Positions 1 through 64,000 of a stretch of DNA of 64,000 bases are shown one piece after another. How positions within the stretch are numbered: the stretch's first letter is position 1; every line of letters begins with the position of its first letter. This DNA comes from an uncultured Alphaproteobacteria bacterium (GTDB lineage Bacteria > Pseudomonadota > Alphaproteobacteria > CAWJRW01). The position numbers and the translations under genes were made by a program. Below the pieces are notes generated by a model. That model worked only from the letters and a program-made list of their open reading frames with translations. It was not told the origin of the DNA and did no database searches. Location: NCBI GenBank assembly GCA_963845385.1, contig CAWJRW010000006.1, forward strand, positions 711,450 through 775,449. Reading direction: 5' to 3'.

Positions 1-1107
1 CTTGCCGCGGCCGCGCGGCGCTCGTGCGCGCCATGTTCGCCAAGGAGGAGGGCGTGCCCGTCGCGCGCGCGGCGCTCGAGGCGCAAATCAAGGCGGCGGT
101 GGCAGAGGTCGTCCAAAGCCAGGTGGCCTCAGGCATCGACATTGTCAATGACGGCGAGATGAGCAAGCCGAGCTACGCCACCTATGTCAAAGATCGGCTG
201 TCCGGCTTCGGCGGCGAGAGCGGACGCTTTGCCTATCAGGATCTCGTGGAGTTTCCGGCGCTTGCCGCGCGCGTCTTCGGCGATCCCGGGCGCTCGCGCC
301 GGAAGACGCCGGGCTGCAACGCGCCGGTCGTCCGTGCGCGACAAAGAGGCCGTCAAGCGCGACATCGCCAATCTCAAGGCCGCGCTTGGCCGGACGCGCG
401 CAGCGGAGGATGCGTTCCTCAGCGCGGCCTCGCCCGGCGTCATCTCGCTCTTCTTCCAGAACCACTACTACCCGAGCCACGAGGCCTATCTGTTCGCCAT
501 CGCCGATGCCATGCGCTTCGAATACGAGGCGATCGCGCACGCCGGCTTCGTCTTGCAGATCGATTGTCCCGATCTCGCCATGGGCCGGCACATCCAATTC
601 GCCGATTTGTCGCTTGAAGAGTTCCGCAAGAACGCCGCGCTTCATGTCGAGGCCCTCAATCATGCGCTCTCGAACATTTCGCCCGAGCAACTCCGCATGC
701 ATCTCTGCTGGGGCAATTACGAGGGCCCCCATCACTGCGACGTGCCGCTCAAGGACATCATCGACATCGTTTTTCGCGCGCGGCCCGCGGCGATCTCACT
801 CGAAGCGGCCAATCCCCGCCACGCCCATGAGTGGGCGCTGTTCGAGACGGTGAAACTGCCCGACGGCAAGCTCCTCATTCCCGGCGTCATCGAGTCGAAG
901 TCGAACTTCATCGAGCACCCCGAGCTCGTCGCGCAGCGCATCGGCCGCTACGCCAAGCTCGTCGGCCGCGAGAATGTCATCGCCGGCAGCGACTGCGGCT
1001 ATGGCACCTGGGTCGGCCAGGCGGCCGTCGATCCCGCCGTCGTGTGGGCCAAGCTCAAAGCCATGGCCGAAGGCGCGCGGCTCGCCTCGAAGGCGTTTTG
1101 GCGGTGA
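1..1107 (+). CDS. Cobalamin-independent methionine synthase II-like (MetE-like) protein. The 5' end lies outside the window. The frame switches near 300-345, from ORF 24..617 to ORF 184..1107.
   Basis: GIDIVNDGEMSKPSYATYVKDRL in one frame, then EAVKRDIANLKAALG...FQNHYYPSHEAYLFAIADAMRFEYEAIAHAGFVLQIDCPDLAMG...IAGSDCGYGTW in the second frame; MetE-family methyltransferase motifs. Confidence 0.7.
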
Positions 1108-1219
1108 GGGAGAGTTCTATTCGTGCGAGGCGGGGGGCAGGCCGTCGGTGTGATCCACATCGAGCTACTACATAAGCTCGAGGAATTGCCGCGTGTAAGC
1201 CGACGAACTCTCCACATGG

Positions 1220-1582
1220 CTACCGGCTCTCAGCATCGATGGCGGCGATCTTCGCTTCAATGGCGTCGAGATCGCCGCGTAGGACGCTAAGCTCTCGTTG
1301 CTTGGCCAATTTCCGGTTCATAAGCTTGGCATCGTCCACGAGGCTCTTAACAAACATAAGCCAGCCAAGCAGAGTTACAATAGTCGAAAAACCACCGGTG
1401 ACGGGGGACAGGACCGAGCCGCCGAAGCTACCGATCAAGCTGGCGAGCACATAGCCTGTACTGGTTTTGAGTTGACGTTCGATGTACTGAATTTCGTTCA
1501 GGCGAGCAGCTTCATCGTCTTTTTTTGCGCGAAGAGCTGCCCGAAGTTCGCCAATGGAGTCCGGGAAGTCCGCCGACTCCAT
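1220..1582 (-). CDS. Hypothetical 120-aa protein: N-terminal coiled coil, central hydrophobic hairpin (two TM), C-terminal coiled coil
   Basis: Intact ORF in the lower-GC patch; hydrophobic core GYVLASLIGSFGGSVLSPVTGGFSTIVTLLGWLMFV; no family recognised. Confidence 0.45.
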   Translation of the reverse strand: MESADFPDSIGELRAALRAKKDDEAARLNEIQYIERQLKTSTGYVLASLIGSFGGSVLSPVTGGFSTIVTLLGWLMFVKSLVDDAKLMNRKLAKQRELSVLRGDLDAIEAKIAAIDAESR

Positions 1583-1594
1583 GGTCTAGCAGTC

Positions 1595-1957
1595 TTAGCC
1601 GTTTGGATGGCGCTGCTCGATCTCGTCGAGCTTGGTCAACAGGTCATCCGTACGCTTACTGAGTTCATGATGTTCACGCAGGAGCATTGCAACCTCCATG
1701 CGTTGGTATTGGAGAACGATCAGAAGAACACTGCCCACTCCGAGGCTGAGGCCGGCCAAAACCCACGCCGCCGAAGTCCAGATACCGGGCGTGATGCCGA
1801 ATCCGCCGGAAACGGTGAGGGCCGCCACCGTCACGCCGGCGACAAAGGCGAGCATGACAAGTGCTGAGCCAATCATGGCGTAGGGAGGCAGACCAAGCTG
1901 CGGTTCAATTTGAACCGAAACGATGCGACGGAGGAACGGCATTTGACTCCTCAGCAC
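1595..1957 (-). CDS. Hypothetical 120-aa membrane protein (two TM helices followed by a C-terminal coiled coil)
   Basis: Intact ORF in tandem with 1220..1582; hydrophobic segments MIGSALVMLAFVAGVTVAALTV and AAWVLAGLSLGVGSVLLIVL. Confidence 0.45.
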   Translation of the reverse strand: MLRSQMPFLRRIVSVQIEPQLGLPPYAMIGSALVMLAFVAGVTVAALTVSGGFGITPGIWTSAAWVLAGLSLGVGSVLLIVLQYQRMEVAMLLREHHELSKRTDDLLTKLDEIEQRHPNG

Positions 1958-2107
1958 GGGTAACCCGACGAGCGGCTGTGGTGCTTCTGATAAACTTTAT
2001 ATGAGAGTCCGCGATTTGCGAGACAAGTCATGCCTACGCCTCATGCCGCCCAAGTGCGAAGCGCCGCAAAGAGGCAATTTGTGCTTGCCAAACACTCGAT
2101 CTTGGAG

Positions 2108-2122
2108 GAACATATCAAGAAC
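2108..2122. promoter_or_regulatory. Putative alphaproteobacterial LexA (SOS) box GAAC-N7-GAAC. It lies in the 340-bp intergenic region between the minus-strand small-protein pair and ssb.
   Basis: Sequence GAACATATCAAGAAC matches the GTTC-N7-GTTC / GAAC-N7-GAAC direct repeat bound by alphaproteobacterial LexA; ssb is a classical SOS gene. Confidence 0.4.
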
Positions 2123-2294
2123 ACGTGTCGCTGGGCAAGAGCTTGTGATGCTGTTGGCGACAATTCATGCATTCGGCTAGTGTCGGAGGCAACGTCGTTT
2201 CAAGGCGTCAGCGGCATCGACGCCGCAGGCGTCCGCCATCTCTAAGCAGGCGCGGGCCGCCCGGCTCGCGCGCAAAACCCGGACAGGACCCACC

Positions 2295-2771
2295 ATGGCA
2301 GGCAGCGTCAACAAGGTCATCCTCGTCGGCAATCTGGGCGCCGACCCCGAGGTTCGCTTCACCCAGGACAACCGGCCCATCGTGCATTTGCGCGTGGCCA
2401 CCTCGGACTCCTGGAAGGACAAAGCCACGGGCGAGCGCAAGGAGCGCACCGAGTGGCACCGCGTCACCATCTTCTCCGAAGGGCTCGCCAAGGTCGCGCA
2501 GCAATATTTGAAGAAGGGCTCGAAGGTCTATCTCGAGGGCCAGCTTCAGACGCGCAAATGGCAGGACCAACAGGGCCAGGACCGCTATTCCACCGAGGTC
2601 GTGCTCCAGGGCTTCAATGCATCACTCCAAATGCTCGACCGCGCCAACAATGGCGGCGCAGCGCGCCAAGACGAAAGCATCGAAAGCGGGGGCGAGCGTC
2701 GCGGCGGGGGCGGGGGCGGGGGCGGCGGCGGCGGCTCGGGCGCCGAGCTCGACGACGAGATTCCGTTTTAG
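2295..2771 (+). CDS. ssb: Single-stranded DNA-binding protein
   Basis: OB-fold N-terminus [17 protein letters not shown], Gly-rich linker, acidic C-terminal tail DDEIPF. Confidence 0.95.
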
Positions 2772-2850
2772 GCGTTTCCCGCCGCTCCCGCGGCGGAGCC
2801 CCGCACGCGCCGGCACCCGTCGATCACGACGTGAACGCGGGCGCGTAGAA

Positions 2851-4005
2851 TCATGCGTAAGCCCGCGTCGCGTTCGCGGCGCTGCCTGCTAGCCCCGCGC
2901 GTTCGCGCCGGACGAGCCATCCCGAAGCGAGCCAGAGCGCGCCCGCCATGAGCGCGCCGATATAGCCGTCCACCGCGTAATGGAATCCGAGATGGACGGA
3001 GCCGAGAAAAATAACCACGGCAAACGCCGAATAGGCGAGACCCGCCAACCAGTGCCGGCGCCAGCCGAACAGCGCAAGCAGAACGGCAATCGTGACATGC
3101 ATGCTCGGCATGGCGGAAATGCCTTGGCCCGGCAGGGCCGTGCCCGACACGAAGCTCTGCCACAGCATGTCTTGCACGTGCAGGGAGGCGAGGGGACGGT
3201 AGGTCGCGTCGACCGCCCGCAGGTAGTCGAGCAGGCCATCGACGGGCGAGGGGCCCATGCCGAGCCTCGAAACAAAGGCGGGACCGGCGGAGGACAGCGC
3301 AAGCGCCGCCATCGAGCCGATGAGAATCCAAGAGACGATGAAGGCCGTGATGAACTGCAAGCGCAGAGCGTTGCGTTCCCTCGCAAAGACCTGCCAGTAG
3401 AACGTCATGCACGCAACGGGAAACCAGAGATAATACAAATGATCGAGCAGGCTCGTGACGATCGGAAAGCCGAGAACCGGTTGCAAAAGCAACCAGGGCG
3501 ATACACCGCCATGAAGCGCTTGGTCGAGCGCCATGAGCCACTCGTCATAAGCGAATGGGTGAAACAAGGGGATGTGCAGCTTGACCGTGGAGAACGTCGC
3601 CAGCACCGCGCTGATGCACGGCGTGACCACTATCATGCGTGCAAGGACGACGGGCCGCATTGGTGAACGGTAGAAGGCGCGACCTAGAGCGGAGATGGGC
3701 CGTTGCGGGCGATGTTGGGCGAGAAAAACGACGATCCAGGGTGTCGCGGCCATCGCGGCCGACAGGCAATTTCCGAGAAAGCTCGGGAGAAGGGCACCGA
3801 TCGTTTGCCCGATGGCGTTGGGGGCATGCGTTCCAAGAACGACCGCGGCGCCCAATACGTAGAGCACAGTAAGACCGACAAGGAGCTCGTGCTCCTCGTA
3901 AGCTTGGCGGAATGCCGTCGCGAAATCCAAGGCGCGCGGGCGGGGTGGGCGCAGGGACCAAAAGGTCCTCAAATAAGCGGCGTTCGACATCCGGGCCCCC
4001 CACAT
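2851..4005 (-). CDS. Polytopic membrane protein, PAP2-like (phosphatidic acid phosphatase type 2 / inositol-phosphotransferase-like). Start uncertain (ORF extends to 4056).
   Basis: Multiple TM helices; PSMH and HLGFHYAVD segments resemble PAP2 motifs PSGH and SR-x5-H-x3-D. Confidence 0.45.
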   Translation of the reverse strand: MWGARMSNAAYLRTFWSLRPPRPRALDFATAFRQAYEEHELLVGLTVLYVLGAAVVLGTHAPNAIGQTIGALLPSFLGNCLSAAMAATPWIVVFLAQHRPQRPISALGRAFYRSPMRPVVLARMIVVTPCISAVLATFSTVKLHIPLFHPFAYDEWLMALDQALHGGVSPWLLLQPVLGFPIVTSLLDHLYYLWFPVACMTFYWQVFARERNALRLQFITAFIVSWILIGSMAALALSSAGPAFVSRLGMGPSPVDGLLDYLRAVDATYRPLASLHVQDMLWQSFVSGTALPGQGISAMPSMHVTIAVLLALFGWRRHWLAGLAYSAFAVVIFLGSVHLGFHYAVDGYIGALMAGALWLASGWLVRRERAGLAGSAANATRAYA

Positions 4006-4258
4006 GGACCAAAGAACCGAAACCGATGCGGCAGGAGCCGTTATCGCCCGTGCCAATCCGAGCCATGCAGCAGCGCACGCCCTGGCTTTACGCCCTGCGA
4101 ATGCAGATTCTCGGCCATGCGCGAATTGGCAAGGCAGAGCCGACGCTTAACGTTGGCGCGGCAGGCTCCTTCTTGGTAAGATTTGCCCGATGATTCATGG
4201 TTCTCGCCCGCACCGGAAGCACGCTTCCGGCGGGCCTTCTTTCATCCGCTGATCGCCC

Positions 4259-7044
<2,786 letters not shown>

Positions 7045-7048
7045 ATCC

Positions 7049-7540
7049 ATGGAACGCATCGGCGTCTACCCCGGCACCTTCGATCCGCCCACCAAGGGCC
7101 ACCGCGACATCATCGAGCGCGCGCTGTCGCTCGTCGATCGTCTGGTGATCGGCGTCGGCGTCAATACGACCAAGGCGCCGCTCTTCAGCTTGGAGGAGCG
7201 CGTGGCCATGGTGCAGGCCGACGTGGCGACGCTTGCGGGGGGCAAGATCGCGGTCAAGCCGTTCAATGGCCTCGTCGTGCGCTTTGCCGAAGAGGAAGGC
7301 GCGCGCGTCATCGTGCGGGGATTGCGCAGCGTCACCGATTTCGACTACGAGGCGCAGATGGCGGCGGCCAACGGCCGCATGAGCCCGGGCATCGAGACCA
7401 TGCTTCTCTTCGCCGACCCGAGCACGCTGGCCATTTCCGGCACGCTCGTGCGCGAGATCGCGCGCCTCGGCGGCGACGTCTCGCCTTTCGTGTCGCCCGC
7501 GGTCGCGGCAAAGCTCGCGCTCAAGCTCGGCAAGTCCTGA
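7049..7540 (+). CDS. coaD: Phosphopantetheine adenylyltransferase
   Basis: GVYPGTFDPPTKGHRDIIERA; 163 aa; directly downstream of gyrA. Confidence 0.93.
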   Translation: MERIGVYPGTFDPPTKGHRDIIERALSLVDRLVIGVGVNTTKAPLFSLEERVAMVQADVATLAGGKIAVKPFNGLVVRFAEEEGARVIVRGLRSVTDFDYEAQMAAANGRMSPGIETMLLFADPSTLAISGTLVREIARLGGDVSPFVSPAVAAKLALKLGKS

Positions 7541-7636
7541 CGCGCGCCGCCCGTCTTCCTGTCGCAGACGCTCGTTTGCAGTCTGGCAAAACTGTGAAGC
7601 TTTGCGCTACACAGCTTTCGGAGGCGGCCTGATGCC

Positions 7637-8814
7637 GTGTCCATCGGCGCTCTTCAATCAAATGCAAGGGAGACACTCGAATGTCTCGGGAGGAAGGGGA
7701 CTTGCCGCGCCGGCGTCGTCGCCGTCGGGGCGCTGGTCAGCGCTGCTTGCAGCGACGGGGACGGGCGACGGCCCAGGGAAAACCGAAAGCTCAGCGGTGG
7801 ACAAGCAACGGCGCCGTTCACGGTCCGGCCTACACGGTGCCCTGGTCGAGCCTCGCGAGCACCGAGGGCAAGGCCTTCTTCATCGAAATGAGCAAGGCAA
7901 CCGTTTCCGCCCGGCGGGCCGAAGTGCCGACATCGCGACCATGCGCAAGGCGAGTCGATGACGCGATCTTCAAGCCGCAGATCGAGCAGCAGAAGGCGGC
8001 CTATCCGGTCAAGATCGAGCAACAGACCATCGCCGGCGTCTATACCGAGGTGTTCACGCCCGTGGGCGGCGTCCCCATCGCGAACGCAGAGGCGCGTGCT
8101 CATCAATCTGCATGGCGGCGGATTCGTCATGGGCGCGCGCACGGAGGGACAGATCGAGTCCATTCCCGATCGCGAGCGTGGGCAAGATCAAAGTCATCAG
8201 CGTGGACTACCGCCAGGGCCCGGAAAACAAGTTTCCCTCGGCGAGCGAGGACGTGGCCAAGGTCTATATGGAGCTGCTCAAGACTTATAAGCCGCGCAAC
8301 ATCGGCATCTATGGCTGCTCGGCGGGCGGAATGCTGACGGCCGAGATGGTCGCTTGGTTCGACAAGGAGAATTTGCCGCAGCCGGGCGCCATCGGCATCT
8401 TCTGCGCTTCGGCCTACCGCTCCGACGAGGGCGACTCCGCCTATACCGTCGCCCATGCTTGGCGGCTTTGGGCGCGGCGCCCACGGGCAAAGCCCAGCTG
8501 GGGAATGTCGGGCGCCTATTTCGGCGACACGGCTCTCAACGATCCCTTGGCCGTGCCCGGCGCGTCGAAAGGGATTCTCGCCAAGTTTCCGCCGACGCTC
8601 TTGATCACCGGCACGCGCGCTGCCGGAGATGAGCGCGGCGCTTCAACACGCATATCGAGCTCGTCAAGCTCGGCATCGATGCGCAGATCTTCGTTTGGGA
8701 CGGCATGCCCCACGCCTTCTTCTACAATCCGGATCTGCCGGAATCGAAAGAGGCCTACGACATCATCGTCAAGTTCTTCGACAGCCATCTCGGCAGGCGC
8801 ATACTGCCATTCTG
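7637..8814 (+). CDS. Alpha/beta-hydrolase esterase/lipase (HSL family), probable lipoprotein. Several frameshifts (about 7760, 7950, 8110, 8640).
   Basis: Signal/lipobox [13 protein letters not shown]; HGGGF oxyanion motif; GCSAGG nucleophile elbow; C-terminus [19 protein letters not shown] in a third frame ending at 8814. Confidence 0.65.
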
Positions 8815-8886
8815 AGGCGCGCTGGCTTAATTTCGGAGCGGTCCGGCTTCCCTGCCGGGCCGCTTCGTGCTTTTGGAGAGAGCGCC

Positions 8887-9960
8887 GTGCGGGTCGATGC
8901 TTCGACTACGAGCTGCCGCCCGAGCGCATCGCGCTCAGGCCTGCAAGCCCGCGCGATGCGGCGCGCCTGCTCGTGGTGGACGGCGGGCCGTCTCGAGGAC
9001 CGCATCGTCGCCGACTTGCCCGCGCTCCTGAAGCCCGGCGACGTTCTCGTTCTCAACGACACGGCGGTCATTCCGGCCGAGCTTAAAGGCACACGCGCCA
9101 CACGACTGCCCGAGGGCGGGGAGGCGCGCCTTTCCTTCACATTGCACAAGCGCCTGGACGGCGCGCGCTGGCGCGGCTTCGCGCGTCCGGCCAAGCGGCT
9201 GCGCGCGGGCGACCGGGTTCAATTCGGAGAAGGTCTGACGGCCATCGTCGAGCAGCAACTGGGCGAGGGCGAGGTGCTGCTATCCTTCGATCGCAGTGGA
9301 GAAATGTTGGACAAGGCCTTGCAGGAGCAGGGACAAATGCCGCTTCCGCCCTATATCGCGACGCGCCGCCCGGCGGACGGGCGGGACCGGAGCGACTACC
9401 AGACGGTTTATGCCCGGATGCCCGGCGCCGTGGCCGCGCCGACCGCCGGACTTCATTTCACGCCGGAGCTCTTTACGGCACTCGCCGCGCGCGGGATCGG
9501 CCATGTCATGCTGACCCTCCATGTCGGTCCGGGCACGTTTCTGCCCGTGAAAGCCGACGATACGAAGGACCATGTCATGCACGCCGAATGGGGCCGCGTG
9601 ACTCCGGATGCAGCGCGCACGATCAACGCGACGCGGCGCGAGGGCGGCAGACTCGTTGCAGTCGGCACGACGAGCTTGCGCCTGCTCGAAAGCGCGGCCG
9701 ACGAAACGGGCCGCGTTCAGCCTTTCGAGGGCGAGACGCGACTTTTCATCACGCCGGGCTATCGCTTTCGCACGGCCGAGCTTCTCCTCACCAATTTCCA
9801 TTTGCCGCGCTCGACGCTGCTCATGCTGGTGCAGGCCTTCGGCGGCGTGGAGGCCATGCGCCGCGCTTATGCGCACGCCATCGCCAGCGGCTATCGCTTC
9901 TATTCCTATGGCGATGCCTGCCTCATTCATCGGGCGGCGGCGGCCCCCGCCCATGGCTGA
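8887..9960 (+). CDS. queA: S-adenosylmethionine:tRNA ribosyltransferase-isomerase. GTG start; two frame changes near 8895 and 8990.
   Basis: [26 protein letters not shown] then [17 protein letters not shown] ... [14 protein letters not shown] ... [14 protein letters not shown]. Confidence 0.88.
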
Positions 9961-11121
9961 CGGCTTCGTGTTCGGCATTGCCGCACGCGATGGCGCCGCG
10001 CGCAGCGGCGCCCTCTCAACCCCGCGCGGAGACATTCGCACGCCGGCCTTCATGCCCGTGGGCACGGCGGCACCGTCAAGGCCATGCTGCCGGACCAGGT
10101 GCGCGCCACCGGCGCCGACATCGTGCTCGGCAATACCTATCACCTGATGCTGCGCCCGGGCGCCGAGCGCATCGCACGCCTCGGGGGCTTGCACAAATTC
10201 ATGAATTGGCCGCGGCCGATCTTGACCGACTCCGGCGGCTATCAAGTGATGTCGCTTAGCGCCCTCCGCCGCCTCACCGAGGAGGGCGTGACCTTCCGCT
10301 CCCATCTCGACGGCGCCGAGGAGATGCTGAGCCCGGAGCGCGCGATCGAGATCCAGCGCCTGCTCGGCTCGGACATCGCCATGGTGCTCGACGAATGCAC
10401 GCCCTTTCCGGCGTCGCATGACGAAGCCGCACGCTCCATGGAGCTTTCCATGCGCTGGGCCGCGCGCTCGAAGGCGGCCTTCGTGCCGCGATCGGGCTCG
10501 GCGCTGTTCGGCATCGTGCAAGGCGGCGTTTTTTCGGACCTGCGCGCGCGCTCGGCCGCCGCGCTCCGGGACATCGGCTTCGATGGCTACGCGCTCGGCG
10601 GGCTTGCCGTGGGCGAGGGGCGCGAGACTATGTTTCGCGTGCTCGACGAAACGGTGCCCGTGCTTCCGGAGTCATCGCCGCGCTATCTCATGGGCGTCGG
10701 CAAGCCCGAGGACATTGTGGGCGCGGTGCAGCGCGGCATCGACATGTTCGATTGCGTCATACCCACGCGCTCGGGCCGGAACGGGCAGGCCTTCACCTGG
10801 GACGGGCCGCTCAACCTGCGCAATGCGCGCCACGCCGACGACCCGCGCCCCCTCGACGAGACGAGCGCCTGTCCGGCGAGCCGTGACTACGCGCGCGCCT
10901 ATCTGCATCACCTCGTGAAGGCGAACGAGATCCTCGGCGCCGTGCTCCTGTCCTGGCACAACCTCGCCTTCTTTCAAGCTTTGATGGCAGCGCTGCGCCG
11001 GGCGATCGCGGACGAAAAGCTCGATGCCTTCGTGGCGGGCTTTCGGGCGCGCTATCGCGCCGGCATTGGCGAGACCGAGGCGAACGAAAGGGAACCCGCC
11101 GGGAAACTCAAGCGGGATTGA
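9953..11121 (+). CDS. tgt: Queuine tRNA-ribosyltransferase. Start overlaps the queA stop. One frame change near 10075.
   Basis: [40 protein letters not shown] then [13 protein letters not shown] ... [12 protein letters not shown] ... [14 protein letters not shown]. Confidence 0.9.
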
Positions 11122-11587
11122 CCGGGACGGCGGAGCGCTGCTCCCAATAGCGCTTCGGCACGTCGTAATGCGTTGCGATCACGAGCATATCGATGATGCT
11201 CTGGTCGTCCGAAAAAGGCACGACGAGCACTTCCAAGTGACCGTACACTTTGTACATCGACAAGCTCTCATGGAAAACCAGGAGCGGCGCGCGGCTCTCC
11301 AATGCGCGGATGAGATTGGTGTGCATGATGTTGCGAAGCGTGTCATTCGGCATGACATCGAGAGTCTTGCCCGTCAAATCGAAGCCCGTGCGGTCGACGC
11401 TCGCGGTGCCCTGAATGCGGAAGAAGAAGCGCAAGGGGTCGCGAAGAGCATCGACCAGAGAGAGGTTGCCCAGAATGTAACGGAGGTTCAGGGGATCGAT
11501 GTCGGCTCGCGTCGGGAATGCGCGCACGCCGCGCCAGGTTTGCCAATCCCGGTAGAAGCGTTGCAGACTGGGCGACTTCACATCCAT
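11108..11587 (-). CDS. PAS_5/DUF1457-like small protein, paralog A (159 aa)
   Basis: [44 protein letters not shown]...[11 protein letters not shown]...[10 protein letters not shown]...[14 protein letters not shown] matches the L-x-x-Y-x-x-W-x-x-x-RG-x-R-x-x-P-x-R-x-D-x-DP pattern of the alphaproteobacterial PAS_5 family (recalled from memory, not searched). Confidence 0.6.
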
Positions 11588-11595
11588 TGTGCGAC

Positions 11596-11778
11596 CTATA
11601 TGCCCGCGCCCACGAGGGAAACGTTTCCCGGAATGTGACGGAGGTCGAGAGGATCAAAATCAGAGCGCATCGGGAAGACGCGCGTGCCTCGCCGCGCCTC
11701 CCAATCCCGATAGAGCCGTTGCAAGGTTGGCGACTTTGCTTCCACGATGCGCCCCTGCGGGCTTCCTTCCAAGCTCAA
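11596..11778 (-). pseudogene. Truncated 5' fragment (first ~45 codons) of a PAS_5-like paralog, abutting the start of paralog A
   Basis: KSPTLQRLYRDWEARRGTRVFPMRSDFDPLDLRHIPGNVSLV, then the frame is lost 9 bp upstream of the ATG of 11108..11587. Confidence 0.55.
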
Positions 11779-11860
11779 TTTTGGCCGCCTGCTCCTTAAG
11801 ATTTGCTAAGCGGCTGCGGGCTTCGCGGGAAGGCGGCGGGCGCCCGCGCTTTTCGGCCGG

Positions 11861-12355
11861 TCAACGGGGTGTCGCGGGCGAGAAGGGTCTCAAGACGGAG
11901 TATTTGGGCACATCGAAATGCGTGCCGGTCGCGAGCATGTCGATCGTTCGTCCGTCGCGCGAAAACGGCAGGATGAGCGCTTCGATGAAGCCGAATTCCT
12001 TGGTGGCCATCACCCGTTCCTGGGAACGAAGAATCGGCGCACGTGCTTCGAGTGCTTGCGTGAGACCTTGCCGGAGGATTTCGCGGACGGACTGGTCGGG
12101 AAGTGCATCCAAGCTCTTATGCGTCAGATCGAAGCCCAGCCTTTCGGCGCTCGACGTCGCGTGGATGCGGTAGAAGAAGCGCAGCGGGTCATAGAACACA
12201 TCGGTCAGGGACAAGTTCCCCAAGATGTAACGCAGCTCCAAGGGATCGATGTCGAACCGGTCCGGGAAAAGGCGCGCGCCGCGCCATCGTTCCCAGTCGC
12301 GATAGAGACATCGCAGGGCTTCCGACTTCAGGTCCAACGCACTGCTCCTTGGCAT
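11861..12355 (-). CDS. PAS_5/DUF1457-like small protein, paralog B (~165 aa; the ORF extends upstream to 12577 but the likely start is MPRSSALDLKSEALR)
   Basis: [53 protein letters not shown]...GFDLTHKSLD...ILPFSRDGRTIDML. Confidence 0.6.
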   Translation of the reverse strand: MPRSSALDLKSEALRCLYRDWERWRGARLFPDRFDIDPLELRYILGNLSLTDVFYDPLRFFYRIHATSSAERLGFDLTHKSLDALPDQSVREILRQGLTQALEARAPILRSQERVMATKEFGFIEALILPFSRDGRTIDMLATGTHFDVPKYSVLRPFSPATPR

Positions 12356-12443
12356 TGGTCTGGTACAACCGCCGGCGGACCAAAGCCCGGGCGCCGTCAA
12401 ACGCGCCTCGCTCAGCGAACGCACCGTGCCGGGATGTCGGCAG

Positions 12444-12920
12444 TCACGCGGTGTCTCGCTGCGCCGCAGCCCGAGGCGAAACGCGCGCGGGGATGACCAG
12501 ATGTGTGCCGGCGGCGAGCATGTCGATCGTTTGTCCGTCGCTCGAGAACGGCAACACGAGCACCTCCACGCGGCCAAAGGCCTTGACGAGATTCGCCGGG
12601 TCCACGATCTCCGAATACGGTGCCCGTCTCTTTAGGACCTCGATTAGGTTGGCGCGCATGTATTCCCGGTATTCGTCGTCCGGCAGCTCGTCCAGGCTCT
12701 TGCCCGTAAGATCGAAGCCCATGCGTTCGGCGCGGGCGGAGGCATGGATGCGGACCAAGAAGCGCAAGGGGTTGTACGAGACGGCGAAGACCCACAGGTT
12801 CCCAAGCATGTATTTCAGCTGAAGAGGATCGAGATCCTCGCGCGCCGGAAACTTGCGTTCGCCGCGCCAGCAATTCCAATCCTCATAGAGCTGCCGCAAG
12901 GCCGGTGTGTTCAGTTGCAT
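12444..12920 (-). CDS. PAS_5/DUF1457-like small protein, paralog C (158 aa)
   Basis: LRQLYEDWNCWRGERKFPAREDLDPLQLKYMLGNL...NPLRFLVRIHA...GFDLTGKSLD...VLPFSSDGQTIDML. Confidence 0.6.
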   Translation of the reverse strand: MQLNTPALRQLYEDWNCWRGERKFPAREDLDPLQLKYMLGNLWVFAVSYNPLRFLVRIHASARAERMGFDLTGKSLDELPDDEYREYMRANLIEVLKRRAPYSEIVDPANLVKAFGRVEVLVLPFSSDGQTIDMLAAGTHLVIPARVSPRAAAQRDTA

Positions 12921-12965
12921 GGCGACCTGTTTCCTAGTGCTCGGACCACATGAACATCGACGCGC

Positions 12966-13454
12966 TCAAGCGGTTTGCACGCGCGGCACTTGCGCCGCGG
13001 GGCGCTTTGGGACGTCGAATTTCGTTCCCGTCATCAACATGTCGACGGTCTGGCCGTCGCTCGAGAACGGCAGAATGATCGCTTCGACAAACCAGTATTC
13101 GTTGTTGGTGAAGACCCGCTCACGAAGCTTGACCGACGGCGCGCGGTTTACGACGGCTTCGAGGAAGTGCTCGCGAATGAAGGCCTGATAGGTAGGGTTC
13201 GGCAGGGCATCCAGGCTCTTTCCTGTGAGGTCGAAGCCCAGATGCCCGGAGCTTGCGCTTGCGTGAATGCGGTAGTGAAAGCGCACCGGATCATAGAGAA
13301 CGTCGGTGATCGAGAGGTTCCCGAGGATGTATTTGAGGTCGAGCGGATCGAAATCGGCGCGCGCGGGAAATTCCCGCGCACCGCGCCAACGCCGCCAATC
13401 CTGATAGAGCCGCTGCAGGCTCGGCGATCTTATGTCCACCGCATGAACCCTCAT
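12966..13454 (-). CDS. PAS_5/DUF1457-like small protein, paralog D (~163 aa; likely start MRVHAVDIRSPSLQRL)
   Basis: LQRLYQDWRRWRGAREFPARADFDPLDLKYILGNLSITDVLYDPVRFHYRIHA...GFDLTGKSLD...ILPFSSDGQTVDML. Confidence 0.6.
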   Translation of the reverse strand: MRVHAVDIRSPSLQRLYQDWRRWRGAREFPARADFDPLDLKYILGNLSITDVLYDPVRFHYRIHASASSGHLGFDLTGKSLDALPNPTYQAFIREHFLEAVVNRAPSVKLRERVFTNNEYWFVEAIILPFSSDGQTVDMLMTGTKFDVPKRPAAQVPRVQTA

Positions 13455-13661
13455 GTCGCGGGCGAGCGATGGTTGGCCGAAGGCACTTGAAGATCTGTTA
13501 ACTGTCGGTGCCGAAGCCGTCGGCACGGCGCGGCGGGCCGAGACCAGGCCGCGCTGCACGGGCATGGCTGGGGCGCCAGGTGTCTGCCCAGGGCATGTGG
13601 CGCGCGGCGCCGCCTTCCTTGACCCCTTCCCGGGGCACGCCTACTTTCCGCCCCATCGATC

Positions 13662-13736
13662 GGGCCCGTAGCTCAGTGGCAGAGCATCTGACTTTTAATC
13701 AGAGGGTCGATGGTTCGAATCCATCCGGGCTCACCA
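13662..13736 (+). tRNA. tRNA-Lys (anticodon UUU), 75 nt including CCA
   Basis: GGGCCCGTAGCTCAGTGGCAGAGCA...anticodon stem TCTGA/TCAGA, loop CTTTTAA...GGTTCGAATCC T-loop...CGGGCTCACCA. Confidence 0.9.
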
Positions 13737-13878
13737 GCAAGTTCCTGATGCCAAGAATCCATTCTGATTGTGAGGCGGCCGAGTCGAAATAACTCGGGTC
13801 CATGAATAACCAGAATTGGCTTCCTGCGGCACGTGGCGGGGTATTCCCCGCGTTGCGGCTTGAGAGAGGACCAGAGCG

Positions 13879-14442
13879 ATGAGCGATTTTTCTCTTCCGC
13901 CGCCGGATCTCGATTTTTCGACCGCCACGCCGCCGGCCATGGAGTTTGCCTTCCGTATACGGATTTTCTTCAAGGAGCGGGTGCGGCTCGCGCCGACGAC
14001 GCCTTTGGGGGGACGGGTGTATGTGCCGCCGATGGCGGGGGATATCGTGGGCCCGCGGCTGCAGGGCAGGGTGGTTCCCTATAGCGGCGCCGATTACGCG
14101 CGGGGACGAGCCGACGGCGTGGGCGAGCTCAACGCCCATTACATGCTGGAAGCGTCCGACGGCACGCCCATCTACATCAACAATCGCGGCTTTCTCTATG
14201 CGCGCGATGAGAACGGCAAGCCGCTGCCACAGGCGGGAAGCGAACCTTCACACTTCGGCGCGCCACCGGCGAGCCCGCCGCGTTTCGCGGCGACGCCCAA
14301 TCTCTACTTCGTCTGCATTCCCGCCTTCGACGCGCCGACGGGCCCCCATGATTGGCTGACGCGCCACGTTTTCCTGTGCCGGGGCGTGCGCAAATCGCCG
14401 CCGGACCACACGGTGTTCGATTACTTCGTCGTCACGGGGTGA
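13879..14442 (+). CDS. DUF3237-like protein
   Basis: GGRVYVPPMAGDIVGPRLQGRVVPYSGADYARGRADGVGELNAHYMLEASDGTPIYINNRGF resembles the DUF3237 beta-barrel family pattern. Confidence 0.5.
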   Translation: MSDFSLPPPDLDFSTATPPAMEFAFRIRIFFKERVRLAPTTPLGGRVYVPPMAGDIVGPRLQGRVVPYSGADYARGRADGVGELNAHYMLEASDGTPIYINNRGFLYARDENGKPLPQAGSEPSHFGAPPASPPRFAATPNLYFVCIPAFDAPTGPHDWLTRHVFLCRGVRKSPPDHTVFDYFVVTG

Positions 14443-16061
14443 GACGCTTCGCGCGGGAGCGCGGGCTTGCCGAGGATCATGTCGGACGCCTTCTCGGCGA
14501 TCATGATGGTGGGCGCGTGGGTGTGGCCGCCGACGACGCGCGGCATGATCGAGGCATCAACCACGCGCAAGCTTTCGACGCCGCGCACCTTGAGCTCGGC
14601 ATCGACCACGGCGTCGTGCCCGTCGCCCATGGCGCAGGTGCTCGTCGGATGGTGGACGATGCTCACCATCTGGCGCATGTAAGCCAAGAGCTCGGCATCG
14701 CTTCGGACGTCCGTCCCGGGCATGATTTCCCGCCGCACGAGCGTGGAAGCCGGTGCGGTCGCGATGAATTCGCGCATCATGCGCAAGCCGCGCAGAAATG
14801 TCGCGCGATCGCCGGCCTCGGCGAGCAGGTTCAGGACTATGCGCGGCGGCTCGCGCGGGTCGGCCGAGCGCAGCGTGACGCGGCCCCGGCTTTCCGGGTG
14901 CAATAGGATAGTCAGGTAACCAAAAATATGGCCGCGGCCTTTGCGGATGCCGGGAAACCAAACGCGCGCATTCATAGCGGCCGGCGGGAACAGAGCTTCG
15001 ATATCGGCGCGCTCGAGCTCGGGCCGCGTCTTCCACAGCGCCATCGCGATCAGCGGCAGTCCGGCCGTGAGTCCCGTGCCGAAGAGCCGCCAGCGCAAAT
15101 AAGACAAGGCGATGCGATCGAAGCGTATGTGGCTTTCGAAGGTGATGGGGCCGCTCGCCTCATATTGCATGCCGACGGCGGGGTGCTCCTGCAAATTACG
15201 GCCGACGCCCGGCAGATCGTGGATCGGGGCGACGCCCAGCGCCATCAACTCGTCCGCAGGACCTATGCCCGAGAGCAGCAAGAGCTGCGGGGAATTGTAG
15301 GCGCCGCCCGCAAGGATCACTTCGCGCGTGGCGCGGACTTGCTCGAGCTTTCCGTCGCGCGCGAATTCCACGCCGACGGCGCGGCGTTTCTCGAAGACAA
15401 TGCGCGTCGCAAGCACGCCGAGACGCAGGCTGAGATTGGGCCGCGACAGCACGGGCTCGAGATAGCGCGTGGCGGTGCTGGCGCGTCGGCCCTTGTGGAT
15501 CGTGAAATCGGGGGCGCTCACGCCTTCGGGCTTTCCGCCCTCGAAATCGTCCAGCACCGCGTAGCCGCGGGCGCGCGCGGTGGCGGCGATCTGGCGGAAG
15601 AGAAAGTTGTCGATGTCGTGACGCGAGACCGGCATCGGCCCGGAATCGCCGTGATAGGTCGAAGCGCCACGCCAACTCGATTCCGCGCGCTTGAAATAGG
15701 GCAGCACGTCGGCATACGACCAGCCGCGCGCGCCGAGCTGAAGCCACTCGTCGTAGTCGCGCGGGCTTCCCCGCGTGTACATCATGCCGTTGATCGACGA
15801 CGAGCCGCCGAGCACCTTGCCGCGCGGCAAGGGAACCGTGCGGTTGTCCGCATGGGGCTCGGGCTCACTCCAATAGCCCCAATTGACGGAGGGCTCCTGC
15901 GACAAAGCCATGAACGCGAACGGTATCGCCATCAGGCGGTAACGGTTCGGTCCGCCCGCCTCGAGCATCAGCACGCGATTGTCGGGGTCTTCCGTGAGCC
16001 GGTTGGCGAGCACGCAGCCGGCGGTTCCGGCGCCCACAACAATAAAGTCGTAGCTCTGCAT
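14421..16061 (-). CDS. GMC-family FAD oxidoreductase (choline dehydrogenase-like), 546 aa, intact
   Basis: MQSYDFIVVGAGTAGCVLANRLTEDPDNRVLMLEAGG ... GGSSSINGMMYTRG ... C-terminal GMC motifs HPTSTCAMG. Confidence 0.85.
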   Translation of the reverse strand: MQSYDFIVVGAGTAGCVLANRLTEDPDNRVLMLEAGGPNRYRLMAIPFAFMALSQEPSVNWGYWSEPEPHADNRTVPLPRGKVLGGSSSINGMMYTRGSPRDYDEWLQLGARGWSYADVLPYFKRAESSWRGASTYHGDSGPMPVSRHDIDNFLFRQIAATARARGYAVLDDFEGGKPEGVSAPDFTIHKGRRASTATRYLEPVLSRPNLSLRLGVLATRIVFEKRRAVGVEFARDGKLEQVRATREVILAGGAYNSPQLLLLSGIGPADELMALGVAPIHDLPGVGRNLQEHPAVGMQYEASGPITFESHIRFDRIALSYLRWRLFGTGLTAGLPLIAMALWKTRPELERADIEALFPPAAMNARVWFPGIRKGRGHIFGYLTILLHPESRGRVTLRSADPREPPRIVLNLLAEAGDRATFLRGLRMMREFIATAPASTLVRREIMPGTDVRSDAELLAYMRQMVSIVHHPTSTCAMGDGHDAVVDAELKVRGVESLRVVDASIMPRVVGGHTHAPTIMIAEKASDMILGKPALPREASHPVTTK

Positions 16062-16312
16062 GAGCGCGCCGTTGTCCGATGGAGGAAGCGCCGGAACGCA
16101 TGACCGGCGCGTAAGAGCGTGCAGGAGCAAGCTCGTTACCACGGCCCCGCGTGCCCGTCACGGGCGTGCTGCCGCCTTTATTGCCTCACGCAGATCGGAG
16201 ACATAGAATGGCCGGCGCCGCGCCTGGAAGCGCCTCTTCATTTCCGCGCCTTCGTTGCGCGCGCTTCGTCCTTTGACCGCCGCACGCACAAGATCAGACC
16301 TTAGGGAGAAAC

Positions 16313-17800
16313 CCATGAACGCGCCTGCCACGGCTACTCGACTGGACGCTGTCTCGGCATTTCTGGCCAAGCCCCACAAGCTCTTGATCGGCGATGCGTG
16401 GGTTGAGGCGCAATCGGGCGAGACGATCGAATGCGTCGATCCGGCGACGGGCAAGACGATTGGTCATGCCGCGGCCGGCGGCAAGGCGGATGTGGACAAG
16501 GCCGTCAAGGCCGCGCGGAAAGCCTTCGAGCCTTGGGCGAACACGCCTCCCGGCGAGCGCGCCAAGCTCATGTGGAAGCTCGCCGATGCGTTGGAGCGGG
16601 AGGGGCAGGATCTTGGTCTGATCGAGACGTCTCAACAACGGCATGCCGATCCGCTCGGCGGGCTGGATGGTGCCCTTCGCGGCCGAAGGCTTGCGTTACA
16701 ACGCGGGCTGGGCCGGCAAGGTTGGTGGCGATACGCTCACCCTCGCGGCTCCCAATCACCACGCTTACACGCTGCGCGAGCCAGTGGGGGTCGTGGGCGC
16801 GATCGTGCCCTGGAACGGCCCACTCATCCTGACGGTTATGAAGATCGCGCCGGCCTTGGCAGCGGGCTGCACGGTCGTGCTCAAGCCCGCCGAGCTCACG
16901 CCAATGACGGCGATCCGCATCGGTCAGCTCATTCAGGAAGTGGGCTTCCCGGCCGGGGTGGTCAACATCGTCACGGGCTACGGGCCCGCGGCGGGCCAGG
17001 CGCTGGTCGATCATCCCGATGTCGACAAGATCTCCTTCACCGGGTCGACGCGGGTCGGAAAGTCAATTCTCGCCGCCGCGGGCGGCAACTTGAAGCGCGT
17101 GGCGCTCGAGCTCGGCGGCAAGTCGCCGGTGCTTGTGTTTCCCGACGCGGATCTCGATCGGGCGGCCGAAGGCGCCGCCATGGGGGTTTTCGGGAACACG
17201 GGTCAGGTCTGCGTCGCGGGCTCGCGGCTCTTCGTGCACAAGAAGGTTTTCGACCGGGTGGTCGAGGCCGTCGCCAAGCGCGCCGCCGCGCTCAAGGTGG
17301 GCGCCGGTATCGATCCCACGACCGAGATCGGCCCGCTCGTCTCCGAGAAGCAGCGCCAGCGCGTCACCGGCTATATCGACTCCGGAACCCGCGATGGCGG
17401 CGAGATCGTCGTCGGCGGCAAAGCCATGAAGGGTCCGGGCTTTTTCGTCGAGCCCACCGTGTTCGTCAACACGACCCCGGCCATGACCATCAATCGCGAG
17501 GAGATTTTCGGCCCCGTGGTCTGCGCCATGCCTTTCGGTGACGACGATCTTGACCAGATCGCCGCCGCAGCCAACGACACCGAATACGGGCTGTCGTCCT
17601 ACATTTGGACGAAAGACGTGAGCCTCGTGCACAAGCTCGCGCGCAAGCTCAAAGCGGGCACGGTGCGCGTCAACGGCGGCTCGGTCCTCGACCACAACAT
17701 GCCCTTCGGCGGTTACAAGCAGTCCGGGTGGGGACGCGAGATGGGCCGCGCCGGCATCGAGGCTTATACGGAGGTCAAGTCGGTCTCGATCGCGCTCTAG
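16313..17800 (+). CDS. NAD(P)-dependent aldehyde dehydrogenase. A single-base insertion near 16631 splits it over two frames.
   Basis: RBS AGGGAG upstream; LIGDAWVEA...VDPATGK then EPVGVVGAIVPWNGPL ... ELGGKSP ... FGNTGQVCVAGSR ... EEIFGPV. Confidence 0.88.
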
Positions 17801-17963
17801 CTTGCGTTCGCGCGCATACGGGCGACAGCTTGCGGCTTCCCGCGCGCCACGCCGTGCGCCGTTCCAAACTGGCACGCGCCGGAACCCGTGATTTCGCCGC
17901 CGGCCAGGCGGTGTTATGATGGCGCGGCGAAACGGGTTGGACTCACTGAAGGAGTGCGCCCCC

Positions 17964-18479
17964 ATGATGCTCCGCAAGCCGGTCGAAGTTACAGTCAGGG
18001 TCGCGTGCAAGGCTTTGATACTCGCGACGCTGTGCGCGGGCGTGCTCGTTGCCCTTTCAACAGGGCCCGCGGCCGCGCGCACTCGTGTCACCATCGGCAT
18101 CGGTATCGGCGTGCCGCTCTACCACGACGGCTGGCGCCACGGCTATTACGGCCATCACGGCTACTACCCGCATTATCGCCGCTATGGCCACTTCCGGGGC
18201 TATGGCGGCTACGGGAATTACGACCGCGGCTATTACGGCTATCCGGCGCCGGTTGTCGTGGCGCCGTATCCCGGCGTGTATCCGGCCCCGGTCTATCCCG
18301 GGTCTGTCTATCCCGGGTCTGCCTATTCCGCGCCCGTCTATTCCGCACCGGCCTATGGAGCGGGGGTACCGAGCTACTGCCGCGAGTTTCGCACAACAAT
18401 CAACGTCAACGGCACGCTCCAACCGGCTTGGGGCACAGCCTGCCTGCAGCCCGACGGAACCTGGCGCTTCGTTCAGTAG
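17964..18479 (+). CDS. Secreted Gly/Tyr/His/Arg-rich protein with a C-terminal Cys motif, BA14K-like
   Basis: Signal peptide ILATLCAGVLVALSTGPAAA; low-complexity GWRHGYYGHHGYYPHYRRYGHFRGYGGYGNY; C-terminal YCREFRTTINVNGTLQPAWGTACLQPDGTWRF resembles the BA14K immunoreactive lectin family. Confidence 0.5.
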   Translation: MMLRKPVEVTVRVACKALILATLCAGVLVALSTGPAAARTRVTIGIGIGVPLYHDGWRHGYYGHHGYYPHYRRYGHFRGYGGYGNYDRGYYGYPAPVVVAPYPGVYPAPVYPGSVYPGSAYSAPVYSAPAYGAGVPSYCREFRTTINVNGTLQPAWGTACLQPDGTWRFVQ

Positions 18480-18588
18480 GCTGATCTTCCGCGGAGCGGA
18501 GTGCGCATTTCGCTTCGACGGAAGCGGAACGCGCACCCGCCTCTAGGGTTGTGCCTGTTCTCCGCGCCGGCGGAAAACGCACCGGCGC

Positions 18589-19140
18589 TCAATCAGCGCA
18601 TGGCCGCGACATGGACACGAGGCGCCAGCCCCTGCCACGCACCGTCTCGATGTGCTCGTGGCTCGGCAGCTTGCGCCGCAAATGGCAGATGTGGACATGA
18701 AGGCCCGCCGTGCTCGGGACGTTGTCGTTGAGCCCGTACAGCACGGTCATGATCGCGTCTCTGCGCACGAAGCCGCGTGAGTCCTCGCCGGCCTTCCGCT
18801 TGAGAAGCCCATAGAGCCTACCTTCGATCGGGCTCAAATGGCGCTCGAGGCCCAAGGGCAAAGGCTCCGGCGGGGCCAGCGCGTCCTCGAGGCGAATTTC
18901 GAGCTCTTCGATGCGCTCCAGCGCGTCCGTGAAATTCTTGGGTGGGGTCACGTTGAGGGGATTCCAACGTGCGCCGAGCACGCCTCGCAATCGAACGATG
19001 TGCTCCATGATGCTCGCTTGCACGCGCTCGAGCGCGCTCAGCCGGTTTTCCAAGCGCGCCGCTGCATCCGGCGTTTCGACAGCCAATGAAACCTGCGATG
19101 AACTTTCCACGACATACACCTCACTTGCACCGAGACACAA
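18589..19140 (-). CDS. Transcriptional regulator with an OmpR/PhoB-type winged-helix C-terminal domain. No receiver domain; N-terminal coiled coil.
   Basis: IEGRLYGLLKRKAGEDSRGFVRRDAIMTVLYGLNDNVPSTAGLHVHICHLRRKLPSHEHIETVRGRGWRL matches the trans_reg_C fold; the N-terminal ~90 aa lack D-box receiver motifs. Confidence 0.6.
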   Translation of the reverse strand: MCLGASEVYVVESSSQVSLAVETPDAAARLENRLSALERVQASIMEHIVRLRGVLGARWNPLNVTPPKNFTDALERIEELEIRLEDALAPPEPLPLGLERHLSPIEGRLYGLLKRKAGEDSRGFVRRDAIMTVLYGLNDNVPSTAGLHVHICHLRRKLPSHEHIETVRGRGWRLVSMSRPCAD

Positions 19141-19636
19141 AGATCAACCCGCTGGACGGAGGCAGCACACACCCGTCCGTTGACGCGCGCGCAAAGGCGC
19201 GCACCTGCGTGGACATCAAGCTCTTGGCGACCGACGACGAGGCCTCAGCCCTTGCCTCGACGGAAATGCTCCACGATTAGACCCACACGCTACGCCGCAG
19301 TTCCGCGGAGACGCCATTTCCTTCAGTCCGCGATGGTCGTGACATCGCGGCCAGCTTGTAAGTGCCGCCCGATCTCGCGTGAGACGCGATTGTTCATGTT
19401 CGATCGAGCCGGAATTTACTCTCGCGCAATTCTGTGGTTTTTGCAACATGCAAGTGGAATTTTCGTTCGCAGCTGTCTGTCCACAGATTTGTTGCAAAGG
19501 TACAACAGGGACAGAAAGCTGTTTCGGCGCACCGGCGCGCGTCGTGACCGTCAAACCGTGCGGATGATCGGACCCAGGCAACCGGTCGGCGCGAAGGAAC
19601 TGAAGCGTCTCAGTAGGCGCGCTCGCCCGCGCACCA

Positions 19637-20863
19637 TCAGGCGAACGCCCGGGATTTGTGCGACAGGATCGTCAGCGCATATTGCAGCTCGATCGCGGCG
19701 GTGAAATGCGCCATCGTGAATTGCGTCTCGTAGAGCCCGTGAGCGGCGGACGACAGTCGCATTCGCAGGCCGGCGTCGGTGACAACCCGGAAGAGTGCCT
19801 CTTCGAGCGCGGTCGCGTCGACGCGGTCCACGAGCAGCGCGTTCTCGCCGTCGCGCAGAATCTCCGGGAGCGCGCCGACGCGCGTGGTGACCACCGCGAG
19901 CCCCGCCGAAAGGGCTTCCAAGAGACCAAGTGGCAAGCCTTCGTGATGAGATGGCAAGACGAAGACATCGGCCGCGGCCCGCACGCGGCGCACCGCGTCG
20001 GGCTCGAGCCACCCCGTAAAGCGAACACGCTCGCCCAGGCCCAGCGCGCATGCGAGGTCCTCATATTTGCGGCGCGCGCCGTCTCCGACGAGCGTGAGTG
20101 TCCAAGCCGCCTCGCTGAGACGCGCGGACGAGAGCGCTTGAAAGAGCTCGCGCAGGCCTTTCTTGGGACGCAGCTTGCCGACATAGAGAAGACGGCAGGG
20201 CGTACCGGGTGCAGTCGGTAAGCGCGGGGGCGCCGGGGGCACGCCGTTATAGACCACGGCAATGCGCCGGGGATCGATGCCAAGCTCCTCGCTCAACATG
20301 CGGCGCCAGATTTCGCCCAATACCACCGTGCGGTCGGCCGCACGGAAGACCCAACGCGTGAACAGACGCGCGGGCGCGGGAAGCCTGCGATAGAAATCGA
20401 TGAACAAGCCGGCATGCAAATGAAGAAGGACCGGCACGCGCAAGAGCTTGCCAACGAGGACGACAATGCCCTTGCGCAAGACGCTTGTGTTCTCCGCCAT
20501 GTTCACGTGCAAGAGCGCCACGTCGTCCGTCGCGCAGCGCAGGACCACGCGCGCAAGGGACCAAGCAAGAAAGAAGGGCGCGAAGAACACGCTGCCGAGA
20601 CCGCGGCTATCGAACACGAGAGCCCGCGGCGCGTCCGGGCGCTCTGCCCAGGCTTCGATGAGGTAGCGCACCATCCCGCCCATGCCGCCGCGCTCACGCG
20701 TGCCACCGGGGTTGATGATGAGCACGAGCGGCCGGCGCTTCTTAGGACCTCGCGCGAGAACAACGCTTGGGGCCTCGGCTCCCGTAGGGGAAGGAATAGC
20801 GCCCTCGAGTTGGCCCCTATATGGTATCTCGCCGGTCGGCATGGCCTTGATTCGCCTACGCAA
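19637..20863 (-). CDS. Glycosyltransferase family 4 (GT1 fold, GT-B)
   Basis: C-terminal FVLPSHHEGLPLGLLEALSAGLAVVTTRVGALPEIL (E-x7-E-like retaining GT4 motif). Confidence 0.75.
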   Translation of the reverse strand: MRRRIKAMPTGEIPYRGQLEGAIPSPTGAEAPSVVLARGPKKRRPLVLIINPGGTRERGGMGGMVRYLIEAWAERPDAPRALVFDSRGLGSVFFAPFFLAWSLARVVLRCATDDVALLHVNMAENTSVLRKGIVVLVGKLLRVPVLLHLHAGLFIDFYRRLPAPARLFTRWVFRAADRTVVLGEIWRRMLSEELGIDPRRIAVVYNGVPPAPPRLPTAPGTPCRLLYVGKLRPKKGLRELFQALSSARLSEAAWTLTLVGDGARRKYEDLACALGLGERVRFTGWLEPDAVRRVRAAADVFVLPSHHEGLPLGLLEALSAGLAVVTTRVGALPEILRDGENALLVDRVDATALEEALFRVVTDAGLRMRLSSAAHGLYETQFTMAHFTAAIELQYALTILSHKSRAFA

Positions 20864-20913
20864 AGAAGGAAAGCGCGCCCACGCGCCCGGGTTTGCCGGG
20901 CGTCCTTCGCCCT

Positions 20914-22364
20914 ATGATTCACCCCCATCCTCTCTATTTCGTTCACGGCATCGTCCTCGTGGCTTTGGGGGGCACCATGCTCCTGCCCGCGCTCGTCTCG
21001 GCGGCCTTGAGCGAGCCGGGGGCCGCGCCCTTTTTCCTGTCGTCCTTTGCCACGGTGAGCATCGGCGGTCTCTTCGTGCTCGTCGGACGCGGGCGCGAGG
21101 TCAGGCTGACGCGCAAAGAGGGCTTTCTGCTCACGGCGAGCGTTTGGCTCTCAGTCTCCGTCTTCGGGGCTTTGCCGATTGTGCTCACGGTTCCGAACAT
21201 CGATTTCGCTGCAGCGTTTTTCGAGTCGGTTGCGGGGATCACGACGACCGGCTCGACGGTGCTCATCGGCCTCGAGCACCTGCCCAAGGGCCTGCTCCTT
21301 TGGCGCGGGCTTCTGCAATGGCTCGGCGGCGCGGGCTTTGTCACCATGGCGCTCGTTTTGCTGCCATTTCTACAAATCGGCGGCATGCAGCTTTTCAGAA
21401 CGGAGTCATCAGACCGTTCCGAAAAGGTGTTGCCCAGCGCTCGGCAGATCGCCCTCGCGATCATAACCGCCTATGCGACGCTCACGGGCCTCTGTGCGCT
21501 TTCGTTTTGGATTGCGGGGATGAATGCGTTCGATGCCATCGTTCACGCGATGGGCGCGCTCGCCACGGGCGGTTTTGCGAATTATGACGCGTCGTTCGGC
21601 CAATTCCATTCGTATTGGATAAGGGCTATCGCCACCATATTCATGATAGCGGGTGCCACGTCGATGATCGTTGTTCGTGCGCTTGGGCCGCGGTGATTGG
21701 GTTTCAGTTTACCGCGACAGCCAAGTGCGGACGTTCCTCGGCGTGCTCGTTGTCGCGACCGTCGTGCTTGCGGGCTATCTCGTCGTTTCGGGACGCATGA
21801 CCGCAGCCGACAGCCTGAGCCACGCCGCCTTCAACGTCGTCTCGATCGTGACGACGACAGGCTTCGTCTCAACGGACTATGGGACATGGGGCAACTTCGC
21901 CGGAGGCCTGTTGTTTCTGCTCACTTTTGCGGGCGGTTGCACGGGCTCGACGTCGGGCGGGATCAAGATGTTCCGCTTCGAGATCCTTCATCGGCTGATA
22001 ACGCTTCATATGCGACGGCTCCTCAATCCGCGCGCCGTCGTGCCGGTCAAATATGCAGGCCGCCTTGTCGGCGAGGACGTGCTGCTGTCGGTGATGGCGT
22101 TTCTTGCTGGCCTATTTGGTCACGGTCGGTGTCATTGCGATCTGTCTTACGGTGCTCGGCCTCGATCCCACGACGAGCCTCACGGGCGCGGCCACCGCCG
22201 TCGGCAATGTGGGGCCTGGCCTCGGCCCCATTATCGGTCCGGCGGGCAATTTCGCCCCGCTCCCCGATGCGGCGAAGATCCTGCTCGCGGTCGGGATGCT
22301 CATGGGCCGCCTGGAATTCTTCACCCTGCTCGCCTTGTTGAGCCCGTCCTTTTGGCGCGCTTGA
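20914..22364 (+). CDS. trkH: Trk-type potassium transporter membrane subunit TrkH (copy 1), frame changes near 21690 and 22100
   Basis: GITTTGSTVL, GFVTMALVLLP, TTTGFVSTDY, GGCTGSTSGGIKMFRF, VGNVGPGLGPIIGP in three ORF-track frames. Confidence 0.75.
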
Positions 22365-22411
22365 GACCGGCTTTCCAGGGGGGAGGGGGCACACATATAA
22401 CTGTGCGAGCC

Positions 22412-23017
22412 ATGCCCCGCCCGCTGCCGCAAGACCGATCGTTCGAAGCGCTGGCCGAAGCCATTCGCGCGTGCAGGCTTTGTGCGGCGGACTTGCCCCA
22501 TGAGCCGAGGCCCGTCTTTCGCGGCCGGCCGAGCGCGCGCCTCATGATCGTCGGCCAGGCGCCGGGCACGCGCGTCCATGCCTCGGGCATTCCCTTCGAT
22601 GATCCGAGCGGCGTGCGGCTCCGCGATTGGCTCGGGCTGACGCCGGATGAGTTTTACGACGAGGCACGCGTCGCGATCCTGCCCATGGGCTTTTGCTTTC
22701 CGGGACTGAATGACAAAGGCGCGGATTTGCCGCCGCGTCGCATCTGCGCACCAACTTGGCGCGCCAGGCTCGACCCGCAGTTCGCGGCGGTGAAGCTTAA
22801 GGTTCTCGTCGGCAGTTATTCGCAACGTTGGCATCTCGGCGCGCGCCGGCGCGAAAGCCTCACCGAGACCGTTGCGCATTGGCGCGATTATGGCCCCGAG
22901 TTCGTCCCGCTGCCTCATCCGTCGTGGCGAAACAACGCCTGGCTCAAGCGCAATCCGTGGTTCGAGCGGGAGCTCTTGCCCGTGCTGCGCCGCCGCGTGC
23001 GCGAGGTGTTGGCATGA
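22412..23017 (+). CDS. Uracil-DNA glycosylase superfamily protein (family 4/5-like)
   Basis: LMIVGQAPGTRVHASGIPFDDPSGVRLRDWLGL ... VAILPMGFCFPG ... LKVLVGSYSQRWHL. Confidence 0.7.
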   Translation: MPRPLPQDRSFEALAEAIRACRLCAADLPHEPRPVFRGRPSARLMIVGQAPGTRVHASGIPFDDPSGVRLRDWLGLTPDEFYDEARVAILPMGFCFPGLNDKGADLPPRRICAPTWRARLDPQFAAVKLKVLVGSYSQRWHLGARRRESLTETVAHWRDYGPEFVPLPHPSWRNNAWLKRNPWFERELLPVLRRRVREVLA

Positions 23018-23991
23018 GGCCATTCGTTGCGTTGGCGCTCGGCTTGCTCGTCGCCGCGTGCATGCCGCGCTACATCACGCCCGGACCCGCGATCACATTG
23101 CCGCGTCTCGACGAGCACAGCGTTGTGATGCCCGACGGTGCAAGCCTTGCGCTGCGCAGCTGGAAAGCCGAGCGGCCGCGCGCGGTGATCGTGGGGCTTC
23201 ACGGTTTCAACGCATACGGAAATGCGTTTGCGGAGGCGGGCGCATGGCTTTCGAAGCAGGGCATCACGACCTATGCCCTCGATCAGCGCGGCTTCGGCGA
23301 CAGCCCCCCGCGCGGGCGTTGGCCCGGAGCGAACACGTTGATCGACGATCTCGATACGTTGGTGGATCTTCTCCATGCGCGTCATCCGGGCTTGCCGCTT
23401 TATGTGCTCGGCGAAAGCATGGGCGGAGCGGTGGCGGTCGTCTGGGCCGCAGCGAAGGGAAAAGGCAAAGCCCAAGGTCTCATGCTCGCCGCGCCCGCGG
23501 TGTGGGGTTGGCAGGCACTCAACCCGTCGTACAAGACCGTTCTCTTCGTTGCCGCTCACACCATGCCCTGGGCCAAGGTCACGGGCCGCCACCTGGACAT
23601 ATGGCCATCGGACAACATCGAGATGCTGCGCGGGCTATCGCGCGATCCCAAGGTGATCAAGAAGACTCGAGTCGATGCCGTTTACGGTCTGGTGACGCTG
23701 ATGGATCGGGCCTACGAAGATGCCGGCGCGGTCACCGTCCGGACCCTCGTCCTCTACGGCAAGCACGATCAAGTCATGCCTCCGGCGCCCGTGCAGCACG
23801 TGGCGACGGCACTCGGGTCCGAGGCGCGTTATGTGCTGTATCCCAAGGGCTACCACATGCTCTTGCACGATCTTCAACGGGAGACCGTGTGGCGGGACGT
23901 GCTGTCCTTCGTCAACGATCCGGCCGCCGCATTGCCCTCGGGCGACGAGCATTCTACCAACGCGGGCAGGGGGTTGCAGCGTAGTCCTTAA
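23014..23991 (+). CDS. Alpha/beta-hydrolase lipoprotein (lysophospholipase/monoglyceride lipase-like). Start overlaps the UDG stop (ATGA).
   Basis: Lipobox LLVAACMP; VIVGLHGFNAYGNAF; nucleophile elbow GESMGG; LYGKHDQVMPP. Confidence 0.75.
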   Translation: MRPFVALALGLLVAACMPRYITPGPAITLPRLDEHSVVMPDGASLALRSWKAERPRAVIVGLHGFNAYGNAFAEAGAWLSKQGITTYALDQRGFGDSPPRGRWPGANTLIDDLDTLVDLLHARHPGLPLYVLGESMGGAVAVVWAAAKGKGKAQGLMLAAPAVWGWQALNPSYKTVLFVAAHTMPWAKVTGRHLDIWPSDNIEMLRGLSRDPKVIKKTRVDAVYGLVTLMDRAYEDAGAVTVRTLVLYGKHDQVMPPAPVQHVATALGSEARYVLYPKGYHMLLHDLQRETVWRDVLSFVNDPAAALPSGDEHSTNAGRGLQRSP

Positions 23992-24073
23992 CTTTCGCGA
24001 AAGCGGCGCTGCGTAAACTTGGACCGGCAACCCTGCCTCTCCGCTCGACCCCAAACGAGGAGCCCAACCGCCG

Positions 24074-24994
24074 ATGCTCGCGCGCGTCAAGTCGCTTCCG
24101 GCGGGCCTGATGGGTCCCGATTTGCGCAAACGCCTGGGCGCGTGGTGGCGCGGGGAGCCCTCCCAAGAGGATGAGCCGGCTGAGCCAAACGCCGAGCCCG
24201 AGGATGAGCGCGCGCCGGCCGACTGGCTCGTGGTGTCCGAGCAGCTTTGGGGTCCCGGCGCGCTTAGTCCGGGCGAGGAGGGTTTCATCGCCGAGCTGAA
24301 GCAGCGCCTGAAGCTCGGCACCGAGGCGATGCTCGCCTATTTCGGCGTGGGCCTCGGCGGTGCGGCCCGCCTCCTCGTCGACCAGTCGGAGATTTCCATC
24401 AGGGGCTACGAGCCCGATGCCGACGCGGCGTCCCTGGGCATGGAGCAATGCCGGCGCGCCGGCCGCGGCAAGAAGGTCGCCATCAGCCACGTCACTTTCG
24501 ACTTTCTCAAGCTGCCCAAGGAGAAGTTCGACGCCATCGTGGGCAAGGAAGCCTTTCACGACGTCGCCGACAAGGCGCGCATCTTCAAGCAAGTCGCGCG
24601 CGCGCTGAAGAGCGGCGGCTCGCTCTTCTTCACCGATTACGTTGTCACCGGCGATCCGCTCGACGCCAGCACCTGCACCACGCTTTTCGGCAAGCGATCC
24701 ATGCCGGTGAGCCCGTGCTCCGCCGACACGTACCTCGCGCTCATAACGTCCCACGGGCTCGACGTCGTGGCCAATGACGATCTCACCGACTTCTACATCG
24801 GTCGCGTCACGGAGGGTTGGAGCAATCTTCGCGCGTTGCTCGACCACATGGGCGCGCAGGTCGACAATCCCGTTCGCCGCATGCATTTCCTCCGCGCCGT
24901 GGCCGACGAGGCCGCCATGTGGGCCAATCGCCTCGAAGCATTGCGCGGCCGCAAGCTCGAAGTGCGCCGCTTTGTCGGCCCGAAACCCGCCTAG
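24074..24994 (+). CDS. Class I SAM-dependent methyltransferase domain protein with an acidic N-terminal extension
   Basis: AYFGVGLGGAARLLVDQSEISIRGYEPD (motif I) ... KSGGSLFFTDYV. Confidence 0.55.
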   Translation: MLARVKSLPAGLMGPDLRKRLGAWWRGEPSQEDEPAEPNAEPEDERAPADWLVVSEQLWGPGALSPGEEGFIAELKQRLKLGTEAMLAYFGVGLGGAARLLVDQSEISIRGYEPDADAASLGMEQCRRAGRGKKVAISHVTFDFLKLPKEKFDAIVGKEAFHDVADKARIFKQVARALKSGGSLFFTDYVVTGDPLDASTCTTLFGKRSMPVSPCSADTYLALITSHGLDVVANDDLTDFYIGRVTEGWSNLRALLDHMGAQVDNPVRRMHFLRAVADEAAMWANRLEALRGRKLEVRRFVGPKPA

Positions 24995-25111
24995 CTCCCA
25001 ATTCCTCGAGTCATCGTTGAAGGCGATCCCCGGAGCCTATTCATCCGTAGGCGGATGATTTGCCGGCAGGCGAGAGAGTAGGCGCGTCCGGGTCCGAGCC
25101 TGAGAGCCGCC

Positions 25112-26044
25112 TTACGATGGCACCTTGGTGTTGAAGGCCGTCGTGCCGGAGTCTTTGAACATGTCCGTGAATGGGTCATCCGGGGTCACGGGTGCGGCAC
25201 CTTCGCGAATCGTCGTGCGGCGCATGTCCCGGCGGTGGTTGACATCGTCGTAGTTGCCGGCCCTGTGCATGCTGCACAGATTGTCCCAGATCGCCATGTC
25301 GCCGACTTTATAGGAGATATTGAACACATATTTGGGCTGGGTGGCGAACGCGATCAGCTCCTTCAGGAGCGCCCGGCCTTCCTCGCGCGGCATGCCCACG
25401 ATATCGCGCGCGTGCGAGGCGATAAAAAGTGCCTTGCGGCCAGAGCCCCTGTGAACATGCACCAGAGGATGCTGCGCGTGCGGCCGCGCGTCGATGTCTT
25501 CCTCGGTAAAGGGATAGCCGGCCGTCTTTCGCGACCACCAGATCGAATGGATAGCCTCCAGATGCTCGATCCGGTCCTTCATAGCCGCGGGCAGATCTTC
25601 ATAAGCCGTTCGCGTGTCCGCAAACCAAGTGGTACCCGCCTCGGGCGGCGCTTCATGGCACAAGAGGAGCGAATAGGCCGAGCGGACCGGCATGAAAGAG
25701 GAATCGGTGTGCCACTGCCGGTCCCCCCTCTTGTGAAGGCGGATCATCTCGTCGCTGACGATGTTGCCTTCGGTATCCAAATTGCCGGCATCGAAGAGCT
25801 CGCGGTGATTGAAGCGTCCGTTGCGGCCCGAGATGAGGGGAGCGAGCTCGATATGTCCGAAAATGCGGCTGAAGGCGATATGGGTCTCGTCGGTAAGTCC
25901 CGTGTTCCGGTAGACCGTCACCCCATATTTGCGCTGAGCCGCGATGAGGGCCTGCTTCGTCGCTTCGTCCAGGGGTTTCGCGATGTCGACGCCCGAGATT
26001 TCGGCGCCGAAATTCGGCAGGACCGGCGTGATCGTCAGGCTCAT
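25112..26044 (-). CDS. TauD/TfdA-family Fe(II)/2-oxoglutarate dioxygenase (310 aa; start at MSLTITPV preceded by AGGAGA). The ORF-track extension to 26503 runs into an IS remnant.
   Basis: WHTDSSFMPVRSAYSLLLCHEAPPEAGTTWFADT ... HRAGNYDD; RBS GTCAGGAGACCTCGACATG. Confidence 0.8.
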   Translation of the reverse strand: MSLTITPVLPNFGAEISGVDIAKPLDEATKQALIAAQRKYGVTVYRNTGLTDETHIAFSRIFGHIELAPLISGRNGRFNHRELFDAGNLDTEGNIVSDEMIRLHKRGDRQWHTDSSFMPVRSAYSLLLCHEAPPEAGTTWFADTRTAYEDLPAAMKDRIEHLEAIHSIWWSRKTAGYPFTEEDIDARPHAQHPLVHVHRGSGRKALFIASHARDIVGMPREEGRALLKELIAFATQPKYVFNISYKVGDMAIWDNLCSMHRAGNYDDVNHRRDMRRTTIREGAAPVTPDDPFTDMFKDSGTTAFNTKVPS

Positions 26045-26535
26045 GTCGAGGTCTCCTGACAGAGACAATACGCGCGAGGCGGCGGCACCGTCTACGGGTA
26101 GCGGCGCGGGTTTGGCGGCCTGCGCGGGTTCGTTCGCGGGAAGATCGGCGAGCAGCCCCGGGCGCGGCGTCTTGAGATTGGCGCGGCTCGCCTCGCGCAG
26201 GTCGCGTGCGATGACATTCTCGATCTCGGTGATCATGCCGGAGGCGACCTTGAGGCGTGTCGCCAAAAGCACGGGCTTATTCCACTCGTGGATGACGCCG
26301 AAGAAGCCGGCTTGGCCGCTCACGGGATCGGCGAGCTTAATGTTGAACGCGGTCGGGCCGCTCGTCGCGCTGACCCACAGACCGTCGCCCGCGGGAATTT
26401 GCGCGGCGAGGACGTCTCGGTACGCCTCGGGGCGGCATACTGGGACCCTCGATCCGAATGGTGGATGCATCCTGCGGGCGGCTGGCGGCTCTCGATGGCG
26501 CACTGGAGCGCCGCGAGTGTCAATCGGGAATCCAT
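26045..26535 (-). mobile_element. Decayed IS3-family transposase OrfB (integrase core) remnant, multi-frame
   Basis: RLTLAALQCAIESRQPPAGCIHHSDRGSQY (IS3 DDE signature) in frame 26320..26673; weak GFFGVIHEW (cf. ESFFGTLKTE) in the adjacent frame. Confidence 0.55.
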
Positions 26536-26539
26536 GAAG

Positions 26540-26652
26540 CGCGCCACCGCAGAGCCGGAAAGGTCGCCCTCACCGCCGTCATGCGCAAAATGCTCGTCAC
26601 CCTCAATGCCATGGCTCGTAATCATGAGCCCTGGAAACAGGCTAACCCTTGA
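26540..26652 (+). mobile_element. IS110-family transposase C-terminal fragment (~35 aa)
   Basis: RRAGKVALTAVMRKMLVTLNAMARNHEPW matches the conserved IS110 C-terminus (AGKP-KVALVAVMRKLL-LANALLR-W). Confidence 0.55.
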
Positions 26653-26752
26653 CTCACAACACGGTAGATCCAAAAATTGGTCTCACATCAATGAGGATCG
26701 GGCTCTACTCATCGCTGGATGAAAGAAAGGGCTCAGGTCAGTGCCATAGGCC

Positions 26753-27415
26753 TTGTTTAATAAAACCTCTTATTTTGGATCGCGTCCTTCGATGCAGCGT
26801 GAGGGTGGCATATGGTCGGTGTTGGGTGCTGCCTCGATCTATTCGTCGTTTCAGGATTTCCTGGGCGCTGACGCAGCGCGGCGGGCATTCGTCGCGCGAC
26901 ACGTTCGGCCGCACGCCGGCATGCGCATTCTCGATGTTGGTTGTGGCCCTTCCGACATATTTGCGCATCTGGATCAAGTGACCTATGTCGGCGTCGACCG
27001 ATCAAGCAATTATATCGCTGCGGCGAAGGCCAAGTTCGGCCATCGTGGCACATTCATCTGTGGCGATGTCACGGAGCTCAAACTTCCAGTTGACGAGAGA
27101 TTCGACGTGGTTCTTGCGATTGGCCTTCTACATCATTTGAGCGACGCAGAGGCGATATCGCTCATGTCCAGCCTAACCGCCTTGCTCTCGCTATCAGGAC
27201 GCTTCGTTACTGTTGATCCGGTGAAGGAGAACCAGCAGCATCCCATAGCCCGGCTTATGATTTCTCTTGATCGCGGGAAGAACGTGAGGACCAAAGAGCA
27301 ATATGTAAGCTTGCTTCGGTCGTCCTTTAGGACAGTCGAAGCCGCCGTTTATCGCGATCTCATGCGTATTCCCTATAGCCATTTGATCGCAGAGGCGCGC
27401 AGCTCCGGAGATTGA
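26753..27415 (+). CDS. Class I SAM-dependent methyltransferase (island gene 1)
   Basis: RILDVGCGPSD motif I; FDVVLAIGLLHHL; lower-GC codon usage. Confidence 0.75.
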   Translation: MFNKTSYFGSRPSMQREGGIWSVLGAASIYSSFQDFLGADAARRAFVARHVRPHAGMRILDVGCGPSDIFAHLDQVTYVGVDRSSNYIAAAKAKFGHRGTFICGDVTELKLPVDERFDVVLAIGLLHHLSDAEAISLMSSLTALLSLSGRFVTVDPVKENQQHPIARLMISLDRGKNVRTKEQYVSLLRSSFRTVEAAVYRDLMRIPYSHLIAEARSSGD

Positions 27416-27712
27416 TCATGAGACCCTCTCTTGCGGTCGCCGGGCGATGAAGCAAATCGCGATCATCCCCTCAAATTACATTCATTATTCTCGATGCCGT
27501 ACGGGACACGAAGAACGACTAGAGTAGTCGCAACCGTATTCCAACGGCCTCGGGCGGACTTTGGCTCACGATCCCGCAAGCGGGTGCGTCATGGTGGCGA
27601 TCCCTCCTATCCGCAGCTCCAGGCGGCTTTTGATCCCTATGTGAGCGTTCTCGACCAGCTGATGAATAAGGGCCCGGGAGCCCGGCGCAAAATGAAGTGT
27701 GGGTCTGGACCG

Positions 27713-28560
27713 TCACCCGGGAGCAAGATGGCTGAGGCGCACGCGCAACGGCGTCGCCCAGCGCGCGGGCCAGCGCCGCAGCAAGGCGAGCGCGCCTGTT
27801 GCACGGAAAATGCGGGCCGCCGCTACCAAACCGCGATGACGGCGCGCGAACTCTTCATCGACCAAGAGGCGCTCCAAGGCTTCGGCCATTACGCCTTGGT
27901 CGAAAGCGATCGAGAGGCCATTGCGTCGTGCCAGGGCACGCAAGCGCGACGCTGTCACGAAGTTTAGGCTCCGCCAAAGCTCATCCTTGCGCAGGTGCCG
28001 CGCCCAGGGCGTGCGTGCCGGTATGACCGGCAGGAGTAGAATGCCGTAGTGCGGTTCGTAGGGGACCTGGTAATTGGCGCAAGTGTAAATCATGACCCCG
28101 CCCGCAGCGAGGACGCCCGACATCGCCGCCATTGCTTCGTCGAGGGCGGCAATGTGCTCCAGCACATTGACGCTGAAGATGACGGAAAACCTGCCGTGCA
28201 GCTTGGGATCGAGGTCTTCGGCGCCAATGCGGTGAAGTTTCACTTGCGTCGCGCGAAGTCGCGCATGGACGGCTGCCATCAAAGGATGAATTCAGCGGGA
28301 AGCCGGTACCTTCCGGCTCGACCGCCTCGATTTCTACGCCTGCACGTGCCAGGAAGGCCGTAAAGAGTCCAATACCGGCGCCGACTTCGAGCACACGCCC
28401 GTCGAGCGGCACATTACGTAAGAGTTCTCACGCCGACCGGCAGTTCCGCGGGCGAAGATTCGAAGGTAGTAGGATGCGGTCGACGTGTCGCATCCGGCGT
28501 CGGCCGCACAGCCGGCCACAAAGGCGGGCGCGCCAATCTCAGTGAGGAAGTCTGCGACCT
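27713..28560 (-). CDS. Class I SAM-dependent methyltransferase (island), frame changes near 28285 and 28425. Start uncertain.
   Basis: RVLEVGAGIGLFTAFLARAGVEIEAVEPEG (motif I) in ORF 27981..28412, FSVIFSVNVLEHIAALDEAMAAMSGVLAAGGVMIY in ORF 27713..28282. Confidence 0.65.
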
Positions 28561-28646
28561 GCGCAGCCGAGACCCCTGCACTCATGGAGTTGTACGGTAC
28601 GGCAAACGGGACAACCGGATCACCGGCAAGGCCGAGCGCGCCACCC

Positions 28647-29342
28647 TCATGAAGCAATGCGGATTTGCGACCGTTTACCGCCAATCCGCGTGCCGCTTCT
28701 CAAATTGCTGTAATAGTGCTCGGTGAAGCCGGCGGCCTTCATCGGCGCGGCGATTTGTTCGATATCGTAAGCCACGCGATGGAGTTTCATTTCGGCACCG
28801 GTCCACACGGCGAATGCCGCTCGCGGATCGCCGTCGCGCGGTTGGCCGACCGAGCCCGGATTGCAGTACCACTTTTCGCCCAGTGACCAAAGGCCCTGAA
28901 CATGCGTGTGACCCGAGACGAAGATCGTGCCCTCACGCTCGGCGAAGTAATCCGGCGAAATCATGTTGATATATTCGTCAAGGGGGTCATTCCATCCGGC
29001 ATGCACCAGCGACAGCTCGCCAATTCGCAGCACACCGCAGTGTGACTTCGACAACCATGCCAAATTATCCGGGGTTATGACACGGCGTTGCCAATCGAGA
29101 CAGGTGTTCGCACTATTCGAACGCGGGCATGCTTGGCTCGAGATCAAATAATGGTCGTGATTTCCAAGCAGGTTTCGAATGCCGCGGCGGCGGAGCTCGT
29201 CGATGCATTCGTTGATCATGCAGTAATAGCCACCGACGTCGCCCAGGGAGATCGTCTCGTCAATGCCGAGCGCGTCGATGGCGCTTAGGACGGCCCGCAT
29301 CGCGGGATAATTCCCGTGGATGTCAGAGATGATCGCCATCAT
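28647..29342 (-). CDS. Calcineurin-like metallophosphoesterase (YfcE/MPP family)
   Basis: MMAIISDIHGN, LGDVGGYY, GNHDHY, GHTHV phosphoesterase motifs. Confidence 0.8.
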   Translation of the reverse strand: MMAIISDIHGNYPAMRAVLSAIDALGIDETISLGDVGGYYCMINECIDELRRRGIRNLLGNHDHYLISSQACPRSNSANTCLDWQRRVITPDNLAWLSKSHCGVLRIGELSLVHAGWNDPLDEYINMISPDYFAEREGTIFVSGHTHVQGLWSLGEKWYCNPGSVGQPRDGDPRAAFAVWTGAEMKLHRVAYDIEQIAAPMKAAGFTEHYYSNLRSGTRIGGKRSQIRIAS

Positions 29343-30294
29343 AGGAAACAATGTCCTCAATATAGCGTACGGCAGTGCCGCTTCGGATCGGGCGATCGTC
29401 CGGCAGGCGGCCGTGCAAATAGTAGTCGATGCAGGCCGCCGCTTCATTATAGCCAAAGGCGCAGCGAATGGAGGTCGCCGACGAAATCCGTGGATTGATT
29501 TCGAGCAAATAGGGCGTGTCGTCCTCGACCCGGAACTGGAAATTCGTCGGACCGAGAGGATGAAACGTCTGTGCGAGCTGATCGATCAGGCGCTGGAAGG
29601 GTTCCCCGGATACTGTCTTTGCCTTTGCCGTCGCGCCTTCGCCGCTGAGGCGGCGCTGCAAGGCCATGAGTTGACCGATGCCGCCCCGGCCATCCCCGAA
29701 GCCGCTTATCGTAAACTCGGCGTCATCGCGACCGACAATTCGCTGTGCCATCAGCGTTTGGCCGAACTCTGCGCCATGATAGATGAAGTCACGTTCATCG
29801 CGGATGCGCACGATTCCTTTGCCGGCATAACCGTGACGCGGCTTCAATAGAAATGGCAGGCCGAGGCTCTGTGCAAGGTCGGCGAAAGTGCCATCGATGC
29901 GGCTCGGAATGGCTGGGGCGCCGAGGCCGACCAAGGCTTGATGCATTCGCCATTTGTCGTCGGCGAGCTCTATGAGCGCCGGTGAGTTCAGCGCAATTCT
30001 CGCATCGTAACGCTGTGACGCCGCCGCCTGGCGCGCGAAAACGGACATGTCCTGCTCGATGCCCGGAATGACAAGATCGATCGCGTGCGTACTGATCACA
30101 TCGCGCAGGAAAGCGTCATAGCCCGGATCGCTGACGAGGCAAGATTGGACGAATTGATCGCACCAGTGCTGTCCGGCAGCATCCGCGAAGATGTCCATGC
30201 CGACAAGATAAGGAGCGGGCTTCAGCTGTTTCAGCGTGCGGAGAATGCCATAGCCAATGACCGCACCAACACCCGTGACGAGAATGCGGTTCAT
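29323..30294 (-). CDS. ATP-grasp domain ligase (carboxylate-amine ligase-like)
   Basis: LPFLLKPRHGYAGKGIVRI ... YLLEINPRISSA (ATP-grasp C-terminal motif); overlaps its neighbours at both ends. Confidence 0.75.
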   Translation of the reverse strand: MNRILVTGVGAVIGYGILRTLKQLKPAPYLVGMDIFADAAGQHWCDQFVQSCLVSDPGYDAFLRDVISTHAIDLVIPGIEQDMSVFARQAAASQRYDARIALNSPALIELADDKWRMHQALVGLGAPAIPSRIDGTFADLAQSLGLPFLLKPRHGYAGKGIVRIRDERDFIYHGAEFGQTLMAQRIVGRDDAEFTISGFGDGRGGIGQLMALQRRLSGEGATAKAKTVSGEPFQRLIDQLAQTFHPLGPTNFQFRVEDDTPYLLEINPRISSATSIRCAFGYNEAAACIDYYLHGRLPDDRPIRSGTAVRYIEDIVSYDGDHL

Positions 30295-31152
30295 GATGCG
30301 GCGCTTTGCTTTGCTGCTATCGCCCCGAAAATATCACGAAGGCTCCAGGGTTGAACGTCCAGATTAGTCCAGGTCGAAGTTGCGTCGGGAACATAAATTG
30401 ACTTCAGATCCGCTTTCGCGGGATCGCGGAGGACCTTGCCGCCTTTCTTGAATTGCGCCTGGGCAAGCTCGGCGATCTTGGTAATCGACATCCGGTCGGG
30501 TCCCGCACAGACAAACACACCCGCCTTGGTGTGCTGTACGATTGCGACAACGGCAGCCGCGACATCCGTGACTGAAACGAAATTGCGAATGGGATCGGCT
30601 TTCCCGTGAATTATGATGTCTCGACCGCTGGCTGCATGATCAACGATCGTCCAGAAAAGCGGCTGGTGGCGGCGACTAAGGCCGTCCACATCCACGATTT
30701 GACTGGGCAAGACGGTCGTGAGGCTCAGACCATTCCGTCCGCAAAGCGAACTCAAGGTTTTCGGCACCCTGCTGTTTGGACAAGCCGTAGGAGCCAAAAT
30801 ACTCATTCTCGGGATGATCGATGGCGAACAGACTCGAGACGAAGACGATATGTCGCGCGCCGACACGTAAGGCGACCTCGCCGACGAGGATGGCCCCGAG
30901 CGCGTTTATTTTCGCATTCTCACGCATCCCCGCAGGGCTATCGCCCAGAAATGAGGCGGCGCAGTGAATGACGGAGTCGACCTGCATTGTGCCGGTGTCA
31001 GGCGGCTCAAACGCTGAAAGATCGAGATAGAGGTCGTTGTCAGGATGGCGTCCAGCCGACCAGACGTGAGTGTCGACGGCCCTGAGCCGTACGGTAATGT
31101 GCTGCGCCAGCATCGACGATGCACCGACCACTAGGACGCTGCGCCTCTGCAT
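30291..31152 (-). CDS. NAD-dependent epimerase/dehydratase (SDR family), frame change near 30720-30760
   Basis: SVLVVGASSMLAQHITVRL Rossmann motif; YGLSKQQGE catalytic YxxxK; stop overlaps the ATP-grasp start (ATGA). Confidence 0.7.
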
Positions 31153-31378
31153 CCCGCCTTCCTCTGAAATTTTTCCTGCCCCCAACTTTGGTCAGGCATC
31201 ATGTGCTGCGCGATCTGCGGCGGCAAGAGCGCATGTGCGACGAGCTTTCATCGCGATAACCGCGAGAGTCGGGCAATCCCGTCCGTGCAAATCCGCGCCG
31301 CGTCCGAAACTGCCTTGCATCGGTGGCGAAGATATGCGAGTGGTCCGACGGTGATCCGGCTTTGCACATCGGCATGCA

Positions 31379-32353
31379 ATGGATGTCTCTGTCATCATAC
31401 CAACCTACCGGAACGCGCGCGTGTTGCTCGAGCTTGCGCGACGATTGGTGGACACACTTTCGGCATCCGTTGGCTCCTTCGAAATCATTCTAATCGACGA
31501 CGGAAATCGCGACAACACCTGGGCCGTGATCTCGGACTTGGCGGCCAAATATCCGCAAGTCAAAGGGATTCGCCTGTCGCGGAATTTCGGCCAGCATCCG
31601 GCCATCGCTGCCGGTTTCAAGGCGGCGCAAGGCCAGCGCATCGTCTTGATGGACGCCGATCTCGAAGATCGGCCGGAGGCCATTCCCGAACTCCTCGCTG
31701 GTCTCGATGGCGGCGTAGACATCGTGTTTACGGTGATTGCCAATCCCAACGAGCATTCCCGCCGTCGCATCACGTCGATGCTTTTTCGTGGGGCATTCTC
31801 TTATTTGTCGCCGATGGAATTCCCACCGAATGTCGGGACGCTGAGGGCCTTCACCCGTCAAGTCCTTGAAGCTATTCGACAATATAACGAATATAATGTA
31901 CTATATGGTCCTCTGATGTTTTACTTGGGGTTCAATTGCAAGTTCATTGAAGTCATGCGCGGCCCATCGGCGCTCGGCGGCAGCAGCTACAGCTTTCGGC
32001 GACGCCTCCGGCTCGCGTCAGCCACGCTCTTCAGTTACACGAATTTGCCGAACACCATTTTCCTTGTCGGGGGTGGTATTCTTCTTGGCTTGGCGCTGTT
32101 GTATATCTTGTTGATCCTCGGCCAGTACATTTTTTTCGGTCCTGTTGCGTCAGGTGGTTTCGTCTTTCTCGCGCTACTCGCATTGGGCGGGATAGCAGTC
32201 AACTTGATCGCTTTCGGCGTAATCGGCACCTATGTATACCGTGTCTACCAGGAGGTGTTGGGGAGACCAAGATATCATGTGATGGCCGTGACGGGGAGCA
32301 TGTCGACTGGACGCGGTCAAAATGCGAAAGGCTTTGAGGTTGACGGACAATAG
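31379..32353 (+). CDS. GT2 polyprenyl-phosphate glycosyltransferase (GtrB/ArnC/DPM1-like) with C-terminal TM helices
   Basis: VSVIIPTYRNAR ... IILIDDGNRDNT ... LMDADLEDRPE; two C-terminal hydrophobic helices. Confidence 0.8.
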   Translation: MDVSVIIPTYRNARVLLELARRLVDTLSASVGSFEIILIDDGNRDNTWAVISDLAAKYPQVKGIRLSRNFGQHPAIAAGFKAAQGQRIVLMDADLEDRPEAIPELLAGLDGGVDIVFTVIANPNEHSRRRITSMLFRGAFSYLSPMEFPPNVGTLRAFTRQVLEAIRQYNEYNVLYGPLMFYLGFNCKFIEVMRGPSALGGSSYSFRRRLRLASATLFSYTNLPNTIFLVGGGILLGLALLYILLILGQYIFFGPVASGGFVFLALLALGGIAVNLIAFGVIGTYVYRVYQEVLGRPRYHVMAVTGSMSTGRGQNAKGFEVDGQ

Positions 32354-33182
32354 CAAGGAATGGCGGGCGAAGGTTCTGGCAGCCAATCGTGAGGTCCACG
32401 GCAGGCTTGCCGATGTCTATGAAAAGACCGAACCTCATTTCCGCCCTGAGAATCAAAGCAAAGTAAAAGAACGCCTCGCTCGCATCAGTAAGCGCACAAG
32501 CGCCGAACGGCTCCTCGATATCGGTTGCGGCACAGGGTTTATACTGCGTCAGGCGGTCGGGGTCTTCAAGCGAATCGACGGCATCGATATCACACAGGAA
32601 ATGATCGCCCGCATTCCCGATCTCGGTCCGACCGTTCATGTGCAGTTGGCCGAAGCGGAGGCGCTGCCATTTCCGGATGCAACCTTCGATGTCGTTTCCG
32701 CCTATTCCGTCTTCGACCATCTGGTCGATTACCGCGTCACCTTGCGGGAAGTCGCGCGGGTCCTAAAGCCCGGAGGCATATTCTACGCCGATCTCATTCC
32801 GAACCGCTGTTTTTGGCAGGCGCTCGGCGCCCTGGATGCAAGCGCTGTCCCAACTCTCTCCGACATTGTCGAACGCGAATGGCGCATGGTTCATGAAAAC
32901 GATAAACGCGTCGAGGCGGAGTTCGGCGTCGACTCCGAGGCGTTCCGCAATGCCGAGCCCGGCAAGTTGGAGGGCGGCATCGATGCGGAAGAGGTGTGCG
33001 CCTCGGCGCGCAAGCTCGGATATTCGCAACCCGAATTTCATTACGATTGGTTCCTCGGCCAAGGCGCCGTCATGCACGGCCAATCGTTCGAGGAGGCGGC
33101 GGTCATCGAGACCTATCTCGAGCGCGTGACGCCGCTCTCTCGCCATCTCTTCAAATATATCTATTTCGTTCTCACCAAGTAG
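32322..33182 (+). CDS. Class I SAM-dependent methyltransferase (island)
   Basis: RLLDIGCGTGFILRQ motif I; FDVVSAYSVFDHL; VLKPGGIFY. Confidence 0.75.
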   Translation: MRKALRLTDNSKEWRAKVLAANREVHGRLADVYEKTEPHFRPENQSKVKERLARISKRTSAERLLDIGCGTGFILRQAVGVFKRIDGIDITQEMIARIPDLGPTVHVQLAEAEALPFPDATFDVVSAYSVFDHLVDYRVTLREVARVLKPGGIFYADLIPNRCFWQALGALDASAVPTLSDIVEREWRMVHENDKRVEAEFGVDSEAFRNAEPGKLEGGIDAEEVCASARKLGYSQPEFHYDWFLGQGAVMHGQSFEEAAVIETYLERVTPLSRHLFKYIYFVLTK

Positions 33183-33189
33183 GCATTCC

Positions 33190-33972
33190 ATGCCGACGGT
33201 GCCCTCGCCAACCCTTCTGAAAGAGTTCGATGAGATTGGTTTCACGATCATCAACAACATGATCTCGCCCGCCGAGGTCGCAGAGATGCGGCCGCTGCTG
33301 CAATCCTGTATCGATGCGGACATCGCCAATTGGCAGGGCAAGCCCGGCTATATCGATCACTGGATGGTGCATAACCTGATGGTTCGCGGCGAGCCCTTTC
33401 TACGCTTGCTCGAGAACCCGTCTCTGCATGCGTACCTCGAAGCGGGATTCTCCAAGAATGCGATCTTGTATGCCTATACGTCGTCCAGCATGCCGCCACA
33501 TGGCAGCAACTATTCGCGACGAATCCATGTCGATTGTCCGCGGGTGATCCCGGGATACCGAACGAATGTCGGGTTCCTCGTGGCGCTTGACGATTTCACG
33601 CTTGAGAACGGCGCCACATACGTGTTGCCCAAGTCGCAATGGCGCAGCGATCCGCCCTCGGAAGAAGAATTTCTAGCCAATGCCGTGCGCCTGATGCCCA
33701 AGTCGGGCGACGCCATCTTCTTCAACGCGCGGACTTGGCACATGGGCGGTCAGAACAATACGGACATTCCCCGGCACTCGGTAACGTTGAATATTTGCCG
33801 GCGCTACATGCGCCAGCGCTTCGATTACCCGCGCCTGGTGCCGCCCGGGCTTGTCGCAAAGCTCGGGCCTGTCGGCCGGCGTTTTCTGGGCTTCGAAGTG
33901 CGCGTACCGACAAGCCTTGAAGAGTACTACGTCTCACCCGAAGAGAGACTCTATTTGCCGGCGGAAGAATGA
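33190..33972 (+). CDS. Phytanoyl-CoA dioxygenase (PhyH)-family Fe(II)/2OG oxygenase
   Basis: HVDCPRVIPGYRTNVGFLVALDDFTLENGATYVLPKSQ ... ARTWHMGGQN. Confidence 0.75.
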   Translation: MPTVPSPTLLKEFDEIGFTIINNMISPAEVAEMRPLLQSCIDADIANWQGKPGYIDHWMVHNLMVRGEPFLRLLENPSLHAYLEAGFSKNAILYAYTSSSMPPHGSNYSRRIHVDCPRVIPGYRTNVGFLVALDDFTLENGATYVLPKSQWRSDPPSEEEFLANAVRLMPKSGDAIFFNARTWHMGGQNNTDIPRHSVTLNICRRYMRQRFDYPRLVPPGLVAKLGPVGRRFLGFEVRVPTSLEEYYVSPEERLYLPAEE

Positions 33973-34040
33973 AAGCGCGGCACCCCGTCACGCGTTCCTC
34001 GCATTTGCAGTCGCTTCGCAATCGAAGGAGAGCGCATTCT

Positions 34041-34852
34041 TGACCTATCTATGGCGCTTCTTGAAGCAGACACCACTCTCGATTCTCCTGTATCGCATCT
34101 TCACATACCCATTCCCGTATCGCATTGGTCTTGCGCGGTTGTGGTTCACCCTCCGGCCGCGAACGCGCCCTCACTACTACGCTTGCATGTTGGAGGCGGC
34201 GCTACTGGCTCGCGCGCTCGATCATCGGTCTATTTCCGTTCTTGAGTTTGGCGTTGCCAGCGGCAATGGCCTGCTGGCGATGGAGCGCTATGCCGAAAAA
34301 ATCCAGCGCCGCATTGGAATAGAGATCGCGCTCTACGGTTTTGACATGGGTGATCAAGGCGGGCTGCCGGCGACAACCGATCCGCGCGATATGCCTTACC
34401 TTTGGCCGCCAGGCGCTTACAAGATGGATTTCGCGCGGCTCAAAGCGCGACTGCGGCGCGCGGAGCTGCGGCTCGGCAATGTCGCCGAGACCGTGCCCGC
34501 CTTTGCCAAAGAAGCAATCGCGCCCATCGCAGCCGTTTTCATCGACGTCGACTACTACTCATCCACCATGGAGGTCTTGAAGCTTTTCGACCTTGCCAAG
34601 GGGCGGACCTTGCCGCGTGTGGTTTGCTACTTTGACGACGTCGATGTCTCCAACACGTTCAACGGCGAGCTCGCCGCCATCATTGGCTTCAATGCAAGTC
34701 ATTCCCATCTCAAGATCGCGCGCGTTGATAGCCACCACACGGCCGTCCTCTATGGCACCTTCAACAATCACGTGTTTCATCTTCATGATTTTGAACACCC
34801 GGCTTACAATCGATATATTCCCGGTGGCGTCGTCGAGGAATTGCCACTCTGA
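34041..34852 (+). CDS. TylF/MycF/CmcI-like (class I, family 3) O-methyltransferase; probable TTG start after AAGGAGA
   Basis: ISVLEFGVASGNGLLAM ... VFIDVDYYSSTMEVLKLF ... RVVCYFDDV resembles the macrocin/sugar O-methyltransferase family. Confidence 0.5.
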
Positions 34853-34891
34853 TCGCCGCCAAATGATTTTGGGGACGCAGGATGTCCCGCG

Positions 34892-35290
34892 TCAGCGTTC
34901 ATGAGACAGGTTGAGTGGTTTTGCTAAGAGTTTGACTTGAAACGATGGCATTGATTTCAAGCTCTTGCGAGCCGGCGCGTGATGAGCCGGATATGGGCGA
35001 TGAAGACCCAGGCGGCGGCGCTTGAGATGGTCGCTTCGAAGCCCTTGGCCAATCTGCGGCATCGGTGAAGAGATGACGCAACCACGGATAAAGCCTGCGG
35101 ATGGTGGTGAGCACGCCGGGGGCGCCGTCGCGGTCTTGGATATCGGCAGTATGCACAACCGCGCCGACAAGATGACCTTGCGTGTCGGTGACGATATGGC
35201 GCTTCGGCCCTTGATCTTCTTGCCCGCATCGAACCCGCGTGGGCCGCCGCTTTCCGTGGTCTTCACCGATTGGCTGTCGATCACACCTGC
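34892..35290 (-). mobile_element. 5'-truncated, frameshifted IS5-family (IS427/IS1031-like) transposase remnant spread over three frames
   Basis: IDSQSVKTTESGGPRGFDAGKKIKGR / KRHIVTDTQGHLVGAVVHTADIQDRDGAPGVL / NRCRRLAKGFE...IAHIRLITRRL correspond to successive conserved IS5 transposase blocks. Confidence 0.7.
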
Positions 35291-35631
35291 ACTGGGGCTC
35301 GGTCCCGTCCCGCCTTCTCACGCGCGGCCATGACGAGAGCGTGCGTAGGCGCTGCACGGTACGCGGCGGGGATAAGCATAAAAGGCGCGTGGCGGAAGTG
35401 CTCTAGCAAACGTCCAAGGTCCGCGACATTGCGCGGCAAGCCTTCTTCGCGCAAACGCGGAAGGGCGAGCTTCGCAAGGCATTTGTCGTAGTCCGCAACC
35501 TTGTCCCCGTCGCTGCCAAACAAGCGAAGCGCAAGGTCGGCGGCGATACTCTCTAGATCATCGGCAACATTGACGAGGTGGCGCGGAAGCTTGCGCGGGC
35601 TGTGTGTGAAACGCGATTGACGAGCGCTCAT
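35281..35631 (-). CDS. Hypothetical protein (116 aa), no recognised domain
   Basis: Intact ORF only; located between the IS5 remnant and tRNA-Val. Confidence 0.3.
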   Translation of the reverse strand: MSARQSRFTHSPRKLPRHLVNVADDLESIAADLALRLFGSDGDKVADYDKCLAKLALPRLREEGLPRNVADLGRLLEHFRHAPFMLIPAAYRAAPTHALVMAAREKAGRDRAPVQV

Positions 35632-35870
35632 AGCTGCCTCTCCTTCGGTTACTGTGACGGGAAGGCCAAGGCGACACGCTACGCCGCGCCCGGCCGTATC
35701 AGACGCAACAGGAACAAGGGCGGCACACTATCGGGGCCGCGCCGGTATCTCTTAAATAGGAGATATCAACTCTTATATAGTAGTTAAGGGGCAGGCAAGA
35801 AAAAGGCGCCCGGCCGGATCGGGGGCGCCTCTAACTTGACCATATCTCCTATATATGGGACGTTTCGGCC

Positions 35871-36071
35871 ATGCCGGGACCAAAGCCGCGATACACGGCA
35901 AGCTTCATCTTTCAGCTAGAGCCGCGCGACCTTGCGGCGCTCAAGGCGTGGGCCAGGGCGCATGACATGTCGGCTGCGGCGGTGGCCCGTCTTGCGGTGC
36001 GGGAATTTGTAAGTTCGGCCAAGCCTGGACGCCCAAAGGCCCGGAAGGGCAAGGCACCGGCTGGCAAGTAG
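35871..36071 (+). CDS. Small basic DNA-binding-like protein (66 aa), possibly ribbon-helix-helix
   Basis: RDLAALKAWARAHDMSAAAVARLAVREFV followed by a Lys/Arg-rich tail; inverted repeats upstream. Confidence 0.4.
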   Translation: MPGPKPRYTASFIFQLEPRDLAALKAWARAHDMSAAAVARLAVREFVSSAKPGRPKARKGKAPAGK

Positions 36072-36316
36072 CGCGGCCGTTCTATCTTGAATGTCTTGAC
36101 GGCGCGGGGCTTACCGATCACTCAGCGGTGACGGTGGCGCGCTCGCGGCTATCTGCACTATCTGCGCTATCTGCGGGCGCCCGCGCCCTTCATCGAAGGA
36201 GGGGCCGTGTGGTCTCGAAACGGCTCCGGTGGCTTCCTGCTGGCTTCCAGTCGGCCACGGCGCCTAAGTACACCGCCCAAGATGCTAAATTAAGCCCTTT
36301 CCACCGCTTGATAATT

Positions 36317-36391
36317 TGGTGGGCGCGACAGGGTTTGAACCTGTGGCCCCTACGATGTGAACGTAGTGCTCTACCGCTGAGCTACGCGCCC
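36317..36391 (-). tRNA. tRNA-Val (anticodon CAC), 75 nt including CCA
   Basis: Reverse complement GGGCGCGTAGCTCAGCGGTAGAGCACTACGTTCACATCGTAGGGGCCACAGGTTCAAACCCTGTCGCGCCCACCA folds as a cloverleaf. Confidence 0.9.
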
Positions 36392-36555
36392 TTTTTGCCG
36401 GACCCTTGGAAGGCCCCGCTATTAGGTCCCGGCGCACCGGAGTGTCAAGGCTCGCTCGAACGCTCGAAAGTTTGCGTCTCGCGCGTGCAGGCGCCATTCA
36501 AGCCATGCCATGATGGGCTTCCGCGAAGCTTCCCGCCGCCGTCGGAGGATCAGAC

Positions 36556-36723
36556 ATGACACAGACGCAGAGAATCTCGCTCTGGGTCGCAGGCGCCTTG
36601 GCTCTCTTGTCCATGCTTGGCGTTGTCCCTCTCACCTTCAAGATCCTTTTCATCCCCATCGACCTGACGCTGCTTATCGTCGCGGTGATTTGCTTCGCCA
36701 ACGCCTATTACGGCAGTCGTTAA
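36556..36723 (+). CDS. Small hydrophobic protein (55 aa, two predicted TM helices) with a strong RBS
   Basis: GGAGGATCAGAC ATG; MTQTQRISLWVAGALALLSMLGVVPLTFKILFIPIDLTLLIVAVICFANAYYGSR. Confidence 0.4.
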   Translation: MTQTQRISLWVAGALALLSMLGVVPLTFKILFIPIDLTLLIVAVICFANAYYGSR

Positions 36724-36777
36724 CGCGCAGGTCCGAGCAGGCCTTGACCGAGCGATGCGGGCGGCGTTCTGTGGGCC

Positions 36778-37092
36778 ATGGACACCTTCCGGTCGATTCG
36801 CCGACGGCTCCAAGAGCGCCTGATCCTCGGCATCTGCCTTGCCGCGATCGTGTTCTTCGCCCATTCGGCGCTCTTCGATCCCCACGGGCTCAGACGCCTC
36901 GTGAGCCTCAAGGCAACGCTGTCTCAACACGAAACCGTGCTTGTGGAGCGGCAGGCCCTGCGGGAACAGAAGGAACAGCGGGTCCGCATGCTGAGCCCGG
37001 ACAGCCTCGACCCGGACCTGCTGGACGAACGGGCCCGCGCGGCGTTAGGTCTTGCGCGCCCGGACGAGATCGTCATCTTTAAGCAACGCTGA
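36778..37092 (+). CDS. ftsB: Septum formation initiator family protein (FtsB-like)
   Basis: N-terminal TM ILGICLAAIVFFA then a coiled coil; conserved position upstream of pdhA in alphaproteobacteria. Confidence 0.6.
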   Translation: MDTFRSIRRRLQERLILGICLAAIVFFAHSALFDPHGLRRLVSLKATLSQHETVLVERQALREQKEQRVRMLSPDSLDPDLLDERARAALGLARPDEIVIFKQR

Positions 37093-37211
37093 AAACGCAG
37101 GCTCGACCCGGCTTTCCCAGGCGGCGAAGCCCTGTCGCGTGGGCCGGCCTATGCAGGTCACGGGCGGGCCTTCAGCGAGTATGATGTAAACCTTTCCCAG
37201 GACGTGAGGCC

Positions 37212-38234
37212 ATGGCGAGCCCGAAGGCGCAAAGCGACGGAGAGCGGGGCAACGGCAGCGTGACCGACAAGAGCGCGGCCACCACGCTCATTGAAGACTT
37301 CCGTCTCATGCTGCTCATCCGCCGTTTCGAGGAGCGCGCGGGCCAGCTCTATGGCATGGGCCTCGTCGGCGGCTTCTGTCATCTCTATATCGGACAGGAA
37401 GCGGTCGTCGTGGGTATGCAAGCCTGCGTCAAGGAGGGCGACCAAGTCATCACGGGGTATCGCGATCACGGCCACATGCTCGCCTGCGGCATGGACCCCA
37501 ACGGCGTCATGGCCGAGCTTGCCGGCCGCGCCATCGGCTATTCCAAGGGCAAGGGCGGCTCGATGCACATGTTCAGCGTCCAGAAGAATTTCTTTGGCGG
37601 CCATGGCATTGTGGCCGCCCAAGTGCCCATCGGCACCGGGCTCGCCTTCGCCAACCGCTATCGCGGGCGCGACAACATCTGCATCACTTATTTCGGCGAC
37701 GGCGCGGCCAATCAGGGCCAGGTTTTCGAGAGCTTCAACATGGCCGAGCTGTGGCGGCTGCCGGTGGTCTATGTCATCGAGAACAATCAATACGCCATGG
37801 GCACGTCGGTAAAACGCGCGACCGCCGCGGTGCAGCTTTACCGTCGCGGTGCAGGCCTCGACATTCCGGGCGAGGCGGTGGACGGCATGGATGTGCTGGC
37901 GGTGCGCGCGGCGGGCGAGAAAGCCGCCACTTGGTGCCGCGAAGGCAACGGACCCATCATTCTCGAGATGCAGACCTACCGCTATCGCGGCCACTCGATG
38001 TCGGATCCGGCGAAGTATCGCTCGCGCGAAGAGGTCGATAAGGTGCGCCAAGAGCGCGATCCCATCGAGCTTTGCCGCAAGCACATTCTGGAGGCAGGGC
38101 TCGCCGACGAGGCGGCGCTCAAAGCCATGGATAAGGAAATCCGCGAACGCGTGGCGGAGGCTGCCGAATTTGCCCAGGCCCATCCCGAGCCCGATCCGGC
38201 GGAGCTCTATACCGACGTTCTGGCAGAGGCTTAG
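37212..38234 (+). CDS. pdhA: Pyruvate dehydrogenase E1 component alpha subunit
   Basis: GFCHLYIGQEAVVVG ... YRDHGH ... GGHGIVAAQVPIGTG ... YRYRGHSMSDP. Confidence 0.95.
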   Translation: MASPKAQSDGERGNGSVTDKSAATTLIEDFRLMLLIRRFEERAGQLYGMGLVGGFCHLYIGQEAVVVGMQACVKEGDQVITGYRDHGHMLACGMDPNGVMAELAGRAIGYSKGKGGSMHMFSVQKNFFGGHGIVAAQVPIGTGLAFANRYRGRDNICITYFGDGAANQGQVFESFNMAELWRLPVVYVIENNQYAMGTSVKRATAAVQLYRRGAGLDIPGEAVDGMDVLAVRAAGEKAATWCREGNGPIILEMQTYRYRGHSMSDPAKYRSREEVDKVRQERDPIELCRKHILEAGLADEAALKAMDKEIRERVAEAAEFAQAHPEPDPAELYTDVLAEA

Positions 38235-38271
38235 CCGCCTGTGCTCGCGCCACGGATGAACTGACCCCCCG

Positions 38272-39680
38272 ATGCCCATCGAAATTCGCATGCCCGCGCT
38301 CTCGCCCACCATGGAGGAGGGCAAGCTCGCCAAGTGGCTGGTGAGCGAAGGCGACTCCGTCAAGGCCGGTGACGTCATCGCGGAGATCGAGACCGACAAG
38401 GCGACCATGGAGGTCGAAGCGGTCGACGAGGGGAGGCTGTCTAAGATTTTGGTACCCGAAGGCACGGAAGGTGTGAAAGTCAACGCGCCCATCGCGCTCT
38501 TGAACGGGAAGAAGAAGAAGAAGGAGTGTCCCCCTCACCCCGGCCCTCTCCCCAGGGGGAGAGGGAGCAGAAAGTTCGTGCGCCGAAAATTCCCTCTCCC
38601 CTGCGGGGAGAGGGTCAGGGTGAGGGGGTAAAGCCAAAGCCCGCTCAGCCCTCGACGCGCGCGCCACTCGTGGAGCCGGATGTTCCCGCCGGCACGCGCA
38701 TGGTGTCGATCACCGTGCGCGAAGCCTTGCGCGACGCCATGGCCGAGGAGATGCGCCGCGACGAGCGCGTCTTTCTCATGGGCGAGGAGGTGGCCGAGTA
38801 TCAGGGCGCCTACAAGGTGAGCCAGGGACTGCTCGAAGAGTTCGGCGCGCGGCGCGTCATCGACACGCCCATCACCGAGCACGGCTTCACCGGGCTCGGC
38901 ATCGGCACGGCCTTCGGCGGCTTGCGCCCCATCGTCGAGTTCATGACCTGGAACTTCGCCCTGCAAGCCATGGATCAGCTCGTCAACTCGGCCGCCAAGA
39001 CGCGCTACATGTCGGGCGGCCAGATGGCGTGCCCCATCGTCTTTCGCGGACCGAACGGACCGGCCGCGCGCGTCGGCGCACAGCACAGCCAGGATTTCTC
39101 CGCCTGGTTCGCACACATTCCGGGGCTCAAGGTGATAGCGCCTTACTCGGCGGCCGACGCCAAGGGTCTCCTCAAATCGGCGATCCGCGATCCCAATCCC
39201 GTGATCTTTCTCGAAAATGAAATCCTCTATGGCCGCTCTTTCGAGGTGCCGGATTTGCCCGACTATCTCGTGCCCATCGGCAAGGCCAAGATCGTGCGCG
39301 TTGGAGCCGACGTCACGCTCGTCGCCCATTCCATCGCCGTGGGCCTGGCGCTCGAGGCCGCCGAGGCGCTGGCGGGCGAGGGCATCGAGGCCGAGATCGT
39401 CGACTTGCGCACGCTTCGTCCGCTGGACAGCGCGACCGTCGTGCAGTCGGTGATGAAGACCAATCGCTGCGTAACGGTGGAGCAGGGCTGGCCCGTGGGC
39501 GGCATCGGCGCCGAGATCGCCGCGCGCGTCATGGAAGAAGCCTTCGATTACCTCGATGCGCCGGTGAAACGCGTGGCCGCGAAAGACGTGCCCTTGCCTT
39601 ACGCCGCCAATCTCGAAAAGCTCGCGCTGCCTTCGGTCGCCGACATCATCGAAGCGGCGAAAGCCGTGACCTATCGCTGA
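38272..39680 (+). CDS. pdhB: Pyruvate dehydrogenase E1 beta subunit with N-terminal lipoyl domain. The frame switches inside a GC-rich palindromic insert (38531-38627).
   Basis: Lipoyl domain [14 protein letters not shown] in frame 38272..38631; transketolase-like E1 beta ([26 protein letters not shown]...) in frame 38526..39680. Confidence 0.9.
38531..38627. repeat. Composite palindromic GC-rich repeat element: outer IR CCCCTCACCC/GGGTGAGGGG enclosing two CCCTCTCCCC-N2-3-GGGGAGAGGG hairpins
   Basis: Read directly from sequence; lies in the pdhB linker. Confidence 0.8.
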
Positions 39681-39682
39681 TC

Positions 39683-41065
39683 ATGCCCACGCCCATTCTC
39701 ATGCCCGCGCTGTCGCCCACCATGGAGACGGGCAAGCTCGCCAAATGGCACGTCAAGGAAGGCGATGACGTGAAGGCGGGCCAGGTGATTGCCGAGATCG
39801 AGACCGACAAGGCCACCATGGAGGTGGAAGCGGTCGACGAGGGAAAAGTCGGGAAGATTCTGGTGCCCGAGGGCGCCGAAGACGTGAAGGTCAACGCGCC
39901 CATCGCGCTCTTGCTCGGCGAGGGCGAGGATGCGAGCGCGCTGAAAGGAAACGGTGGTGATCAAAAAATTCCTCCCCCCTCCCCTGGAGGGAGGGGGCAG
40001 GGGGAGGGGGAAACGGCCACGCCCAGTTCTGCTGAGCTGGCAAGGAAATCACCCCCCACCCCGGCCCTCCCCCTCAAGGGGGGAGGGAGAGAGATCTCGG
40101 TAAGCCACGAAGCTCCGCCTACGGAGCGAATTTTGGCGAGCCCCTTGGCGCGCCGCCTCGCTGGCGAGCGGAAGCTCGAGCTCGCGGCCATTGCGGGCTC
40201 GGGGCCGCGCGGCCGCATCGTCAAGCACGACGTCGAGCAGGCGGTCGCAAAGGGCCCCGCAGCGCCGAGGGCCGCGCCCGCGCCGGCGCCGCGCGCGCCA
40301 GTGGCCCCAAGCGCCGAGCGGGCGGCAAGGCCGCTCGAGCTTCCCGATCCGCGCACGCTCTTCGAGCCCGGCTCCTACGAGGAAATCAAGCACGATGCGA
40401 TGCGCAAGGCCATCGCGCGCCGGCTCACGCTTTCCAAGCAAACGATCCCCCATTACTACCTGACCGTCGATTGCGAGATCGAGGCGCTGGTCAAGCTGCG
40501 CAAGGACCTCAACGCCAAGTCGCCGGAAGGCGAGGGCGCCTACAAGCTCTCGGTCAACGACTTCGTCATCCGCGCGGTGGCGCTCGCGCTGATGAAATTT
40601 CCCGCCGCAAACGTCACCTGGACCGAGGACGCTCTGCTTCGTCACAAGCACGCCGATGTCGGCGTCGCGGTGGCGATCCCGGGCGGACTCATCACGCCCA
40701 TCATCCGCCACGCCGAGCTCAAGGGTCTGGCGGAGATCTCCCGCGAGATGGCCGACCTCGCCGAGCGCGCGCGGACAAAGAAGCTCAAGCCCAACGAGTT
40801 CGAGGGCGGGAGCTTCGCCATCTCCAATCTCGGCATGTTCGGCGTGAAGGAATTCGCCGCCGTCATCAATCCGCCCCACGCCGCCATTCTCGCCGTCGGC
40901 CGCGGCGAGGAGCGCGCGGTCGTAAAGAACGGCGCGCTCGCCAAGGCCCATGTGATGACCGTGACACTTTCGGCCGATCACCGCGCCATCGACGGCGCCA
41001 CGGCGGCGCAGTTCCTCCAGATCCTCAGGGACTATCTCGAGGATCCCGCGACGATGCTGCTGTGA
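39683..41065 (+). CDS. pdhC: Dihydrolipoamide acetyltransferase (pyruvate dehydrogenase E2), intact
   Basis: Lipoyl domain [12 protein letters not shown]; PSBD domain [15 protein letters not shown]; catalytic domain [10 protein letters not shown]. Confidence 0.95.
39971..40090. repeat. Two GC-rich palindromic repeat units in the pdhC linker (39971-40010 and 40051-40090), same family as the pdhB element, translated in-frame
   Basis: CACCCCGGCCCTCCCCCTCAAGGGGGGAGGG versus pdhB CACCCCGGCCCTCTCCCCAGGGGGAGAGGG; encodes [13 protein letters not shown]...[12 protein letters not shown]. Confidence 0.8.
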
Positions 41066-41417
41066 TGCTTCCATTCGAGGGGGCACCGCCGCAGGCCGAC
41101 ATTGAAGCGTGAAGCCGTTTGTGGCCTTCCTTGAGACGCAAAAGAGCGCGGGGGTCAGCATGTCCACCTATGTCTCGGTCAGCATGTCCAGTCATCCGCT
41201 CCGGCGCGAGGAAACCGGCGTGGTGTTCAACGTGACGTCGAATGACGGGACGAAATCGGCGAGCTCGTCGTGAGCAAGGGCGGAATTCGTTGGCGCGCGA
41301 AGAACGAGCGCGATCACCATTTCCTGTCTTGGGCGCGGCTCGACGAGGTGATGAGTCACGCGCCCAAGCGCTGAACGAACAGCCTGACGACGCCGCGAGG
41401 GAGCCACGCAGAAAGCC

Positions 41418-42822
41418 CATGGTGAGCGAAGCTTCGACCTCATCGTTCTCGGCTCGGGCCCCGGCGGCTATGTGGCGGCCATCCGCGCGGCCCAGCTCGG
41501 CATGAAGACCGCCATCGTCGAGCGCGAGAATCTGGGCGGCATCTGCCTCAACTGGGGCTGCATTCCGACCAAGGCGCTGCTGCGCTCCTCCGAGCTCTTT
41601 CACTTGATGCAGCGCGCAGGTGAATTCGGCTTGTCGGCTAAGGAGATCAGCTTCGATCCTGCCAAAGTGGTCGAGCGCTCGCGCAAGGTCGCCGCGCGGC
41701 TCTCGGACGGCATCAAGTTCCTGATGAGGAAGCACAAGATCGAGGTCGTCTGGGGCGAAGGCAGGCTCGAGGGGGCGGGCAAGCTGTCCGTCGACCAAGG
41801 ACGGCAAGACCGAAACGCTTGCCGCCAAGACACATCATTCTCGCCACGGGCGCCCGCGCGCGATCGCTGCCGGGGCTCGAAGGCCGATGGCAAAGCTCGT
41901 CTGGACCTATCGCGAAGCCATGGTGCCGGACATTTTTCCGAAGTCGCTGCTCGTCATCGGCTCGGGCGCCATCGGCATCGAGTTCGCGAGTTTCTTTCGC
42001 ACGCTGGGCGCCGAGGTGACGGTGGTGGAAATCCTCGATCGCATTCTGCCGGTCGAGGACGCCGAGATCTCGCAGCTCGCCGAGAAGGCTTTTCGCAAGC
42101 AGGGCATGACGATCCACACCGGCGCCAAAGTGGAGTCACTGTCGCGCGGAAAGGACTCCGTGAAGGCCGTCATCAAGACCAAGGACGGCAAGAGCGAGAC
42201 CAGGGAGTTTCAGCGCGCCATCCTCGCCGTCGGCATCACCGGCAACGTCGAGAACATCGGGCTTGAAAAGGCGGGCGTGAAAGTTGACAGAGGCCACATC
42301 GTGATCGACCAATGGGGCTCGACCGGCGTGCCCGGCCTCTATGCCATCGGCGACGTCGCGGGCCCGCCCTGGCTCGCGCACAAGGCGATGCACGAGGGCG
42401 TGATTTGCGTCGAGAAGATCGCGGGCGTCAAAGGCGTGCATCCCCTCGACACGTCCAAGATTCCCGGTTGCACGTATTCCTATCCGCAAGTGGCCTCCAT
42501 CGGCCTCACCGAAGCGCAAGCGAAGGAGAAGGGCATGGCCGTGAAAGTCGGGCGCTTTCCCTTCCTCGGCAACGGCAAGGCGATTGCGCTGGGCGAGCTC
42601 GAAGGCCTCGTCAAGACGGTGTTCGACGCCAAGACGGGCGAGCTCTTGGGCGCGCACATGATCGGCGCCGAAGTCACCGAGCTCATCCAGGGCTTCGCCA
42701 TCGCGCGTACGCTGGAATCCACAGAAGCCGAGCTCATGGCCACCATCTTCCCCCATCCCACGCTGTCGGAAATGATGCACGAGGCGGTCCTCGACGCTTA
42801 CGGCCGGGCGCTCCATATTTGA
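41418..42822 (+). CDS. lpdA: Dihydrolipoyl dehydrogenase (E3), at least three frame changes (near 41432, 41810, 41885)
   Basis: LGGICLNWGCIPTKALL, LLVIGSGAIGIEFASFF, HPTLSE; N-terminal FAD motif disrupted by a 1-nt deletion (EASTSSFSARAP where ASFDLIVLGSGPGG is expected). Confidence 0.9.
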
Positions 42823-42837
42823 GTGGAGAGGTGCGTC

Positions 42838-43110
42838 ATGATCCGATTGCCCGGCCGGCCCTGGTTCAAGCCCCATCGCTTCGGCTTCGGCGCGAGCCCC
42901 TACACCTGGGAGGGCTGGCTCTTCACCGCCTTCTATGTCGCGGGCATCATCGTCGTGATGCAGGCGAGCAAGATTCTCGACGGGACGAACCTTTCGGTCG
43001 CTTTCGGCCACTTTCTCGTCGCGCTCCTCGTGCTCAGCGCCGTGTTCGTCGTCTTTATCTGGCTCAAGACCGACGGGCCTTGGCGCTGGCGCTGGGGTGA
43101 GAGGAGCTAG
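42838..43110 (+). CDS. Small membrane protein (~90 aa)
   Basis: Two hydrophobic helices WLFTAFYVAGIIVVM and FLVALLVLSAVFVVFIWL. Confidence 0.4.
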   Translation: MIRLPGRPWFKPHRFGFGASPYTWEGWLFTAFYVAGIIVVMQASKILDGTNLSVAFGHFLVALLVLSAVFVVFIWLKTDGPWRWRWGERS

Positions 43111-43177
43111 CGGCACTTGATCCTCGGCGTGGGCCGATCCATCTTGGGCACCGGCATGGGCCGCTTTAGGATGATCG

Positions 43178-44145
43178 ATGACCATCGTTTATGACCGCTT
43201 GAAGGACAATTCTGCGGCGCTCCGCCATCCCGAGAAACGCAATCGCGCGGAGACGCCGTCGCCGCCAAAGCCCGCCTGGCTGCGCGTGCGCGCGCCGTCT
43301 TCGCCCGGCTATTTTTCCACGCTCGCGCTCATGCGCGAGAGCCGGCTCGTCACGGTGTGCGAGGAGGCGGGCTGCCCCAACATCGGCGAATGCTGGAGCC
43401 AGGGTCACGCCACCATGATGATCATGGGCGACACCTGCACGCGGGCTTGCGCCTTCTGCAACGTCAAGACGGGATTGCCGGGGCCGCTCGACGCGGACGA
43501 GCCCCAACGCGTGGCGGAGGCCTTAGCGAAGCTCGGGCTTGCGCCACGTCGTCATCACGTCCGTGGATCGCGACGATCTCCCCGACGGCGGCGCGGGCCA
43601 CTTCGCCGCCGTTATCCGCGCCATTCGCAGGGCGGCGCCGGCGACGACGATCGAAGTGCTGACGCCGGATTTCCTGCGCAAAGCCGGGCGCGGTCGAGAC
43701 CGTGGTCGAAGCCCGGCCCGATGTCTTCAACCACAATCTCGAGACGGTGCCGCGCCTTTACCTTTCCGTCAGGCCCGGCGCGCGATACTTCGCCTCGCTC
43801 CGCCTCTTGCAGGAGGCCAAGGCGCTCGAGCCTTCGCTCTTCACCAAGTCGGGCCTGATGGTAGGGCTCGGCGAGAGCCGCGAGGAAGTGATGCAGGTGA
43901 TGGACGATTTGCGCGTGGCCGATGTCGACTTTCTCACCATCGGCCAATATCTGCAGCCGACGCGCAAGCACGCGGCCGTCCAGCGCTTCGTGACGCCCGA
44001 GGAATTTCAGGATCTCGAGCGCATCGCCCGCGGCAAAGGGTTTCTCATGGTATCCGCAAGCCCGCTCACGCGCTCGTCTTATCACGCGGGCGATGATTTC
44101 GCGCGCCTTGCCGCCTTGCGCGAGGCGGCCACGGCCCGCGTTTAA
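43178..44145 (+). CDS. lipA: Lipoyl synthase, frame changes near 43545 and 43690
   Basis: [27 protein letters not shown] radical-SAM motifs, then [12 protein letters not shown] and C-terminal [16 protein letters not shown] in other frames. Confidence 0.9.
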
Positions 44146-44161
44146 GCAGGGCCTCGTCCTC

Positions 44162-44632
44162 GTGCCGAGCTATGCGGAAAGGCGCTCGCTCCCGTGGAGC
44201 CCGTCGGAAATGTACGCGCTCGTGGCCGACGTTGAGCGCTATCCGGAATTCTTGCCCTGGTGCACGGCGCTGCGCGTGAAGGACCGCACGCAGCAGAACG
44301 GTCATGAAGTGCTCATGGCCGACATGACGGTGGCGTTCAAGGCGTTGCAGGAGCGCTTTGCCAGCCGTGTCATTCTCGATCCCGAGGCGCGGCGCATCGA
44401 CGTCGAATATATCGACGGTCCTTTCCGCTCCCTGATCAACAATTGGCGCTTCGAGCCGGGCGATGCCGGGGGCGTCGTCGTCGATTTCTTCATCGACTTC
44501 GATTTTCGAAGCCGTGTGCTGGGGCTCGTCATGAGCGCCGTCTTCAGCCGCGCGGCGGAAAAGATCGTGCAGGCCTTCGAGGCGCGCGCGCGCACCGTCT
44601 ACGGAACGCCCGTTCTCCCTCGCGAAGTCTAA
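44162..44632 (+). CDS. SRPBCC-family protein (RatA / CoQ-binding Coq10-like); start approximate
   Basis: SEMYALVADVERYPEFLPWC ... FRSLINNWRFEP; conserved position after lipA. Confidence 0.7.
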   Translation: MPSYAERRSLPWSPSEMYALVADVERYPEFLPWCTALRVKDRTQQNGHEVLMADMTVAFKALQERFASRVILDPEARRIDVEYIDGPFRSLINNWRFEPGDAGGVVVDFFIDFDFRSRVLGLVMSAVFSRAAEKIVQAFEARARTVYGTPVLPREV

Positions 44633-45881
44633 TCGGGCTTCACGTCCGCCAGCCGATCGACGCGGCGCAGGTCGGGGAAGAGATAGCCCCACAGCGCCAC
44701 CACCATGACCGTGCCGAGACCTCCGATCACGACCGCGGCCACGGTGCCGAACCAAGAGGCCATGACGCCGGCTCGGAATTCGCCGAGCTCGTTCGAGGCG
44801 CCGATGAACACCATGTTCACCGCGCTCACGCGCCCGCGCATGTGGTCGGGCGTTGCGAGTTGCACGAGCGTGTTGCGAACATAGATGCTGATCATGTCCG
44901 TGGCGCCGATGACGACGAGCGCCGCGAGCGAGAGCGCGAAATTCTTCGATAGGCCGAAGACGATCGTCGCTGCGCCGAAGACCGCGACGCAAAGGAGCAT
45001 GATGATGCCCGTGCGCCCGCCAAGCGGCCTGTAGGCGAGAATGAGCGCGCAGGCCGTGGCACCGACCGCGGGCGCGCTACGCAAGAGGCCGAGGCCCGTC
45101 GGGCCGACGCGGAGAATGTCGTCCGCATAAATCGGCAAGAGCGCCGTGGCGCCGCCCAACAGCACCGCGAAGAGATCGAGCGAGATGGCGCCGAAGATCA
45201 CAGGCTTCCGGCGCATATAGGCAATGCCCGCGGCAAAGCGGGCAAACGTGCCGGCCTCCGAATCGAAGGGTTGCGGTTTCGTGCGTACGCTGATGACCGC
45301 ATAGGTCGCGGCGACGCCCAAGAACAGCACCAGGCCCGCCGCGAAGGTCGCCGACGCGCCCGAGACATAGAGCGCACCGCCCAGAGCGGGCCCGGCAATG
45401 ACCGCTGTCTGAAAGACCGAGGAGGAGAGCGCGACGGCCGTCGCAAGCTGCTCCTTGGGCACGAGCTGGGGCAGGAAAGCCTGCACGGCGGGAAAGGCGT
45501 ATGCGCGCGCCGTGCCGAAGAGCACGAGCGCGACGTAGTAAGGCCACGGCGGCGCTGACATTCGCCGTCACAAGCCCGACGAAGAATCGCCGCCGAGCCT
45601 GCTTGCGCGATATAGCTCACGATCAGGATGAGCCGCCGCTGCATGTGATCGGCGAGGCTTCCGGCCGGCAGCACGAGCGCCGCCATGGGCAGGAACTGCG
45701 CGAGCCCGACATAGCCCAGCGCCAAGGGATCGCGCGTCAGCGCGTAGACGTGCCAGCCCACGGCAACCGACTGCACCATGATGGCAAAGGTCGAGAGAAA
45801 ACGGCTGACGAGGAAAAGGCGAAAGTCCCTAAGGCCGAGCAGCGCGCGCGTTTGTCCGGCGGGTGCCGTCACCGATGTCAT
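44629..45881 (-). CDS. MFS transporter, frame change near 45560-45600
   Basis: 12-TM hydrophobic profile across ORFs 45198..45881 and 44629..45561. Confidence 0.7.
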
Positions 45882-45926
45882 GGGGAGCGAGCCGCGTGAC
45901 CGAGGGCGGGAGCGTGAGCGGATGCT

Positions 45927-46415
45927 TTACAGCATGCGCAGGGCGAGCGCGAGGGCGGCCTCGACGGATTTCATGCGCACGACAGTGCGGCCGATGGCGC
46001 CGAAGCGGTGAACCTCGTGCGCCGTGGCGCGCGTCGCGGAGGCCGCGGCCAAATGCACGAGGCCGACGGGCTTTTCCTTGCTGCCGCCCGCAGGGCCCGC
46101 AATTCCCGTGACGGCGAGAGCGAGATCGGCGTGGGCACGCGCGCGCGCGCCTTCCGCCATGGCGCGCGCCACGGCTTCCGAGACCGCGCCATGACGCGCG
46201 AGCAAATCCTTCGGCACGCCGAGAAGGTCTTGCTTTGCTTCATTCGCGTAGCTCACGAAACCGAATTCGAAGACGTCGGAGGCGCCGGCAATCTCGGTAA
46301 GACACGCGGCCAGAAGCCCGCCCGTGCAGGACTTCGCGGTCGTGATCTTGATGCCTTGCGCCTTCGCCTTGGCGATCAAGTCCTCGGCCTCGCGCAGCAG
46401 GGGCGGGGGAAACAT
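45927..46415 (-). CDS. CinA-family protein / nicotinamide-nucleotide amidohydrolase PncC-like
   Basis: [39 protein letters not shown] ... [24 protein letters not shown]. Confidence 0.75.
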
Positions 46416-46420
46416 GGCGC

Positions 46421-46879
46421 TCAGATCACCTTTTCGATGAGCCAATAGGTTCCGATAGCTGCGAGTGCCGCGGCAAGATCGTCGACCATGATGCCGATGC
46501 TGCCCGGCACGCGCCGATTGAGCCAGGAGATCGGCCAAGGTTTTGCGATGTCGAAAACGCGAAAGAGCACAAAACCTGCGGCGGCGCCGATCTCGTCGAG
46601 GGGTACGGCTACGAAGACGAGCCACATGCCTGCGACTTCGTCGATGACCACCTCGCTGGGGTCCGCGCGCTTGACGGCCTGCGCATAAGCGCCGCTCGCC
46701 CAGAGGCCCGCCGCGCAAGCAAGAACGACTGCCACGGCGAGCGCCAAGCGGCCGCCAAGCCGCTCGATCGGTATGGCAAGCAGGAGAGCCGCGAGCGAAC
46801 CCCAGGTTCCCGGTCCCGGCCGCAAACGGCCGACGGGTCCGAACGTGGCGATCTCGCGCTGCAGTTTAGCGCGCGTCAT
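46421..46879 (-). CDS. pgpA: Phosphatidylglycerophosphatase A
   Basis: [25 protein letters not shown] ... [12 protein letters not shown] ... [12 protein letters not shown]. Confidence 0.8.
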
Positions 46880-48052
46880 GCGCCCGCTTCGAAGGGCAAG
46901 CGGACGCAGGCCACGGCCTCGGCCGCGAGGCCTTCTTGGCGCCCGGTGAAGCCAAGACGCTCGCTTGTCGTCGCCTTCACGCTGACACGCCCGGGCGCGA
47001 TCTCGAGAATAGCGGCGACGCGTTCGATCATGGCCTGACGGTGCGGACCCACCTTCGGCCGCTCGCAGATCAAGGTAACGTCGACATTCTCGATCGAGCC
47101 GCCCTTGGCGCGCACGAGCCTCGGCCGCATGCGCGAGAAAGATGTCGCTCGACGCACCGCGCCATTTGCGCATCGCTCGGCGGGAAATGCTCGCCGATAT
47201 CGCCCGCGCCGATGGCGCCCAGAAGCGCGTCGGTGATGGCATGAAGACCCGCATCGGCATCCGAGTGGCCTTCGAGCTCGCGCTCGTGGGCGAATGCGCA
47301 CGCCGCACAGCCACACATGATCGCCCGGCACGAAGCGATGCACGTCGAAGCCGTGGCCGACGCGCATGCTCGAAGCGGATGCCAACATGCGTTCTGCGCG
47401 CAAGAAATCCTCCGCTGATGTGAGCTTGATGTTATCGGGCGAGCCCTCGACCAGCGCAACCGAAAGCCCTGCGGCCTCGGCTACGGCGGCATCGTCGGTG
47501 AGCGCGCGGCCGGCGGCGAAAGCATGGGCCTCGCAAATGGCGCGGAAAGCGGAAGCCTTGCGGCGTCTGCGCGCGGAAGAGCTACTTCGCGCGGCATCGT
47601 CTCGACGATCAGCCGTTCTCGCGCGCGCGCTTGAGCGTGTCGCTCACGGCGAGCGCGGGGATGGCGCCGTCATGATCGGCGAGCGCATCCAGCACGCGCG
47701 TGACGACGGCCTTGTCGACGAAGGGCCGCGCGGCATCGTGGATGAGCACGAGATCCGGCGGGTTTTCCTTCAGCGCCAAGAGGCCGTGGCGCACCGAGTC
47801 CTGGCGCGAGGCGCCGCCCGCGACCGGCTCGGGCAGCGCGAAGCCCTGGACCGCTGCCTGGTAGAACGCGCGCTCCTCGGGGTGGATGACCACCTGGATG
47901 CGCGCGATGCGGGGATGGCTGGCGAACGCCGCCAGCGAATGGGCGAGAAGCGCACGGCCGCCCAGGCTCCGGTACTGCTTGGGCACCCCGCCGCCCGCGC
48001 GCACGCCCCGTCCGGCGGCGACGATGAGGGCGGCAACCTCCTGGCTACCCAT
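46876..48052 (-). CDS. ispDF: Bifunctional IspD/IspF (MEP cytidylyltransferase / MEcPP synthase), several frame changes (about 47150-47400)
   Basis: IspD: [20 protein letters not shown]; IspF: [10 protein letters not shown] and [33 protein letters not shown] in different frames. Confidence 0.85.
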
Positions 48053-48282
48053 GGAAATTCAGGCCCTTCGCGGCACAGGAGACGGAGCCGCAAGCTAGAC
48101 TCTCCCGCACAGGCTGTGAAGCGCCGAGGGGCCGCTTGCAGCCTGCCGTCGCGAAAGGTTAAATTGCTCAACGACAGGCAGTGTAACTTTTGTGCCTATT
48201 TCGTTATCAGGCGCCAGGGGGCACAGCATGGCAGAAGTTTCGGCGTTACGGGTCATGCCGGCGGCGTCCTGCGCTCGCGGAC

Positions 48283-49373
48283 ATGCTGCTCGAGGCGCTG
48301 CCCCATCCCTTCATGCTGGTCGGCTTCGGCGGCGAGATCGCCTTCGCCAATCAGGCGGCCGAGCAATTCTTCGCCATGAGCCTGCCGCTGCTCAAGCCGG
48401 CAGAAGATCGCGGCGCTGGTTCCCTTCGGCAGTCCGCTGCTCTCGCTCGTCGCTCAAGTGCAGGCCATCGGCGGCTCGGTGAGCGAATACGGCGTCGACA
48501 TGGGAGGACCGCGCACGGGCGATCGTCAGGTCGACATCCAAGTCGCCGCCGTGCCCGAGCAGCCGGGCTCGGTGCTGGTCATGATGCAGGAACGCACCAT
48601 GGCGCAAAAGATGGACCGCCAGCTCACCCATCGCGGCGCGGCGCGTTCGGTCACGGGCATGGCGGCCGTGCTTGCCCACGAAATCAAGAATCCGCTGGCC
48701 GGCATTCGCGGCGCGGCGCAGCTCATCGAGAAGAACGTCGATCCGCAAGACCAGATGTTCACGCAGCTCATCTGCGAGGAGGCCGACCGCATCTGCAAGC
48801 TCGTCGACCGCATGGAAGCGTTCCGGGACAACCGGCCGATCGAGCGCGCGCCCGTCAACATCCACCAGGTGCTCGAGCATGTGCGCAATCTCGCGCAATC
48901 GAGCTTCGCGCAGTCGGTGCGCTTCATCGAGGATTACGATCCGTCGCTGCCGCCGGTGATGGGCGATCGCGATCAGCTCATCCAGGTGTTTCTCAATCTG
49001 GTCAAGAACGCGGCGGACGCGTTGCCCGGCCGAAGAGGGCGAGATCGCGCTTACCACCGCCTATCGGCCGGGCGTGCGCCTGTCGACCAAGGGGGCGCGC
49101 GAGCGCGTGAGTCTGCCGCTCGAGGTCTGCGTGCGCGACAACGGCGCAGGCATTCCCGAAGACATCATGCCCTATCTCTTCGAGCCTTTCGTCACCACGA
49201 AAGCCAAGGGCACCGGCCTTGGCCTCGCGCTCGTCGCCAAGATCGTGGGCGACCATGGCGGCATCGTGGAATGCGAGAGCCAGCCGCGGCGCACGCTGTT
49301 CCGCGTTCTTCTTGCCGATGCACGCGGATCCCGCTCAAGCCGCGGCCGCCGCGGCCACGATGGAGAAATCGTG

Positions 49374-49374
<1 letters not shown>
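48283..49374 (+). CDS. ntrB: Nitrogen regulation sensor histidine kinase NtrB, frame changes near 48400 and 49030
   Basis: H-box [18 protein letters not shown]; N-box [10 protein letters not shown]; G-box GTGLGLALV. Confidence 0.88.
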
Positions 49375-50827
<1,453 letters not shown>

Positions 50828-50929
50828 TGTAATCGCGCCACAATGTGGTGTCGTATCGCATCGATTGGCCCGTTAAGATTGGGGTTGGTCGCCGTCGTCG
50901 ACTTGGGAAGGGGGTCTGGAAGCCGCCCG

Positions 50930-53271
50930 ATGTCCACGATGTCAAGCGTAACGGGGCAAGGGCGAGCAGGGGCGCTCGCCCGATTGATCCGCTGGGCGCC
51001 ACGGGCGCGCGGCGGCTTGCTGGCGGCGACCCTGGCCTTGCTTGCCATCGTCGCCGCGGGCCTCACTTATGCGGCGCTTACGAGCAGCGCGCCGTTCGCC
51101 AAAAGCAAGACTGTTCTCTATCTTCTTCTGTCCTCCAACCTTGTCATCATCCTTAGCACTCGCGGGCCTTATTGCCTGGCTCTTGGTGCGCGTGAAGGCG
51201 GCGCGCCGGTCGGGGGTAGCGGGAACCAAGCTGCATTCGCGGCTCGTCGGGCTGTTCGCCCTCATCGCCGCCGTGCCGGCAATCATCGTGGCCGTGTTCT
51301 CGGGCGTCTTTCTCTTCATCAACATCGAATCCTGGTTCAGCGCGCGCCAACGTTCGGTGATCGACAGCGCCGAGATGGTGACCGACGCCTATTTCCGCGA
51401 GCACCAGCTCCGCATCATGGCGGAAGCCATTCCGATCGCCGAGGAGATCGACCGCCAAGGGCCCTTCATCGCCTACGATCCGAACAAGCTCACGGAGCTC
51501 TTGCGCGTCTGGCGACGCTGCGCGCGGTTCCGGGCGTCTACATCATCAGGCGCGACGGGTCGATCGTGGCGGGCGTCAAGCTCGATCCCGACCTCGAATA
51601 TGTGCCGCCTCTCGAAGAGGCGTTGCAGGAAGCCGAGCTCGGCAAGACCGCGATCTATGCGGCCTATAGCGCGAGCCAGGTGCATGGCCTGAAACGGCTC
51701 GCCGCTTTTCCCGACGCCTATCTTTACGTGGTGCGCTATGTCGATCCCCGCGTGGTCGACCATTTGCGCGAGACGCGAAAAGCACGCTCGGAATATGAGC
51801 GCGCCGAGAGCCGGCGCACCCTCATGCCGATTTACTTCTTCGTCGTCTATCTCGTCGTTGCGCTGTTCATTCTGCTCGCCGCGGTGTGGCTCGGCATCTG
51901 GGCCGCCAACCGCATCGTGGCGCCCATCGGACGCCTCATCAGCGCCTCGGAGCGCGTAAGCCAAGGCGATCTTGCCGTACGCGTCGCCGTAGGCCCGAGC
52001 GACGACGAAATTGGCTCGCTGGGCCGAGCCTTCAACCGCATGACGGCTCAGCTCGAAACCCAACGCGGCGAGCTCGTCGAGGCGAACCGCCAGCTCGATC
52101 GGCGGCGCCGCTTCACGGAAGCGGTGCTCTCCGGCGTGACCGCGGGCGTGATCGGGCTCGACGGCGAGGAGCGGATTACGCTCGTCAACCGCTCGGGCTC
52201 GGCAGCTCTTGGGCGCCGCGCGCGAAGAACTCGTGGGCCAGCCTTTCGCGCGCATGGTGCCAGAAATGGCGCCGCTCCTGCGTGCGGCGCAGGCGAGCCC
52301 AGACCGCACCGCGCAGGGCCAAGTCGAGCTTGTCGCGCGGCGAGGGGCCGCGCAATTTCACGGTGCGCGTGATGCGCGAAGTGAGCGGCGAGGACGATCT
52401 CAAAGGCTTCGTCATTACCTTCGACGACATCACCGAGCTCATGGCCGCCCAACGCATGTCGGCCTGGGCGGACGTCGCCCGCCGCATCGCCCACGAGATC
52501 AAGAATCCCCTTACACCGATCCAACTTTCCGCCGAGCGTCTCCGCCGCAAATACCGCAACGAGGTTCGCGAGCCCGAGGTCTTCGAGCAGTGCACCAACA
52601 CCATCATCCGCCAAGTGGGCGACATCGGCCGCATGGTGGACGAGTTTTCTTCCTTCGCGCGCATGCCGGCGCCTGTCATGACCGAGGAGGACTTGGCCGA
52701 CATTGCACGCCAAGCCGTGTTTCTGCAGCGCGTGGCCCATTCCGAGATCGATTTCGTGCTCGAAGGCGCCGATGCGCGCATCGACCAGACATGCGACCGC
52801 AGGCTCGTAACCCAAGCGCTGACGAACATCATCAAGAATGCCGTGGAAGCAATCGGTGCGCGCCGGGAATTGGAGCACAACGGCGACTATCGGGGCCAAG
52901 TCCGCGTGAAACTGTCCGAAACCGCGGAGCGCAGCATCATCGAGGTGGTGGACAACGGTTGCGGCTTGCCGCGGGAACAGCGGCATCTCCTCACCGAGCC
53001 TTATGTGACGACGCGCGTGAAAGGCACCGGGCTTGGGCTCGCCATCGTCAAGAAGATCATGGAGGACCACGGCGCCATGCTCGCTCTCGAAGATGCACCG
53101 GGGGACAACGGCGAGCGTAAGCGGGGCGCGCTGGTGCGGCTATCATTCTTGAAAACGCCGCTCGAAGCAGCAAGCGTGGAGTGCAGTGCAGCAGGGGGTG
53201 GGTTATGGCGTCTGACATTCTCATCGTCGATGACGAGGCCGACATTCGCGAGCTCATGGCAGGCATATTGA
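50930..53271 (+). CDS. ntrY: Sensor histidine kinase NtrY, at least three frame changes; both ends approximate
   Basis: TM region, HAMP (VAPIGRLISASERVSQGDLAVRV), H-box [22 protein letters not shown] boxes NIIKNAVEA, GTGLGLAIV. Confidence 0.8.
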
Positions 53272-54602
53272 GCGACGAGGGCTTTCTCACGCGCGTGGCA
53301 GGAGACAGCGAGGCGTGTATCAAATCCATTTGCGAGCGGCGGCCCGCGCTTGTCGTGCTCGATATCTGGCTCCAGGGGAGCAAGCTCGACGGTCTTGAGC
53401 TGCTCGACGTGGTGAAGCGCGACTTTCCCGAGGTCGCGGTCGTCATGATCAGCGGCCACGGCAATATCGAGACCGCGGTGTCGGCGATCAAGCGCGGCGC
53501 CTATGACTACATCGAAAAGCCGTTCAAAGCCGACCGGCTCATCTTGGTGGCCAAGCGCGCTCTCGAGGCCATGCGCCTCAAGCGCGAAAACGAGGAATTG
53601 CGGCTGCGCGTGGGCGGCGGGCCGGATTTGATCGGGGAATCGTCCGCCATCTGCCAGGTGCGCCAGGTGATCGAGAAAGTGGCGCCGACCGGCAGCCGGG
53701 TCCTCATCACGGGTCCTGCGGGCTCGGGCAAAGAGATGGTGGCGCGCCTCATCCACGCCCGTTCGCGGCGCGCGGAGAATCCCTTTATCGTCATCAACGC
53801 GGCCTTGATCGCGCCCGAACGCATGGAGCATGAGCTTTTCGGCGTGGAAGAAGGAAACGATGTCCCACGCAAGATCGGCGTTTTCGAAGAGGCCCACGGC
53901 GGCACGCTGCTCCTCGACGAAGTCTGCGACATGCCGCTCGAGACCCAGAGCAAGATTGTCCGAGTCCTGGTCGAACAAAGTTTTTACCGCGTTGGCGGGA
54001 CGATTAAAGTCGAGGTCGATGTGCGTGTCATCAGCGCGACCTCGAAGGATCCCCGTCAGGCGATCGCCGACGGGCGCTTTCGCGAGGACCTTTATCACCG
54101 GCTCATCGTGGTGCCGGTACGCGTGCCCTCTCTCGCCGAGCGGCGCGAAGACATCCCGGCGCTGGTGGAGCATTTTATGCGCCGGCTCTCGCAATCCTCG
54201 GGTCTGCCCATGCGCGTGATCGGCGATGACGCCATGGCCGCGCTCCAGGCCTATGACTGGCCGGGCAATGTCCGTCAGCTCCGCAATAATATCGAACGGC
54301 TACTCATTCTCGTGAGCGACGAGCCGGGCGCGGTCATCACGGCCGACATGCTTCCGCCCGATGTCGGCACCGCCTCGCTTCCCACGATCTACGGCAACGG
54401 CCACGAGCCGCTCATCGCCAAGCCGCTGCGCGAGGCGCGCGAGCATTTCGAGCGCGAGTATCTCAGCGCTCAGATCAGCCGTTTCGGCGGCAATATCTCG
54501 CGCACCGCTGCTTTCATCGGCATGGAGCGTTCCGCGCTTCACCGCAAGCTTAAGTCGTTGGGCGTCACCACCAACCATCGAAGCCAGGGGTACGACGCCT
54601 GA
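53205..54602 (+). CDS. ntrX: Response regulator NtrX (sigma-54 activator family), intact
   Basis: Receiver ILIVDDEADIRE; AAA+ GPAGSGKEMVARLIH, GAFTGA-like; C-terminal HTH. Confidence 0.9.
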   Translation: MASDILIVDDEADIRELMAGILSDEGFLTRVAGDSEACIKSICERRPALVVLDIWLQGSKLDGLELLDVVKRDFPEVAVVMISGHGNIETAVSAIKRGAYDYIEKPFKADRLILVAKRALEAMRLKRENEELRLRVGGGPDLIGESSAICQVRQVIEKVAPTGSRVLITGPAGSGKEMVARLIHARSRRAENPFIVINAALIAPERMEHELFGVEEGNDVPRKIGVFEEAHGGTLLLDEVCDMPLETQSKIVRVLVEQSFYRVGGTIKVEVDVRVISATSKDPRQAIADGRFREDLYHRLIVVPVRVPSLAERREDIPALVEHFMRRLSQSSGLPMRVIGDDAMAALQAYDWPGNVRQLRNNIERLLILVSDEPGAVITADMLPPDVGTASLPTIYGNGHEPLIAKPLREAREHFEREYLSAQISRFGGNISRTAAFIGMERSALHRKLKSLGVTTNHRSQGYDA

Positions 54603-54676
54603 CCTCGAGCGCAGAGGCTTGAGTTCGGCGCGTCCCTCGCGCAACTTAGGTCCGAACCAAGCCCGAGACGCAAATC

Positions 54677-56053
54677 ATGAAAGTGCTCATCTGCGGGGCG
54701 GGGCTCGTGGGCGCGAGCATCGCGCGCCAGCTCGCCACCGAGGGCAACAACGTCACGGTTGTCGACCTTTCGGCCGACATCATCCGTGAGATCACCGACG
54801 AGCTCGATGTCCGTGGGCTCGTCGGCCACGGCGCCTACCCCGACACGCTCGACAAGGCGGGGGCCGCCGACTCCGACATGCTCATCGCGGTGACGCATTC
54901 GGACGAGGTGAACATGGTCGCCTGCCAAGTCGCCCATTCGCTCTTCAACGTGCCCCTCAAGATCGCGCGCATCCGCGCGCAGAGCTACCTCAAGTCCATG
55001 TGGCAGGATCTGTTTTCGAAAAGTCACTTGCCGATCGACGTCACGATCTCGCCCGAGCTCGAGGTGGCCCAGTCGGTGTTGCGGCGGCTGGACGCGCCGG
55101 GCTCTTTCGAGGTGATGGATTTCGCGAACGGCCGCGTACAGGTGGTGGGCGTGCGAATCGAGGAAGATTGTCCCGTCGTCGACACGCCGTTGCGCCAGCT
55201 CACGGAGCTCTTTCCCGATCTTCATGCCGTGGTCGCGGCCATTGTGCGCGGCGGGCGGCTTTTTGTTCCGTCATCGAGCGAAGAAATGGCGGTGGGCGAC
55301 GACGTCTATTTCATCGCGGCGCGCGAGCGTGTCCGCCGCACGCTCGATATCTTCGGTCACCCGGAACGCGAGGCGCGGCGCGTCATCGTCATCGGCGCAG
55401 GCCATATCGGCGTGAGCGTGGCGCGCGAGATCGAGGAGCGCCATGCCTCTGTCAAAGTGCGTGTCATCGAGGCCGACAAGGAGCAGGCCGAGCGTGCGGC
55501 CGATCAGCTCTCGCGAACGGTCGTGCTGTTCGGCGACGGCCTCGACCAGCAAGTGCTTGCGGAGGCTGGCGCGGCCGATGCGGAAGCGATCATCGCGGTG
55601 ACCAACAACGACGAGGTGAATATTCTGGCTTCCGTGTTGGCCAAGCAGGCCGGTGCCAAGCGAGCACTCGTCCTCATCAACAACACGGCCTACGGACCGC
55701 TCACGCATTCGCTCGACATCGACGCCTATATCAATCCGCGGGCGACCACGGTTTCGACCATCATGCAGCATGTGCGACGCGGCCGCATCAAGGCGCTGCA
55801 GGCACTTCACGAGGGTGAGGCGGAAGTCATCGAGGCCGAGGCGCTTGCGACCTCGCCCCTTGTCGGACGGCCCTTGCGCGACGCGCAGATTCCCGATGGC
55901 GTCATCATTGGAGCGGTGGTGCGCAAAGACACCGTAATTTTTCCGCGCGGAGAGACGGAGATCGAGACGGGTGACCATGTAGTCACCCTCGCCAGGCGCG
56001 ATGCCGTGCGCAAGGTGGAGCAACTCTTCCGCGTCAGCCTCGACTATTTCTGA
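54677..56053 (+). CDS. trkA: Trk potassium uptake system NAD-binding protein TrkA, intact (458 aa)
   Basis: MKVLICGAGLVGASIARQL and second RCK-N VIVIGAGHIGVSVARE. Confidence 0.93.
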   Translation: MKVLICGAGLVGASIARQLATEGNNVTVVDLSADIIREITDELDVRGLVGHGAYPDTLDKAGAADSDMLIAVTHSDEVNMVACQVAHSLFNVPLKIARIRAQSYLKSMWQDLFSKSHLPIDVTISPELEVAQSVLRRLDAPGSFEVMDFANGRVQVVGVRIEEDCPVVDTPLRQLTELFPDLHAVVAAIVRGGRLFVPSSSEEMAVGDDVYFIAARERVRRTLDIFGHPEREARRVIVIGAGHIGVSVAREIEERHASVKVRVIEADKEQAERAADQLSRTVVLFGDGLDQQVLAEAGAADAEAIIAVTNNDEVNILASVLAKQAGAKRALVLINNTAYGPLTHSLDIDAYINPRATTVSTIMQHVRRGRIKALQALHEGEAEVIEAEALATSPLVGRPLRDAQIPDGVIIGAVVRKDTVIFPRGETEIETGDHVVTLARRDAVRKVEQLFRVSLDYF

Positions 56054-56067
56054 GGCACGGCGCGACT

Positions 56068-57552
56068 GTGGCCGAAGTCACCTCACGCACCGTAACACCC
56101 GCTCTTGCGAGCCTGACCTATTTGTTGGGATTTCTCGTCATCGTGCTCGCGGGCGCGATGCTCGTGCCGACCTTCGTCGCCGCTCATGAAGGCGCCAAGT
56201 CCGTCGCCGCGGGGTTCGCGCTTACGTCCCTCGGCGGCGCCTTTGTGGGCGGCAGCTTGGTCTTTGCCATGCAAGGCGCAGAGCGGCAGACCCGCATGCC
56301 CGACGTCATCGCGCTCGTGACGCTTGCTTGGCTTCTTCTGCCCTTCTTCGCGGCCATCCCGCTCCTCGCTGCAGGCGCCGCCGGAAGCGTCACCGACGCC
56401 TATTTCGAGGCGATGTCCGCGTTCACGACCACGGGCGCCACGGTGCTCGCCGATCTCGACCATCTGCCGCAGGCCATTCTCGTTTGGCGCGCGCTGCTTG
56501 CTTGGCTCGGGGGCTATGCCAGCGTCGTCATGGCGGCGACGCTCCTCTCGGGGTTTGGCACCGCAGGCGAGGCAGTCCATCGGCCGCTGCTTCCGATCGG
56601 CGGCGAGGGAGCAAAGCTCGCGCGTCTTGCCCACACGTTGCGCGACTTCTTGGCGATTTATGTCACGGTGACGCTGTTCGGCTTCGTCCTGTTGCGCATC
56701 GACGGCATGCCGACGCTCGCTGCCCTTTGCTCGAGTTTATCGACGATCGCAACGGCCGGGCTCTCCCACGGCGCGCAAGCGGTCACAGGCGAAGCGGGTC
56801 CGCTCAGCGACGCCGTTCTGGCATTCCTCATGGTGTTCGGTGCTACGAGCTTCCTCGTGCATTGGGCGGTGTGGCGCGGACACTTGCGTGCGTATTTGGA
56901 GGATATCGAGTTGCGCCTGCTTTTGCTGATGCTTGTCCTCGCATTTTCCATCTTTCTGCTCGCGCGCTTCACGGTCGAAGGCAAGACGCCGGGTGGGCAT
57001 CAGTGGGCGGCGCTCCTCTTCGATGCAGTTTCCATCGTCACGACCACCGGGCTCTGGCGCGGCACGATGCCACTCGCATCAGGGCTTGTGCTGGGCGTGA
57101 TCGCATTTGCCTTGATCGGCGGCGCCAGCATGTCCACGGCGGGCGGCATGAAGCTCATTCGCTTCGCGCTGCTGGTCCAGCAATTGCGGGGGGAGGTGCG
57201 CAGGCTCACCCATCCGCGCAGCGTGGTCCGCATGCGCTACAAGGGCCAACCGCTCGATCCCAGTCTCCTGATCGGCGTGTGGGCGCTCTTTGCCGCCTAT
57301 TTTGCGCTGCTTGCCTTCACGACGCTCGCGCTTTCAGGGTTCGGCTTGGGTCTCATACCAGCTCTTGCGATGGCGACATCGGCGCTCTCCAACACGGGCC
57401 CCCTCTATCTCTTGCTTCCCGAAGGCGCCGCGGCGGGCTATGCGCCGCTACCCGATGCGGCGAAGCTTCTGCTTGCGGTGATCATGGCGGCGGGCCGGCT
57501 CGAGGTCTTGGCGCTCTTGAGTTTCATGAGCGCGGCCTATTGGCGAAGGTAA
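56068..57552 (+). CDS. trkH: Trk potassium uptake membrane protein TrkH (copy 2), intact
   Basis: [34 protein letters not shown] selectivity-loop-like repeats. Confidence 0.9.
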
Positions 57553-57567
57553 CGAAACTCATGGCCC

Positions 57568-58440
57568 GCATTGCCTATGTAAACGGTCGCTATCTGCCGC
57601 TCGCGCATGCAGGGGTTTCGGTCGAGGACCGCGCTTATCAGTTTGCCGACGGAGTCTACGAAGTCTTCGCGCTGCGCGAAGGCGCGCTGCTCGATTTCGA
57701 GGGGCACATGGCGCGTCTTGCGCGCTCGCTTCGCGAGCTCCGAATTGCGGCGCCCATGAGCGAGGCCGCGCTGAAACACGTCATCTTGGAGACCGTGCGC
57801 CGCAACCGGCTTACGGACGGTCTCGTCTATCTTCAGGTGAGCCGCGGGGCAGGGCGGCGCGATCACGGCTTCCCGCCGCCCGGAACGCGCAGGAGCTTGG
57901 TCGTCACCGTGCGGCCTATATCGTGGCAGGCGAACGAAGCGCGGGCAAAGGTGGGCGTGGCCGTAATCACGGTGCCGGACCTGCGCTGGCAACGTTGCGA
58001 CATAAAGTCCGTGGCCTTGCTCCCGAACGTGCTCGCGAAGCAAAGGCGCGTGAGGCCGACGCCGTGGAGGCGTGGTTCGTCGGCGCTGACGGCAAGGTCG
58101 CCGAAGGCGCCTCGTCCAACGCCTGGATCGTCGTCGAGGGTTCGACGCATCGTGACGCGCGCCCTCGACCATGCGATCTTGCCGGGCATAACGCGCGCCA
58201 CACTCTTGCGGGCGGCCGAGTTGCTCAAGCTCAAAGTCGTCGAGCGCGCCTTCACGGTCGCCGAAGCATTGCAAGCCGACGAAGCCTTCAATACGGGTGC
58301 CGCCACCTTCGTGACGCCTGTTGTGCGGATCGATGGCGCAACCATCGGCGCGGGAAGGCCGGGGCCGGTGGCCTTAGCGTTGAGGCAGGCCTATCTCCGT
58401 CTGGCCTCGCGCCTCATCGTGGATTTTCTCGCACATGCGA
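57568..58440 (+). CDS. D-amino-acid / branched-chain aminotransferase class IV, frame changes near 58030 and 58150; 3' end uncertain
   Basis: [35 protein letters not shown] ... then [22 protein letters not shown] in frame 57923, then [11 protein letters not shown]. Confidence 0.75.
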
Positions 58441-58532
58441 AAGAAAGCTGCTGTATGATCGGGCCGGTAAGTTCTGTCACCTCCCTTCAACCGTGCGTAC
58501 CCAACGCGACGCGAGAGAACTGGGGTCTACCC

Positions 58533-58778
58533 ATGTCCAACGACAAGCCGCAAAACCTCCAAGACACCTTCCTAAACCACGTTCGCAAGGCCAAGACGCC
58601 GCTCACGATCTTTCTGGTGAACGGGGTCAAACTGCAGGGCGTCATCACCTGGTTCGACAATTTCTGCGTGCTGCTGCGCCGTGACGGGCACTCGCAGTTG
58701 GTCTACAAGCACGCCATCTCCACGGTAATGCCGACGGGGCCCATCCAGCTCTTCGAGGGTGACACCGGGGAGGAGTGA
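58533..58778 (+). CDS. hfq: RNA chaperone Hfq
   Basis: [59 protein letters not shown]. Confidence 0.95.
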
Positions 58779-58847
58779 GACGAAGTCTCTGGGCCACCGT
58801 ATTGCGTCGTGCAAAGGCATCGCTCCCGGTCTAGGGTTGCTCGGGCC

Positions 58848-60196
58848 ATGACCGACGAGCGCAAGCCGACGCGCCTTACGGTGCACGGGCGAGGCGCCAC
58901 GCGCGCCATCGTTCTGCACCCGGAGCATGGCGCGCGCGAGCGCCTGAGCGCGCGCAGCGCCGCCTCGCGACTCGAGGAGGCGAAGGCGCTCGCCGAAGCG
59001 ATCGCGCTCCATGTCGTCCATGCGGACATCGTGACGCAGCGAAGCGTGCGGCCGGCGACTTACTTCGGCACGGGCAAAGTGGAGGAGATCGGCGCACTGA
59101 TGGACGCACTCGAGGCCGAGCTCGTCATCGTCAACAGTGCGCTCACGCCGGTCCAGCAGCGCAATCTGGAGCGCGCTTGGAAGACCAAGGTCATCGATCG
59201 CACCGGCCTCATCCTGGAAATTTTCGGCGAGCGGGCGCAGACGCGCGAGGGCCGGCTGCAAGTCGAGCTCGCGCATTTGACTTATCAGCGGAGCCGGCTC
59301 GTGCGCTCCTGGACCCATCTCGAGCGCCAGCGCGGCGGCATGGGCTTCCTCGGCGGCCCCGGCGAGACGCAGATCGAGGCCGACCGGCGCGTGCTCGCCG
59401 TGCGCATCACGCGACTCAAGGACGAGCTCAAAGCCGTCACGCGCACCCGCGGGCTCCAGCGCCGCGCGCGCAAGCGCGTGCCCTATCCCGTGGTGGCGCT
59501 GGTTGGCTACACCAACGCCGGCAAGTCGACGCTCTTCAACGCGCTGACGAAGGCGGAAGGTCTATGTCGAGGATCTGTCTGTTCGCGACGCTCGATCCCA
59601 CCATGCGCGCGCTTTCGCTGCCCGGGCGGCCTGACGGCGATCCTGTCCGACACCGTGGGCTTCATCTCGGATTTGCCGACCGATCTCGTCGCGGCCTTTC
59701 GCGCGACGCTGGAAGAGGTGCAGCGAGGCCGATCTCATCCTCCACGTGCGCGACATCTCGCATCCCGAAACCGAGGATCAGCGCGAGGACGTGCATGCTG
59801 TGCTCGATTCTCTCGGCCTCACCGAGCCCGAGCGCCAAGGCGCGCATCATCGAAGTGTGGAACAAGATCGACCGGCTCGAGCCGCCGCGGCCGCTCGCCG
59901 ATCAGGGCGCGCGCGGAGCGAAGCGGGGACGCGGTCGCCGTTTCGGCGCTCACGGGCGTGGGGCTTGGATGCGCTCGAAAAGCGCAATCGCGCGGAAACT
60001 GACCTGCGGCCGCGAGACGGTGGACTTGGTGCTCGCGCCGGATCGAGGGCGCGCTCATGGCTTGGCTTTACCGGCGCGGCACCGTGCTCCAGCGCGAGAA
60101 CAACACGCCGACGGCTCGGTGCATCTGCGCGCGAGCCTCTCGCCCGAGGATTTGAGCCGCTTGGACGAGCGGCTGAAGGAGGTTCAGCGCTCGTGA
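58848..60196 (+). CDS. hflX: GTPase HflX, at least three frame changes
   Basis: VALVGYTNAGKSTLFNALT (G1), DTVGFISDLP (G3), NKIDRL (G4) spread over several frames. Confidence 0.88.
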
Positions 60197-61021
60197 AAAT
60201 TCCCGATCTCGAGCACGTGGCGAAGCTGATCGTCGAGATCGCGTCGGAGGAGATCGTGCCGCGTTTTCGCAATCTTGCCAAAGGCGAGGTGATGGAGAAG
60301 GGCCGCGGCGACATCGTCACGAAAGCCGATCAGGAGACCGAGCGCAGGCTCACGGCGGTATTGCGCGATCTTCTTCCCGGCTCGCGGGTCGTGGGCGAGG
60401 AGGCGGCGCACGACAATCCCGAGCTCGTCGCCGAGATTGCCAAGGAAGGCGCGGTCTGGGTTGTCGATCCCCTGGACGGCACGAACAATTTCGCCCGCGG
60501 GCAGCGAGCGCTTCGCCGTGATGGTGGGGCTGGTCGTGAACGGCGAAGCCGTGGCGGGCTGGATTCACGTGCCGCCGCGGGGCGTGACGGCGGTGGCCGA
60601 GCGCGGGCAGGGCGCCTTCATCGCCGCGCGCAGGCTCGCCGTCGCGCCCGAGCGGCCGCTTTCGGCCATGCGCGCCTCGGTTCATACGGGCTTTCTGCCC
60701 AAAGAGATCAAGGAGCGCGTGAAGGCCGCGGTTCACAAGCTTGGATCCAATGAAGAAATTTATTGCGCCGGCCAGGTCTATCTGGCGCTCGCCGAGGGCG
60801 AGCTCGACGGCGCCTTGTTCTGGCGGACGAAGCCTTGGGACCACGCCATGGGCGCGCTCATCTTGAGCGAGGCGGGCGGCGTCCACGGCCTTCCCGACGG
60901 CACCCCCTATGCGCCGACATTCGTCGACCGCTTTGGCCTGATCGCAGCGAGCGGAAAGGCCACGTGGCGCGCGCTCCGCGATCTTCTCTTTCCCGAGGAG
61001 TTGCGGGACGTACGCCCATGA
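60193..61021 (+). CDS. Inositol monophosphatase family protein (IMPase/CysQ-like). GTG start overlaps the hflX stop. Frame change near 60490.
   Basis: WVVDPLDGTNNFA metal-binding motif. Confidence 0.7.
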
Positions 61022-61893
61022 ATTTGAGGTCTCTCGCCAAACGCGCGGTGGCACTCCTGCCGCCTTTTCTCGGCAGATCGGTGAACGCCTACAGGCGCCG
61101 GCGCTGGCGGCGTAACTTCGCCATGCAGTATTACCGGCCAGAGCTTGAGCGCCTTGCGCGCTGGGTGCGTCAAGACACGGAGGACACAAACTTTTACTAC
61201 GCGGTCACACCGCTCAACCGCCTGCATCTCGCCCACATGGTGAGCATCGTTGCAGGCGCGGCTGTGGAAACCGTGCTTTCGCTCTTTGCTGAGATCGAGG
61301 AGGACGCGGCGCTGCGCGCGCATCTGGAAGTGGGGAGCAAAACCCATATCGGCCGCGACACGCGCGTCGCCTATGGCCGACGCATCGGCTGGTATGCGCT
61401 CGCGCGCCTCCTGAAGCCCCGGGTGGTGATCGAGACAGGCGTCGACCACGGCATCGGCGCCTGCATGCTTTCAAGCGCTCTTTTGCGCAATGCCGCCGAA
61501 GGGACCCCCGGCCGCTATTTCGGCACCGAAATCCGGCGCGAGGCGGGCTTCCTGCTTGCTGGCGCCTATGCGCAGGTAGGAACGGTTCTCTACGGAGACT
61601 CCATCCAATCACTCGCCCAATTTGCCGAGCCCATAGATCTTTTCATCAACGACAGTGACCATTCGGCAGACTACGAGTACCGGGAGTACAAAACCATCGC
61701 GCCAAAGCTCGGACCACATGCCGTCATTCTTGGCGATAATTGCCACGGGTCCGACAGCCTGCCGCGCTTTTCCCGCGAGACGGGAAGACCATTCCTGTTT
61801 TTCGCCGAGGAGCCCGCCGAGCACTGGTATCCGGGGGCGGGTATCGGGTTTTCCTTGCCACCGCATTGGGCGTTCAACGCTCTGCGGTCTTAG
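61018..61893 (+). CDS. CmcI/TylF-like class I SAM-dependent O-methyltransferase (291 aa). Start overlaps the IMPase stop (ATGA).
   Basis: PRVVIETGVDHGIGACML ... DLFINDSDHSADYEY ... AVILGDN. Confidence 0.5.
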   Translation: MNLRSLAKRAVALLPPFLGRSVNAYRRRRWRRNFAMQYYRPELERLARWVRQDTEDTNFYYAVTPLNRLHLAHMVSIVAGAAVETVLSLFAEIEEDAALRAHLEVGSKTHIGRDTRVAYGRRIGWYALARLLKPRVVIETGVDHGIGACMLSSALLRNAAEGTPGRYFGTEIRREAGFLLAGAYAQVGTVLYGDSIQSLAQFAEPIDLFINDSDHSADYEYREYKTIAPKLGPHAVILGDNCHGSDSLPRFSRETGRPFLFFAEEPAEHWYPGAGIGFSLPPHWAFNALRS

Positions 61894-62693
61894 CCTCGTT
61901 CCAGAGCGCATCCAACTCGCTTAGACTTGCGTCCTGGGGATTTTTACCTTGCTCCTCGAGCCGCCTTTCGACTTCGCGAAAGCGTCGCTCGACCTTGCGG
62001 TTGGCCGCCTGCAACGCGACCTCGGCGTCGATGTCGAGCAGACGGCTCACATTGGCGCAAGCGAACAGGAGATCGCCGAGCTCTTCGGCGAGGCGCGCGG
62101 GCGCCGTGCCCGCCGCCCCCGCCGCCATCTCGCGCTCGAGCTCGTTGAGTTCTTCTTTGAGCTTGCCGAACGCCTCTTGTGCATTCGGCCAATCGAAGCC
62201 CACGCGCTTCAAGCGCCGCTGAATTTTCGCGGCGCGGGCAAGCGCTGGTAGGGCCAGGGGCACGCCGTCGAGAATACTTGCGCCACGGCTCTTCGTCGCG
62301 CGCCGCTCGTGCTCCTTGTGCGCTTCCCAGGCTTCAGTCTGGGCATGCGCCGTGTCGATCTTGGCGCTGCCGAAGACGTGCGGATGGCGGCGCTCCATTT
62401 TGTCGACGAGCGCGTCGACGACCGCGGCAAAAGTCGAAGCTCCCGCGCTCGCTCGCCATCTCCGCGTGAAACACGACTTGGAACAGGAGATCGCCGAGCT
62501 CTTCCTTGAGCGCCGTCATATCGTCGCGCGCAATGGCGTCGGCAACTTCATAGGCCTCCTCGATGGTGTAGGGCGCGATGGTCTCGAAGCTTTGCACGCG
62601 ATCCCAGGGACAGCCGCGCGTGGGATCGCGCAAGGTGTGCATGAGCGCGAGAAGCGCGTCCATGCGTCCTGAAGACTTGGCTTGTTTCGTCAT
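61874..62693 (-). CDS. mazG: Nucleoside triphosphate pyrophosphohydrolase MazG, frame change near 62400-62470
   Basis: [32 protein letters not shown] and second [17 protein letters not shown]. Confidence 0.8.
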
Positions 62694-62723
62694 GTCCGCA
62701 TCATGCGGGAATTGCCCGGGCAT

Positions 62724-63212
62724 TCAATGACCCCAGGGCATGGGAATGTCGGGTTTGGCGCTCATGAGCCACAAGATCGCGAGCACGGACGTGAAGGCGG
62801 GAAAACCGAAAGCGAACCAGATGGCGTAAAGGCGATGATAGAGAGCGGGCAGGGGTGCATGCTCGACTGCCGCGTGCCGGGCGAGATCGCGGAGACGCAT
62901 CTGTATGAAAACTACCGGCAACCAAAAAACGCCGGCAACGATGTAGAGCACGAGGGAAAGCGCGATCCAACCCTCGGCGAGGCTTCGGCCAGTTTCATAG
63001 ACAAGCGCAAGACCCGTGACCGGCTGCGCCACAACAGAAGTTGCCGTGAAGATGAAATCGGCGATTACAACGGTCGAGGCGACATGGGCGATGAGCCGCG
63101 CATCGCGCGTGCGGTGTGCGACCACCATGAAGAAGGCGATGCCCGCACCGGTGCCGAGGAGCACCGCGGCGCCGACCATGTGCAGCCAGCGCAGCGTATC
63201 GAGCCAGGTCAT
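62724..63212 (-). CDS. DUF2269-like integral membrane protein
   Basis: Four hydrophobic helices; LHMVGAAVLLGTGAGIAFF. Confidence 0.45.
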   Translation of the reverse strand: MTWLDTLRWLHMVGAAVLLGTGAGIAFFMVVAHRTRDARLIAHVASTVVIADFIFTATSVVAQPVTGLALVYETGRSLAEGWIALSLVLYIVAGVFWLPVVFIQMRLRDLARHAAVEHAPLPALYHRLYAIWFAFGFPAFTSVLAILWLMSAKPDIPMPWGH

Positions 63213-63225
63213 AGCGCTTCCCAAA

Positions 63226-64000
63226 TCATCGCTCCCGCATCTCACCGAGAAGCACGAGAGCCAGCACGATGGCCGGCACCACCTTGATGAGCGGCCCAAG
63301 CGGATCCGCCCAGAGATCGGGGGTGAGAAGAGTGGCGCCAGCGAGATAGACTAGAGAAAGCGCGATCATGGCTTGCGCGGCTCGCGCGCAAAGTCCGCGA
63401 ATGAGGAGCGCTCCGCCGACCACGATATCCAGACCACCGCCCGTCAAGGCGATCAGCATTTGCCAGCGGCCCGGCCATGCCATGGTGCATGAGGACAGCC
63501 GCAGCGGCGTCAAGCCGCATGAGCGCAATAAACCCGGAGAGCATCCAAAAAAGCGAGAGCGCGCCCACGACCACGGGCTTCAAGAGCCAAGCGCGTGCGA
63601 ACCAGCGTTCCTGCACCGTGGATGGTATCCGCTCGAGCGTCCGGGCCAAGGATGTTGCGGGTGGCGGCACCCGTTTCCGCGAGCCAAGTGCTGGGATCGC
63701 CGATAACGCCGGCGTTGATCTCGGCGAAGGCTGTGGAGCAAAGTGGCGACCGCCAGCCGAGCCATCGCAAGCCATCGCCGATCTTGAGCAATGGCACGCC
63801 GAGCCATCTCGGTACGCGGAATAGCCGCGCCGGCAGGAATCCGAGCCAGGCGCGCAGTGCAACGAGGATCTCTTCGAGCGTGTGCGTTTCTGCCTCGACG
63901 AGATCGTAGAGTCTCCGGCTCTGCACGCGACCCTCGATGGCCGAAACCACCGCCGCGGCAACATCATCGGCATGAATGGTCTGAATTCTTTGGCTTCCGC
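63226..64000 (-). CDS. NAD(P)-binding SDR/NmrA-like protein fused to a C-terminal DoxX-like membrane domain. 5' end outside window. Frame changes present.
   Basis: IQTIHADDVAAAVVSAIEG (epimerase C-terminus) and C-terminal LIALTGGGLDIVVGGALLIRG...LVYLAGATLL. Confidence 0.5.

Follow-up and report, generated by a model that had tools for sequence, protein, structure and literature searches.

What are four small, diverged genes of one family, and a fragment of a fifth, doing side by side on the 5′ side of a tRNA-Lys(UUU) gene, and how did they come to be there? We addressed this question in a 64,000-nt stretch of DNA from an uncultured alphaproteobacterium, called here the window. The minus strand between tgt and tRNA-Lys carries four intact genes (A-D, encoding 157-159 aa) and a 60-codon remnant, within the following layout:

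10084-11121, plus strand: tgt, queuine tRNA-ribosyltransferase (Pfam TGT, E 6e-138), the convergent downstream boundary
11108-11587, minus strand: PAS_5 gene A, 159 aa (Pfam PAS_5, E 4.7e-14)
11596-11778, minus strand: remnant E′ of a fifth PAS_5 gene, covering PAS_5 profile positions 2-40 only
11791-11809, minus strand: TTAGCAAATCTTAAGGAGC, a degenerate version of the promoter block of D that precedes the remnant and is only moderately conserved
11861-12337, minus strand: PAS_5 gene B, 158 aa from a TTG start (Pfam PAS_5, E 8.5e-11)
12444-12920, minus strand: PAS_5 gene C, 158 aa (Pfam PAS_5, E 1.7e-13)
12966-13439, minus strand: PAS_5 gene D, 157 aa from a GTG start at 13439
13468-13501, minus strand: promoter-like footprint upstream of D, conserved in four lineages
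13662-13736, plus strand: tRNA-Lys(UUU) (ARAGORN; Rfam tRNA, 75 bits), the upstream boundary

Gene models and family membership

The four minus-strand frames proposed in an earlier note on this DNA (A 11108-11587, B 11861-12355, C 12444-12920, D 12966-13454) were all confirmed, and the two flanking genes between which it had placed the array were both located. The true start of gene D is likely the GTG at 13439, since the earlier ATG at 13454 would give 162 aa, and that of gene B is likely the TTG at 12337, the ATG at 12355 giving 164 aa. Each of these starts lies 3′ of a conserved GAGG or AAGGAG (AAGGAG in B), and both agree with the database gene calls P0001 and P0010, made on the same contig of 2.19 Mb; the exact sequence of the gene C protein is likewise present in the protein collection, on that 2.19-Mb contig. 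The 3′ ends of tgt and gene A overlap convergently by 14 nt. The spacers measure 45 nt (D-C), 88-106 nt (C-B), 82 nt (B-remnant) and 8 nt (remnant-A), so that gene A has no spacer of its own; the suggestion that every copy follows its own spacer of 45-90 bp thus fails for A. The GC content of the array is 59-63% vs. 65-69% in the flanks.

As the note had expected, all four proteins match the Pfam family PF07310 (PAS_5, formerly DUF1457), with 52.9, 42.3, 51.1 and 41.7 bits for A, B, C and D, respectively (E 5e-14 to 1e-10), against a gathering cut-off of 22 bits. In each, PAS is the only Pfam domain, and the length lies within the ~140-170 aa of stand-alone members. The expected PAS fold was seen in a confident predicted model of D, which shows the five-stranded antiparallel sheet with flanking helices; among PDB sequences, the family profile found no solved relative. 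The N-terminal cap is strongly conserved (consensus LxxLYxDWxxWRGxRxFPxRxDxDPLxLxYxLGN), and variability peaks at residues 87-116 (F-alpha/G-beta), where none of 27 positions is invariant. In PAS domains, the F-alpha helix and the G-beta strand usually form the wall of the ligand pocket. Gene A is the most divergent copy, with RIQG where the others have RIHA. The family is large: a profile of the four paralogues of the window (alignment A2) matched 4837 clusters at 50% identity with E <= 1e-3.

Age and turnover of the copies

The pairwise protein identity of A-D is 45-58%, close to the ~45-55% estimated earlier, and their DNA identity is 65-79%, which is too low for assembly duplicates, just as the note had argued. 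For each of the four, an independent metagenome contig (L001) contains a 1:1 orthologue, with dN/dS values of 0.19 for A (77% identity), 0.31 for B and 0.17 for C (81%), the four pairs spanning 0.17-0.31 as compared to 0.125 for tgt; between paralogues, dS exceeds 1. The tree groups A-D with their orthologues in one clade, whose sister is a single-copy gene (bootstrap 72/100). The tree and the substitution rates together show that all four copies derive from a common ancestral gene and that each is under purifying selection, which bears out the earlier view of an old and maintained duplication.

The set of copies is not constant among close lineages, one of which has five intact genes and two have four and a remnant. 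The comparison of related genomes recommended in the note showed four genes and a remnant in L001, and five intact PAS_5 genes at the same tRNA-Lys/tgt locus in L089, where content and order are different (gene A is 70% identical to L089 g3). The arrays of L001, L091 and, partially, L089 are flanked by the same tRNA-Lys, and the locus is present in at least four lineages. More distant relatives, whose Tgt is 78-80% identical, have no array beside tgt; the Tgt of the window is 73-74% identical to that of named Rhodospirillales-like genera, which places the bacterium roughly as Rhodospirillales-like. Judged from these comparisons, the array is a tandem family of stand-alone PAS_5 genes, specific to the lineage and evolving by birth and death; it is an expansion of a known family.

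The remnant retains the N-terminal cap region alone, with ~50 codons of homology (25.0 bits against PF07310, E 2e-5), and its reading frame ends 8 nt before A. The note had counted this fragment as a fifth unit, and rightly so: because L089 carries five intact genes at the locus, with the intact g4 at the place of the remnant (69% identity over 45 aa), the remnant is a decayed fifth gene. It is not a frameshifted full-length gene, because the 191 nt from its start to that of A are too short. The remnants of the window and of L001 share 60% DNA identity with 47 gap columns; in the L001 copy, family-invariant residues have disappeared.

These data bear on three other explanations of the array. 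Collapsed or expanded repeats in the assembly, or a false pseudogene created by indel errors, might be suspected, since tgt, parC, queA and the genes for an aldehyde dehydrogenase and an esterase in the window probably carry indel errors of 1 nt; however, the independent assemblies L001, L089/L090 and L091 share the organisation, the remnant recurs in L001 and is too close to A for a frameshift, so that the artefact is effectively refuted and we assign it a negligible probability. The array could also be the cargo of a tRNA-associated genomic island or another mobile or defence element. It does adjoin a tRNA gene, its GC content is below that of the flanks, more distant relatives lack it beside tgt, and gene order is no longer conserved beyond the tRNA. 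Yet islands integrate at the 3′ end of tRNA genes and the array lies at the 5′ side; no integrase gene is present, none of the ORFs from tgt to the tRNA having the size of one, and the end of the tRNA is not repeated; the same locus is shared by several lineages, and the closest homologues are single-copy genes on the chromosomes of related alphaproteobacteria, all of which makes an island highly improbable. Finally, the copies might be redundant, kept for dosage or drifting neutrally after duplication with no division of labour, as one could suppose from the loss of one copy between close lineages and from the independent recurrence of tandem PAS_5 duplications elsewhere. Dosage amplification, however, normally leaves near-identical copies, which is not what the DNA identities reveal, and 1:1 orthologues under constraint, despite saturated dS between the paralogues, argue against drift, so we consider redundancy to be very unlikely. 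A functional link of the array to tgt/queA (queuosine) was rejected because of the convergent orientation, the location of single-copy relatives away from tgt and the lack of the array at distant tgt loci.

A CtrA-type box upstream of gene D

A footprint of 34 nt upstream of D is all but unchanged across four lineages. It comprises a CtrA-type box, TTAACAGATCTTCAA (13487-13501), followed after 8 nt by GGCCAACCATC (13468-13478), a possible −10 region. The CtrA consensus is TTAA-N7-TTAAC (PMC7200025), and the box differs from TTAA-N7-TTAA by one mismatch (TCAA). It is invariant in the four lineages, whereas the surrounding intergenic DNA is only ~50-67% identical. TTAGCAAATCTTAAGGAGC, the degenerate copy ahead of the remnant, has homologous blocks in L001, where TTAATAACTCTTAAA with one mismatch precedes the remnant, and in L089, where they precede g4 and g5; as a CtrA-type box, this second one of the window is poor, with three mismatches at the N7 spacing.

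The same motif recurs in the family. TTAA-N7-TTAA with at most one mismatch was found upstream of 22 of the 93 related PAS_5 genes, taken one by one with kinship among the 93 ignored, vs. 1.3-2.5% of background windows; shuffled upstream regions gave 0.97 boxes on average and 4 at most. The box lies mostly 33-39 nt before the start, and the N7 spacing stands out against N4-N10 in these upstream regions. The motif count inside the 64-kb window was not significant. GANTC was absent from 13455-13660 and 11779-11860, its sites in the array all being inside coding sequence (11362, 12031, 12590), and an Rfam scan of the DNA revealed tRNA only.

The earlier note had treated the copies as individually regulated paralogues. 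This idea found no support, since a conserved promoter-like block precedes only D and the remnant. The D-C and C-B spacers contain no promoter block, terminator or stable structure in sigma-70 and terminator scans and RNA folding (nothing above shuffles), and diverge like neutral DNA (51-58% identity). A promoter upstream of D, with the CtrA-type box as its −35 region, would probably drive a D-C-B transcript, while the degenerate second promoter ahead of the remnant may drive transcription of the remnant and A. The A-D array is possibly under CtrA control.

Relation to MopJ and possible mode of action

The statement that the family has no established function is out of date. In Caulobacter crescentus, MopJ (CCNA_00999) is a single-domain PAS_5 protein (Sanselicio et al. 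2015, PMC4432633; PMC4620464) that binds the histidine kinase DivJ, modulates the DivK/DivL/CtrA phosphorelay, raises CtrA and localises to the cell poles (PMC4432633). It is the only member studied so far of a large alphaproteobacterial family; our literature search on PF07310, PAS_5 and DUF1457 returned only irrelevant “PAS5” matches, and the locus-tag search led to MopJ work only. Like A-D, MopJ is an alphaproteobacterial PAS_5 protein of ~160 aa with a lone PAS domain and no effector domain, A-D match the NCBIfam MopJ model weakly but significantly (E 1e-9 to 4e-14), and the candidate box makes a link of A-D to the CtrA circuit plausible. The differences are equally clear. A-D score 37.7-52.7 bits against the 200-bit equivalog cut-off of NCBIfam NF051868, so that they were rejected as MopJ orthologues and are paralogous members of the family; their C-termini (NPA, TPR, DTA and QTA) lack the Ala-Ala that serves in MopJ as a ClpXP recognition motif (PMC4432633); PmopJ is controlled by GcrA/m6A and by (p)ppGpp, whereas the putative promoter of the array lacks GANTC and bears a CtrA-type box; and MopJ is encoded by a single gene rather than by a multi-copy tandem array.

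Closer relatives are the single-copy PAS_5 genes of Stellaceae/Rhodospirillales MAGs (e.g. L002 Centralia_MAG_132, L003-L006), the sister group in the tree, which encode proteins of the same length, 47-56% identical to D, and many of which have TTAA-N7-TTAA at the same distance of 33-39 nt upstream; they differ in that they do not adjoin tgt or tRNA-Lys. Other PAS_5 clusters, namely tandem pairs and triplets (L071, L072, L083, L084, L088) and a mixed-orientation cluster of four (L087), are independent duplications in other clades, and with four to five same-strand genes the array stands at the upper end of the clusters seen. Moreover, di-PAS_5 fusion proteins (P0069 and others) make up 11 of the top 150 family representatives, and P0090 is a receiver-PAS_5 fusion. 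Because PAS_5 domains recur in physical association, clustering is a habit of the family and not a peculiarity of the window. The fusions hint at paired action within phosphorelay signalling. An AF2 model of the natural fusion P0069 (11-sequence alignment) had folded domains and a pTM of 0.50, so that no confident domain-domain packing could be assigned.

Given the MopJ precedent, we propose that A-D are diversified adaptor or modulator proteins, possibly CtrA-controlled, within a lineage-specific birth-and-death PAS_5 array, a reading whose chances we put at about even. Having no output domain, the proteins would probably act by protein-protein contact, on the MopJ model. The conserved N-cap and the core may provide a common docking or dimerisation surface, while the hypervariable F-alpha/G-beta segment would give each paralogue a partner or ligand of its own. 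In that case the CtrA pathway would have the array among its outputs, and the array might feed back onto it. A bolder version, in which the proteins form homo- and heterodimers via the N-cap, CtrA switches the set on, and every combination retargets or tunes its own histidine kinase or receiver in the phosphorelay for cell cycle and motility, is distinctly unlikely. No partner kinase gene was found near the array, and no neighbour is conserved across the single-copy relatives.

On a rival reading, developed from the note, the paralogues are small-molecule sensors with different ligand specificities, which form a heteromeric sensor module and are separately regulated. That the most variable segment is the one lining the ligand pocket in canonical PAS domains speaks for different ligands, and the di-PAS_5 fusions are a Rosetta-stone hint that PAS_5 domains cooperate in pairs. 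On the other hand, the proteins show no cofactor signature and no conserved Cys, the His of RIHA is replaced by Gln in A, and MopJ has no known ligand; in addition, the D-C and C-B spacers, which look neutral, and the gap of 8 nt before A contradict separate regulation. We therefore hold ligand sensing to be rather doubtful, though not without some weight. Generic stand-alone PAS proteins with a role in kinase modulation or ligand binding, such as photoactive yellow protein and short LOV proteins, are different: A-D lack chromophore-binding residues and are only 5-16% identical to them, and PAS_5 has its own conserved N-terminal segment, FPxRxDxDP.

The locus is of interest mainly for the CtrA-type motif at promoters of the family. 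Such a box at many PAS_5 promoters would link the family, outside Caulobacter too, to the cell-cycle/motility regulon, and, if true, the TTAA-N7-TTAA footprint would assign a large and almost unstudied PAS_5 subfamily, with thousands of clusters, to the CtrA regulon throughout the Alphaproteobacteria. If combinatorial adaptors do exist, they would form a tunable feedback layer on CtrA that grows and shrinks by gene birth and death, and the recurring pairs, arrays and fusions, one with a receiver domain, suggest dimerising adaptors in phosphorelays. The array offers a compact case of the diversification of a small signalling module by rapid gene birth, loss and possible promoter capture, extending a known theme rather than overturning current understanding. 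As a side observation, the neighbours of the single-copy relatives displayed clade-specific synteny only, with noise from spurious high-GC ORFs, the genes concerned being glycosyltransferases and sugar nucleotide enzymes.

Composition, age and maintenance of the PAS_5 array

Four minus-strand ORFs that the earlier note had placed between tgt and tRNA-Lys were recovered in the six-frame ORF list, together with the shorter remnant ORF. The locus is organized as follows:

8629-9960, plus strand, queA
10084-11121, plus strand, tgt
11108-11587, minus strand, gene A
11596-11778, minus strand, remnant ORF of 60 codons
11861-12355, minus strand, gene B
12444-12920, minus strand, gene C
12966-13454, minus strand, gene D
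13662-13736, plus strand, tRNA-Lys(UUU)

All four proteins match Pfam PAS_5 (PF07310), as had been expected, with 42-53 bits against a cut-off of 22 bits, while the match of the remnant ORF is confined to profile positions 2-40. The identification of A-D and the remnant as an array of PAS_5 paralogues is near certain, and the family HMM found no further PAS_5 genes beyond it in the 64-kb window. The most likely starts are GTG 13439 for D and TTG 12337 for B, with a conserved GAGG or AAGGAG ahead of each; both agree with the gene calls in the database (proteins P0001 and P0010), which come from the same 2.19-Mb contig. With these starts, A-D comprise 157-159 aa and have homologous N-termini, MD(I/V/L)KSPxL or MQLNTPAL.

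The copies are clearly diverged, the pairwise protein identity among A-D being 45-58%. Their DNA identity is only 65-79%, so that A-D are not assembly duplicates; the independent assemblies described below likewise rule out an artefact. On a 17-kb JGI metagenome contig (L001), the order tRNA-Lys, D, C, B, remnant, A, tgt, queA is the same as in the window, with DNA identity of 78-81% in the genes and 51-61% in the spacers. Each window gene has one clear orthologue there, with 73-81% protein identity vs. at most 56% to any other copy. The dN/dS values between the window and L001 were 0.19 for A, 0.31 for B and 0.17 for both C and D (0.125 for tgt, for comparison), and dS between paralogues exceeds 1. 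These data bear out the view that the duplication is old and maintained. Redundant copies kept for dosage are contradicted by the deep divergence of the paralogues combined with purifying selection on each of them.

Two further explanations concern the neighbouring genes. The GC content of the array (59-63% in window 11000-13500) is below that of the flanks (65-69%), as would suit a tRNA-linked island; we rejected this reading because the array lies on the 5′ side of the tRNA, with no integrase and no att-like repeat. A functional link to the queuosine genes was also rejected, given the convergent orientation and the lack of conserved synteny.

Origin and turnover of the array

Neighbour-joining analysis of 148 homologues grouped A-D and their orthologues in a single clade (bootstrap 72/100 for its monophyly, 100/100 for each orthologue group), whose sister is the single-copy gene of a Centralia metagenome-assembled genome. 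The single-copy relatives, mostly from Stellaceae genomes, show 47-56% identity, and none adjoins tgt. Nor does a PAS_5 gene follow tgt in relatives with 78-80% identical Tgt, even though the parC-coaD-ppiase-queA-tgt synteny is retained there. Thus, the array at the tgt site is confined to a narrow lineage. Rhodothalassium, Oceanibacterium and Arenibaculum have Tgt proteins that share 73-74% identity with that of the window.

A third lineage (Logan contigs L089 and L090) carries five intact PAS_5 genes at this locus, flanked by a partial tRNA-Lys and the tgt 3′ end. In L089, g1 is orthologous to D (75% identity), g2 to C (62%) and g3 to A (70%), and g5 has no clear counterpart. The best match of the remnant is g4 (69% over 45 aa), and the upstream block is also similar. 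Between the window and L001, the remnant shows 60% identity with 47 gap columns, and family-invariant residues are missing from the L001 copy. Together with the five intact genes of L089/L090, this confirms that the fragment is what is left of a fifth PAS_5 gene. On a fourth contig, L091, tRNA-Lys is accompanied by D, C and the beginning of a third copy. As to whether relatives would share the same array, the locus is indeed kept in L001, L089/L090 and L091, but gene content and order vary, which allows us to conclude that the array evolves by birth-and-death. A known domain family has here undergone a lineage-specific tandem expansion; this is nothing categorically new, but the CtrA-type footprint at the promoter, the architectures of the fusions and the turnover of genes offer useful testable leads.

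In both the window (11596-11778) and L001 (9711-9894), the remnant is still an ORF of about 60 codons with its own start, TTG or ATG, and its stop lies 8-20 nt ahead of the gene A start. It could be a leader ORF or 5′-UTR for A, or a mere coincidence.

Synteny with L001 is lost at tRNA-Lys (window 13737-17800 vs. L001 5347-7725): beyond the tRNA, the window encodes DUF3237, a GMC oxidoreductase and an aldehyde dehydrogenase, and L001 an alpha/beta hydrolase and an aldehyde dehydrogenase. It may be on the 3′ side that the tRNA locus is variable and prone to islands. Several conserved genes are split across frames in window 4197-6706, 7681-9086, 8629-10147 and 16255-17800. The parC/gyrA-like gene falls into at least three frames, the queA N-terminus is out of frame, tgt has one C fewer near 10066 than in L001, and frameshifts also affect an aldehyde dehydrogenase and an HGGG-type esterase; a frameshifted 345-aa Tgt (P0217) is on record for the 2.19-Mb contig. 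Most likely, these are indel errors of long-read assembly rather than real pseudogenes.

A conserved promoter-like block with a CtrA-type box

The proposal that the four genes are individually regulated found no support. The two spacers D-C (45 nt) and C-B (88-106 nt) diverge like neutral DNA; neither has a promoter-like site, a terminator or structure above shuffled controls, and the gap from the remnant end to the A start is only 8 nt. Upstream of D, a 34-nt block is essentially invariant in four lineages, while the surrounding DNA has diverged. It consists of CTTAACAGATCTTCAA, 8 nt and GGCCRACCATC, the first element being a TTAA-N7-TTAA box with one mismatch. In several Alphaproteobacteria, TTAA-N7-TTAA has been described as the CtrA consensus (PMC7200025).

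The fetched loci provided 93 distinct PAS_5 upstream regions, of which 22 contain the box with at most one mismatch (the genes are related, and the test ignores kinship) and 7 a perfect one, mostly 33-39 nt ahead of the start. The background is 1.3% in random windows of the same loci and 2.5% upstream of other long ORFs; shuffled PAS_5 upstream regions gave a mean of 0.97 matches (maximum 4), and N4-N10 spacings other than N7 gave 1-9. The TTAA half-sites persist between clades and the N7 spacers vary, a pattern expected of a binding site. Within the 64-kb window alone, the box count shows no significant excess. Only two other near-matches occur there (35773-35787 and 37079-37093, one mismatch each), one of them about 120 nt upstream of a possible plus-strand ORF at 37212, near tRNA-Val.

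Degenerate versions of this two-part block lie ahead of the remnant, both in the window and in L001, and ahead of L089 g4 and g5, so that the duplication unit formerly included the promoter. In the likeliest layout, D-C-B would be cotranscribed, and A would now be served by a possible second start upstream of the remnant, through promoter capture after the fifth gene had been destroyed by deletion. This candidate second promoter is weakly supported, because the box ahead of the remnant in the window is poor.

Clustering, fusions and likely function

An exhaustive profile search yielded 4837 clusters at 50% identity (E ≤ 1e-3). Two to four adjacent PAS_5 genes occur in 8 of 87 other loci, fetched with distant homologues; these clusters arose independently, and clustering is a habit of the family. 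On a TARA marine scaffold (L087 3648-5909), four diverged PAS_5 genes lie in mixed orientation, independent in origin from the window array. Of the 150 best representatives, 11 are genuine fusions of two PAS_5 domains (320-404 aa), which give a hint of Rosetta-stone support for the heteromer hypothesis. In the AF2 model of one natural fusion, P0069, both domains are folded (pLDDT 83), and the pTM of 0.50 means that their mutual orientation is not confidently predicted. In another protein, P0072 (554 aa), PAS_5 stands behind an N-terminal region of about 400 aa without a Pfam match.

One PAS_5 protein has been characterised, the single-domain MopJ of Caulobacter (165 aa), which is associated with the kinase DivJ and found at the poles, affects DivK and DivL and promotes CtrA accumulation; GcrA and (p)ppGpp are needed for MopJ synthesis, and ClpXP degrades the protein (PMC4432633). 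The window proteins match the MopJ model weakly (38-53 bits vs. a 200-bit cut-off), lack the terminal Ala-Ala of MopJ and, unlike MopJ, have no GANTC sites in the promoter regions of their array, thus indicating that A-D are paralogous relatives of MopJ and not MopJ itself.

Conservation mapping showed that the paralogues, and the family as a whole, are nearly invariant in the N-terminal cap and the FPxRxDxDPLxLxYxLGN segment, whereas F-alpha (residues 87-103) and G-beta (107-116) have zero invariant positions among eight-plus array sequences. F-alpha and G-beta form the lining of the ligand pocket in canonical PAS domains, where dimerisation often occurs through the N-cap. Having no output domain, A-D must act via protein contacts or ligand sequestration; this, along with the conserved N-cap and the variable F-alpha/G-beta, favours a role as adaptors or modulators. 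We tentatively suggest, as a possibility falling somewhat short of probable, that A-D share a common docking or dimerisation surface, differ in partner or ligand specificity and plug into two-component signalling. Such a role fits P0090 (298 aa), also among the 150 best representatives, in which a response-regulator receiver domain is fused to PAS_5.

Follow-up and report, generated by a model that had tools for sequence, protein, structure and literature searches.

Gene content of the segment

In the window (the whole stretch of DNA analysed, 64 kb), the segment at 26650-34870 carries an SDR operon and a GT2 operon diverging from a common intergenic region (Table 1), a layout already described in the first-pass annotation. 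The gene families named there (methyltransferases, ATP-grasp, metallophosphoesterase, SDR, GtrB/ArnC-like GT2 and PhyH) were all present, and the proposed glycan-tailoring content was borne out, a full-length GtrB/ArnC-type polyprenyl-phosphate glycosyltransferase included. Four to five methyltransferases had been counted: three are solid, and the CalS11/TylF-like one is recognised at profile level only. Seven island genes are full length compared with their homologues. A consensus sigma-70 site was sought within the divergent intergenic region, and none was found.

Table 1. Features of the segment and its borders
Feature	Position	Strand	Evidence or remark
IS3-family transposase fragment (integrase core, rve)	26431..26559, approximate	-	Pfam rve, E = 4e-6
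IS110-family transposase C-terminal scrap, 25 aa	26551..26625	+	Roseateles IS110 genes matched (blastn)
Class I SAM methyltransferase, 'MT206' family of the cassette	26753..27415	+	Pfam Methyltransf_25/31/11/12
WbqC-family gene remnant	27450..27706	+	Pieces in three frames; Pfam WbqC positions 188-216 of 218
Class I SAM methyltransferase, L100 MT295 family, frame-broken in assembly	27713..28445	-	
Metallophosphoesterase, YfcE-like	28647..29342	-	Pfam Metallophos_2, E = 2.7e-16
ATP-grasp enzyme, ATPgrasp_Ter / 'CPS-like' family	29323..30294	-	Pfam PF15632, E = 1.7e-12
SDR, NAD-dependent epimerase/dehydratase family	30312..31152	-	Pfam Epimerase on both halves
Divergent intergenic region, SDR operon versus GT2 operon	31153..31378		ORF coordinates and sequence
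GtrB/ArnC-like GT2, C-terminal membrane anchor	31379..32353	+	Pfam Glycos_transf_2, E = 1.4e-29
UbiE-like class I SAM methyltransferase, 'MT273'	32322..33182	+	Pfam Methyltransf_11, E = 1.9e-23
PhyH-family Fe(II)/2-oxoglutarate dioxygenase	33190..33972	+	Pfam PhyH, E = 2e-17
CalS11/TylF-like putative sugar O-methyltransferase, 270 aa	34040..34852	+	
IS5-family transposase remnant, three frames	34960..35383	-	Pfam DDE_Tnp_1, blastn and tblastn
Small ORF, 66 aa	35871..36071	+	By-eye reading: possible ribbon-helix-helix regulator
tRNA-Val(CAC)	36317..36391	-	ARAGORN; 3' end toward the island, 1 kb past the right border

The GT2 has full-length NCBIfam matches to PgfS and ArnC; its residues 2-305 align with GtrB (PDB 5ekp, E = 2.8e-44) and ArnC (E = 1.6e-40), and its hydrophobic segments lie at aa 223-280. 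For the ATP-grasp enzyme, 2936 homologues were collected, the nearest at 62% identity. It scored 210.7 bits against NCBIfam PRK12767.1-1 (cut-off 218), and the folds nearest to its AF2 model (pLDDT 89) are 2pn1, PurK, PurT and biotin carboxylase.

The remaining intact enzymes resemble proteins from comparable clusters elsewhere. The MT206-family protein has relatives in two homologous cassettes, MT206 of locus L085 (40% identity) and a counterpart in L118 (44%), and the metallophosphoesterase reaches 62% (L001), 57% (L002) and 58% (L118). MT273 is 53-57% identical to the methyltransferase directly upstream of PhyH in L085, L086 and L088, while the PhyH homologues (60-71% identity) always adjoin MT273 and are accompanied by WbqC and DegT. 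The last methyltransferase, whose start was set by the 270-aa database protein P0241, fell below the Pfam Methyltransf_24 cut-off (19.5 versus 26.3 bits); a profile of its family (A2) picked up CalS11, a TDP-rhamnose 3'-O-methyltransferase (E = 1.5e-8), and a 55% homologue is located in a WbqC-MT-DegT-GT2 cluster.

Three genes are interrupted. The WbqC remnant, like the frame breaks in the SDR and in the L100-type methyltransferase, had been overlooked in the first-pass annotation. The SDR, in which a YGLSK motif is present, is broken near 30750, with aa 9-141 of the L001 SDR found in frame -2 and aa 134-282 in frame -3. In the L100-type methyltransferase, aa 47-105 of the L100 homologue lie in frame -3 with an in-frame stop, and aa 119-290 in frame -1 (50% identity); Pfam Methyltransf_23 likewise matched at positions 23-54 and 73-161 in different frames. 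By tblastn, aa 6-18, 27-63 and 192-232 of WbqC were all placed in 257 nt, about 134 internal residues being deleted.

A recurrent cassette in other genomes

The gene set had been described as no named pathway. It is not idiosyncratic: nearly every gene turned out to be a member of a recurrent cassette, composed of WbqC, DegT, methyltransferases, SDR, ATP-grasp and metallophosphoesterase, a methyltransferase-PhyH pair being optional. The cassette occurs in the flagellar regions of Pseudomonas and at dozens of loci from metagenomes. In a survey of 43 metagenomic loci, none shorter than 8 kb, recovered with an ATP-grasp profile, the metallophosphoesterase lay immediately 3' of the ATP-grasp gene in 42. 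DegT was found in 36, MT1 in 32, SDR and WbqC in 30 each, and a GtrB-like GT2 in 23. Five loci (L107, L117, L118, L126 and L140) had MT273 and PhyH genes within the same cluster; L118 carries the full gene set together with a protein of 696 aa that has 14 hydrophobic segments.

Window proteins are 40-67% identical to their L118, L085 and L001 counterparts, and the window gene set appears to be a rearranged, partial copy of this cassette. The GT2 is 53% identical to that of L085 yet only 27% to those of L001 and L118, which makes the cassette a mosaic.

Some versions lie beside flagellar genes. An 1180-aa glycosyltransferase was present in 10 of the 43 loci, with flgF/G visible in three of these. 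In Pseudomonas sp. Z4-7 and related contigs, WbqC, the 1180-aa glycosyltransferase, methyltransferase, SDR, ATP-grasp, metallophosphoesterase and DegT stand just upstream of flgF-flgK-fliC, and in L086 the MT-PhyH-WbqC genes adjoin flagellar hook genes. In Pseudomonas putida ITEM 17297, a set made up of RffA, metallophosphoesterase, CPS-like ATP-grasp, epimerase, methyltransferase, WbqC and glycosyltransferase adjoins flgL, and was assigned no function by its authors (PMC7932912).

We consider it reasonably probable that the region at 26.6-35.4 kb was acquired horizontally and represents this widespread sugar-tailoring cassette in a rearranged and incomplete form.

Completeness and frame breaks

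Searching 25-36.5 kb with tblastn revealed no DegT, MT1, MT2 or polytopic protein, and only scraps of WbqC. The window copy thus appears incomplete, lacking DegT, MT1, a flippase and the polytopic transferase, with WbqC reduced to scraps. Unless other parts of the genome supply what the island lacks, the pathway does not operate. Genes for DegT and the membrane partners may lie at another site, and to call the copy 'incomplete' would then be functionally wrong.

These gaps, the broken SDR and L100-type methyltransferase, the internal deletion in WbqC and the degraded state of the border IS elements themselves would also fit a decaying, non-functional relic, in which SDR, one methyltransferase and WbqC are pseudogenes and the island is being lost. 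Against this, conserved genes of the window are broken as well: gyrA has at least three frame breaks in 2.6 kb, pdhB and lpdA have one each, and lipA and a trkH paralogue two each. The rate is roughly 0.5 per kb in these genes, versus 3 in 8.1 kb of island. Since housekeeping genes are broken at an equal or higher rate, the small breaks in the SDR and the methyltransferase are most simply explained as assembly indel errors, and probably do not represent decay. As seven island genes are also full length, we regard a relic as unlikely.

Composition, borders and probable acquisition

The claim that the segment is low in GC held up: GC, GC3 and tetranucleotide tests agree that 26650-34870 is compositionally foreign. 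Its GC content is 57.9%, compared to 64.5% (1-26000) and 65.1% (36500-64000) in the flanks, for which a value of about 68% had been given and about 65% was measured. The lowest-GC 8.2-kb window within the 64 kb begins at 26601. Mean GC3 was 0.67 for 10 island coding segments versus 0.80 (sd 0.04) for 37 flanking ORFs (Mann-Whitney P = 2.4e-6), and it is at 28-36 kb that tetranucleotide usage departs most from the window average. Of the two AT-rich strings quoted earlier, one was located exactly at 31880-31908, the other at 26756-26778 with one mismatch.

The IS debris and the tRNA-Val announced for the borders were likewise located. The IS3 match (aa 39-81 of the ORF at 26320-26673, minus strand) scored 27.5 bits, below the gathering score of 32.6. 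The IS110 scrap corresponds to aa 286-310 of 317 (64% identity, E = 2e-4, tblastn). The IS5 remnant is 77% identical to a Bradyrhizobium IS5 at the DNA level (blastn); its pieces represent aa 82-142, 135-190 and 238-274 (tblastn), without aa 191-237 (47 aa) and the first 81 aa. The 66-aa ORF, for which a Pfam scan gave no match, is preceded by a 19-nt inverted repeat (35748-35766 / 35842-35860), and the two together (35748..36071) are possibly a relic of a mobile element. The window holds no second copy of the tRNA-Val 3' end; no integrase, att repeat or target-site duplication was found either, and integration targeted to the tRNA is not supported.

The segment was probably acquired horizontally. 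The evidence consists of composition and IS debris, because the best host relative in the species-representative genome set reached only 47% identity in FtsB. Low GC can persist for a long time in glycan loci, and O-antigen and capsule loci are often lower in GC than their own genomes. The segment might accordingly be a long-resident native surface-polysaccharide locus, its IS scraps being incidental; the failure to find an att site or integrase fits this. It is also in keeping with the lack of synteny left of ftsB with any relative, which makes the entire left arm variable and not just this segment. A native origin nevertheless seems quite improbable to us: both compositional borders coincide exactly with IS debris, from three different families in all, the nearest homologues are no closer than 57-71% identity and those with names belong to unrelated groups, and the cassette is rearranged and lacks parts present elsewhere.

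Proposed role

The full cassette comprises a DegT-type aminotransferase, a WbqC-family protein and two enzyme modules, often with extra methyltransferases. One module is a contiguous methyltransferase, SDR, ATP-grasp and metallophosphoesterase block, the other a methyltransferase-PhyH hydroxylase pair. Two exit routes may exist: a GtrB/ArnC-like enzyme would load the sugar on undecaprenyl phosphate, together with polytopic membrane proteins, or a very large soluble glycosyltransferase adjoining flagellar genes would be used. The window copy appears to be of the undecaprenyl-phosphate type. Glycosylation of flagellin, as suggested by the cassettes adjoining flagellar genes described above, is very unlikely here, since the window GT2 is membrane-anchored and of GtrB/ArnC type, unlike the large soluble enzyme of the flagellar versions, small-GT2 cassettes carry polytopic membrane proteins instead, and no flagellar gene was detected among the scanned ORFs of the 64-kb window.

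For the acquired, incomplete cassette that we favour, the likely function is the tailoring of an amino-deoxy sugar and its loading onto undecaprenyl phosphate by the GtrB/ArnC-like enzyme. We infer substrate, step order and acceptor as follows. The PurT/PurK-like ATP-grasp enzyme would N-modify a nucleotide-activated amino-deoxy-hexose, which the SDR would reduce or epimerise and which would also undergo O- or N-methylation and hydroxylation. The GT2 would then transfer the sugar to undecaprenyl phosphate, from which it might be passed, on the periplasmic side, to LPS or some other envelope glycan. An amino sugar is the substrate suggested by DegT, which accompanies ATP-grasp in 36 of the 43 related loci. 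The earlier idea of an ATP-grasp amidoligase that amidates uronates found no support in this association or in the nearest folds. The segment would then be a fairly ordinary type of island, devoted to cell-surface sugar decoration.

Comparison with known systems

The P. syringae viosamine and P. aeruginosa a-type flagellin islands resemble the segment in tailoring a 4-amino-4,6-dideoxyhexose by way of an aminotransferase, in adding methyl groups and an acyl or hydroxyl decoration, and in occupying a variable, island-like locus. They differ in using acyl-carrier and ketoacyl enzymes (vioR, vioS) and acetyltransferases and, to our knowledge, have neither an ATP-grasp/metallophosphoesterase pair nor PhyH. 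The Campylobacter jejuni capsule amidoligases, which form glucuronamide, also place an ATP-grasp enzyme inside a surface-glycan cluster; the window, however, has no uronate-forming dehydrogenase or amine-donor genes, and its ATP-grasp family keeps company with DegT and is closest in fold to PurK, PurT and biotin carboxylase.

With the Pseudomonas flagellar-region locus (ITEM 17297, Z4-7) the window shares an orthologous SDR, ATP-grasp and metallophosphoesterase block (about 30-57% identity), an identical ATP-grasp/phosphoesterase gene overlap, and associated WbqC and methyltransferases. The window GT2 is small, membrane-bound and of GtrB/ArnC type, whereas theirs is an 1180-aa soluble glycosyltransferase. 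The window also lacks DegT and flagellar neighbours, adds the MT-PhyH pair and the CalS11-like methyltransferase, and has the block order inverted.

GtrABC O-antigen glucosylation and the ArnBCADTEF aminoarabinose pathway (lipid A) use the same type of GT2 to make an undecaprenyl-phosphate sugar. Neither a GtrA/ArnEF flippase nor a GtrC/ArnT transferase is present in the window; ArnA formyltransferase and ArnD deformylase are absent, and the PurT/PurK-like ATP-grasp and metallophosphoesterase stand there instead. Its several methyltransferases and PhyH dioxygenase are without counterpart in either system. The complete relatives of the cassette nonetheless carry DegT (ArnB family), SDR, and small and polytopic membrane proteins, and so parallel the logic of ArnB, ArnA, ArnC, ArnE/F and ArnT.

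Composition and borders of the putative island

The first-pass annotation had described a low-GC island at 26650-34870, and GC content and codon usage across its borders bear this out. GC content is 57.9%, compared to 64.5% in the left flank and 65.1% in the right flank, and the lowest-GC 8.2-kb stretch in all 64 kb begins at 26601. Mean GC3 was 0.67 for the 10 coding segments of the island, compared to 0.80 (standard deviation 0.04) for the 37 ORFs elsewhere in the window (Mann-Whitney P = 2.4e-6), and tetranucleotide usage departed most from the window average over the island, at 28-36 kb. Two AT-rich strings had been quoted as examples; one occurs exactly at 31880-31908, while the other lies at 26756-26778 with one mismatch.

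Remnants of mobility genes are found at both borders (see the table), IS3 and IS110 on the left and IS5 on the right, all of them degraded and none functional. The DNA of the IS5 remnant is 77% identical to that of a Bradyrhizobium IS5, and the remnant lacks residues 191-237 as well as the first 81 residues. From the composition and the IS debris, we conclude that the segment is probably a horizontally acquired island. No convincing direct repeats flank it. A composite transposon, for which a 31-nt imperfect inverted repeat pairing 26114-26144 with the IS5 remnant was considered, was rejected: the repeat was treated as chance, because an intact IS5 transposase had no tblastn match at the left border.

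Between the IS5 remnant and tRNA-Val lie a chimeric 116-aa ORF and a 66-aa ORF, the latter in an AT-rich patch (35748-36071) and preceded by a 19-nt inverted repeat. Read by eye, the 66-aa ORF possibly encodes a ribbon-helix-helix regulator; a Pfam search with it gave no match. ORF and inverted repeat may together be the relic of an integrated element. No integrase ORF was found from 35.4 to 36.3 kb, and elsewhere in the window there is no second tRNA-Val 3' end (no att duplication) and no tRNA-Val repeat longer than 12 nt.

Only distant relatives were found in the species-representative genome collection, the closest FtsB being 47% identical (Parvibaculum). To the right of ftsB, pdhA, pdhB, pdhC and five more ORFs, the last at about 44.6 kb, keep their synteny in 44 to 68 of 80 loci; of the ORFs tested from 10 to 35.6 kb, none lies near ftsB in any of the 80. 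Synteny stops at ftsB and tRNA-Val, which at such an evolutionary distance is weak evidence for an island.

The 19-26 kb region may be accessory as well. It contains, 4 kb left of the island and beside a GT4 glycosyltransferase, a second, divergent trkH that is 30-41% identical to the canonical trkH (54677-57552) following trkA. Further left, tRNA-Lys(UUU) (13662-13736) is preceded closely on its left side by two PAS_5-domain paralogues (11108-11587 and 12966-13565), both encoded on the minus strand.

Gene content

Features of the island and its borders, and conserved genes split between frames (window positions)
Feature	Position	Strand	Remarks
IS3-type integrase-core scrap	~26431-26559	-	Left border; Pfam rve E = 4e-6, under gathering score
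IS110-type transposase, last 25 residues	26551-26625		Left border; abuts IS3 scrap
Further methyltransferase	26753-27415	+	Left end of island
WbqC-family gene remnant	27450-27706	+	Left end of island
Class I methyltransferase	28445-27713	-	
Metallophosphoesterase, YfcE-like	29342-28647	-	
ATP-grasp, ATPgrasp_Ter family	30294-29323	-	
SDR	31152-30312	-	
Divergent gap, 226 bp	31153-31378		Separates minus- and plus-strand genes
GT2	31379-32353	+	
UbiE-like methyltransferase	32322-33182	+	
PhyH dioxygenase	33190-33972	+	
270-aa protein	34040-34852	+	Candidate TylF/CmcI/CalS11-type sugar O-methyltransferase
IS5 transposase remnant	34960-35383	-	Right border; three frames
tRNA-Val(CAC)	36317-36391	-	3' end turned towards island
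gyrA	4399-7044		Frame-split
trkH paralogue	20932-22358		Frame-split
pdhB	38272-39677		Frame-split
lpdA	41424-42819		Frame-split
lipA	43178-44100		Frame-split
One more conserved gene	46252-46705		Frame-split

SDR, ATP-grasp and metallophosphoesterase genes are contiguous on the minus strand, and their products are 41-62% identical to their counterparts in L001, one of the loci with homologous cassettes used for comparison. The metallophosphoesterase and ATP-grasp genes overlap by 20 nt, as do their homologues in L001 and in a second such locus, L002. The GT2 is a full-length relative (residues 2-305) of GtrB (PDB 5ekp, E = 2.8e-44) and ArnC (E = 1.6e-40), with NCBIfam matches to PgfS and ArnC and C-terminal hydrophobic segments at aa 223-280. 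For the 270-aa protein, the Pfam match to Methyltransf_24 (19.5 bits) is under the cut-off of 26.3, and the single sequence had no PDB match; a profile of its 26-sequence family matched the TDP-rhamnose 3'-O-methyltransferase CalS11 over 115 positions (E = 1.5e-8). The WbqC remnant, overlooked in the first-pass annotation, consists of residues 6-18, 27-63 and 192-232 packed together, with about 134 residues deleted at 27576-27590. WbqC itself may come from a Qui4N-glycyl O-antigen cluster, a point that carries no part of the argument. A promoter and terminator scan gave counts not above those in shuffled sequence.

A recurrent cassette in other genomes

The ATP-grasp has 2936 homologues at E<1e-5, the nearest of which, an identical protein aside, is 62% identical. 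Among the best 120 matches most are about 50% identical, and those with names belong to Pseudomonas, Limisphaerales, Desulfuromonadales and Isosphaeraceae. Gene order around two homologues illustrates the cassette. On a 35-kb metagenomic contig it is WbqC, GT2, methyltransferase, SDR, ATP-grasp, metallophosphoesterase and methyltransferase, followed by a polytopic membrane protein; in Pseudomonas sp. Z4-7 it is WbqC, a 1180-aa GT2, methyltransferase, SDR, ATP-grasp, metallophosphoesterase and DegT, with flgF-flgG-flgH-flgI-flgJ-flgK-fliC immediately downstream.

An ATP-grasp profile scan of metagenome contigs yielded 80 loci, 43 of them at least 8 kb long, from which the partners of the ATP-grasp were counted. 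The metallophosphoesterase accompanied it in 42 of these 43 loci, DegT in 36, the upstream methyltransferase MT1 in 32, and SDR and WbqC in 30 each; the small GtrB-like GT2 was present in 23 and the 1180-aa glycosyltransferase in 10. Adjoining SDR, ATP-grasp and metallophosphoesterase genes on one strand, as in the window, recur in 30-42 of the 43. PhyH homologues (60-71% identity) always have a UbiE-like methyltransferase immediately before them and keep company with WbqC, DegT and a GNAT acetyltransferase, with flagellar hook genes alongside in one case. Two units are fixed across loci, the block of SDR, ATP-grasp and metallophosphoesterase and the methyltransferase-PhyH pair, and both co-occur with DegT and WbqC.

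In locus L085, DegT, GT2, methyltransferase and PhyH are joined by a methyltransferase and WbqC on a divergent arm; identity to the window proteins is 53% for GT2, 57% for the methyltransferase preceding PhyH and 67% for PhyH. Both modules are found in one cluster in five loci (L107, L117, L118, L126 and L140). In L118, one strand carries a 14-segment membrane protein, two methyltransferases and DegT, and the other carries MT273 (the UbiE-like methyltransferase paired with PhyH), GtrB, MT1, SDR, ATP-grasp, metallophosphoesterase, PhyH and WbqC, this side of the cluster being bounded by a FabG-like SDR and mutS. L118 has counterparts for seven window genes and for the WbqC scraps, at 27-59% identity, and a 55% homologue of the 270-aa protein sits in a cluster of WbqC, methyltransferase, DegT and GT2. 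We therefore take the island to be a rearranged copy of the recurrent cassette; its SDR block is inverted relative to GT2 and occupies the usual place of MT1.

The plasmid collection contained no plasmid-borne cassette, and the ATP-grasp homologues found there, on Sinorhizobium megaplasmids, were only 28-31% identical. These distant homologues are full-length and occur on 73 plasmid records (hits H15-H29; for example CP050561.1, 1579973-1580923). In one of the Sinorhizobium records, an annotated ATP-grasp protein and an annotated histidinol-phosphatase both overlap with the match, and the two may be analogous to the ATP-grasp/phosphoesterase pair.

Missing parts and frame breaks

With all reference cassette proteins as tblastn queries, no match was found in the window, or in the island segment at 25-36.5 kb, for DegT, for the cassette methyltransferases MT1 and MT2, or for the small multi-span and polytopic membrane proteins. 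WbqC is present as scraps only. A GtrB/ArnC-type enzyme requires a flippase and a periplasmic-face transferase. Candidate proteins for these roles do occur in homologous clusters, and searches for a GtrA/ArnEF-like flippase and a GtrC/ArnT-like transferase with such queries (L085 unk129, unk563 and unk626, L001 unk582 and the L118 696-aa protein) gave no trace in window or island. The sugar chemistry presumably requires an aminotransferase. Unless genes elsewhere in the genome supply the missing steps, the pathway seen in the window is incomplete.

Within the island, the SDR gene is split over two frames near 30750, and the class I methyltransferase gene on the minus strand is interrupted by a change of frame and by a stop codon in frame, with indels at about 28280 and 28430. 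That these two are pseudogenes was considered and dropped, given the similar or higher break rate in gyrA, pdhB, lpdA, lipA and the trkH paralogue. At least three frame breaks occur in the 2.6 kb of gyrA, two each in lipA and the trkH paralogue, which is full-length, and one each in pdhB and lpdA; the products of the frame-broken genes are otherwise well conserved, those that were compared with Parvibaculaceae proteins being about 56-82% identical to them. The rate is about one break per 2 kb in the frame-split housekeeping genes, compared to three in 8.1 kb of island. The economical reading is that the assembly probably contains many small indel errors; the small frameshifts are therefore without biological weight, and pseudogene calls in the window are unsafe. 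Such errors do not account for the 400-nt WbqC deletion, the IS deletions or the missing genes.

Two further irregularities were seen outside the island. The first is a GC-rich palindromic element of 111 nt (CCCCCTCACCCC...GGGGAGAGGG...) inside pdhB (38520-38630); it separates the lipoyl domain from the E1-beta domain, coincides with the change of frame and has no second copy in the window. At 49074-50827, histidine-kinase ATPase and receiver domains share one ORF, and the sigma-54 AAA domain goes on in another frame; this ntrB/ntrC boundary has probably been garbled by the same indel errors.

A possible function of the cassette

The homologous clusters come in two versions. One combines the small GtrB-like GT2 with polytopic membrane proteins that belong to no Pfam family (locus positions 4526-4915 and 10527-14308 in L085, 7902-9650 in L001 and 1298-3388 in L118), and would be lipid-linked. 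The other has large soluble glycosyltransferases of 634-1180 aa (4843-8385 in L002, 2554-4458 in L086 and 4426-6330 in L088) and adjoins flagellar genes in L002 and L086.

On the reading we favour, DegT would supply a nucleotide-activated amino-deoxy-hexose as substrate, and the ATP-grasp would attach a small acid to its amino group. The sugar would be reduced or epimerised by the SDR, methylated by the methyltransferases and hydroxylated by PhyH, and GT2 would put the product on undecaprenyl phosphate. The AlphaFold model of the ATP-grasp (pLDDT 89) comes nearest to a CPS-like protein of uncharacterised function and to PurK, PurT and biotin carboxylase, and PDB sequence and fold searches returned CPS, PurK, PurT and biotin carboxylase only.

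A bolder reading, which we regard as somewhat doubtful, is that the cassette makes an undescribed sugar modification. An amino-deoxy sugar would be N-formylated, N-carboxylated or N-acylated by the ATP-grasp in place of a folate- or acyl-CoA-dependent transferase, and would go either to undecaprenyl phosphate, for envelope glycans, or directly onto flagellin. The window would then contain a partial copy of the system in a deep-branching alphaproteobacterium.

If the island served flagellin glycosylation, as the clusters next to flagellar genes might suggest, flagellar families could be expected nearby; they are absent among the window ORFs scanned, and neither the 1180-aa nor the 634-aa glycosyltransferase has a match in the window. 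Uronate amidation by the ATP-grasp, put forward in the first-pass annotation, finds no support in the neighbourhoods, which are rich in DegT and in which no UDP-sugar dehydrogenase was seen.

Significance and relation to known systems

For the host genome the island is of little significance, being one more acquired surface-glycan locus, incomplete and from an assembly with many errors. The copy in the window is a partial member of an element type already known, and it is the cassette family that merits follow-up. The useful by-product is that the recurrent cassette is now defined: it has 8 to 11 genes, its enzymes are uncharacterised, and it is spread over many environmental bacteria and Pseudomonas flagellar regions, in lipid-linked and flagellin-directed versions. 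It lends itself to sugar biochemistry, since it is present in cultured Pseudomonas isolates, in which genes can be knocked out and flagellin analysed by mass spectrometry. It may also account for unassigned glycan decorations that affect recognition by phages, the immune system or plants.

The literature on WbqC, and on ATP-grasp or phytanoyl-CoA dioxygenase in flagellin glycosylation, yielded passing mentions and no functional data. The closest thing described is an unnamed locus beside flgL in P. putida ITEM 17297 (PMC7932912). The Arn and Gtr pathways of lipid-linked modification follow a logic similar to that of the complete cassette, with different tailoring enzymes.

Follow-up and report, generated by a model that had tools for sequence, protein, structure and literature searches.

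The closest described counterpart of the locus analysed here lies in the flagellar region of Pseudomonas putida ITEM 17297, P. chlororaphis and P. brassicacearum, where its function was not given (PMC7932912). It holds the gene set of the conserved cassette: an RffA/WecE-type transaminase, a metallophosphoesterase, a "carbamoyl-phosphate synthase subunit L" that is an ATP-grasp protein, an NAD-dependent epimerase, a methyltransferase, a WbqC-like protein and glycosyltransferases (PMC7932912). In C. jejuni, the amidoligase Cj1438C uses serinol phosphate and Cj1435 then takes off the phosphate (PMC11800397), and in Neisseria meningitidis PglB2, an ATP-grasp/phosphoglycosyl transferase, leads to 4-glyceramido-2-acetamido-2,4,6-trideoxyhexose (PMC11130364, PMC6959607). 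The type B flagellin locus of C. difficile, CDR20291_0244-0247, includes an ATP-grasp gene, CDR20291_0245, whose mutant loses the terminal peptidylamido sugar (PMC5207246). Finally, the fliA-fliC glycosylation cluster of Dickeya dadantii encodes two glycosyltransferases together with a transaminase, an oxidoreductase, a methyltransferase and a "carbamoyl phosphate synthase" (PMC6637903); flagellin from the "carbamoyl phosphate synthase" mutant has a mass of 31,034 Da, compared with 32,170 Da for the wild type and 28,890 Da for the unglycosylated protein (PMC6637903).

We analysed a window of 64 kb (64,000 nucleotides) that carries a related cassette on its minus strand, reading the sequence of these genes directly. 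The cassette sits in an island of low GC that is flanked by insertion-sequence (IS) fragments and lies beside a tRNA-Val gene:

26320..26673, minus strand: IS3-type transposase fragment, left edge of the island (partial rve, E 4e-6)
26753..27415, plus strand: class I SAM methyltransferase, 220 aa (Pfam Methyltransf_25/31/11)
27478..27706, plus strand: relic of a WbqC-family gene (tblastn, translation against the family consensus)
27713..28585, minus strand: SAM methyltransferase of the ~295-aa type, two frame changes (Pfam pieces in two ORFs, homologues)
28647..29342, minus strand: calcineurin-like metallophosphoesterase (MPE), YfcE-like, intact, 231 aa (PF12850, metal motifs)
29323..30294, minus strand: ATP-grasp ligase, intact, 323 aa (PF15632, PF02655, NF009402, AF2 and Foldseek)
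30291..31152, minus strand: extended SDR ("epimerase/reductase", nucleotide-sugar class), one frame break (Pfam Epimerase, homologue alignment)
31153..31378, no strand: divergent intergenic region between the SDR and GT2 operons (gene coordinates)
31379..32353, plus strand: ArnC/GtrB/PgfS-like family-2 glycosyltransferase (GT2) of the polyprenyl-phosphate sugar transferase type (PF00535, E 1.4e-29)
32322..33182, plus strand: SAM methyltransferase, 286 aa (Methyltransf_11, E 1.9e-23)
33190..33972, plus strand: PhyH-family Fe(II)/2-oxoglutarate dioxygenase (PF05721, E 2e-17)
33851..34852, plus strand: weak Methyltransf_24-like ORF (PF13578, E 0.0019, under cut-off)
34892..35357, minus strand: fragment of an IS5-type transposase split over two frames, at the island's right edge (DDE_Tnp_1, E 1.3e-7)
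36317..36391, minus strand: tRNA-Val(CAC), just outside the island (ARAGORN, Rfam)

An initial annotation of this DNA had described a packed minus-strand run of epimerase, ATP-grasp, phosphoesterase and methyltransferase genes. Reading the sequence confirmed this order and Pfam backed all four family labels. The two overlaps it reported are also present: the ATP-grasp ATG (30294-30292) overlaps the TGA of the SDR frame within an ATGA at 30291-30294, and the ATP-grasp and MPE genes share exactly 20 nt (29323-29342, given as ~20 nt), with a GAGGA 11 nt 5' of the MPE start. The gap between the MPE and methyltransferase genes, put at ~90 bp, is in fact 61 nt from the MPE stop to ATG 28585. Of the four-gene run itself, the ATP-grasp and MPE genes are intact but the SDR gene contains one frame break and the methyltransferase gene two, interruptions that the initial annotation had overlooked. 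No sigma-70-like site was found in the divergent intergenic region.

The gene set is widespread, with the cassette present in at least 292 species. We counted co-occurrence over 82 loci from many phyla, scoring DegT aminotransferases within 10 kb, and found the MPE in 80, DegT in 73, WbqC in 71, a NodS/BioC-like methyltransferase in 69, the SDR in 61, a small GT2 in 35 and a large GT2 in 13. This analysis, which the initial annotation had proposed as a check, shows that the neighbours of the ATP-grasp gene are strongly associated with it: the MPE gene lies directly 3' of it in 80/82 loci, and 61/82 have the SDR gene 5' of it. Of the 80 related loci with an MPE, 62 keep the 20-nt overlap, and 46 of the 61 with an SDR keep the 4-nt overlap; the SDR-ATP-grasp-MPE arrangement is far above chance. 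Judged from the sequences, these three genes are a conserved, translationally coupled core. Cassettes elsewhere hold ArnC-like or flagellin glycosyltransferases, RmlA/RmlB and flippase-like genes, and one Bacillota locus forms a self-contained operon of RmlA, an ArnC-like GT2, a methyltransferase, the SDR, the ATP-grasp, the MPE, WbqC, an EamA-type small membrane protein, DegT and RmlB. The DegT protein of the Pseudomonas cassette scores 634 bits on TIGR02379, the model for dTDP-4-amino-4,6-dideoxy-D-glucose transaminase. When some cassettes were inspected, not systematically, no uronic-acid-forming gene (for example a UDP-sugar dehydrogenase) was noticed.

These partners lead us to propose that the cassette very probably tailors a 4-amino-6-deoxy sugar. 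The initial annotation had suggested activation and amide ligation of a carboxylate on a nucleotide- or lipid-linked sugar. The sugar context is borne out by the ArnC-like and flagellin glycosyltransferases, RmlA/RmlB and flippase-like genes, but the role of the sugar as carboxylate donor is not: since a sugar 4-aminotransferase is the partner that is conserved, in 73 of the 82 loci, the sugar more likely supplies the amine. The earlier version would require that the ATP-grasp enzyme couples a phosphorylated amine to a uronic acid and that the MPE dephosphorylates the resulting amide, as Cj1438C and Cj1435 do in C. jejuni. Although capsule decoration offers a direct biochemical precedent for an ATP-grasp amidoligase that hands over to a phosphatase (PMC11800397), and the conserved ATP-grasp/phosphoesterase partnership would suit it, the prevalence of the aminotransferase, the lack of a noticed uronic-acid gene in the cassettes inspected (non-systematically) and of any obvious enzyme for making a phosphorylated amine render this version unlikely.

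The ATP-grasp protein, whose gene ends with a stop codon at 29325-29323, exceeds the Pfam cut-offs of both PF15632 (E 1.7e-12) and PF02655, and its AF2 model (pLDDT 90.4) adopts a three-domain ATP-grasp fold. It retains 68/68 family-invariant columns, and K151, E265, N267 and R269 (LLEINPR; E-x-N-x-R) are invariant in a 20-sequence alignment that includes it. The family comprises 639 representative clusters at E<=1e-30, and the window protein shares 50-52% identity with the ATP-grasp proteins of the Pseudomonas cassettes. Over its full length it scores 210.7 bits on NF009402 (PRK12767.1-1, "carbamoyl phosphate synthase-like protein"), just under the cut-off of 218, and is thus a close outlier of that family of unnamed function. 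The profile searches suggested by the initial annotation place it in none of the housekeeping families tested: we rejected PurK (20.5 bits against a cut-off of 318), CarB (19-25 bits against 599-1027), the RimK family (26.6 bits against 143) and D-Ala-D-Ala ligase (Ddl; best E 0.13 in a PDB search). It is not a housekeeping ATP-grasp enzyme.

The top Foldseek match of the model is 2pn1 (E 2e-21, TM 0.78), followed by biotin carboxylase, PurK, PurT and PylC (TM 0.72-0.76, 13-21% identity). PurK, PurT and PylC each couple a small carboxylate to an amine of their substrate. The best sequence and fold matches of known function, namely carbamoyl-phosphate synthetase, biotin carboxylase, PurK and PurT, raise the alternative that the amino sugar is N-carboxylated with bicarbonate or N-formylated with formate and that the adjacent BioC/Tam-like methyltransferase traps the carbamate by methyl esterification; in 69/82 loci there is an upstream methyltransferase, which weakly matches NodS, BioC and trans-aconitate methyltransferase. 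However, at only 13-21% identity the similarity is generic to the fold, such chemistry would leave no task for the phosphoesterase, and we know of no bacterial surface glycan with a methyl carbamate. We therefore hold this alternative to be improbable. Our preferred reading, in which the ATP-grasp enzyme forms an amide on the 4-amino group of the sugar, has in our estimation a slightly better than even chance of being correct.

The MPE starts at ATG 29342 (MMAIISDIHGN), stops at 28647 and matches PF12850 (E 2.7e-16; 60.4 bits against a cut-off of 27), while its score on TIGR00040 (YfcE), 41.8 bits, is under the cut-off of 56. Its metal motifs are complete (D7/H9, G34-D35, G60-N61-H62-D63, H114, G144-H145 and H147) and invariant in 12 family members. 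The nearest solved structure is 3rqz, of unknown function, and a partial PDB match to SapH (3qfm) is limited to the N-terminal metal motif of 35 residues. MPEs of the YfcE-like kind mostly act as diesterases, and LpxH and similar enzymes of the MPE superfamily cleave UDP-sugar pyrophosphate bonds. SapH is an Ap4A hydrolase, and the match to it would fit cleavage of a nucleotide by the MPE instead. These likenesses raise the alternative of a nucleotide-sugar pyrophosphatase (LpxH/UshA-like) that removes the nucleotide from an intermediate rather than a phosphate from the acyl group. The ArnC-like and flagellin glycosyltransferases of the cassettes, however, require a nucleotide-activated sugar, and the SapH match is confined to that short motif; we doubt that the MPE acts in this way.

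Altogether, we give an even chance to a model in which the minus-strand genes form one arm of a horizontally acquired island for tailoring a surface glycan, with the ATP-grasp enzyme N-acylating and the MPE subsequently trimming. We envision a scenario in which the ATP-grasp enzyme would convert a small carboxylic acid into its acyl phosphate and then link it, through an amide bond, to the 4-amino group of a 4-amino-4,6-dideoxyhexose that is carried on a nucleotide, after which the MPE would remove a phosphate ester on the acid or on an intermediate. The SDR, the methyltransferases and the PhyH dioxygenase may then modify the sugar or the acyl group. In other genomes the partners of the core are a dTDP-4-keto-6-deoxyhexose 4-aminotransferase (DegT/VioA/WecE type), WbqC, SAM methyltransferases and a transferase. 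The last is either an ArnC-like enzyme (encoded on the plus strand in the window), which would transfer the completed sugar to undecaprenyl phosphate, or, in Pseudomonas, a large flagellin glycosyltransferase. Since ATP-grasp chemistry leaves no phosphate ester, the role of the MPE rests on analogy, and we suggest removal of a phosphate after ligation only tentatively. N-acylation could instead be the work of WbqC, for which one source gives the annotation putative glycine transferase (PMC7253198).

Other genes of the island have relatives in the cassettes. The GT2 has a hydrophobic C-terminal stretch and scores 161 bits on NCBIfam PgfS and 148 bits on ArnC, both under cut-off; its relatives lie within the cassette in 35/82 loci. 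Homologues of the 286-aa methyltransferase and PhyH genes adjoin methyltransferase-SDR-ATP-grasp-MPE runs in loci L017, L049 and L052, L037 has a homologue of the methyltransferase alone, and PhyH homologues occur in cassettes L017, L038, L049 and L052. The start of the ORF at 33851..34852 is uncertain because it overlaps the PhyH gene. Homologues of the 220-aa methyltransferase are found at 37-45% identity in L025, L028, L034, L045 and L077, and elsewhere its relatives sit between the 295-aa methyltransferase and DegT. The ~295-aa type is the gene that follows the MPE in betaproteobacterial cassettes. The WbqC relic gives tblastn matches to WbqC residues 27-59 and 194-232, and its translations, TFIILDAVRDTKND*SSRNRIPT... 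and ...PYVSVLDQLMNKGPGA, agree with the family consensus; it has an in-frame stop at an invariant Trp, a deletion of ~135 codons and a frame change. Megablast matched the IS5 fragment to IS5 copies on plasmids of Methylocystis and others.

The SDR gene spans 862 nt (31152-30291), a length not divisible by 3, and is spread over two frames. ORF 30676-31185 covers Pfam Epimerase profile positions 1-149 and ORF 30291-30866 covers positions 188-231, and the best homologue aligns through residues 9-141 and then 134-282. The frame is broken near 30,740, and the ATGA overlap with the ATP-grasp gene is present. The N-terminal piece contains VVGASSMLA for the Rossmann glycine motif, SS for the catalytic Ser and YGLSK for YxxxK, and the second piece contains the C-terminal substrate domain. 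The family profile best matches GDP-fucose synthase (E 1e-18), then UDP-Glc 4-epimerase and RmlD; by these matches the protein is an extended nucleotide-sugar epimerase/reductase, at class level only. The methyltransferase gene, from ATG 28585, shifts out of its frame at ~28,430 and is back in it from ~28,295, so that the SAM-binding motif VLEVGAGIG is out of frame; its nominal frame has two stops and homologues from L045, L028, L077 and L025 align across two frames. In this window gyrA, ntrY and trkH have frame breaks of the same kind, and for this reason we consider the cassette breaks to be probably indels of an error-prone assembly, to which the window belongs.

Is the local copy complete? 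Tblastn with three DegT types found no DegT aminotransferase in the 64-kb window, nor were RmlA/B, a flippase or the upstream methyltransferase found there. The local cassette is incomplete: it is without the aminotransferase and has WbqC only as a relic. Whatever the role of the family elsewhere, this copy may be a non-functional remnant, a view that we take seriously but do not favour. The relic with its stop codon and deletion, the genes missing from the 64 kb, the IS fragments at both flanks and the three frame breaks over the SDR and methyltransferase genes all speak for it. Against it, the frame breaks probably reflect the assembly, as in gyrA, ntrY and trkH, the ATP-grasp and MPE proteins retain every family-invariant residue, 11/82 loci are without a nearby WbqC, and the aminotransferase could be encoded elsewhere in the genome. 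Being incomplete, this copy is not the most suitable one for testing the ATP-grasp/phosphoesterase hypothesis.

The link between ligase and phosphoesterase that was drawn from this locus is reinforced by a sister clade of ATP-grasp proteins, in which an unrelated PHP phosphoesterase is encoded directly upstream, in place of the MPE, or, in one protein (P0268), fused to the ATP-grasp; the PHP partner is absent in sister-clade loci L088 and L089. Other fusions, to a phosphoglycosyl transferase (in the sister-clade protein P0220) and to FemAB-like domains (P0214, P0229), point to action on amino sugars at lipid loading and to amide or peptide formation. The pairing of two unrelated phosphoesterase folds with one ATP-grasp family provides a testable hypothesis on N-acyl amino-sugar synthesis. 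We speculate, with more doubt than conviction, that an ATP-grasp enzyme and a phosphoesterase (MPE or PHP) are a general two-enzyme unit: a phosphorylated acid from central metabolism, such as a phosphoglycerate, would be used to N-acylate 4-amino-4,6-dideoxyhexoses linked to a nucleotide or a lipid, and the product would then be dephosphorylated. If true, N-acyl amino sugars would arise here by a biochemically undescribed route with no need for acyl-CoA or acyl carrier protein, and it might explain glyceramido sugars such as that of Neisseria.

The described systems resemble the cassette in different respects. Cj1438, with its C-terminal ATP-grasp domain, uses ATP and a phosphorylated co-substrate to build an amide on a surface sugar, and a dedicated phosphoesterase afterwards takes off the phosphate. 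The likeness is in logic only; by analogy, this logic would explain the pairing of ATP-grasp and MPE. In C. jejuni, however, the sugar gives the carboxylate (glucuronate) and the phosphatase Cj1435 is a HAD enzyme, whereas the cassette involves an amino sugar, and its phosphoesterase is a calcineurin-like MPE or, in the sister clade, a PHP enzyme. We rejected an assignment to the Cj1438C/Cj1435 type on these two grounds. The ATP-grasp domain of PglB2 is credited with attaching a hydroxy acid, by N-acylation, at the 4-amino position of a 4-amino-4,6-dideoxy sugar, and P0220 shares its Bac_transf and ATP-grasp architecture, a likeness by architecture only; no Neisseria proteins are among the best 120 relatives of P0220. 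The C. difficile locus, like the cassette, combines an aminotransferase (FdtB-like) with an ATP-grasp protein annotated as carbamoyl-phosphate synthetase, and also has a FemAB-like protein, but that ATP-grasp belongs to a different subfamily (Pfam ATP-grasp_4, PF13535), its sugar bears the amino group at position 3 and the description of the locus mentions no phosphoesterase. The Dickeya dadantii cluster, likened by gene descriptions, lists no metallophosphoesterase. The Pseudomonas loci that we fetched have the same 4-nt and 20-nt overlaps as the window. Unlike them, the window copy has an ArnC-like GT2, extra methyltransferases and PhyH, lacks flagellar neighbours, and is without the transaminase and WbqC. 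The Pseudomonas loci are complete, with an 1180-aa GT2, and sit beside flgF-flgK and fliC; from this position in the flagellin glycosylation region, the cassette probably shapes a surface structure that is met by hosts, phages and immune receptors.

Four gene-sized stretches on the minus strand, at 27,713-31,152, were initially annotated as a translationally coupled epimerase, ATP-grasp enzyme, metallophosphoesterase (MPE) and methyltransferase, and Pfam agrees with these family labels. The overlaps also hold: the ATP-grasp ATG shares an ATGA with the stop of the SDR ("epimerase") frame at 30291-30294, and the ATP-grasp and MPE genes overlap by 20 nt at 29323-29342. However, the epimerase is not the single gene described, since Pfam and a homologue alignment spread this SDR over two ORFs in two frames, and the ~90 bp proposed between MPE and methyltransferase measures 61 nt from the MPE stop to the ATG at 28585.

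Core genes
30676-31185, minus: ORF with the N-terminal half of the SDR (Pfam Epimerase profile positions 1-149)
30291-30866, minus: ORF with the C-terminal half of the SDR (positions 188-231), in a different frame
29323-30294, minus: ATP-grasp ORF, 323 aa
ATG at 29342, end at 28647, minus: MPE, N-terminus MMAIISDIHGN
ATG at 28585, minus: downstream methyltransferase

Co-occurrence across genomes indicates that the coupling is real and conserved. Scanning one genome per species, we found relatives of the ATP-grasp gene in 292 species and kept 80 loci; two more from protein look-ups gave 82 non-redundant loci for counting. These span Pseudomonas, Betaproteobacteria, Alphaproteobacteria, Bacillota, Bacteroidota, Verrucomicrobiota, Planctomycetota, Saccharibacteria, Melainabacteria and others, and share a recognizable cassette.

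Genes accompanying the ATP-grasp gene at the 82 loci
MPE, directly downstream: 80/82 (20-nt overlap in 62)
SDR, directly upstream: 61/82 (ATGA overlap in 46)
DegT aminotransferase: 73/82
WbqC: 71/82
NodS/BioC-like methyltransferase: 69/82
ArnC-like family-2 glycosyltransferase (GT2): 35/82
1180-aa GT2: 13/82

The 20-nt overlap at 29323-29342 is dual-coding, specifying both the ATP-grasp C-terminus (YDGDHL and stop) and the MPE N-terminus MMAIIS, which runs directly into the first metal motif, DIHGN; this may be why the overlap length is conserved across phyla. One Bacillota locus carries a complete operon of RmlA, ArnC-like GT2, methyltransferase, SDR, ATP-grasp, MPE, WbqC, small EamA, DegT and RmlB, and a Lachnospiraceae locus adds two extra EamA genes (ArnE/F-like) and a DUF6056 membrane protein. 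In Pseudomonas the cassette adjoins flgF-flgK and fliC, and NCBIfam classes its DegT as a dTDP-4-amino-4,6-dideoxy-D-glucose transaminase (634 bits; cut-off 435). In Flavobacterium/Burkholderiales-type cassettes two tandem paralogues of ~325 aa follow the MPE gene (L058 11591-13559 and 16 other loci), with weak matches to GH32/GH130-like beta-propellers.

In the window, the cassette genes lie in an island of ~9 kb (26.3-35.4 kb) with 57-60% G+C, as against 63-68% in most of the remaining sequence.

Island features around the core genes
26320-26673, minus: IS3-type fragment, left boundary
26753-27415, plus: 220-aa methyltransferase, convergent with the SDR operon
27478-27706, plus: WbqC-family relic, convergent with the SDR operon
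31379-32353, plus: ArnC/GtrB/PgfS-like family-2 glycosyltransferase, divergent from the SDR operon
32322-33182, plus: methyltransferase of 286 aa (MT286), divergent
33190-33972, plus: PhyH dioxygenase, divergent
34892-35357, minus: IS5-type fragment, right boundary
36317-36391, minus: tRNA-Val, just outside the island

A weak methyltransferase-like ORF on the plus strand also belongs to the divergent set. Relatives of the GT2 and MT286 occur together in cassette L037, MT286 and PhyH relatives in L017, L049 and L052, and 295-aa and 220-aa methyltransferases downstream of MPE in L028, L034, L045 and L077. Because these other genes recur in cassettes elsewhere, we regard the whole island, beyond the four core genes, as one cassette. 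The local copy is incomplete: the 64-kb window holds no DegT aminotransferase, RmlA, RmlB, small EamA flippase or upstream NodS-like methyltransferase, and the WbqC relic has a stop at an invariant tryptophan, a frame change and a loss of ~135 codons, damage for which sequencing error cannot account. The window is one more member of the cassette, partly decayed.

We found no direct repeats marking island ends beside the tRNA-Val, no sigma-70-like promoters and no convincing terminators, and a plasmid search matched the IS5 fragment alone. Between this fragment and the tRNA lies a 66-aa ORF with a ribbon-helix-helix-like sequence (35871-36071, plus), preceded by a 19-nt inverted repeat (35748-35766/35842-35860); it may be a regulator left behind by a mobile element. 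A TauD/TfdA-family dioxygenase ORF (25112-26503, minus) has ~155 extra N-terminal residues lacking any Pfam match, so that translation probably begins further inside the ORF, or else part of an adjacent gene has become joined to it in frame. A family-4 glycosyltransferase (19637-20863, minus) lies ~6 kb from the island in DNA of normal G+C, so that the host has further polysaccharide genes close by.

The SDR changes frame near 30,740, where the closest homologue aligns over residues 9-141 and then 134-282. The methyltransferase leaves its frame at ~28,430 and regains it at ~28,295, which places its SAM-binding motif out of frame; the nominal frame has two stops. Pseudogenisation was considered as the cause of these three breaks and dropped, since genes elsewhere in the window are broken in the same way.

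Other interrupted genes, from ORF and domain splits
4197-6706, plus: gyrA, in at least three reading frames (breaks near 4,480, 5,040 and 6,140)
20893-23017, plus: one trkH copy
50843-53271, plus: ntrY, its HAMP and HisKA/HATPase domains spread over a pair of overlapping ORFs
56328-58778, plus: class IV aminotransferase upstream of hfq, probably likewise interrupted

Within gyrA, the ORF at 4197-5096 covers the first 33 profile positions, residues 64-251 of E. coli GyrA match the ORF at 4399-5172, and residues 252-624 follow on contiguously, in another frame, in the ORF at 5027-6706, where the match ends ~190 residues short of the ORF end. A codon-position GC plot shows phase jumps matching the gene splits. 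The pieces of this essential gene are contiguous but frame-shifted, which indicates assembly indel errors, and these are clustered, since many other genes in the window are intact. The assembly around the local cassette is error-prone, and we judge it likely, well short of certain, that the three SDR and methyltransferase breaks are assembly indels; they are poor evidence of pseudogenes. The order ntrY-ntrX-trkA-trkH-aminotransferase-hfq resembles what we take to be an alphaproteobacterial core region.

The fold of the ATP-grasp protein is certain. It matches PF15632 and PF02655 and scores 210.7 bits against NCBIfam NF009402 ("carbamoyl phosphate synthase-like protein"), just below the 218 cut-off; its predicted model (pLDDT 90.4) is closest to 2pn1, an uncharacterised structural-genomics protein. 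The next folds, at 13-21% identity, are biotin carboxylase, PurK, PurT and PylC, a resemblance on which a PurK/PurT-like carboxylation or formylation could be argued; profile and PDB sequence searches place the protein far from PurK, CarB, RimK and D-Ala-D-Ala ligase, and it is not a housekeeping enzyme. The MPE retains all metal-binding motifs, its best solved relative being 3rqz, a protein without known function, and PDB sequence and fold searches gave no substrate-level assignment for either enzyme. The MPE family also has an invariant cysteine-rich insert outside the standard metal motifs (C46, C72 and C81; consensus CPRSNSANxCLDYQR; window 28650-29342, minus; family alignment A4), which may form a substrate-binding cap. 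The SDR is of the nucleotide-sugar class, its family profile giving the best match to GDP-fucose synthase, followed by 4-epimerases and RmlD, and the WbqC family profile found no relative among solved structures.

An ATP-grasp profile search over 1.84 billion representatives returned 639 proteins at E<=1e-30 and 4,799 at E<=1e-10. Distant relatives include fusions to a PHP-domain phosphoesterase (P0268), a phosphoglycosyl transferase (P0220) and FemAB-like domains (P0214, P0229). A sister clade, mostly Verrucomicrobiota and often with a fused FemAB-like domain, has PHP instead of MPE, adjacent or fused (L087 6056-8982; L090 5252-6975; L085 691-2367). At three of its loci PHP is encoded by its own gene immediately 5' of ATP-grasp, whose start it overlaps in two, with methyltransferase, SDR, DegT (LegC/PseC-like) and phosphoglycosyl transferase neighbours; two other sister-clade contexts lack the PHP gene. 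The PHP partner leaves the substrate unfixed because its NCBIfam matches, to histidinol-phosphatase and PolX PHP models, are weak and generic. The MPE might alternatively be a nucleotide-sugar pyrophosphatase. That two unrelated phosphoesterase folds recur beside one ATP-grasp family is our strongest evidence for a phosphoester hydrolysis in the reaction sequence.

The initial annotation envisaged amide ligation of a sugar-linked carboxylate followed by phosphate removal. This was right in spirit, although the amine more probably comes from the sugar, since the conserved partner is a DegT of the 4-aminotransferase type; uronic-acid amidation by the ATP-grasp enzyme is a less likely alternative. 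The best-supported account of the families, coupling and context observed takes its reactions by analogy from precedents in C. jejuni, Neisseria and C. difficile. RmlA, RmlB and DegT would produce a dTDP-4-amino-4,6-dideoxyhexose; the ATP-grasp enzyme would convert a small carboxylic acid into an acyl phosphate and then into an amide with the sugar 4-amine; and the MPE would remove a phosphate from the acid or an intermediate. SDR, methyltransferases and PhyH could alter the sugar or acyl group, and the GT2 would load the finished sugar onto undecaprenyl phosphate; in Pseudomonas it would instead be placed on flagellin by a large glycosyltransferase. A non-glycan role, in a Ter-operon-type nucleoside-like metabolite as the Pfam name of PF15632 suggests, was rejected because all contexts seen are of glycan biosynthesis.

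Our literature search found no paper joining WbqC with ATP-grasp, and of those joining ATP-grasp and metallophosphoesterase none concerned flagellin glycosylation. The cassette is a worthwhile target for characterisation. The P. putida ITEM 17297 genome paper lists the same locus, without function and also for P. chlororaphis and P. brassicacearum, as transaminase RffA, metallophosphoesterase, carbamoyl-phosphate synthase subunit L, epimerase, methyltransferase, WbqC-like protein and glycosyltransferases (PMC7932912). The C. jejuni enzyme Cj1438C performs its ligation with serinol phosphate, after which Cj1435 strips the phosphate (PMC11800397). Neisseria PglB2 is an ATP-grasp/phosphoglycosyl transferase whose product is a 4-glyceramido sugar (PMC11130364, PMC6959607); the PglB2-like fusion P0220 had no Neisseria protein among its top-ranking relatives. 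In C. difficile, the ATP-grasp protein CDR20291_0245 is needed for the peptidylamido sugar on flagellin (PMC5207246), and a Dickeya cluster similar to the cassette affects flagellin mass (PMC6637903).

Follow-up and report, generated by a model that had tools for sequence, protein, structure and literature searches.

The pdhB gene of the window, that is, of the whole 64,000-nucleotide stretch of alphaproteobacterial DNA analyzed here, probably encodes a single fused PdhB protein of 469 amino acids. An inverted pair of BoxC/PIT/TM units is translated as its linker, and an indel error at about position 38508 would account for the split of the gene in the deposited sequence. Judged by its sequence, the element in the linker is an inverted pair of the described G/C-rich BoxC/PIT/TM repeats, and it is a new, intragenic member of this known repeat family. 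These observations indicate that proteins can take up triplex-motif repeats as a flexible linker, both in E1β and in E2 and in several alphaproteobacterial lineages.

The pdhB gene is preceded by pdhA and followed by pdhC, which encodes an E2 protein of 460 aa with intact Pfam architecture. As deposited, pdhB occupies two open reading frames that differ in frame and share the stretch occupied by the element, ORF 38272..38631 with the lipoyl domain (Pfam Biotin_lipoyl, residues 4-76, 1.7e-22) and ORF 38526..39680 with the E1-beta domains Transket_pyr and Transketolase_C. The Pfam assignments thus agree with the first-pass annotation, which had placed the element in the linker between the lipoyl domain and the E1β catalytic domain and had noted that the frame differs between these two ORFs. 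The public gene calls follow the deposited frames, giving a protein of 119 aa (P0125) and a protein of 336 aa (P0003) that starts with GTG at 38670; GTG 38670 and ATG 38700 are the candidate E1β starts upstream of the core. The features of the locus are as follows.

38272..38508, plus strand: 5' part of pdhB in the upstream frame, lipoyl domain followed by the first linker residues (…NAPIALLNG); Biotin_lipoyl match, collinear with the orthologues up to LLNG.
38506..38508, plus strand: one-base gap splitting pdhB, window AAC GG^GAA; placed by alignments to L001, L002, and L203.
38509..38523, plus strand: (AAG)5 as written, read as (GAA)5 = EEEEE once the frame is restored, an acidic stretch with which the linker opens; orthologues read LLNGEEE or LLNGEGE.
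38530..38628, no strand assigned: tails-out inverted pair in which 26 nt separate two units of the TM/BoxC type; inverted repeat, RNA fold, and decayed copy in L001.
38532..38565, minus strand: TM unit 1, CCCTCTCCC-CCTG-GGGAGAGGG-CCG-GGGTGAGGG; exact match to the TM_ECO pattern.
38592..38626, plus strand: TM unit 2, CCCTCTCCC-CTGCG-GGGAGAGGG-TCA-GGGTGAGGG; exact match to the TM_ECO pattern.
38629..38631, plus strand: stop codon TAA closing the ORF of the upstream frame; in the restored gene, which reads …GGG GTA AAG… at this point, it is out of frame.
38700..39680, plus strand: E1-beta catalytic core of pdhB, Transket_pyr and Transketolase_C; P0003 (336 aa) is 100% identical.
39975..40008, plus strand: variant TM unit located in the linker of pdhC (E2) and in frame within the intact 460-aa ORF; fuzzy TM pattern with at most 2 substitutions.
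40052..40087, minus strand: second variant TM unit of the pdhC linker, likewise in frame; fuzzy TM pattern with at most 2 substitutions.

The outer arms of the element, CCCCTCACCC at 38531-38540 and GGGTGAGGGG at 38618-38627, are part of a longer inverted repeat, for which a repeat finder gave 24 nt on each side (38530-38553 and 38605-38628) with 92% complementarity. Between the outer arms and partly overlapping this repeat lie two hairpins with perfect 10-bp stems, CCCTCTCCCC-AG-GGGGAGAGGG at 38544-38565 and CCCTCTCCCC-TGC-GGGGAGAGGG at 38592-38614; the hairpin pattern has two matches in the window and 0.00 expected in 100 shuffles. The outer repeat and both hairpins are therefore present as described at first pass, the former being lengthened, and the 34-residue peptide given there for the element is its frame-1 translation. 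In the restored pdhB frame, positions 38530..38628 encode 33 linker residues. The predicted Watson-Crick fold of the RNA from 38500 to 38650 is a single hairpin of about 35 bp (-92.1 kcal/mol, z = -7.4). Each unit is about 35 nt long. Its C-rich arm is separated by a loop from a complementary G-rich arm, and a 3-nt loop then leads to the second G-rich arm GGGTGAGGG.

This layout is that of TM_ECO, an intrastrand triplex motif with the pattern CCCTCNCCC-N3-6-GGGNGAGGG-N3-GGGNGAGGG (Holder et al. 2015, NAR, PMC4666352). The motif was formerly named BoxC or PIT (potential intrastrand triplex) element, and the earlier work on BoxC and PIT is that of Bachellier et al. and Hoyne/Maher et al., as cited in the same paper (PMC4666352). 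It has 3610 copies in 262 proteobacterial genomes, and two units can also lie close together as an inverted pair on opposite strands; in vitro, a DNA oligonucleotide of TM_ECO folds into a stable triplex, as seen by CD/NMR (PMC4666352). In E. coli the TM_ECO loci are prone to rearrangement, no regulatory function has come to light for them, and Holder et al. report no link of the motif to mobile elements (PMC4666352).

Both pdhB units match the TM_ECO pattern exactly, with 0.00 matches expected in 100 shuffles. The second loop of the minus-strand unit (38532-38565) is CCG, as in the E. coli 'type B', and the plus-strand unit (38592-38626) is identical to the E. coli TM_ECO at about 32 of 36 positions in our own comparison with Table 1 of PMC4666352. 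In either unit the C-rich arm and the first G-rich arm are complementary and the second G-rich arm is found on one side. The hairpin taken by itself is very common. For comparison, among 162 hairpins from unrelated viral contigs among the matches listed (at least 120 rows), an arm of the GGGTGAGGG type stands on one side in 63 and on both sides in none. The window contains four TM units, two exact and two variant, all of them in the pdhB and pdhC linkers, so that the further copies that the first-pass annotation had named as a test of its repeat element do exist, at 39975-40008 and 40052-40087 in the pdhC linker. The same tails-out doublet was also found in contig L114. Since inverted pairs are known for TM_ECO, the outer inverted repeat corresponds to the third arms of two opposed units; thus the composite element does belong to a repeat family, but it consists of two opposed three-arm units and is not a single novel 97-bp entity.

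The window pair shares with BoxC/PIT/TM_ECO the three-arm consensus, the type B second loop CCG, and the arrangement as an inverted pair on opposite strands. It differs in its genomic setting: whereas TM_ECO in E. coli K-12 is 'always located intergenically' (PMC4666352), the window units lie within the pdhB and pdhC coding sequences, in frame, and are translated. An intergenic location has been described for the E. coli copies but does not enter into the definition of TM_ECO by sequence. Further, by our reading of the coordinates in Table 1 the E. coli pairs are tails-in, whereas the window pair is tails-out with a 26-nt spacer, and the host is an uncultured alphaproteobacterium rather than E. 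coli. A triplex in the window units is a prediction; the third-arm covariation in the variant units is ambiguous, as the G-runs make the register arbitrary. The Rfam matches to the element were restricted to sub-threshold generic miRNA hairpins, which are meaningless, and the element has no Rfam family. A limited literature search found no paper describing translated TM copies.

The position of the frame break was located by comparison with fused relatives. Taken alone, the window sequence permits the frame change anywhere within 38445-38628. A protein search yielded the fused lipoyl-E1β orthologues P0121, P0002, and P0004, and the contigs used were L203, L002, and L001; relative to P0003, P0121 falls within its cluster at 90% or more, and P0002 and P0004 stand at 89% and 86%. 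The fused relatives span 454-471 aa, the longest being the intact 471-aa gene P0004/L001. Immediately after the lipoyl domain, L001, L002, and L203 read TTG AAY GGC GAR, and the window reads TTG AAC GG-GAA GAA. The three alignments thus place a single-base gap at about 38508, 22 nt upstream of the element and outside its C5/G5 runs. As the orthologues have GGC here, the base may have been lost outside a homopolymer. Adding one base after 38507 produces a 469-aa ORF with a single stop, and the restored PdhB aligns with P0004 from end to end (87% identity, a single 2-aa gap). Between the first base of the element and the E1β core, the window and L001 show no net difference in frame.

These comparisons bear on what the first-pass annotation had made of the frame change, which it had placed inside the element and ascribed either to an indel error in the C5/G5 homopolymers of an element tolerated in frame, or to a true disruption of pdhB by the insertion. 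The frame change falls outside the element. An indel error remains the likely cause, but its place is the gap at about 38508 and not the C5/G5 runs. In-frame tolerance finds support in the intact 471-aa P0004/L001, which has a degenerate copy, a decayed doublet, at the same site in a frame equivalent to the downstream frame of the window. Disruption by the insertion does not agree with the data, given that the element is open in the frame used and one base upstream restores a full-length PdhB. The suggested inspection of relatives for the palindromes gave a divided answer, as no recognizable palindromes or units were found at this site in L203 and L002, the closest relatives, and the decayed copy is present in L001. 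With L203 and L002 lacking units, the site in the window may either retain an ancestral pair or have acquired or converted it recently. Once one base is restored, the window PdhB resembles the other fused alphaproteobacterial PdhB proteins in its succession of lipoyl domain, linker, and E1β (469 aa); it is unlike the fused relatives in being split by a 1-nt gap as deposited and in having a linker made largely of repeat-element sequence. Two E1β proteins without a lipoyl domain, P0106 and P0012, were considered as natural split genes and proved uninformative, one being cut by a contig end and the other coming from another indel-ridden contig.

The pdhB gene is not the only one broken in this contig. 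A tblastn comparison of L002 proteins with the window revealed that six genes in a block of about 12 kb change frame, namely pdhB, a 71-aa gene, lpd, lipA (twice), an MFS gene, and ispDF. At the 1-nt indels of the window, L001 and L002 are identical in the DNA alignment and the window differs; most of these indels are an extra window base that lengthens a short A-run, for instance CAA-GC to CAAAGC, seen twice. The gyrA gene extends over four overlapping stop-to-stop ORFs in three frames and hence has at least three frame changes: its DNA_topoisoIV profile is distributed as 1-33, 28-213, and 206-432 over separate ORFs, and the C-terminal blades are in the fourth. A histidine kinase with HAMP, HisKA, and HATPase domains is also split, according to the Pfam split-domain check. 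The frameshift evidence is formed by such split-domain checks together with tblastn; a frame plot of GC3 minus GC2 was too noisy to be used alone. Because a cell with gyrA, lipA, ispDF, and lpd all broken would not be viable, the assembly must carry frequent indel errors, and at the indel density of the compared block at least one break is expected in any gene of 1.4 kb. Most likely, the frame shift in pdhB is one of these many errors, and we infer an artefact rather than a mutation. A search of metagenomes for an in-frame pdhB allele, by the exact junction with 0-1 extra base and by a codon-degenerate 15-residue pattern, yielded none. With roughly one frame-breaking indel per 1-2 kb in the comparable block, calls of pseudogenes, split genes, or recoding from this contig are unsafe before polishing.

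The preferred explanation is then that the inverted pair sits in the unstructured Pro/Gly/Ser/Glu-rich linker of PdhB and would be translated as linker peptide, leaving the gene intact, and that the missing base at about 38508 (GG[C/G]GAA) causes the apparent split. Two properties may explain the tolerance. An insert in the linker would meet no folded structure, and a unit can be read without a stop in five of its six frames, which would encode a peptide rich in P, S, G, E, R, and L; in plus orientation one frame is closed by a TGA within GGGTGAGGG. Because the open frames encode Pro/Ser/Gly/Glu-rich peptides, the element may be selectively near-neutral in a disordered linker, and such linkers would therefore keep copies whose presence at other places in genes would be lethal. 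The pair may have arrived by insertion or by transfer between the paralogous pdhB and pdhC linkers. A recent pdhB/pdhC gene conversion across the whole lipoyl domain was considered and rejected, as the DNA identity is higher between orthologues (84-90%) than between paralogues (78-86%) and no strong signal was seen.

A functional likeness, though not a similarity of sequence, exists with the Rickettsia palindromic elements (RPE), repeats of about 150 bp found in frame within many unrelated protein genes (PMC10969869). In both cases a small palindromic repeat adds, in frame, a peptide segment without destroying the protein. By their description the RPE are set apart by length, restriction to Rickettsia, and unrelated sequence, whereas the TM units are about 35 nt long and match TM_ECO; and whereas the RPE have many unrelated host genes, the TM units are concentrated, in the loci examined, in the linkers of the PDH lipoyl domains.

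Two other explanations take the frame change in the deposited sequence as real. If one base had been deleted in the organism, the locus would encode a free 119-aa lipoyl protein, its last part derived from the element, and a separate E1β starting at GTG 38670 or ATG 38700, or would be a pseudogene; this is how the deposited sequence and the public calls of 119 aa (P0125) and 336 aa (P0003) read, and start codons are indeed available upstream of the E1β core. We consider such a deletion unlikely, since the same logic would apply to the likewise broken gyrA (at least three changes), lpd, lipA, and ispDF and would leave a nonviable cell, and since all fused relatives use a single frame and one restored base yields an orthologue-like full-length protein. 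Alternatively, programmed -1 frameshifting on (AAG)5, from AAG to GAA, at the hairpin could produce both a full-length PdhB and a 119-aa lipoyl protein. The required shift is indeed -1, the downstream structure is very stable (-92 kcal/mol, z -7.4), and a spacer of 6 nt, within the usual 5-9 nt, separates the end of the repeat (38523) from the first base of the structure (38530); codon-repeat-associated frameshifting aided by downstream structures is described for human genes in one report (PMC12809536). Of the usual marks of a frameshift site, the locus thus has the spacer and the structure and lacks the slippery heptamer and conservation. The codons AAG AAG do not fit the canonical slippery heptamer X XXY YYZ. 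The three closest relatives have no shift and read GGC GAR in frame, the orthologous elements reside in ordinary in-frame genes, and the 1-nt indels elsewhere in the window occur outside any such context, all of which makes programmed frameshifting extremely improbable.

The origin of the element allows two further explanations. A 99-bp mobile doublet of the REPIN or MITE type could have been transposed recently into pdhB by a RAYT-like or other transposase. In one source a REPIN is described as a REP doublet mobilized by a RAYT transposase (PMC3116915), and the window element, with its two inverted palindromic units of about 35 nt, short spacer, and total length of about 100 bp, has the layout of a REP doublet and folds, as REPINs do according to the description, into one long hairpin. 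Tails-out doublets exist elsewhere, for instance in L114, and the doublets in L001 pdhC and L001 pdhB have similar spacers. On the other hand, REPINs as they are described are extragenic and associated with RAYT, whereas the window doublet is intragenic; the main REP superfamilies are reported to carry a terminal GTAG/CGTC tag (PMC3733652), and inspection by eye of the unit ends revealed none. The 64-kb window contains no further copy of the doublet, TM_ECO showed no link to mobile elements in the work of Holder et al. (PMC4666352), and the presence of a decayed copy at this site in L001 speaks against recent movement, so that transposition of this kind appears quite unlikely.

It is also conceivable that nothing was inserted and the palindromes arose in place from linker codons, by chance or through selection for mRNA structure. 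The sequence PSP can be written CCC TCN CCC and GEG can be written GGN GAG GGN, so that a unit in the frame used spells PSP..GEG..GEG, a typical linker peptide, and the E2 and E1β linkers start with GEGE. Such an origin is very improbable, as codon-shuffled linkers contained no full unit against 11 observed, the units share with E. coli the 27-base published consensus including the loop lengths, and the at least three unit frames seen across lineages are unexpected from peptide-driven convergence. The explanation by an inverted BoxC/PIT/TM pair translated in frame, with the split due to a missing base upstream of it, is thus the one retained here.

The two variant units of the window pdhC lie in the linker between the lipoyl and the E3-binding domains and encode 12 and 13 residues. 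The occurrence of TM units was surveyed in 83 alphaproteobacterial pdh loci (905 kb), comprising 80 loci among the matches listed (genome contigs, E1β-core query, at most 81% identity) together with L001, L002, and the window; a full TM unit was defined as having at most 2 substitutions. The counts were as follows.

pdhC linkers, 11.5 kb: 11 full TM units in 8 loci.
pdhB linkers, 14.6 kb: 2 full TM units, in the window only.
Everything else, 879 kb: 5 full TM units in 4 loci.

Hence, in the 83 loci the density of TM units is 0.96 per kb in pdhC linkers versus 0.006 per kb elsewhere, a difference of more than 100-fold. The pdhC units are in frame within uninterrupted E2 ORFs in the window, L001, L158, L159, L160, L164, L166, and L197, and all linker copies of full units in the 83 loci are in frame. 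Among the hosts are MAGs that carry the labels Parvibaculum, Pseudolabrys, and Stellaceae. The commonest reading of the linker is PSPxPSPxxGEG … SPLxGEG. The L197 units are read in a different frame (SPHPNPPPLAGEG), and those of the window pdhC are in a third frame and in reversed order; the existence of at least three frames and two arrangements implies several independent events or frame-changing rearrangements.

This distribution implies repeated independent acquisition or maintenance of TM units in pdh linkers, and the inter-domain linkers of lipoyl proteins seem to be a preferred or especially permissive site for them. Tolerance alone could be the cause of the enrichment. It could also result from targeted insertion or recombination at the GEGE-coding GGCGAGGGCGAGG, which by its sequence resembles a TM arm, from exchange between the paralogous lipoyl-linker modules of pdhB and pdhC, or from a role at the mRNA level, for example a strong structure at which ribosomes would pause between two domains, or antisense termination. 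A stronger claim, that the TM/BoxC units are a recurrent and possibly selected feature of the alphaproteobacterial PDH lipoyl-domain linkers and not passive passengers, is doubtful at present. If the enrichment reflects targeting or selection and not tolerance, it would offer a handle on what BoxC/PIT/TM does, a function unassigned after 30 years, and the enrichment in PDH linkers is the one point worth following up.

Looser matches, to the hairpin only, add MAGs labelled Afipia and Xanthobacteraceae. TM-type peptides are also encoded in the PdhB linkers of P0013, P0028, P0036, and P0078, and some PdhB linkers of relatives encode another repeat family.

Two variant TM/BoxC units, members of the ~35-nt three-arm G/C-rich repeat family that also supplies the inverted pair of the pdhB linker, were found in the E2 gene pdhC (39683-41065) of the window:

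39975-40008, plus strand, variant TM/BoxC unit in the E2 linker
40052-40087, minus strand, variant TM/BoxC unit in the E2 linker

Their arms are CCCCCTCCC/GGGAGGGGG and CCCTCCCCC/GGGGGAGGG, respectively. Both units are in frame, leaving the gene intact, and face each other 'tails-in', that is, in the arrangement opposite to that of the pdhB pair. On the minus strand, at 39971-39994, the pdhC unit is followed by AATTTTTT, with an intrinsic-terminator-like score antisense to pdhC; AAAATT likewise precedes the plus-strand unit of pdhB.

Among the 83 pdh loci compared, from diverse Alphaproteobacteria, TM units are more than 100-fold denser in E2 linkers than in the flanking DNA (11 in 11.5 kb of linker versus 5 in 879 kb of flank), and codon-shuffled linkers contain none. 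All E2-linker units are in frame, with at least three reading frames in use. They occur in the pdhC linkers of L001, a relative with a fused lipoyl-E1beta pdhB, and of further contigs:

L001, 3041-3135, TM units
L158, 5894-5926, TM unit
L159, 7453-7487, TM unit
L160, 7190-7224, TM unit
L164, 7658-7692, TM unit
L166, 7324-7358, TM unit
L197, 5231-5319, TM units

In relatives, the linkers of the PdhB proteins P0070, P0090, P0097, P0100, and P0103 carry SSFETRP…PQDE…RHPEV…ASKDD-type peptides, which look like translated copies of another repeat family found in Alphaproteobacteria. In that case, more than one kind of repeat would have been taken up by PdhB linkers.

In the window pdhB, an (AAG)5 codon repeat (38509-38523) ends 6 nt before the start of a ~35-bp hairpin, an arrangement like that of a -1 frameshift signal. 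Since the orthologues keep a single frame here, we regard the likeness as a coincidence. Single-base indels break conserved, partly essential genes in the window:

4194-7041, gyrA, spread over four ORFs that overlap and together use three frames
41160-41371, split gene, single-base indel
41472-42822, lpd, split by single-base indel
43178-44100, lipA, split by single-base indels
44632-45881, MFS gene, split by single-base indel
46879-48052, ispDF, split by single-base indel
50828-53268, histidine kinase, split by single-base indel

At the indel sites L001 and the second such relative, L002, agree with each other and differ from the window. The contig seems to come from a long-read-type assembly that was left unpolished, and every frame-dependent finding from the window therefore calls for caution. 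L205, the ENA contig encoding the E1beta protein P0012, has a pdhB without the lipoyl part and a pdhC divided between gene calls of 155 + 270 aa, which suggests an assembly of the same indel-ridden kind rather than a natural split.

Finally, ~11.3 kb of the window (~25015-36317) has no counterpart in L002 and is lower in GC (0.56-0.61 versus 0.64-0.67). At one end lies:

36317-36391, minus strand, tRNA-Val(cac)

The segment is probably an island that arrived at the tRNA by horizontal transfer, although no integrase was seen among its tested ORFs. Its products include dioxygenases of the TauD and PhyH types, a GT2 glycosyltransferase, two methyltransferases, an ATP-grasp protein, and an epimerase fragment. 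At the tRNA-proximal edge, an AT-rich 19-nt inverted repeat (35748-35766, TCTCTTAAATAGGAGATAT; 35842-35860, ATATCTCCTATATATGGGA) is located just upstream of a 66-aa ORF (35871-36071).
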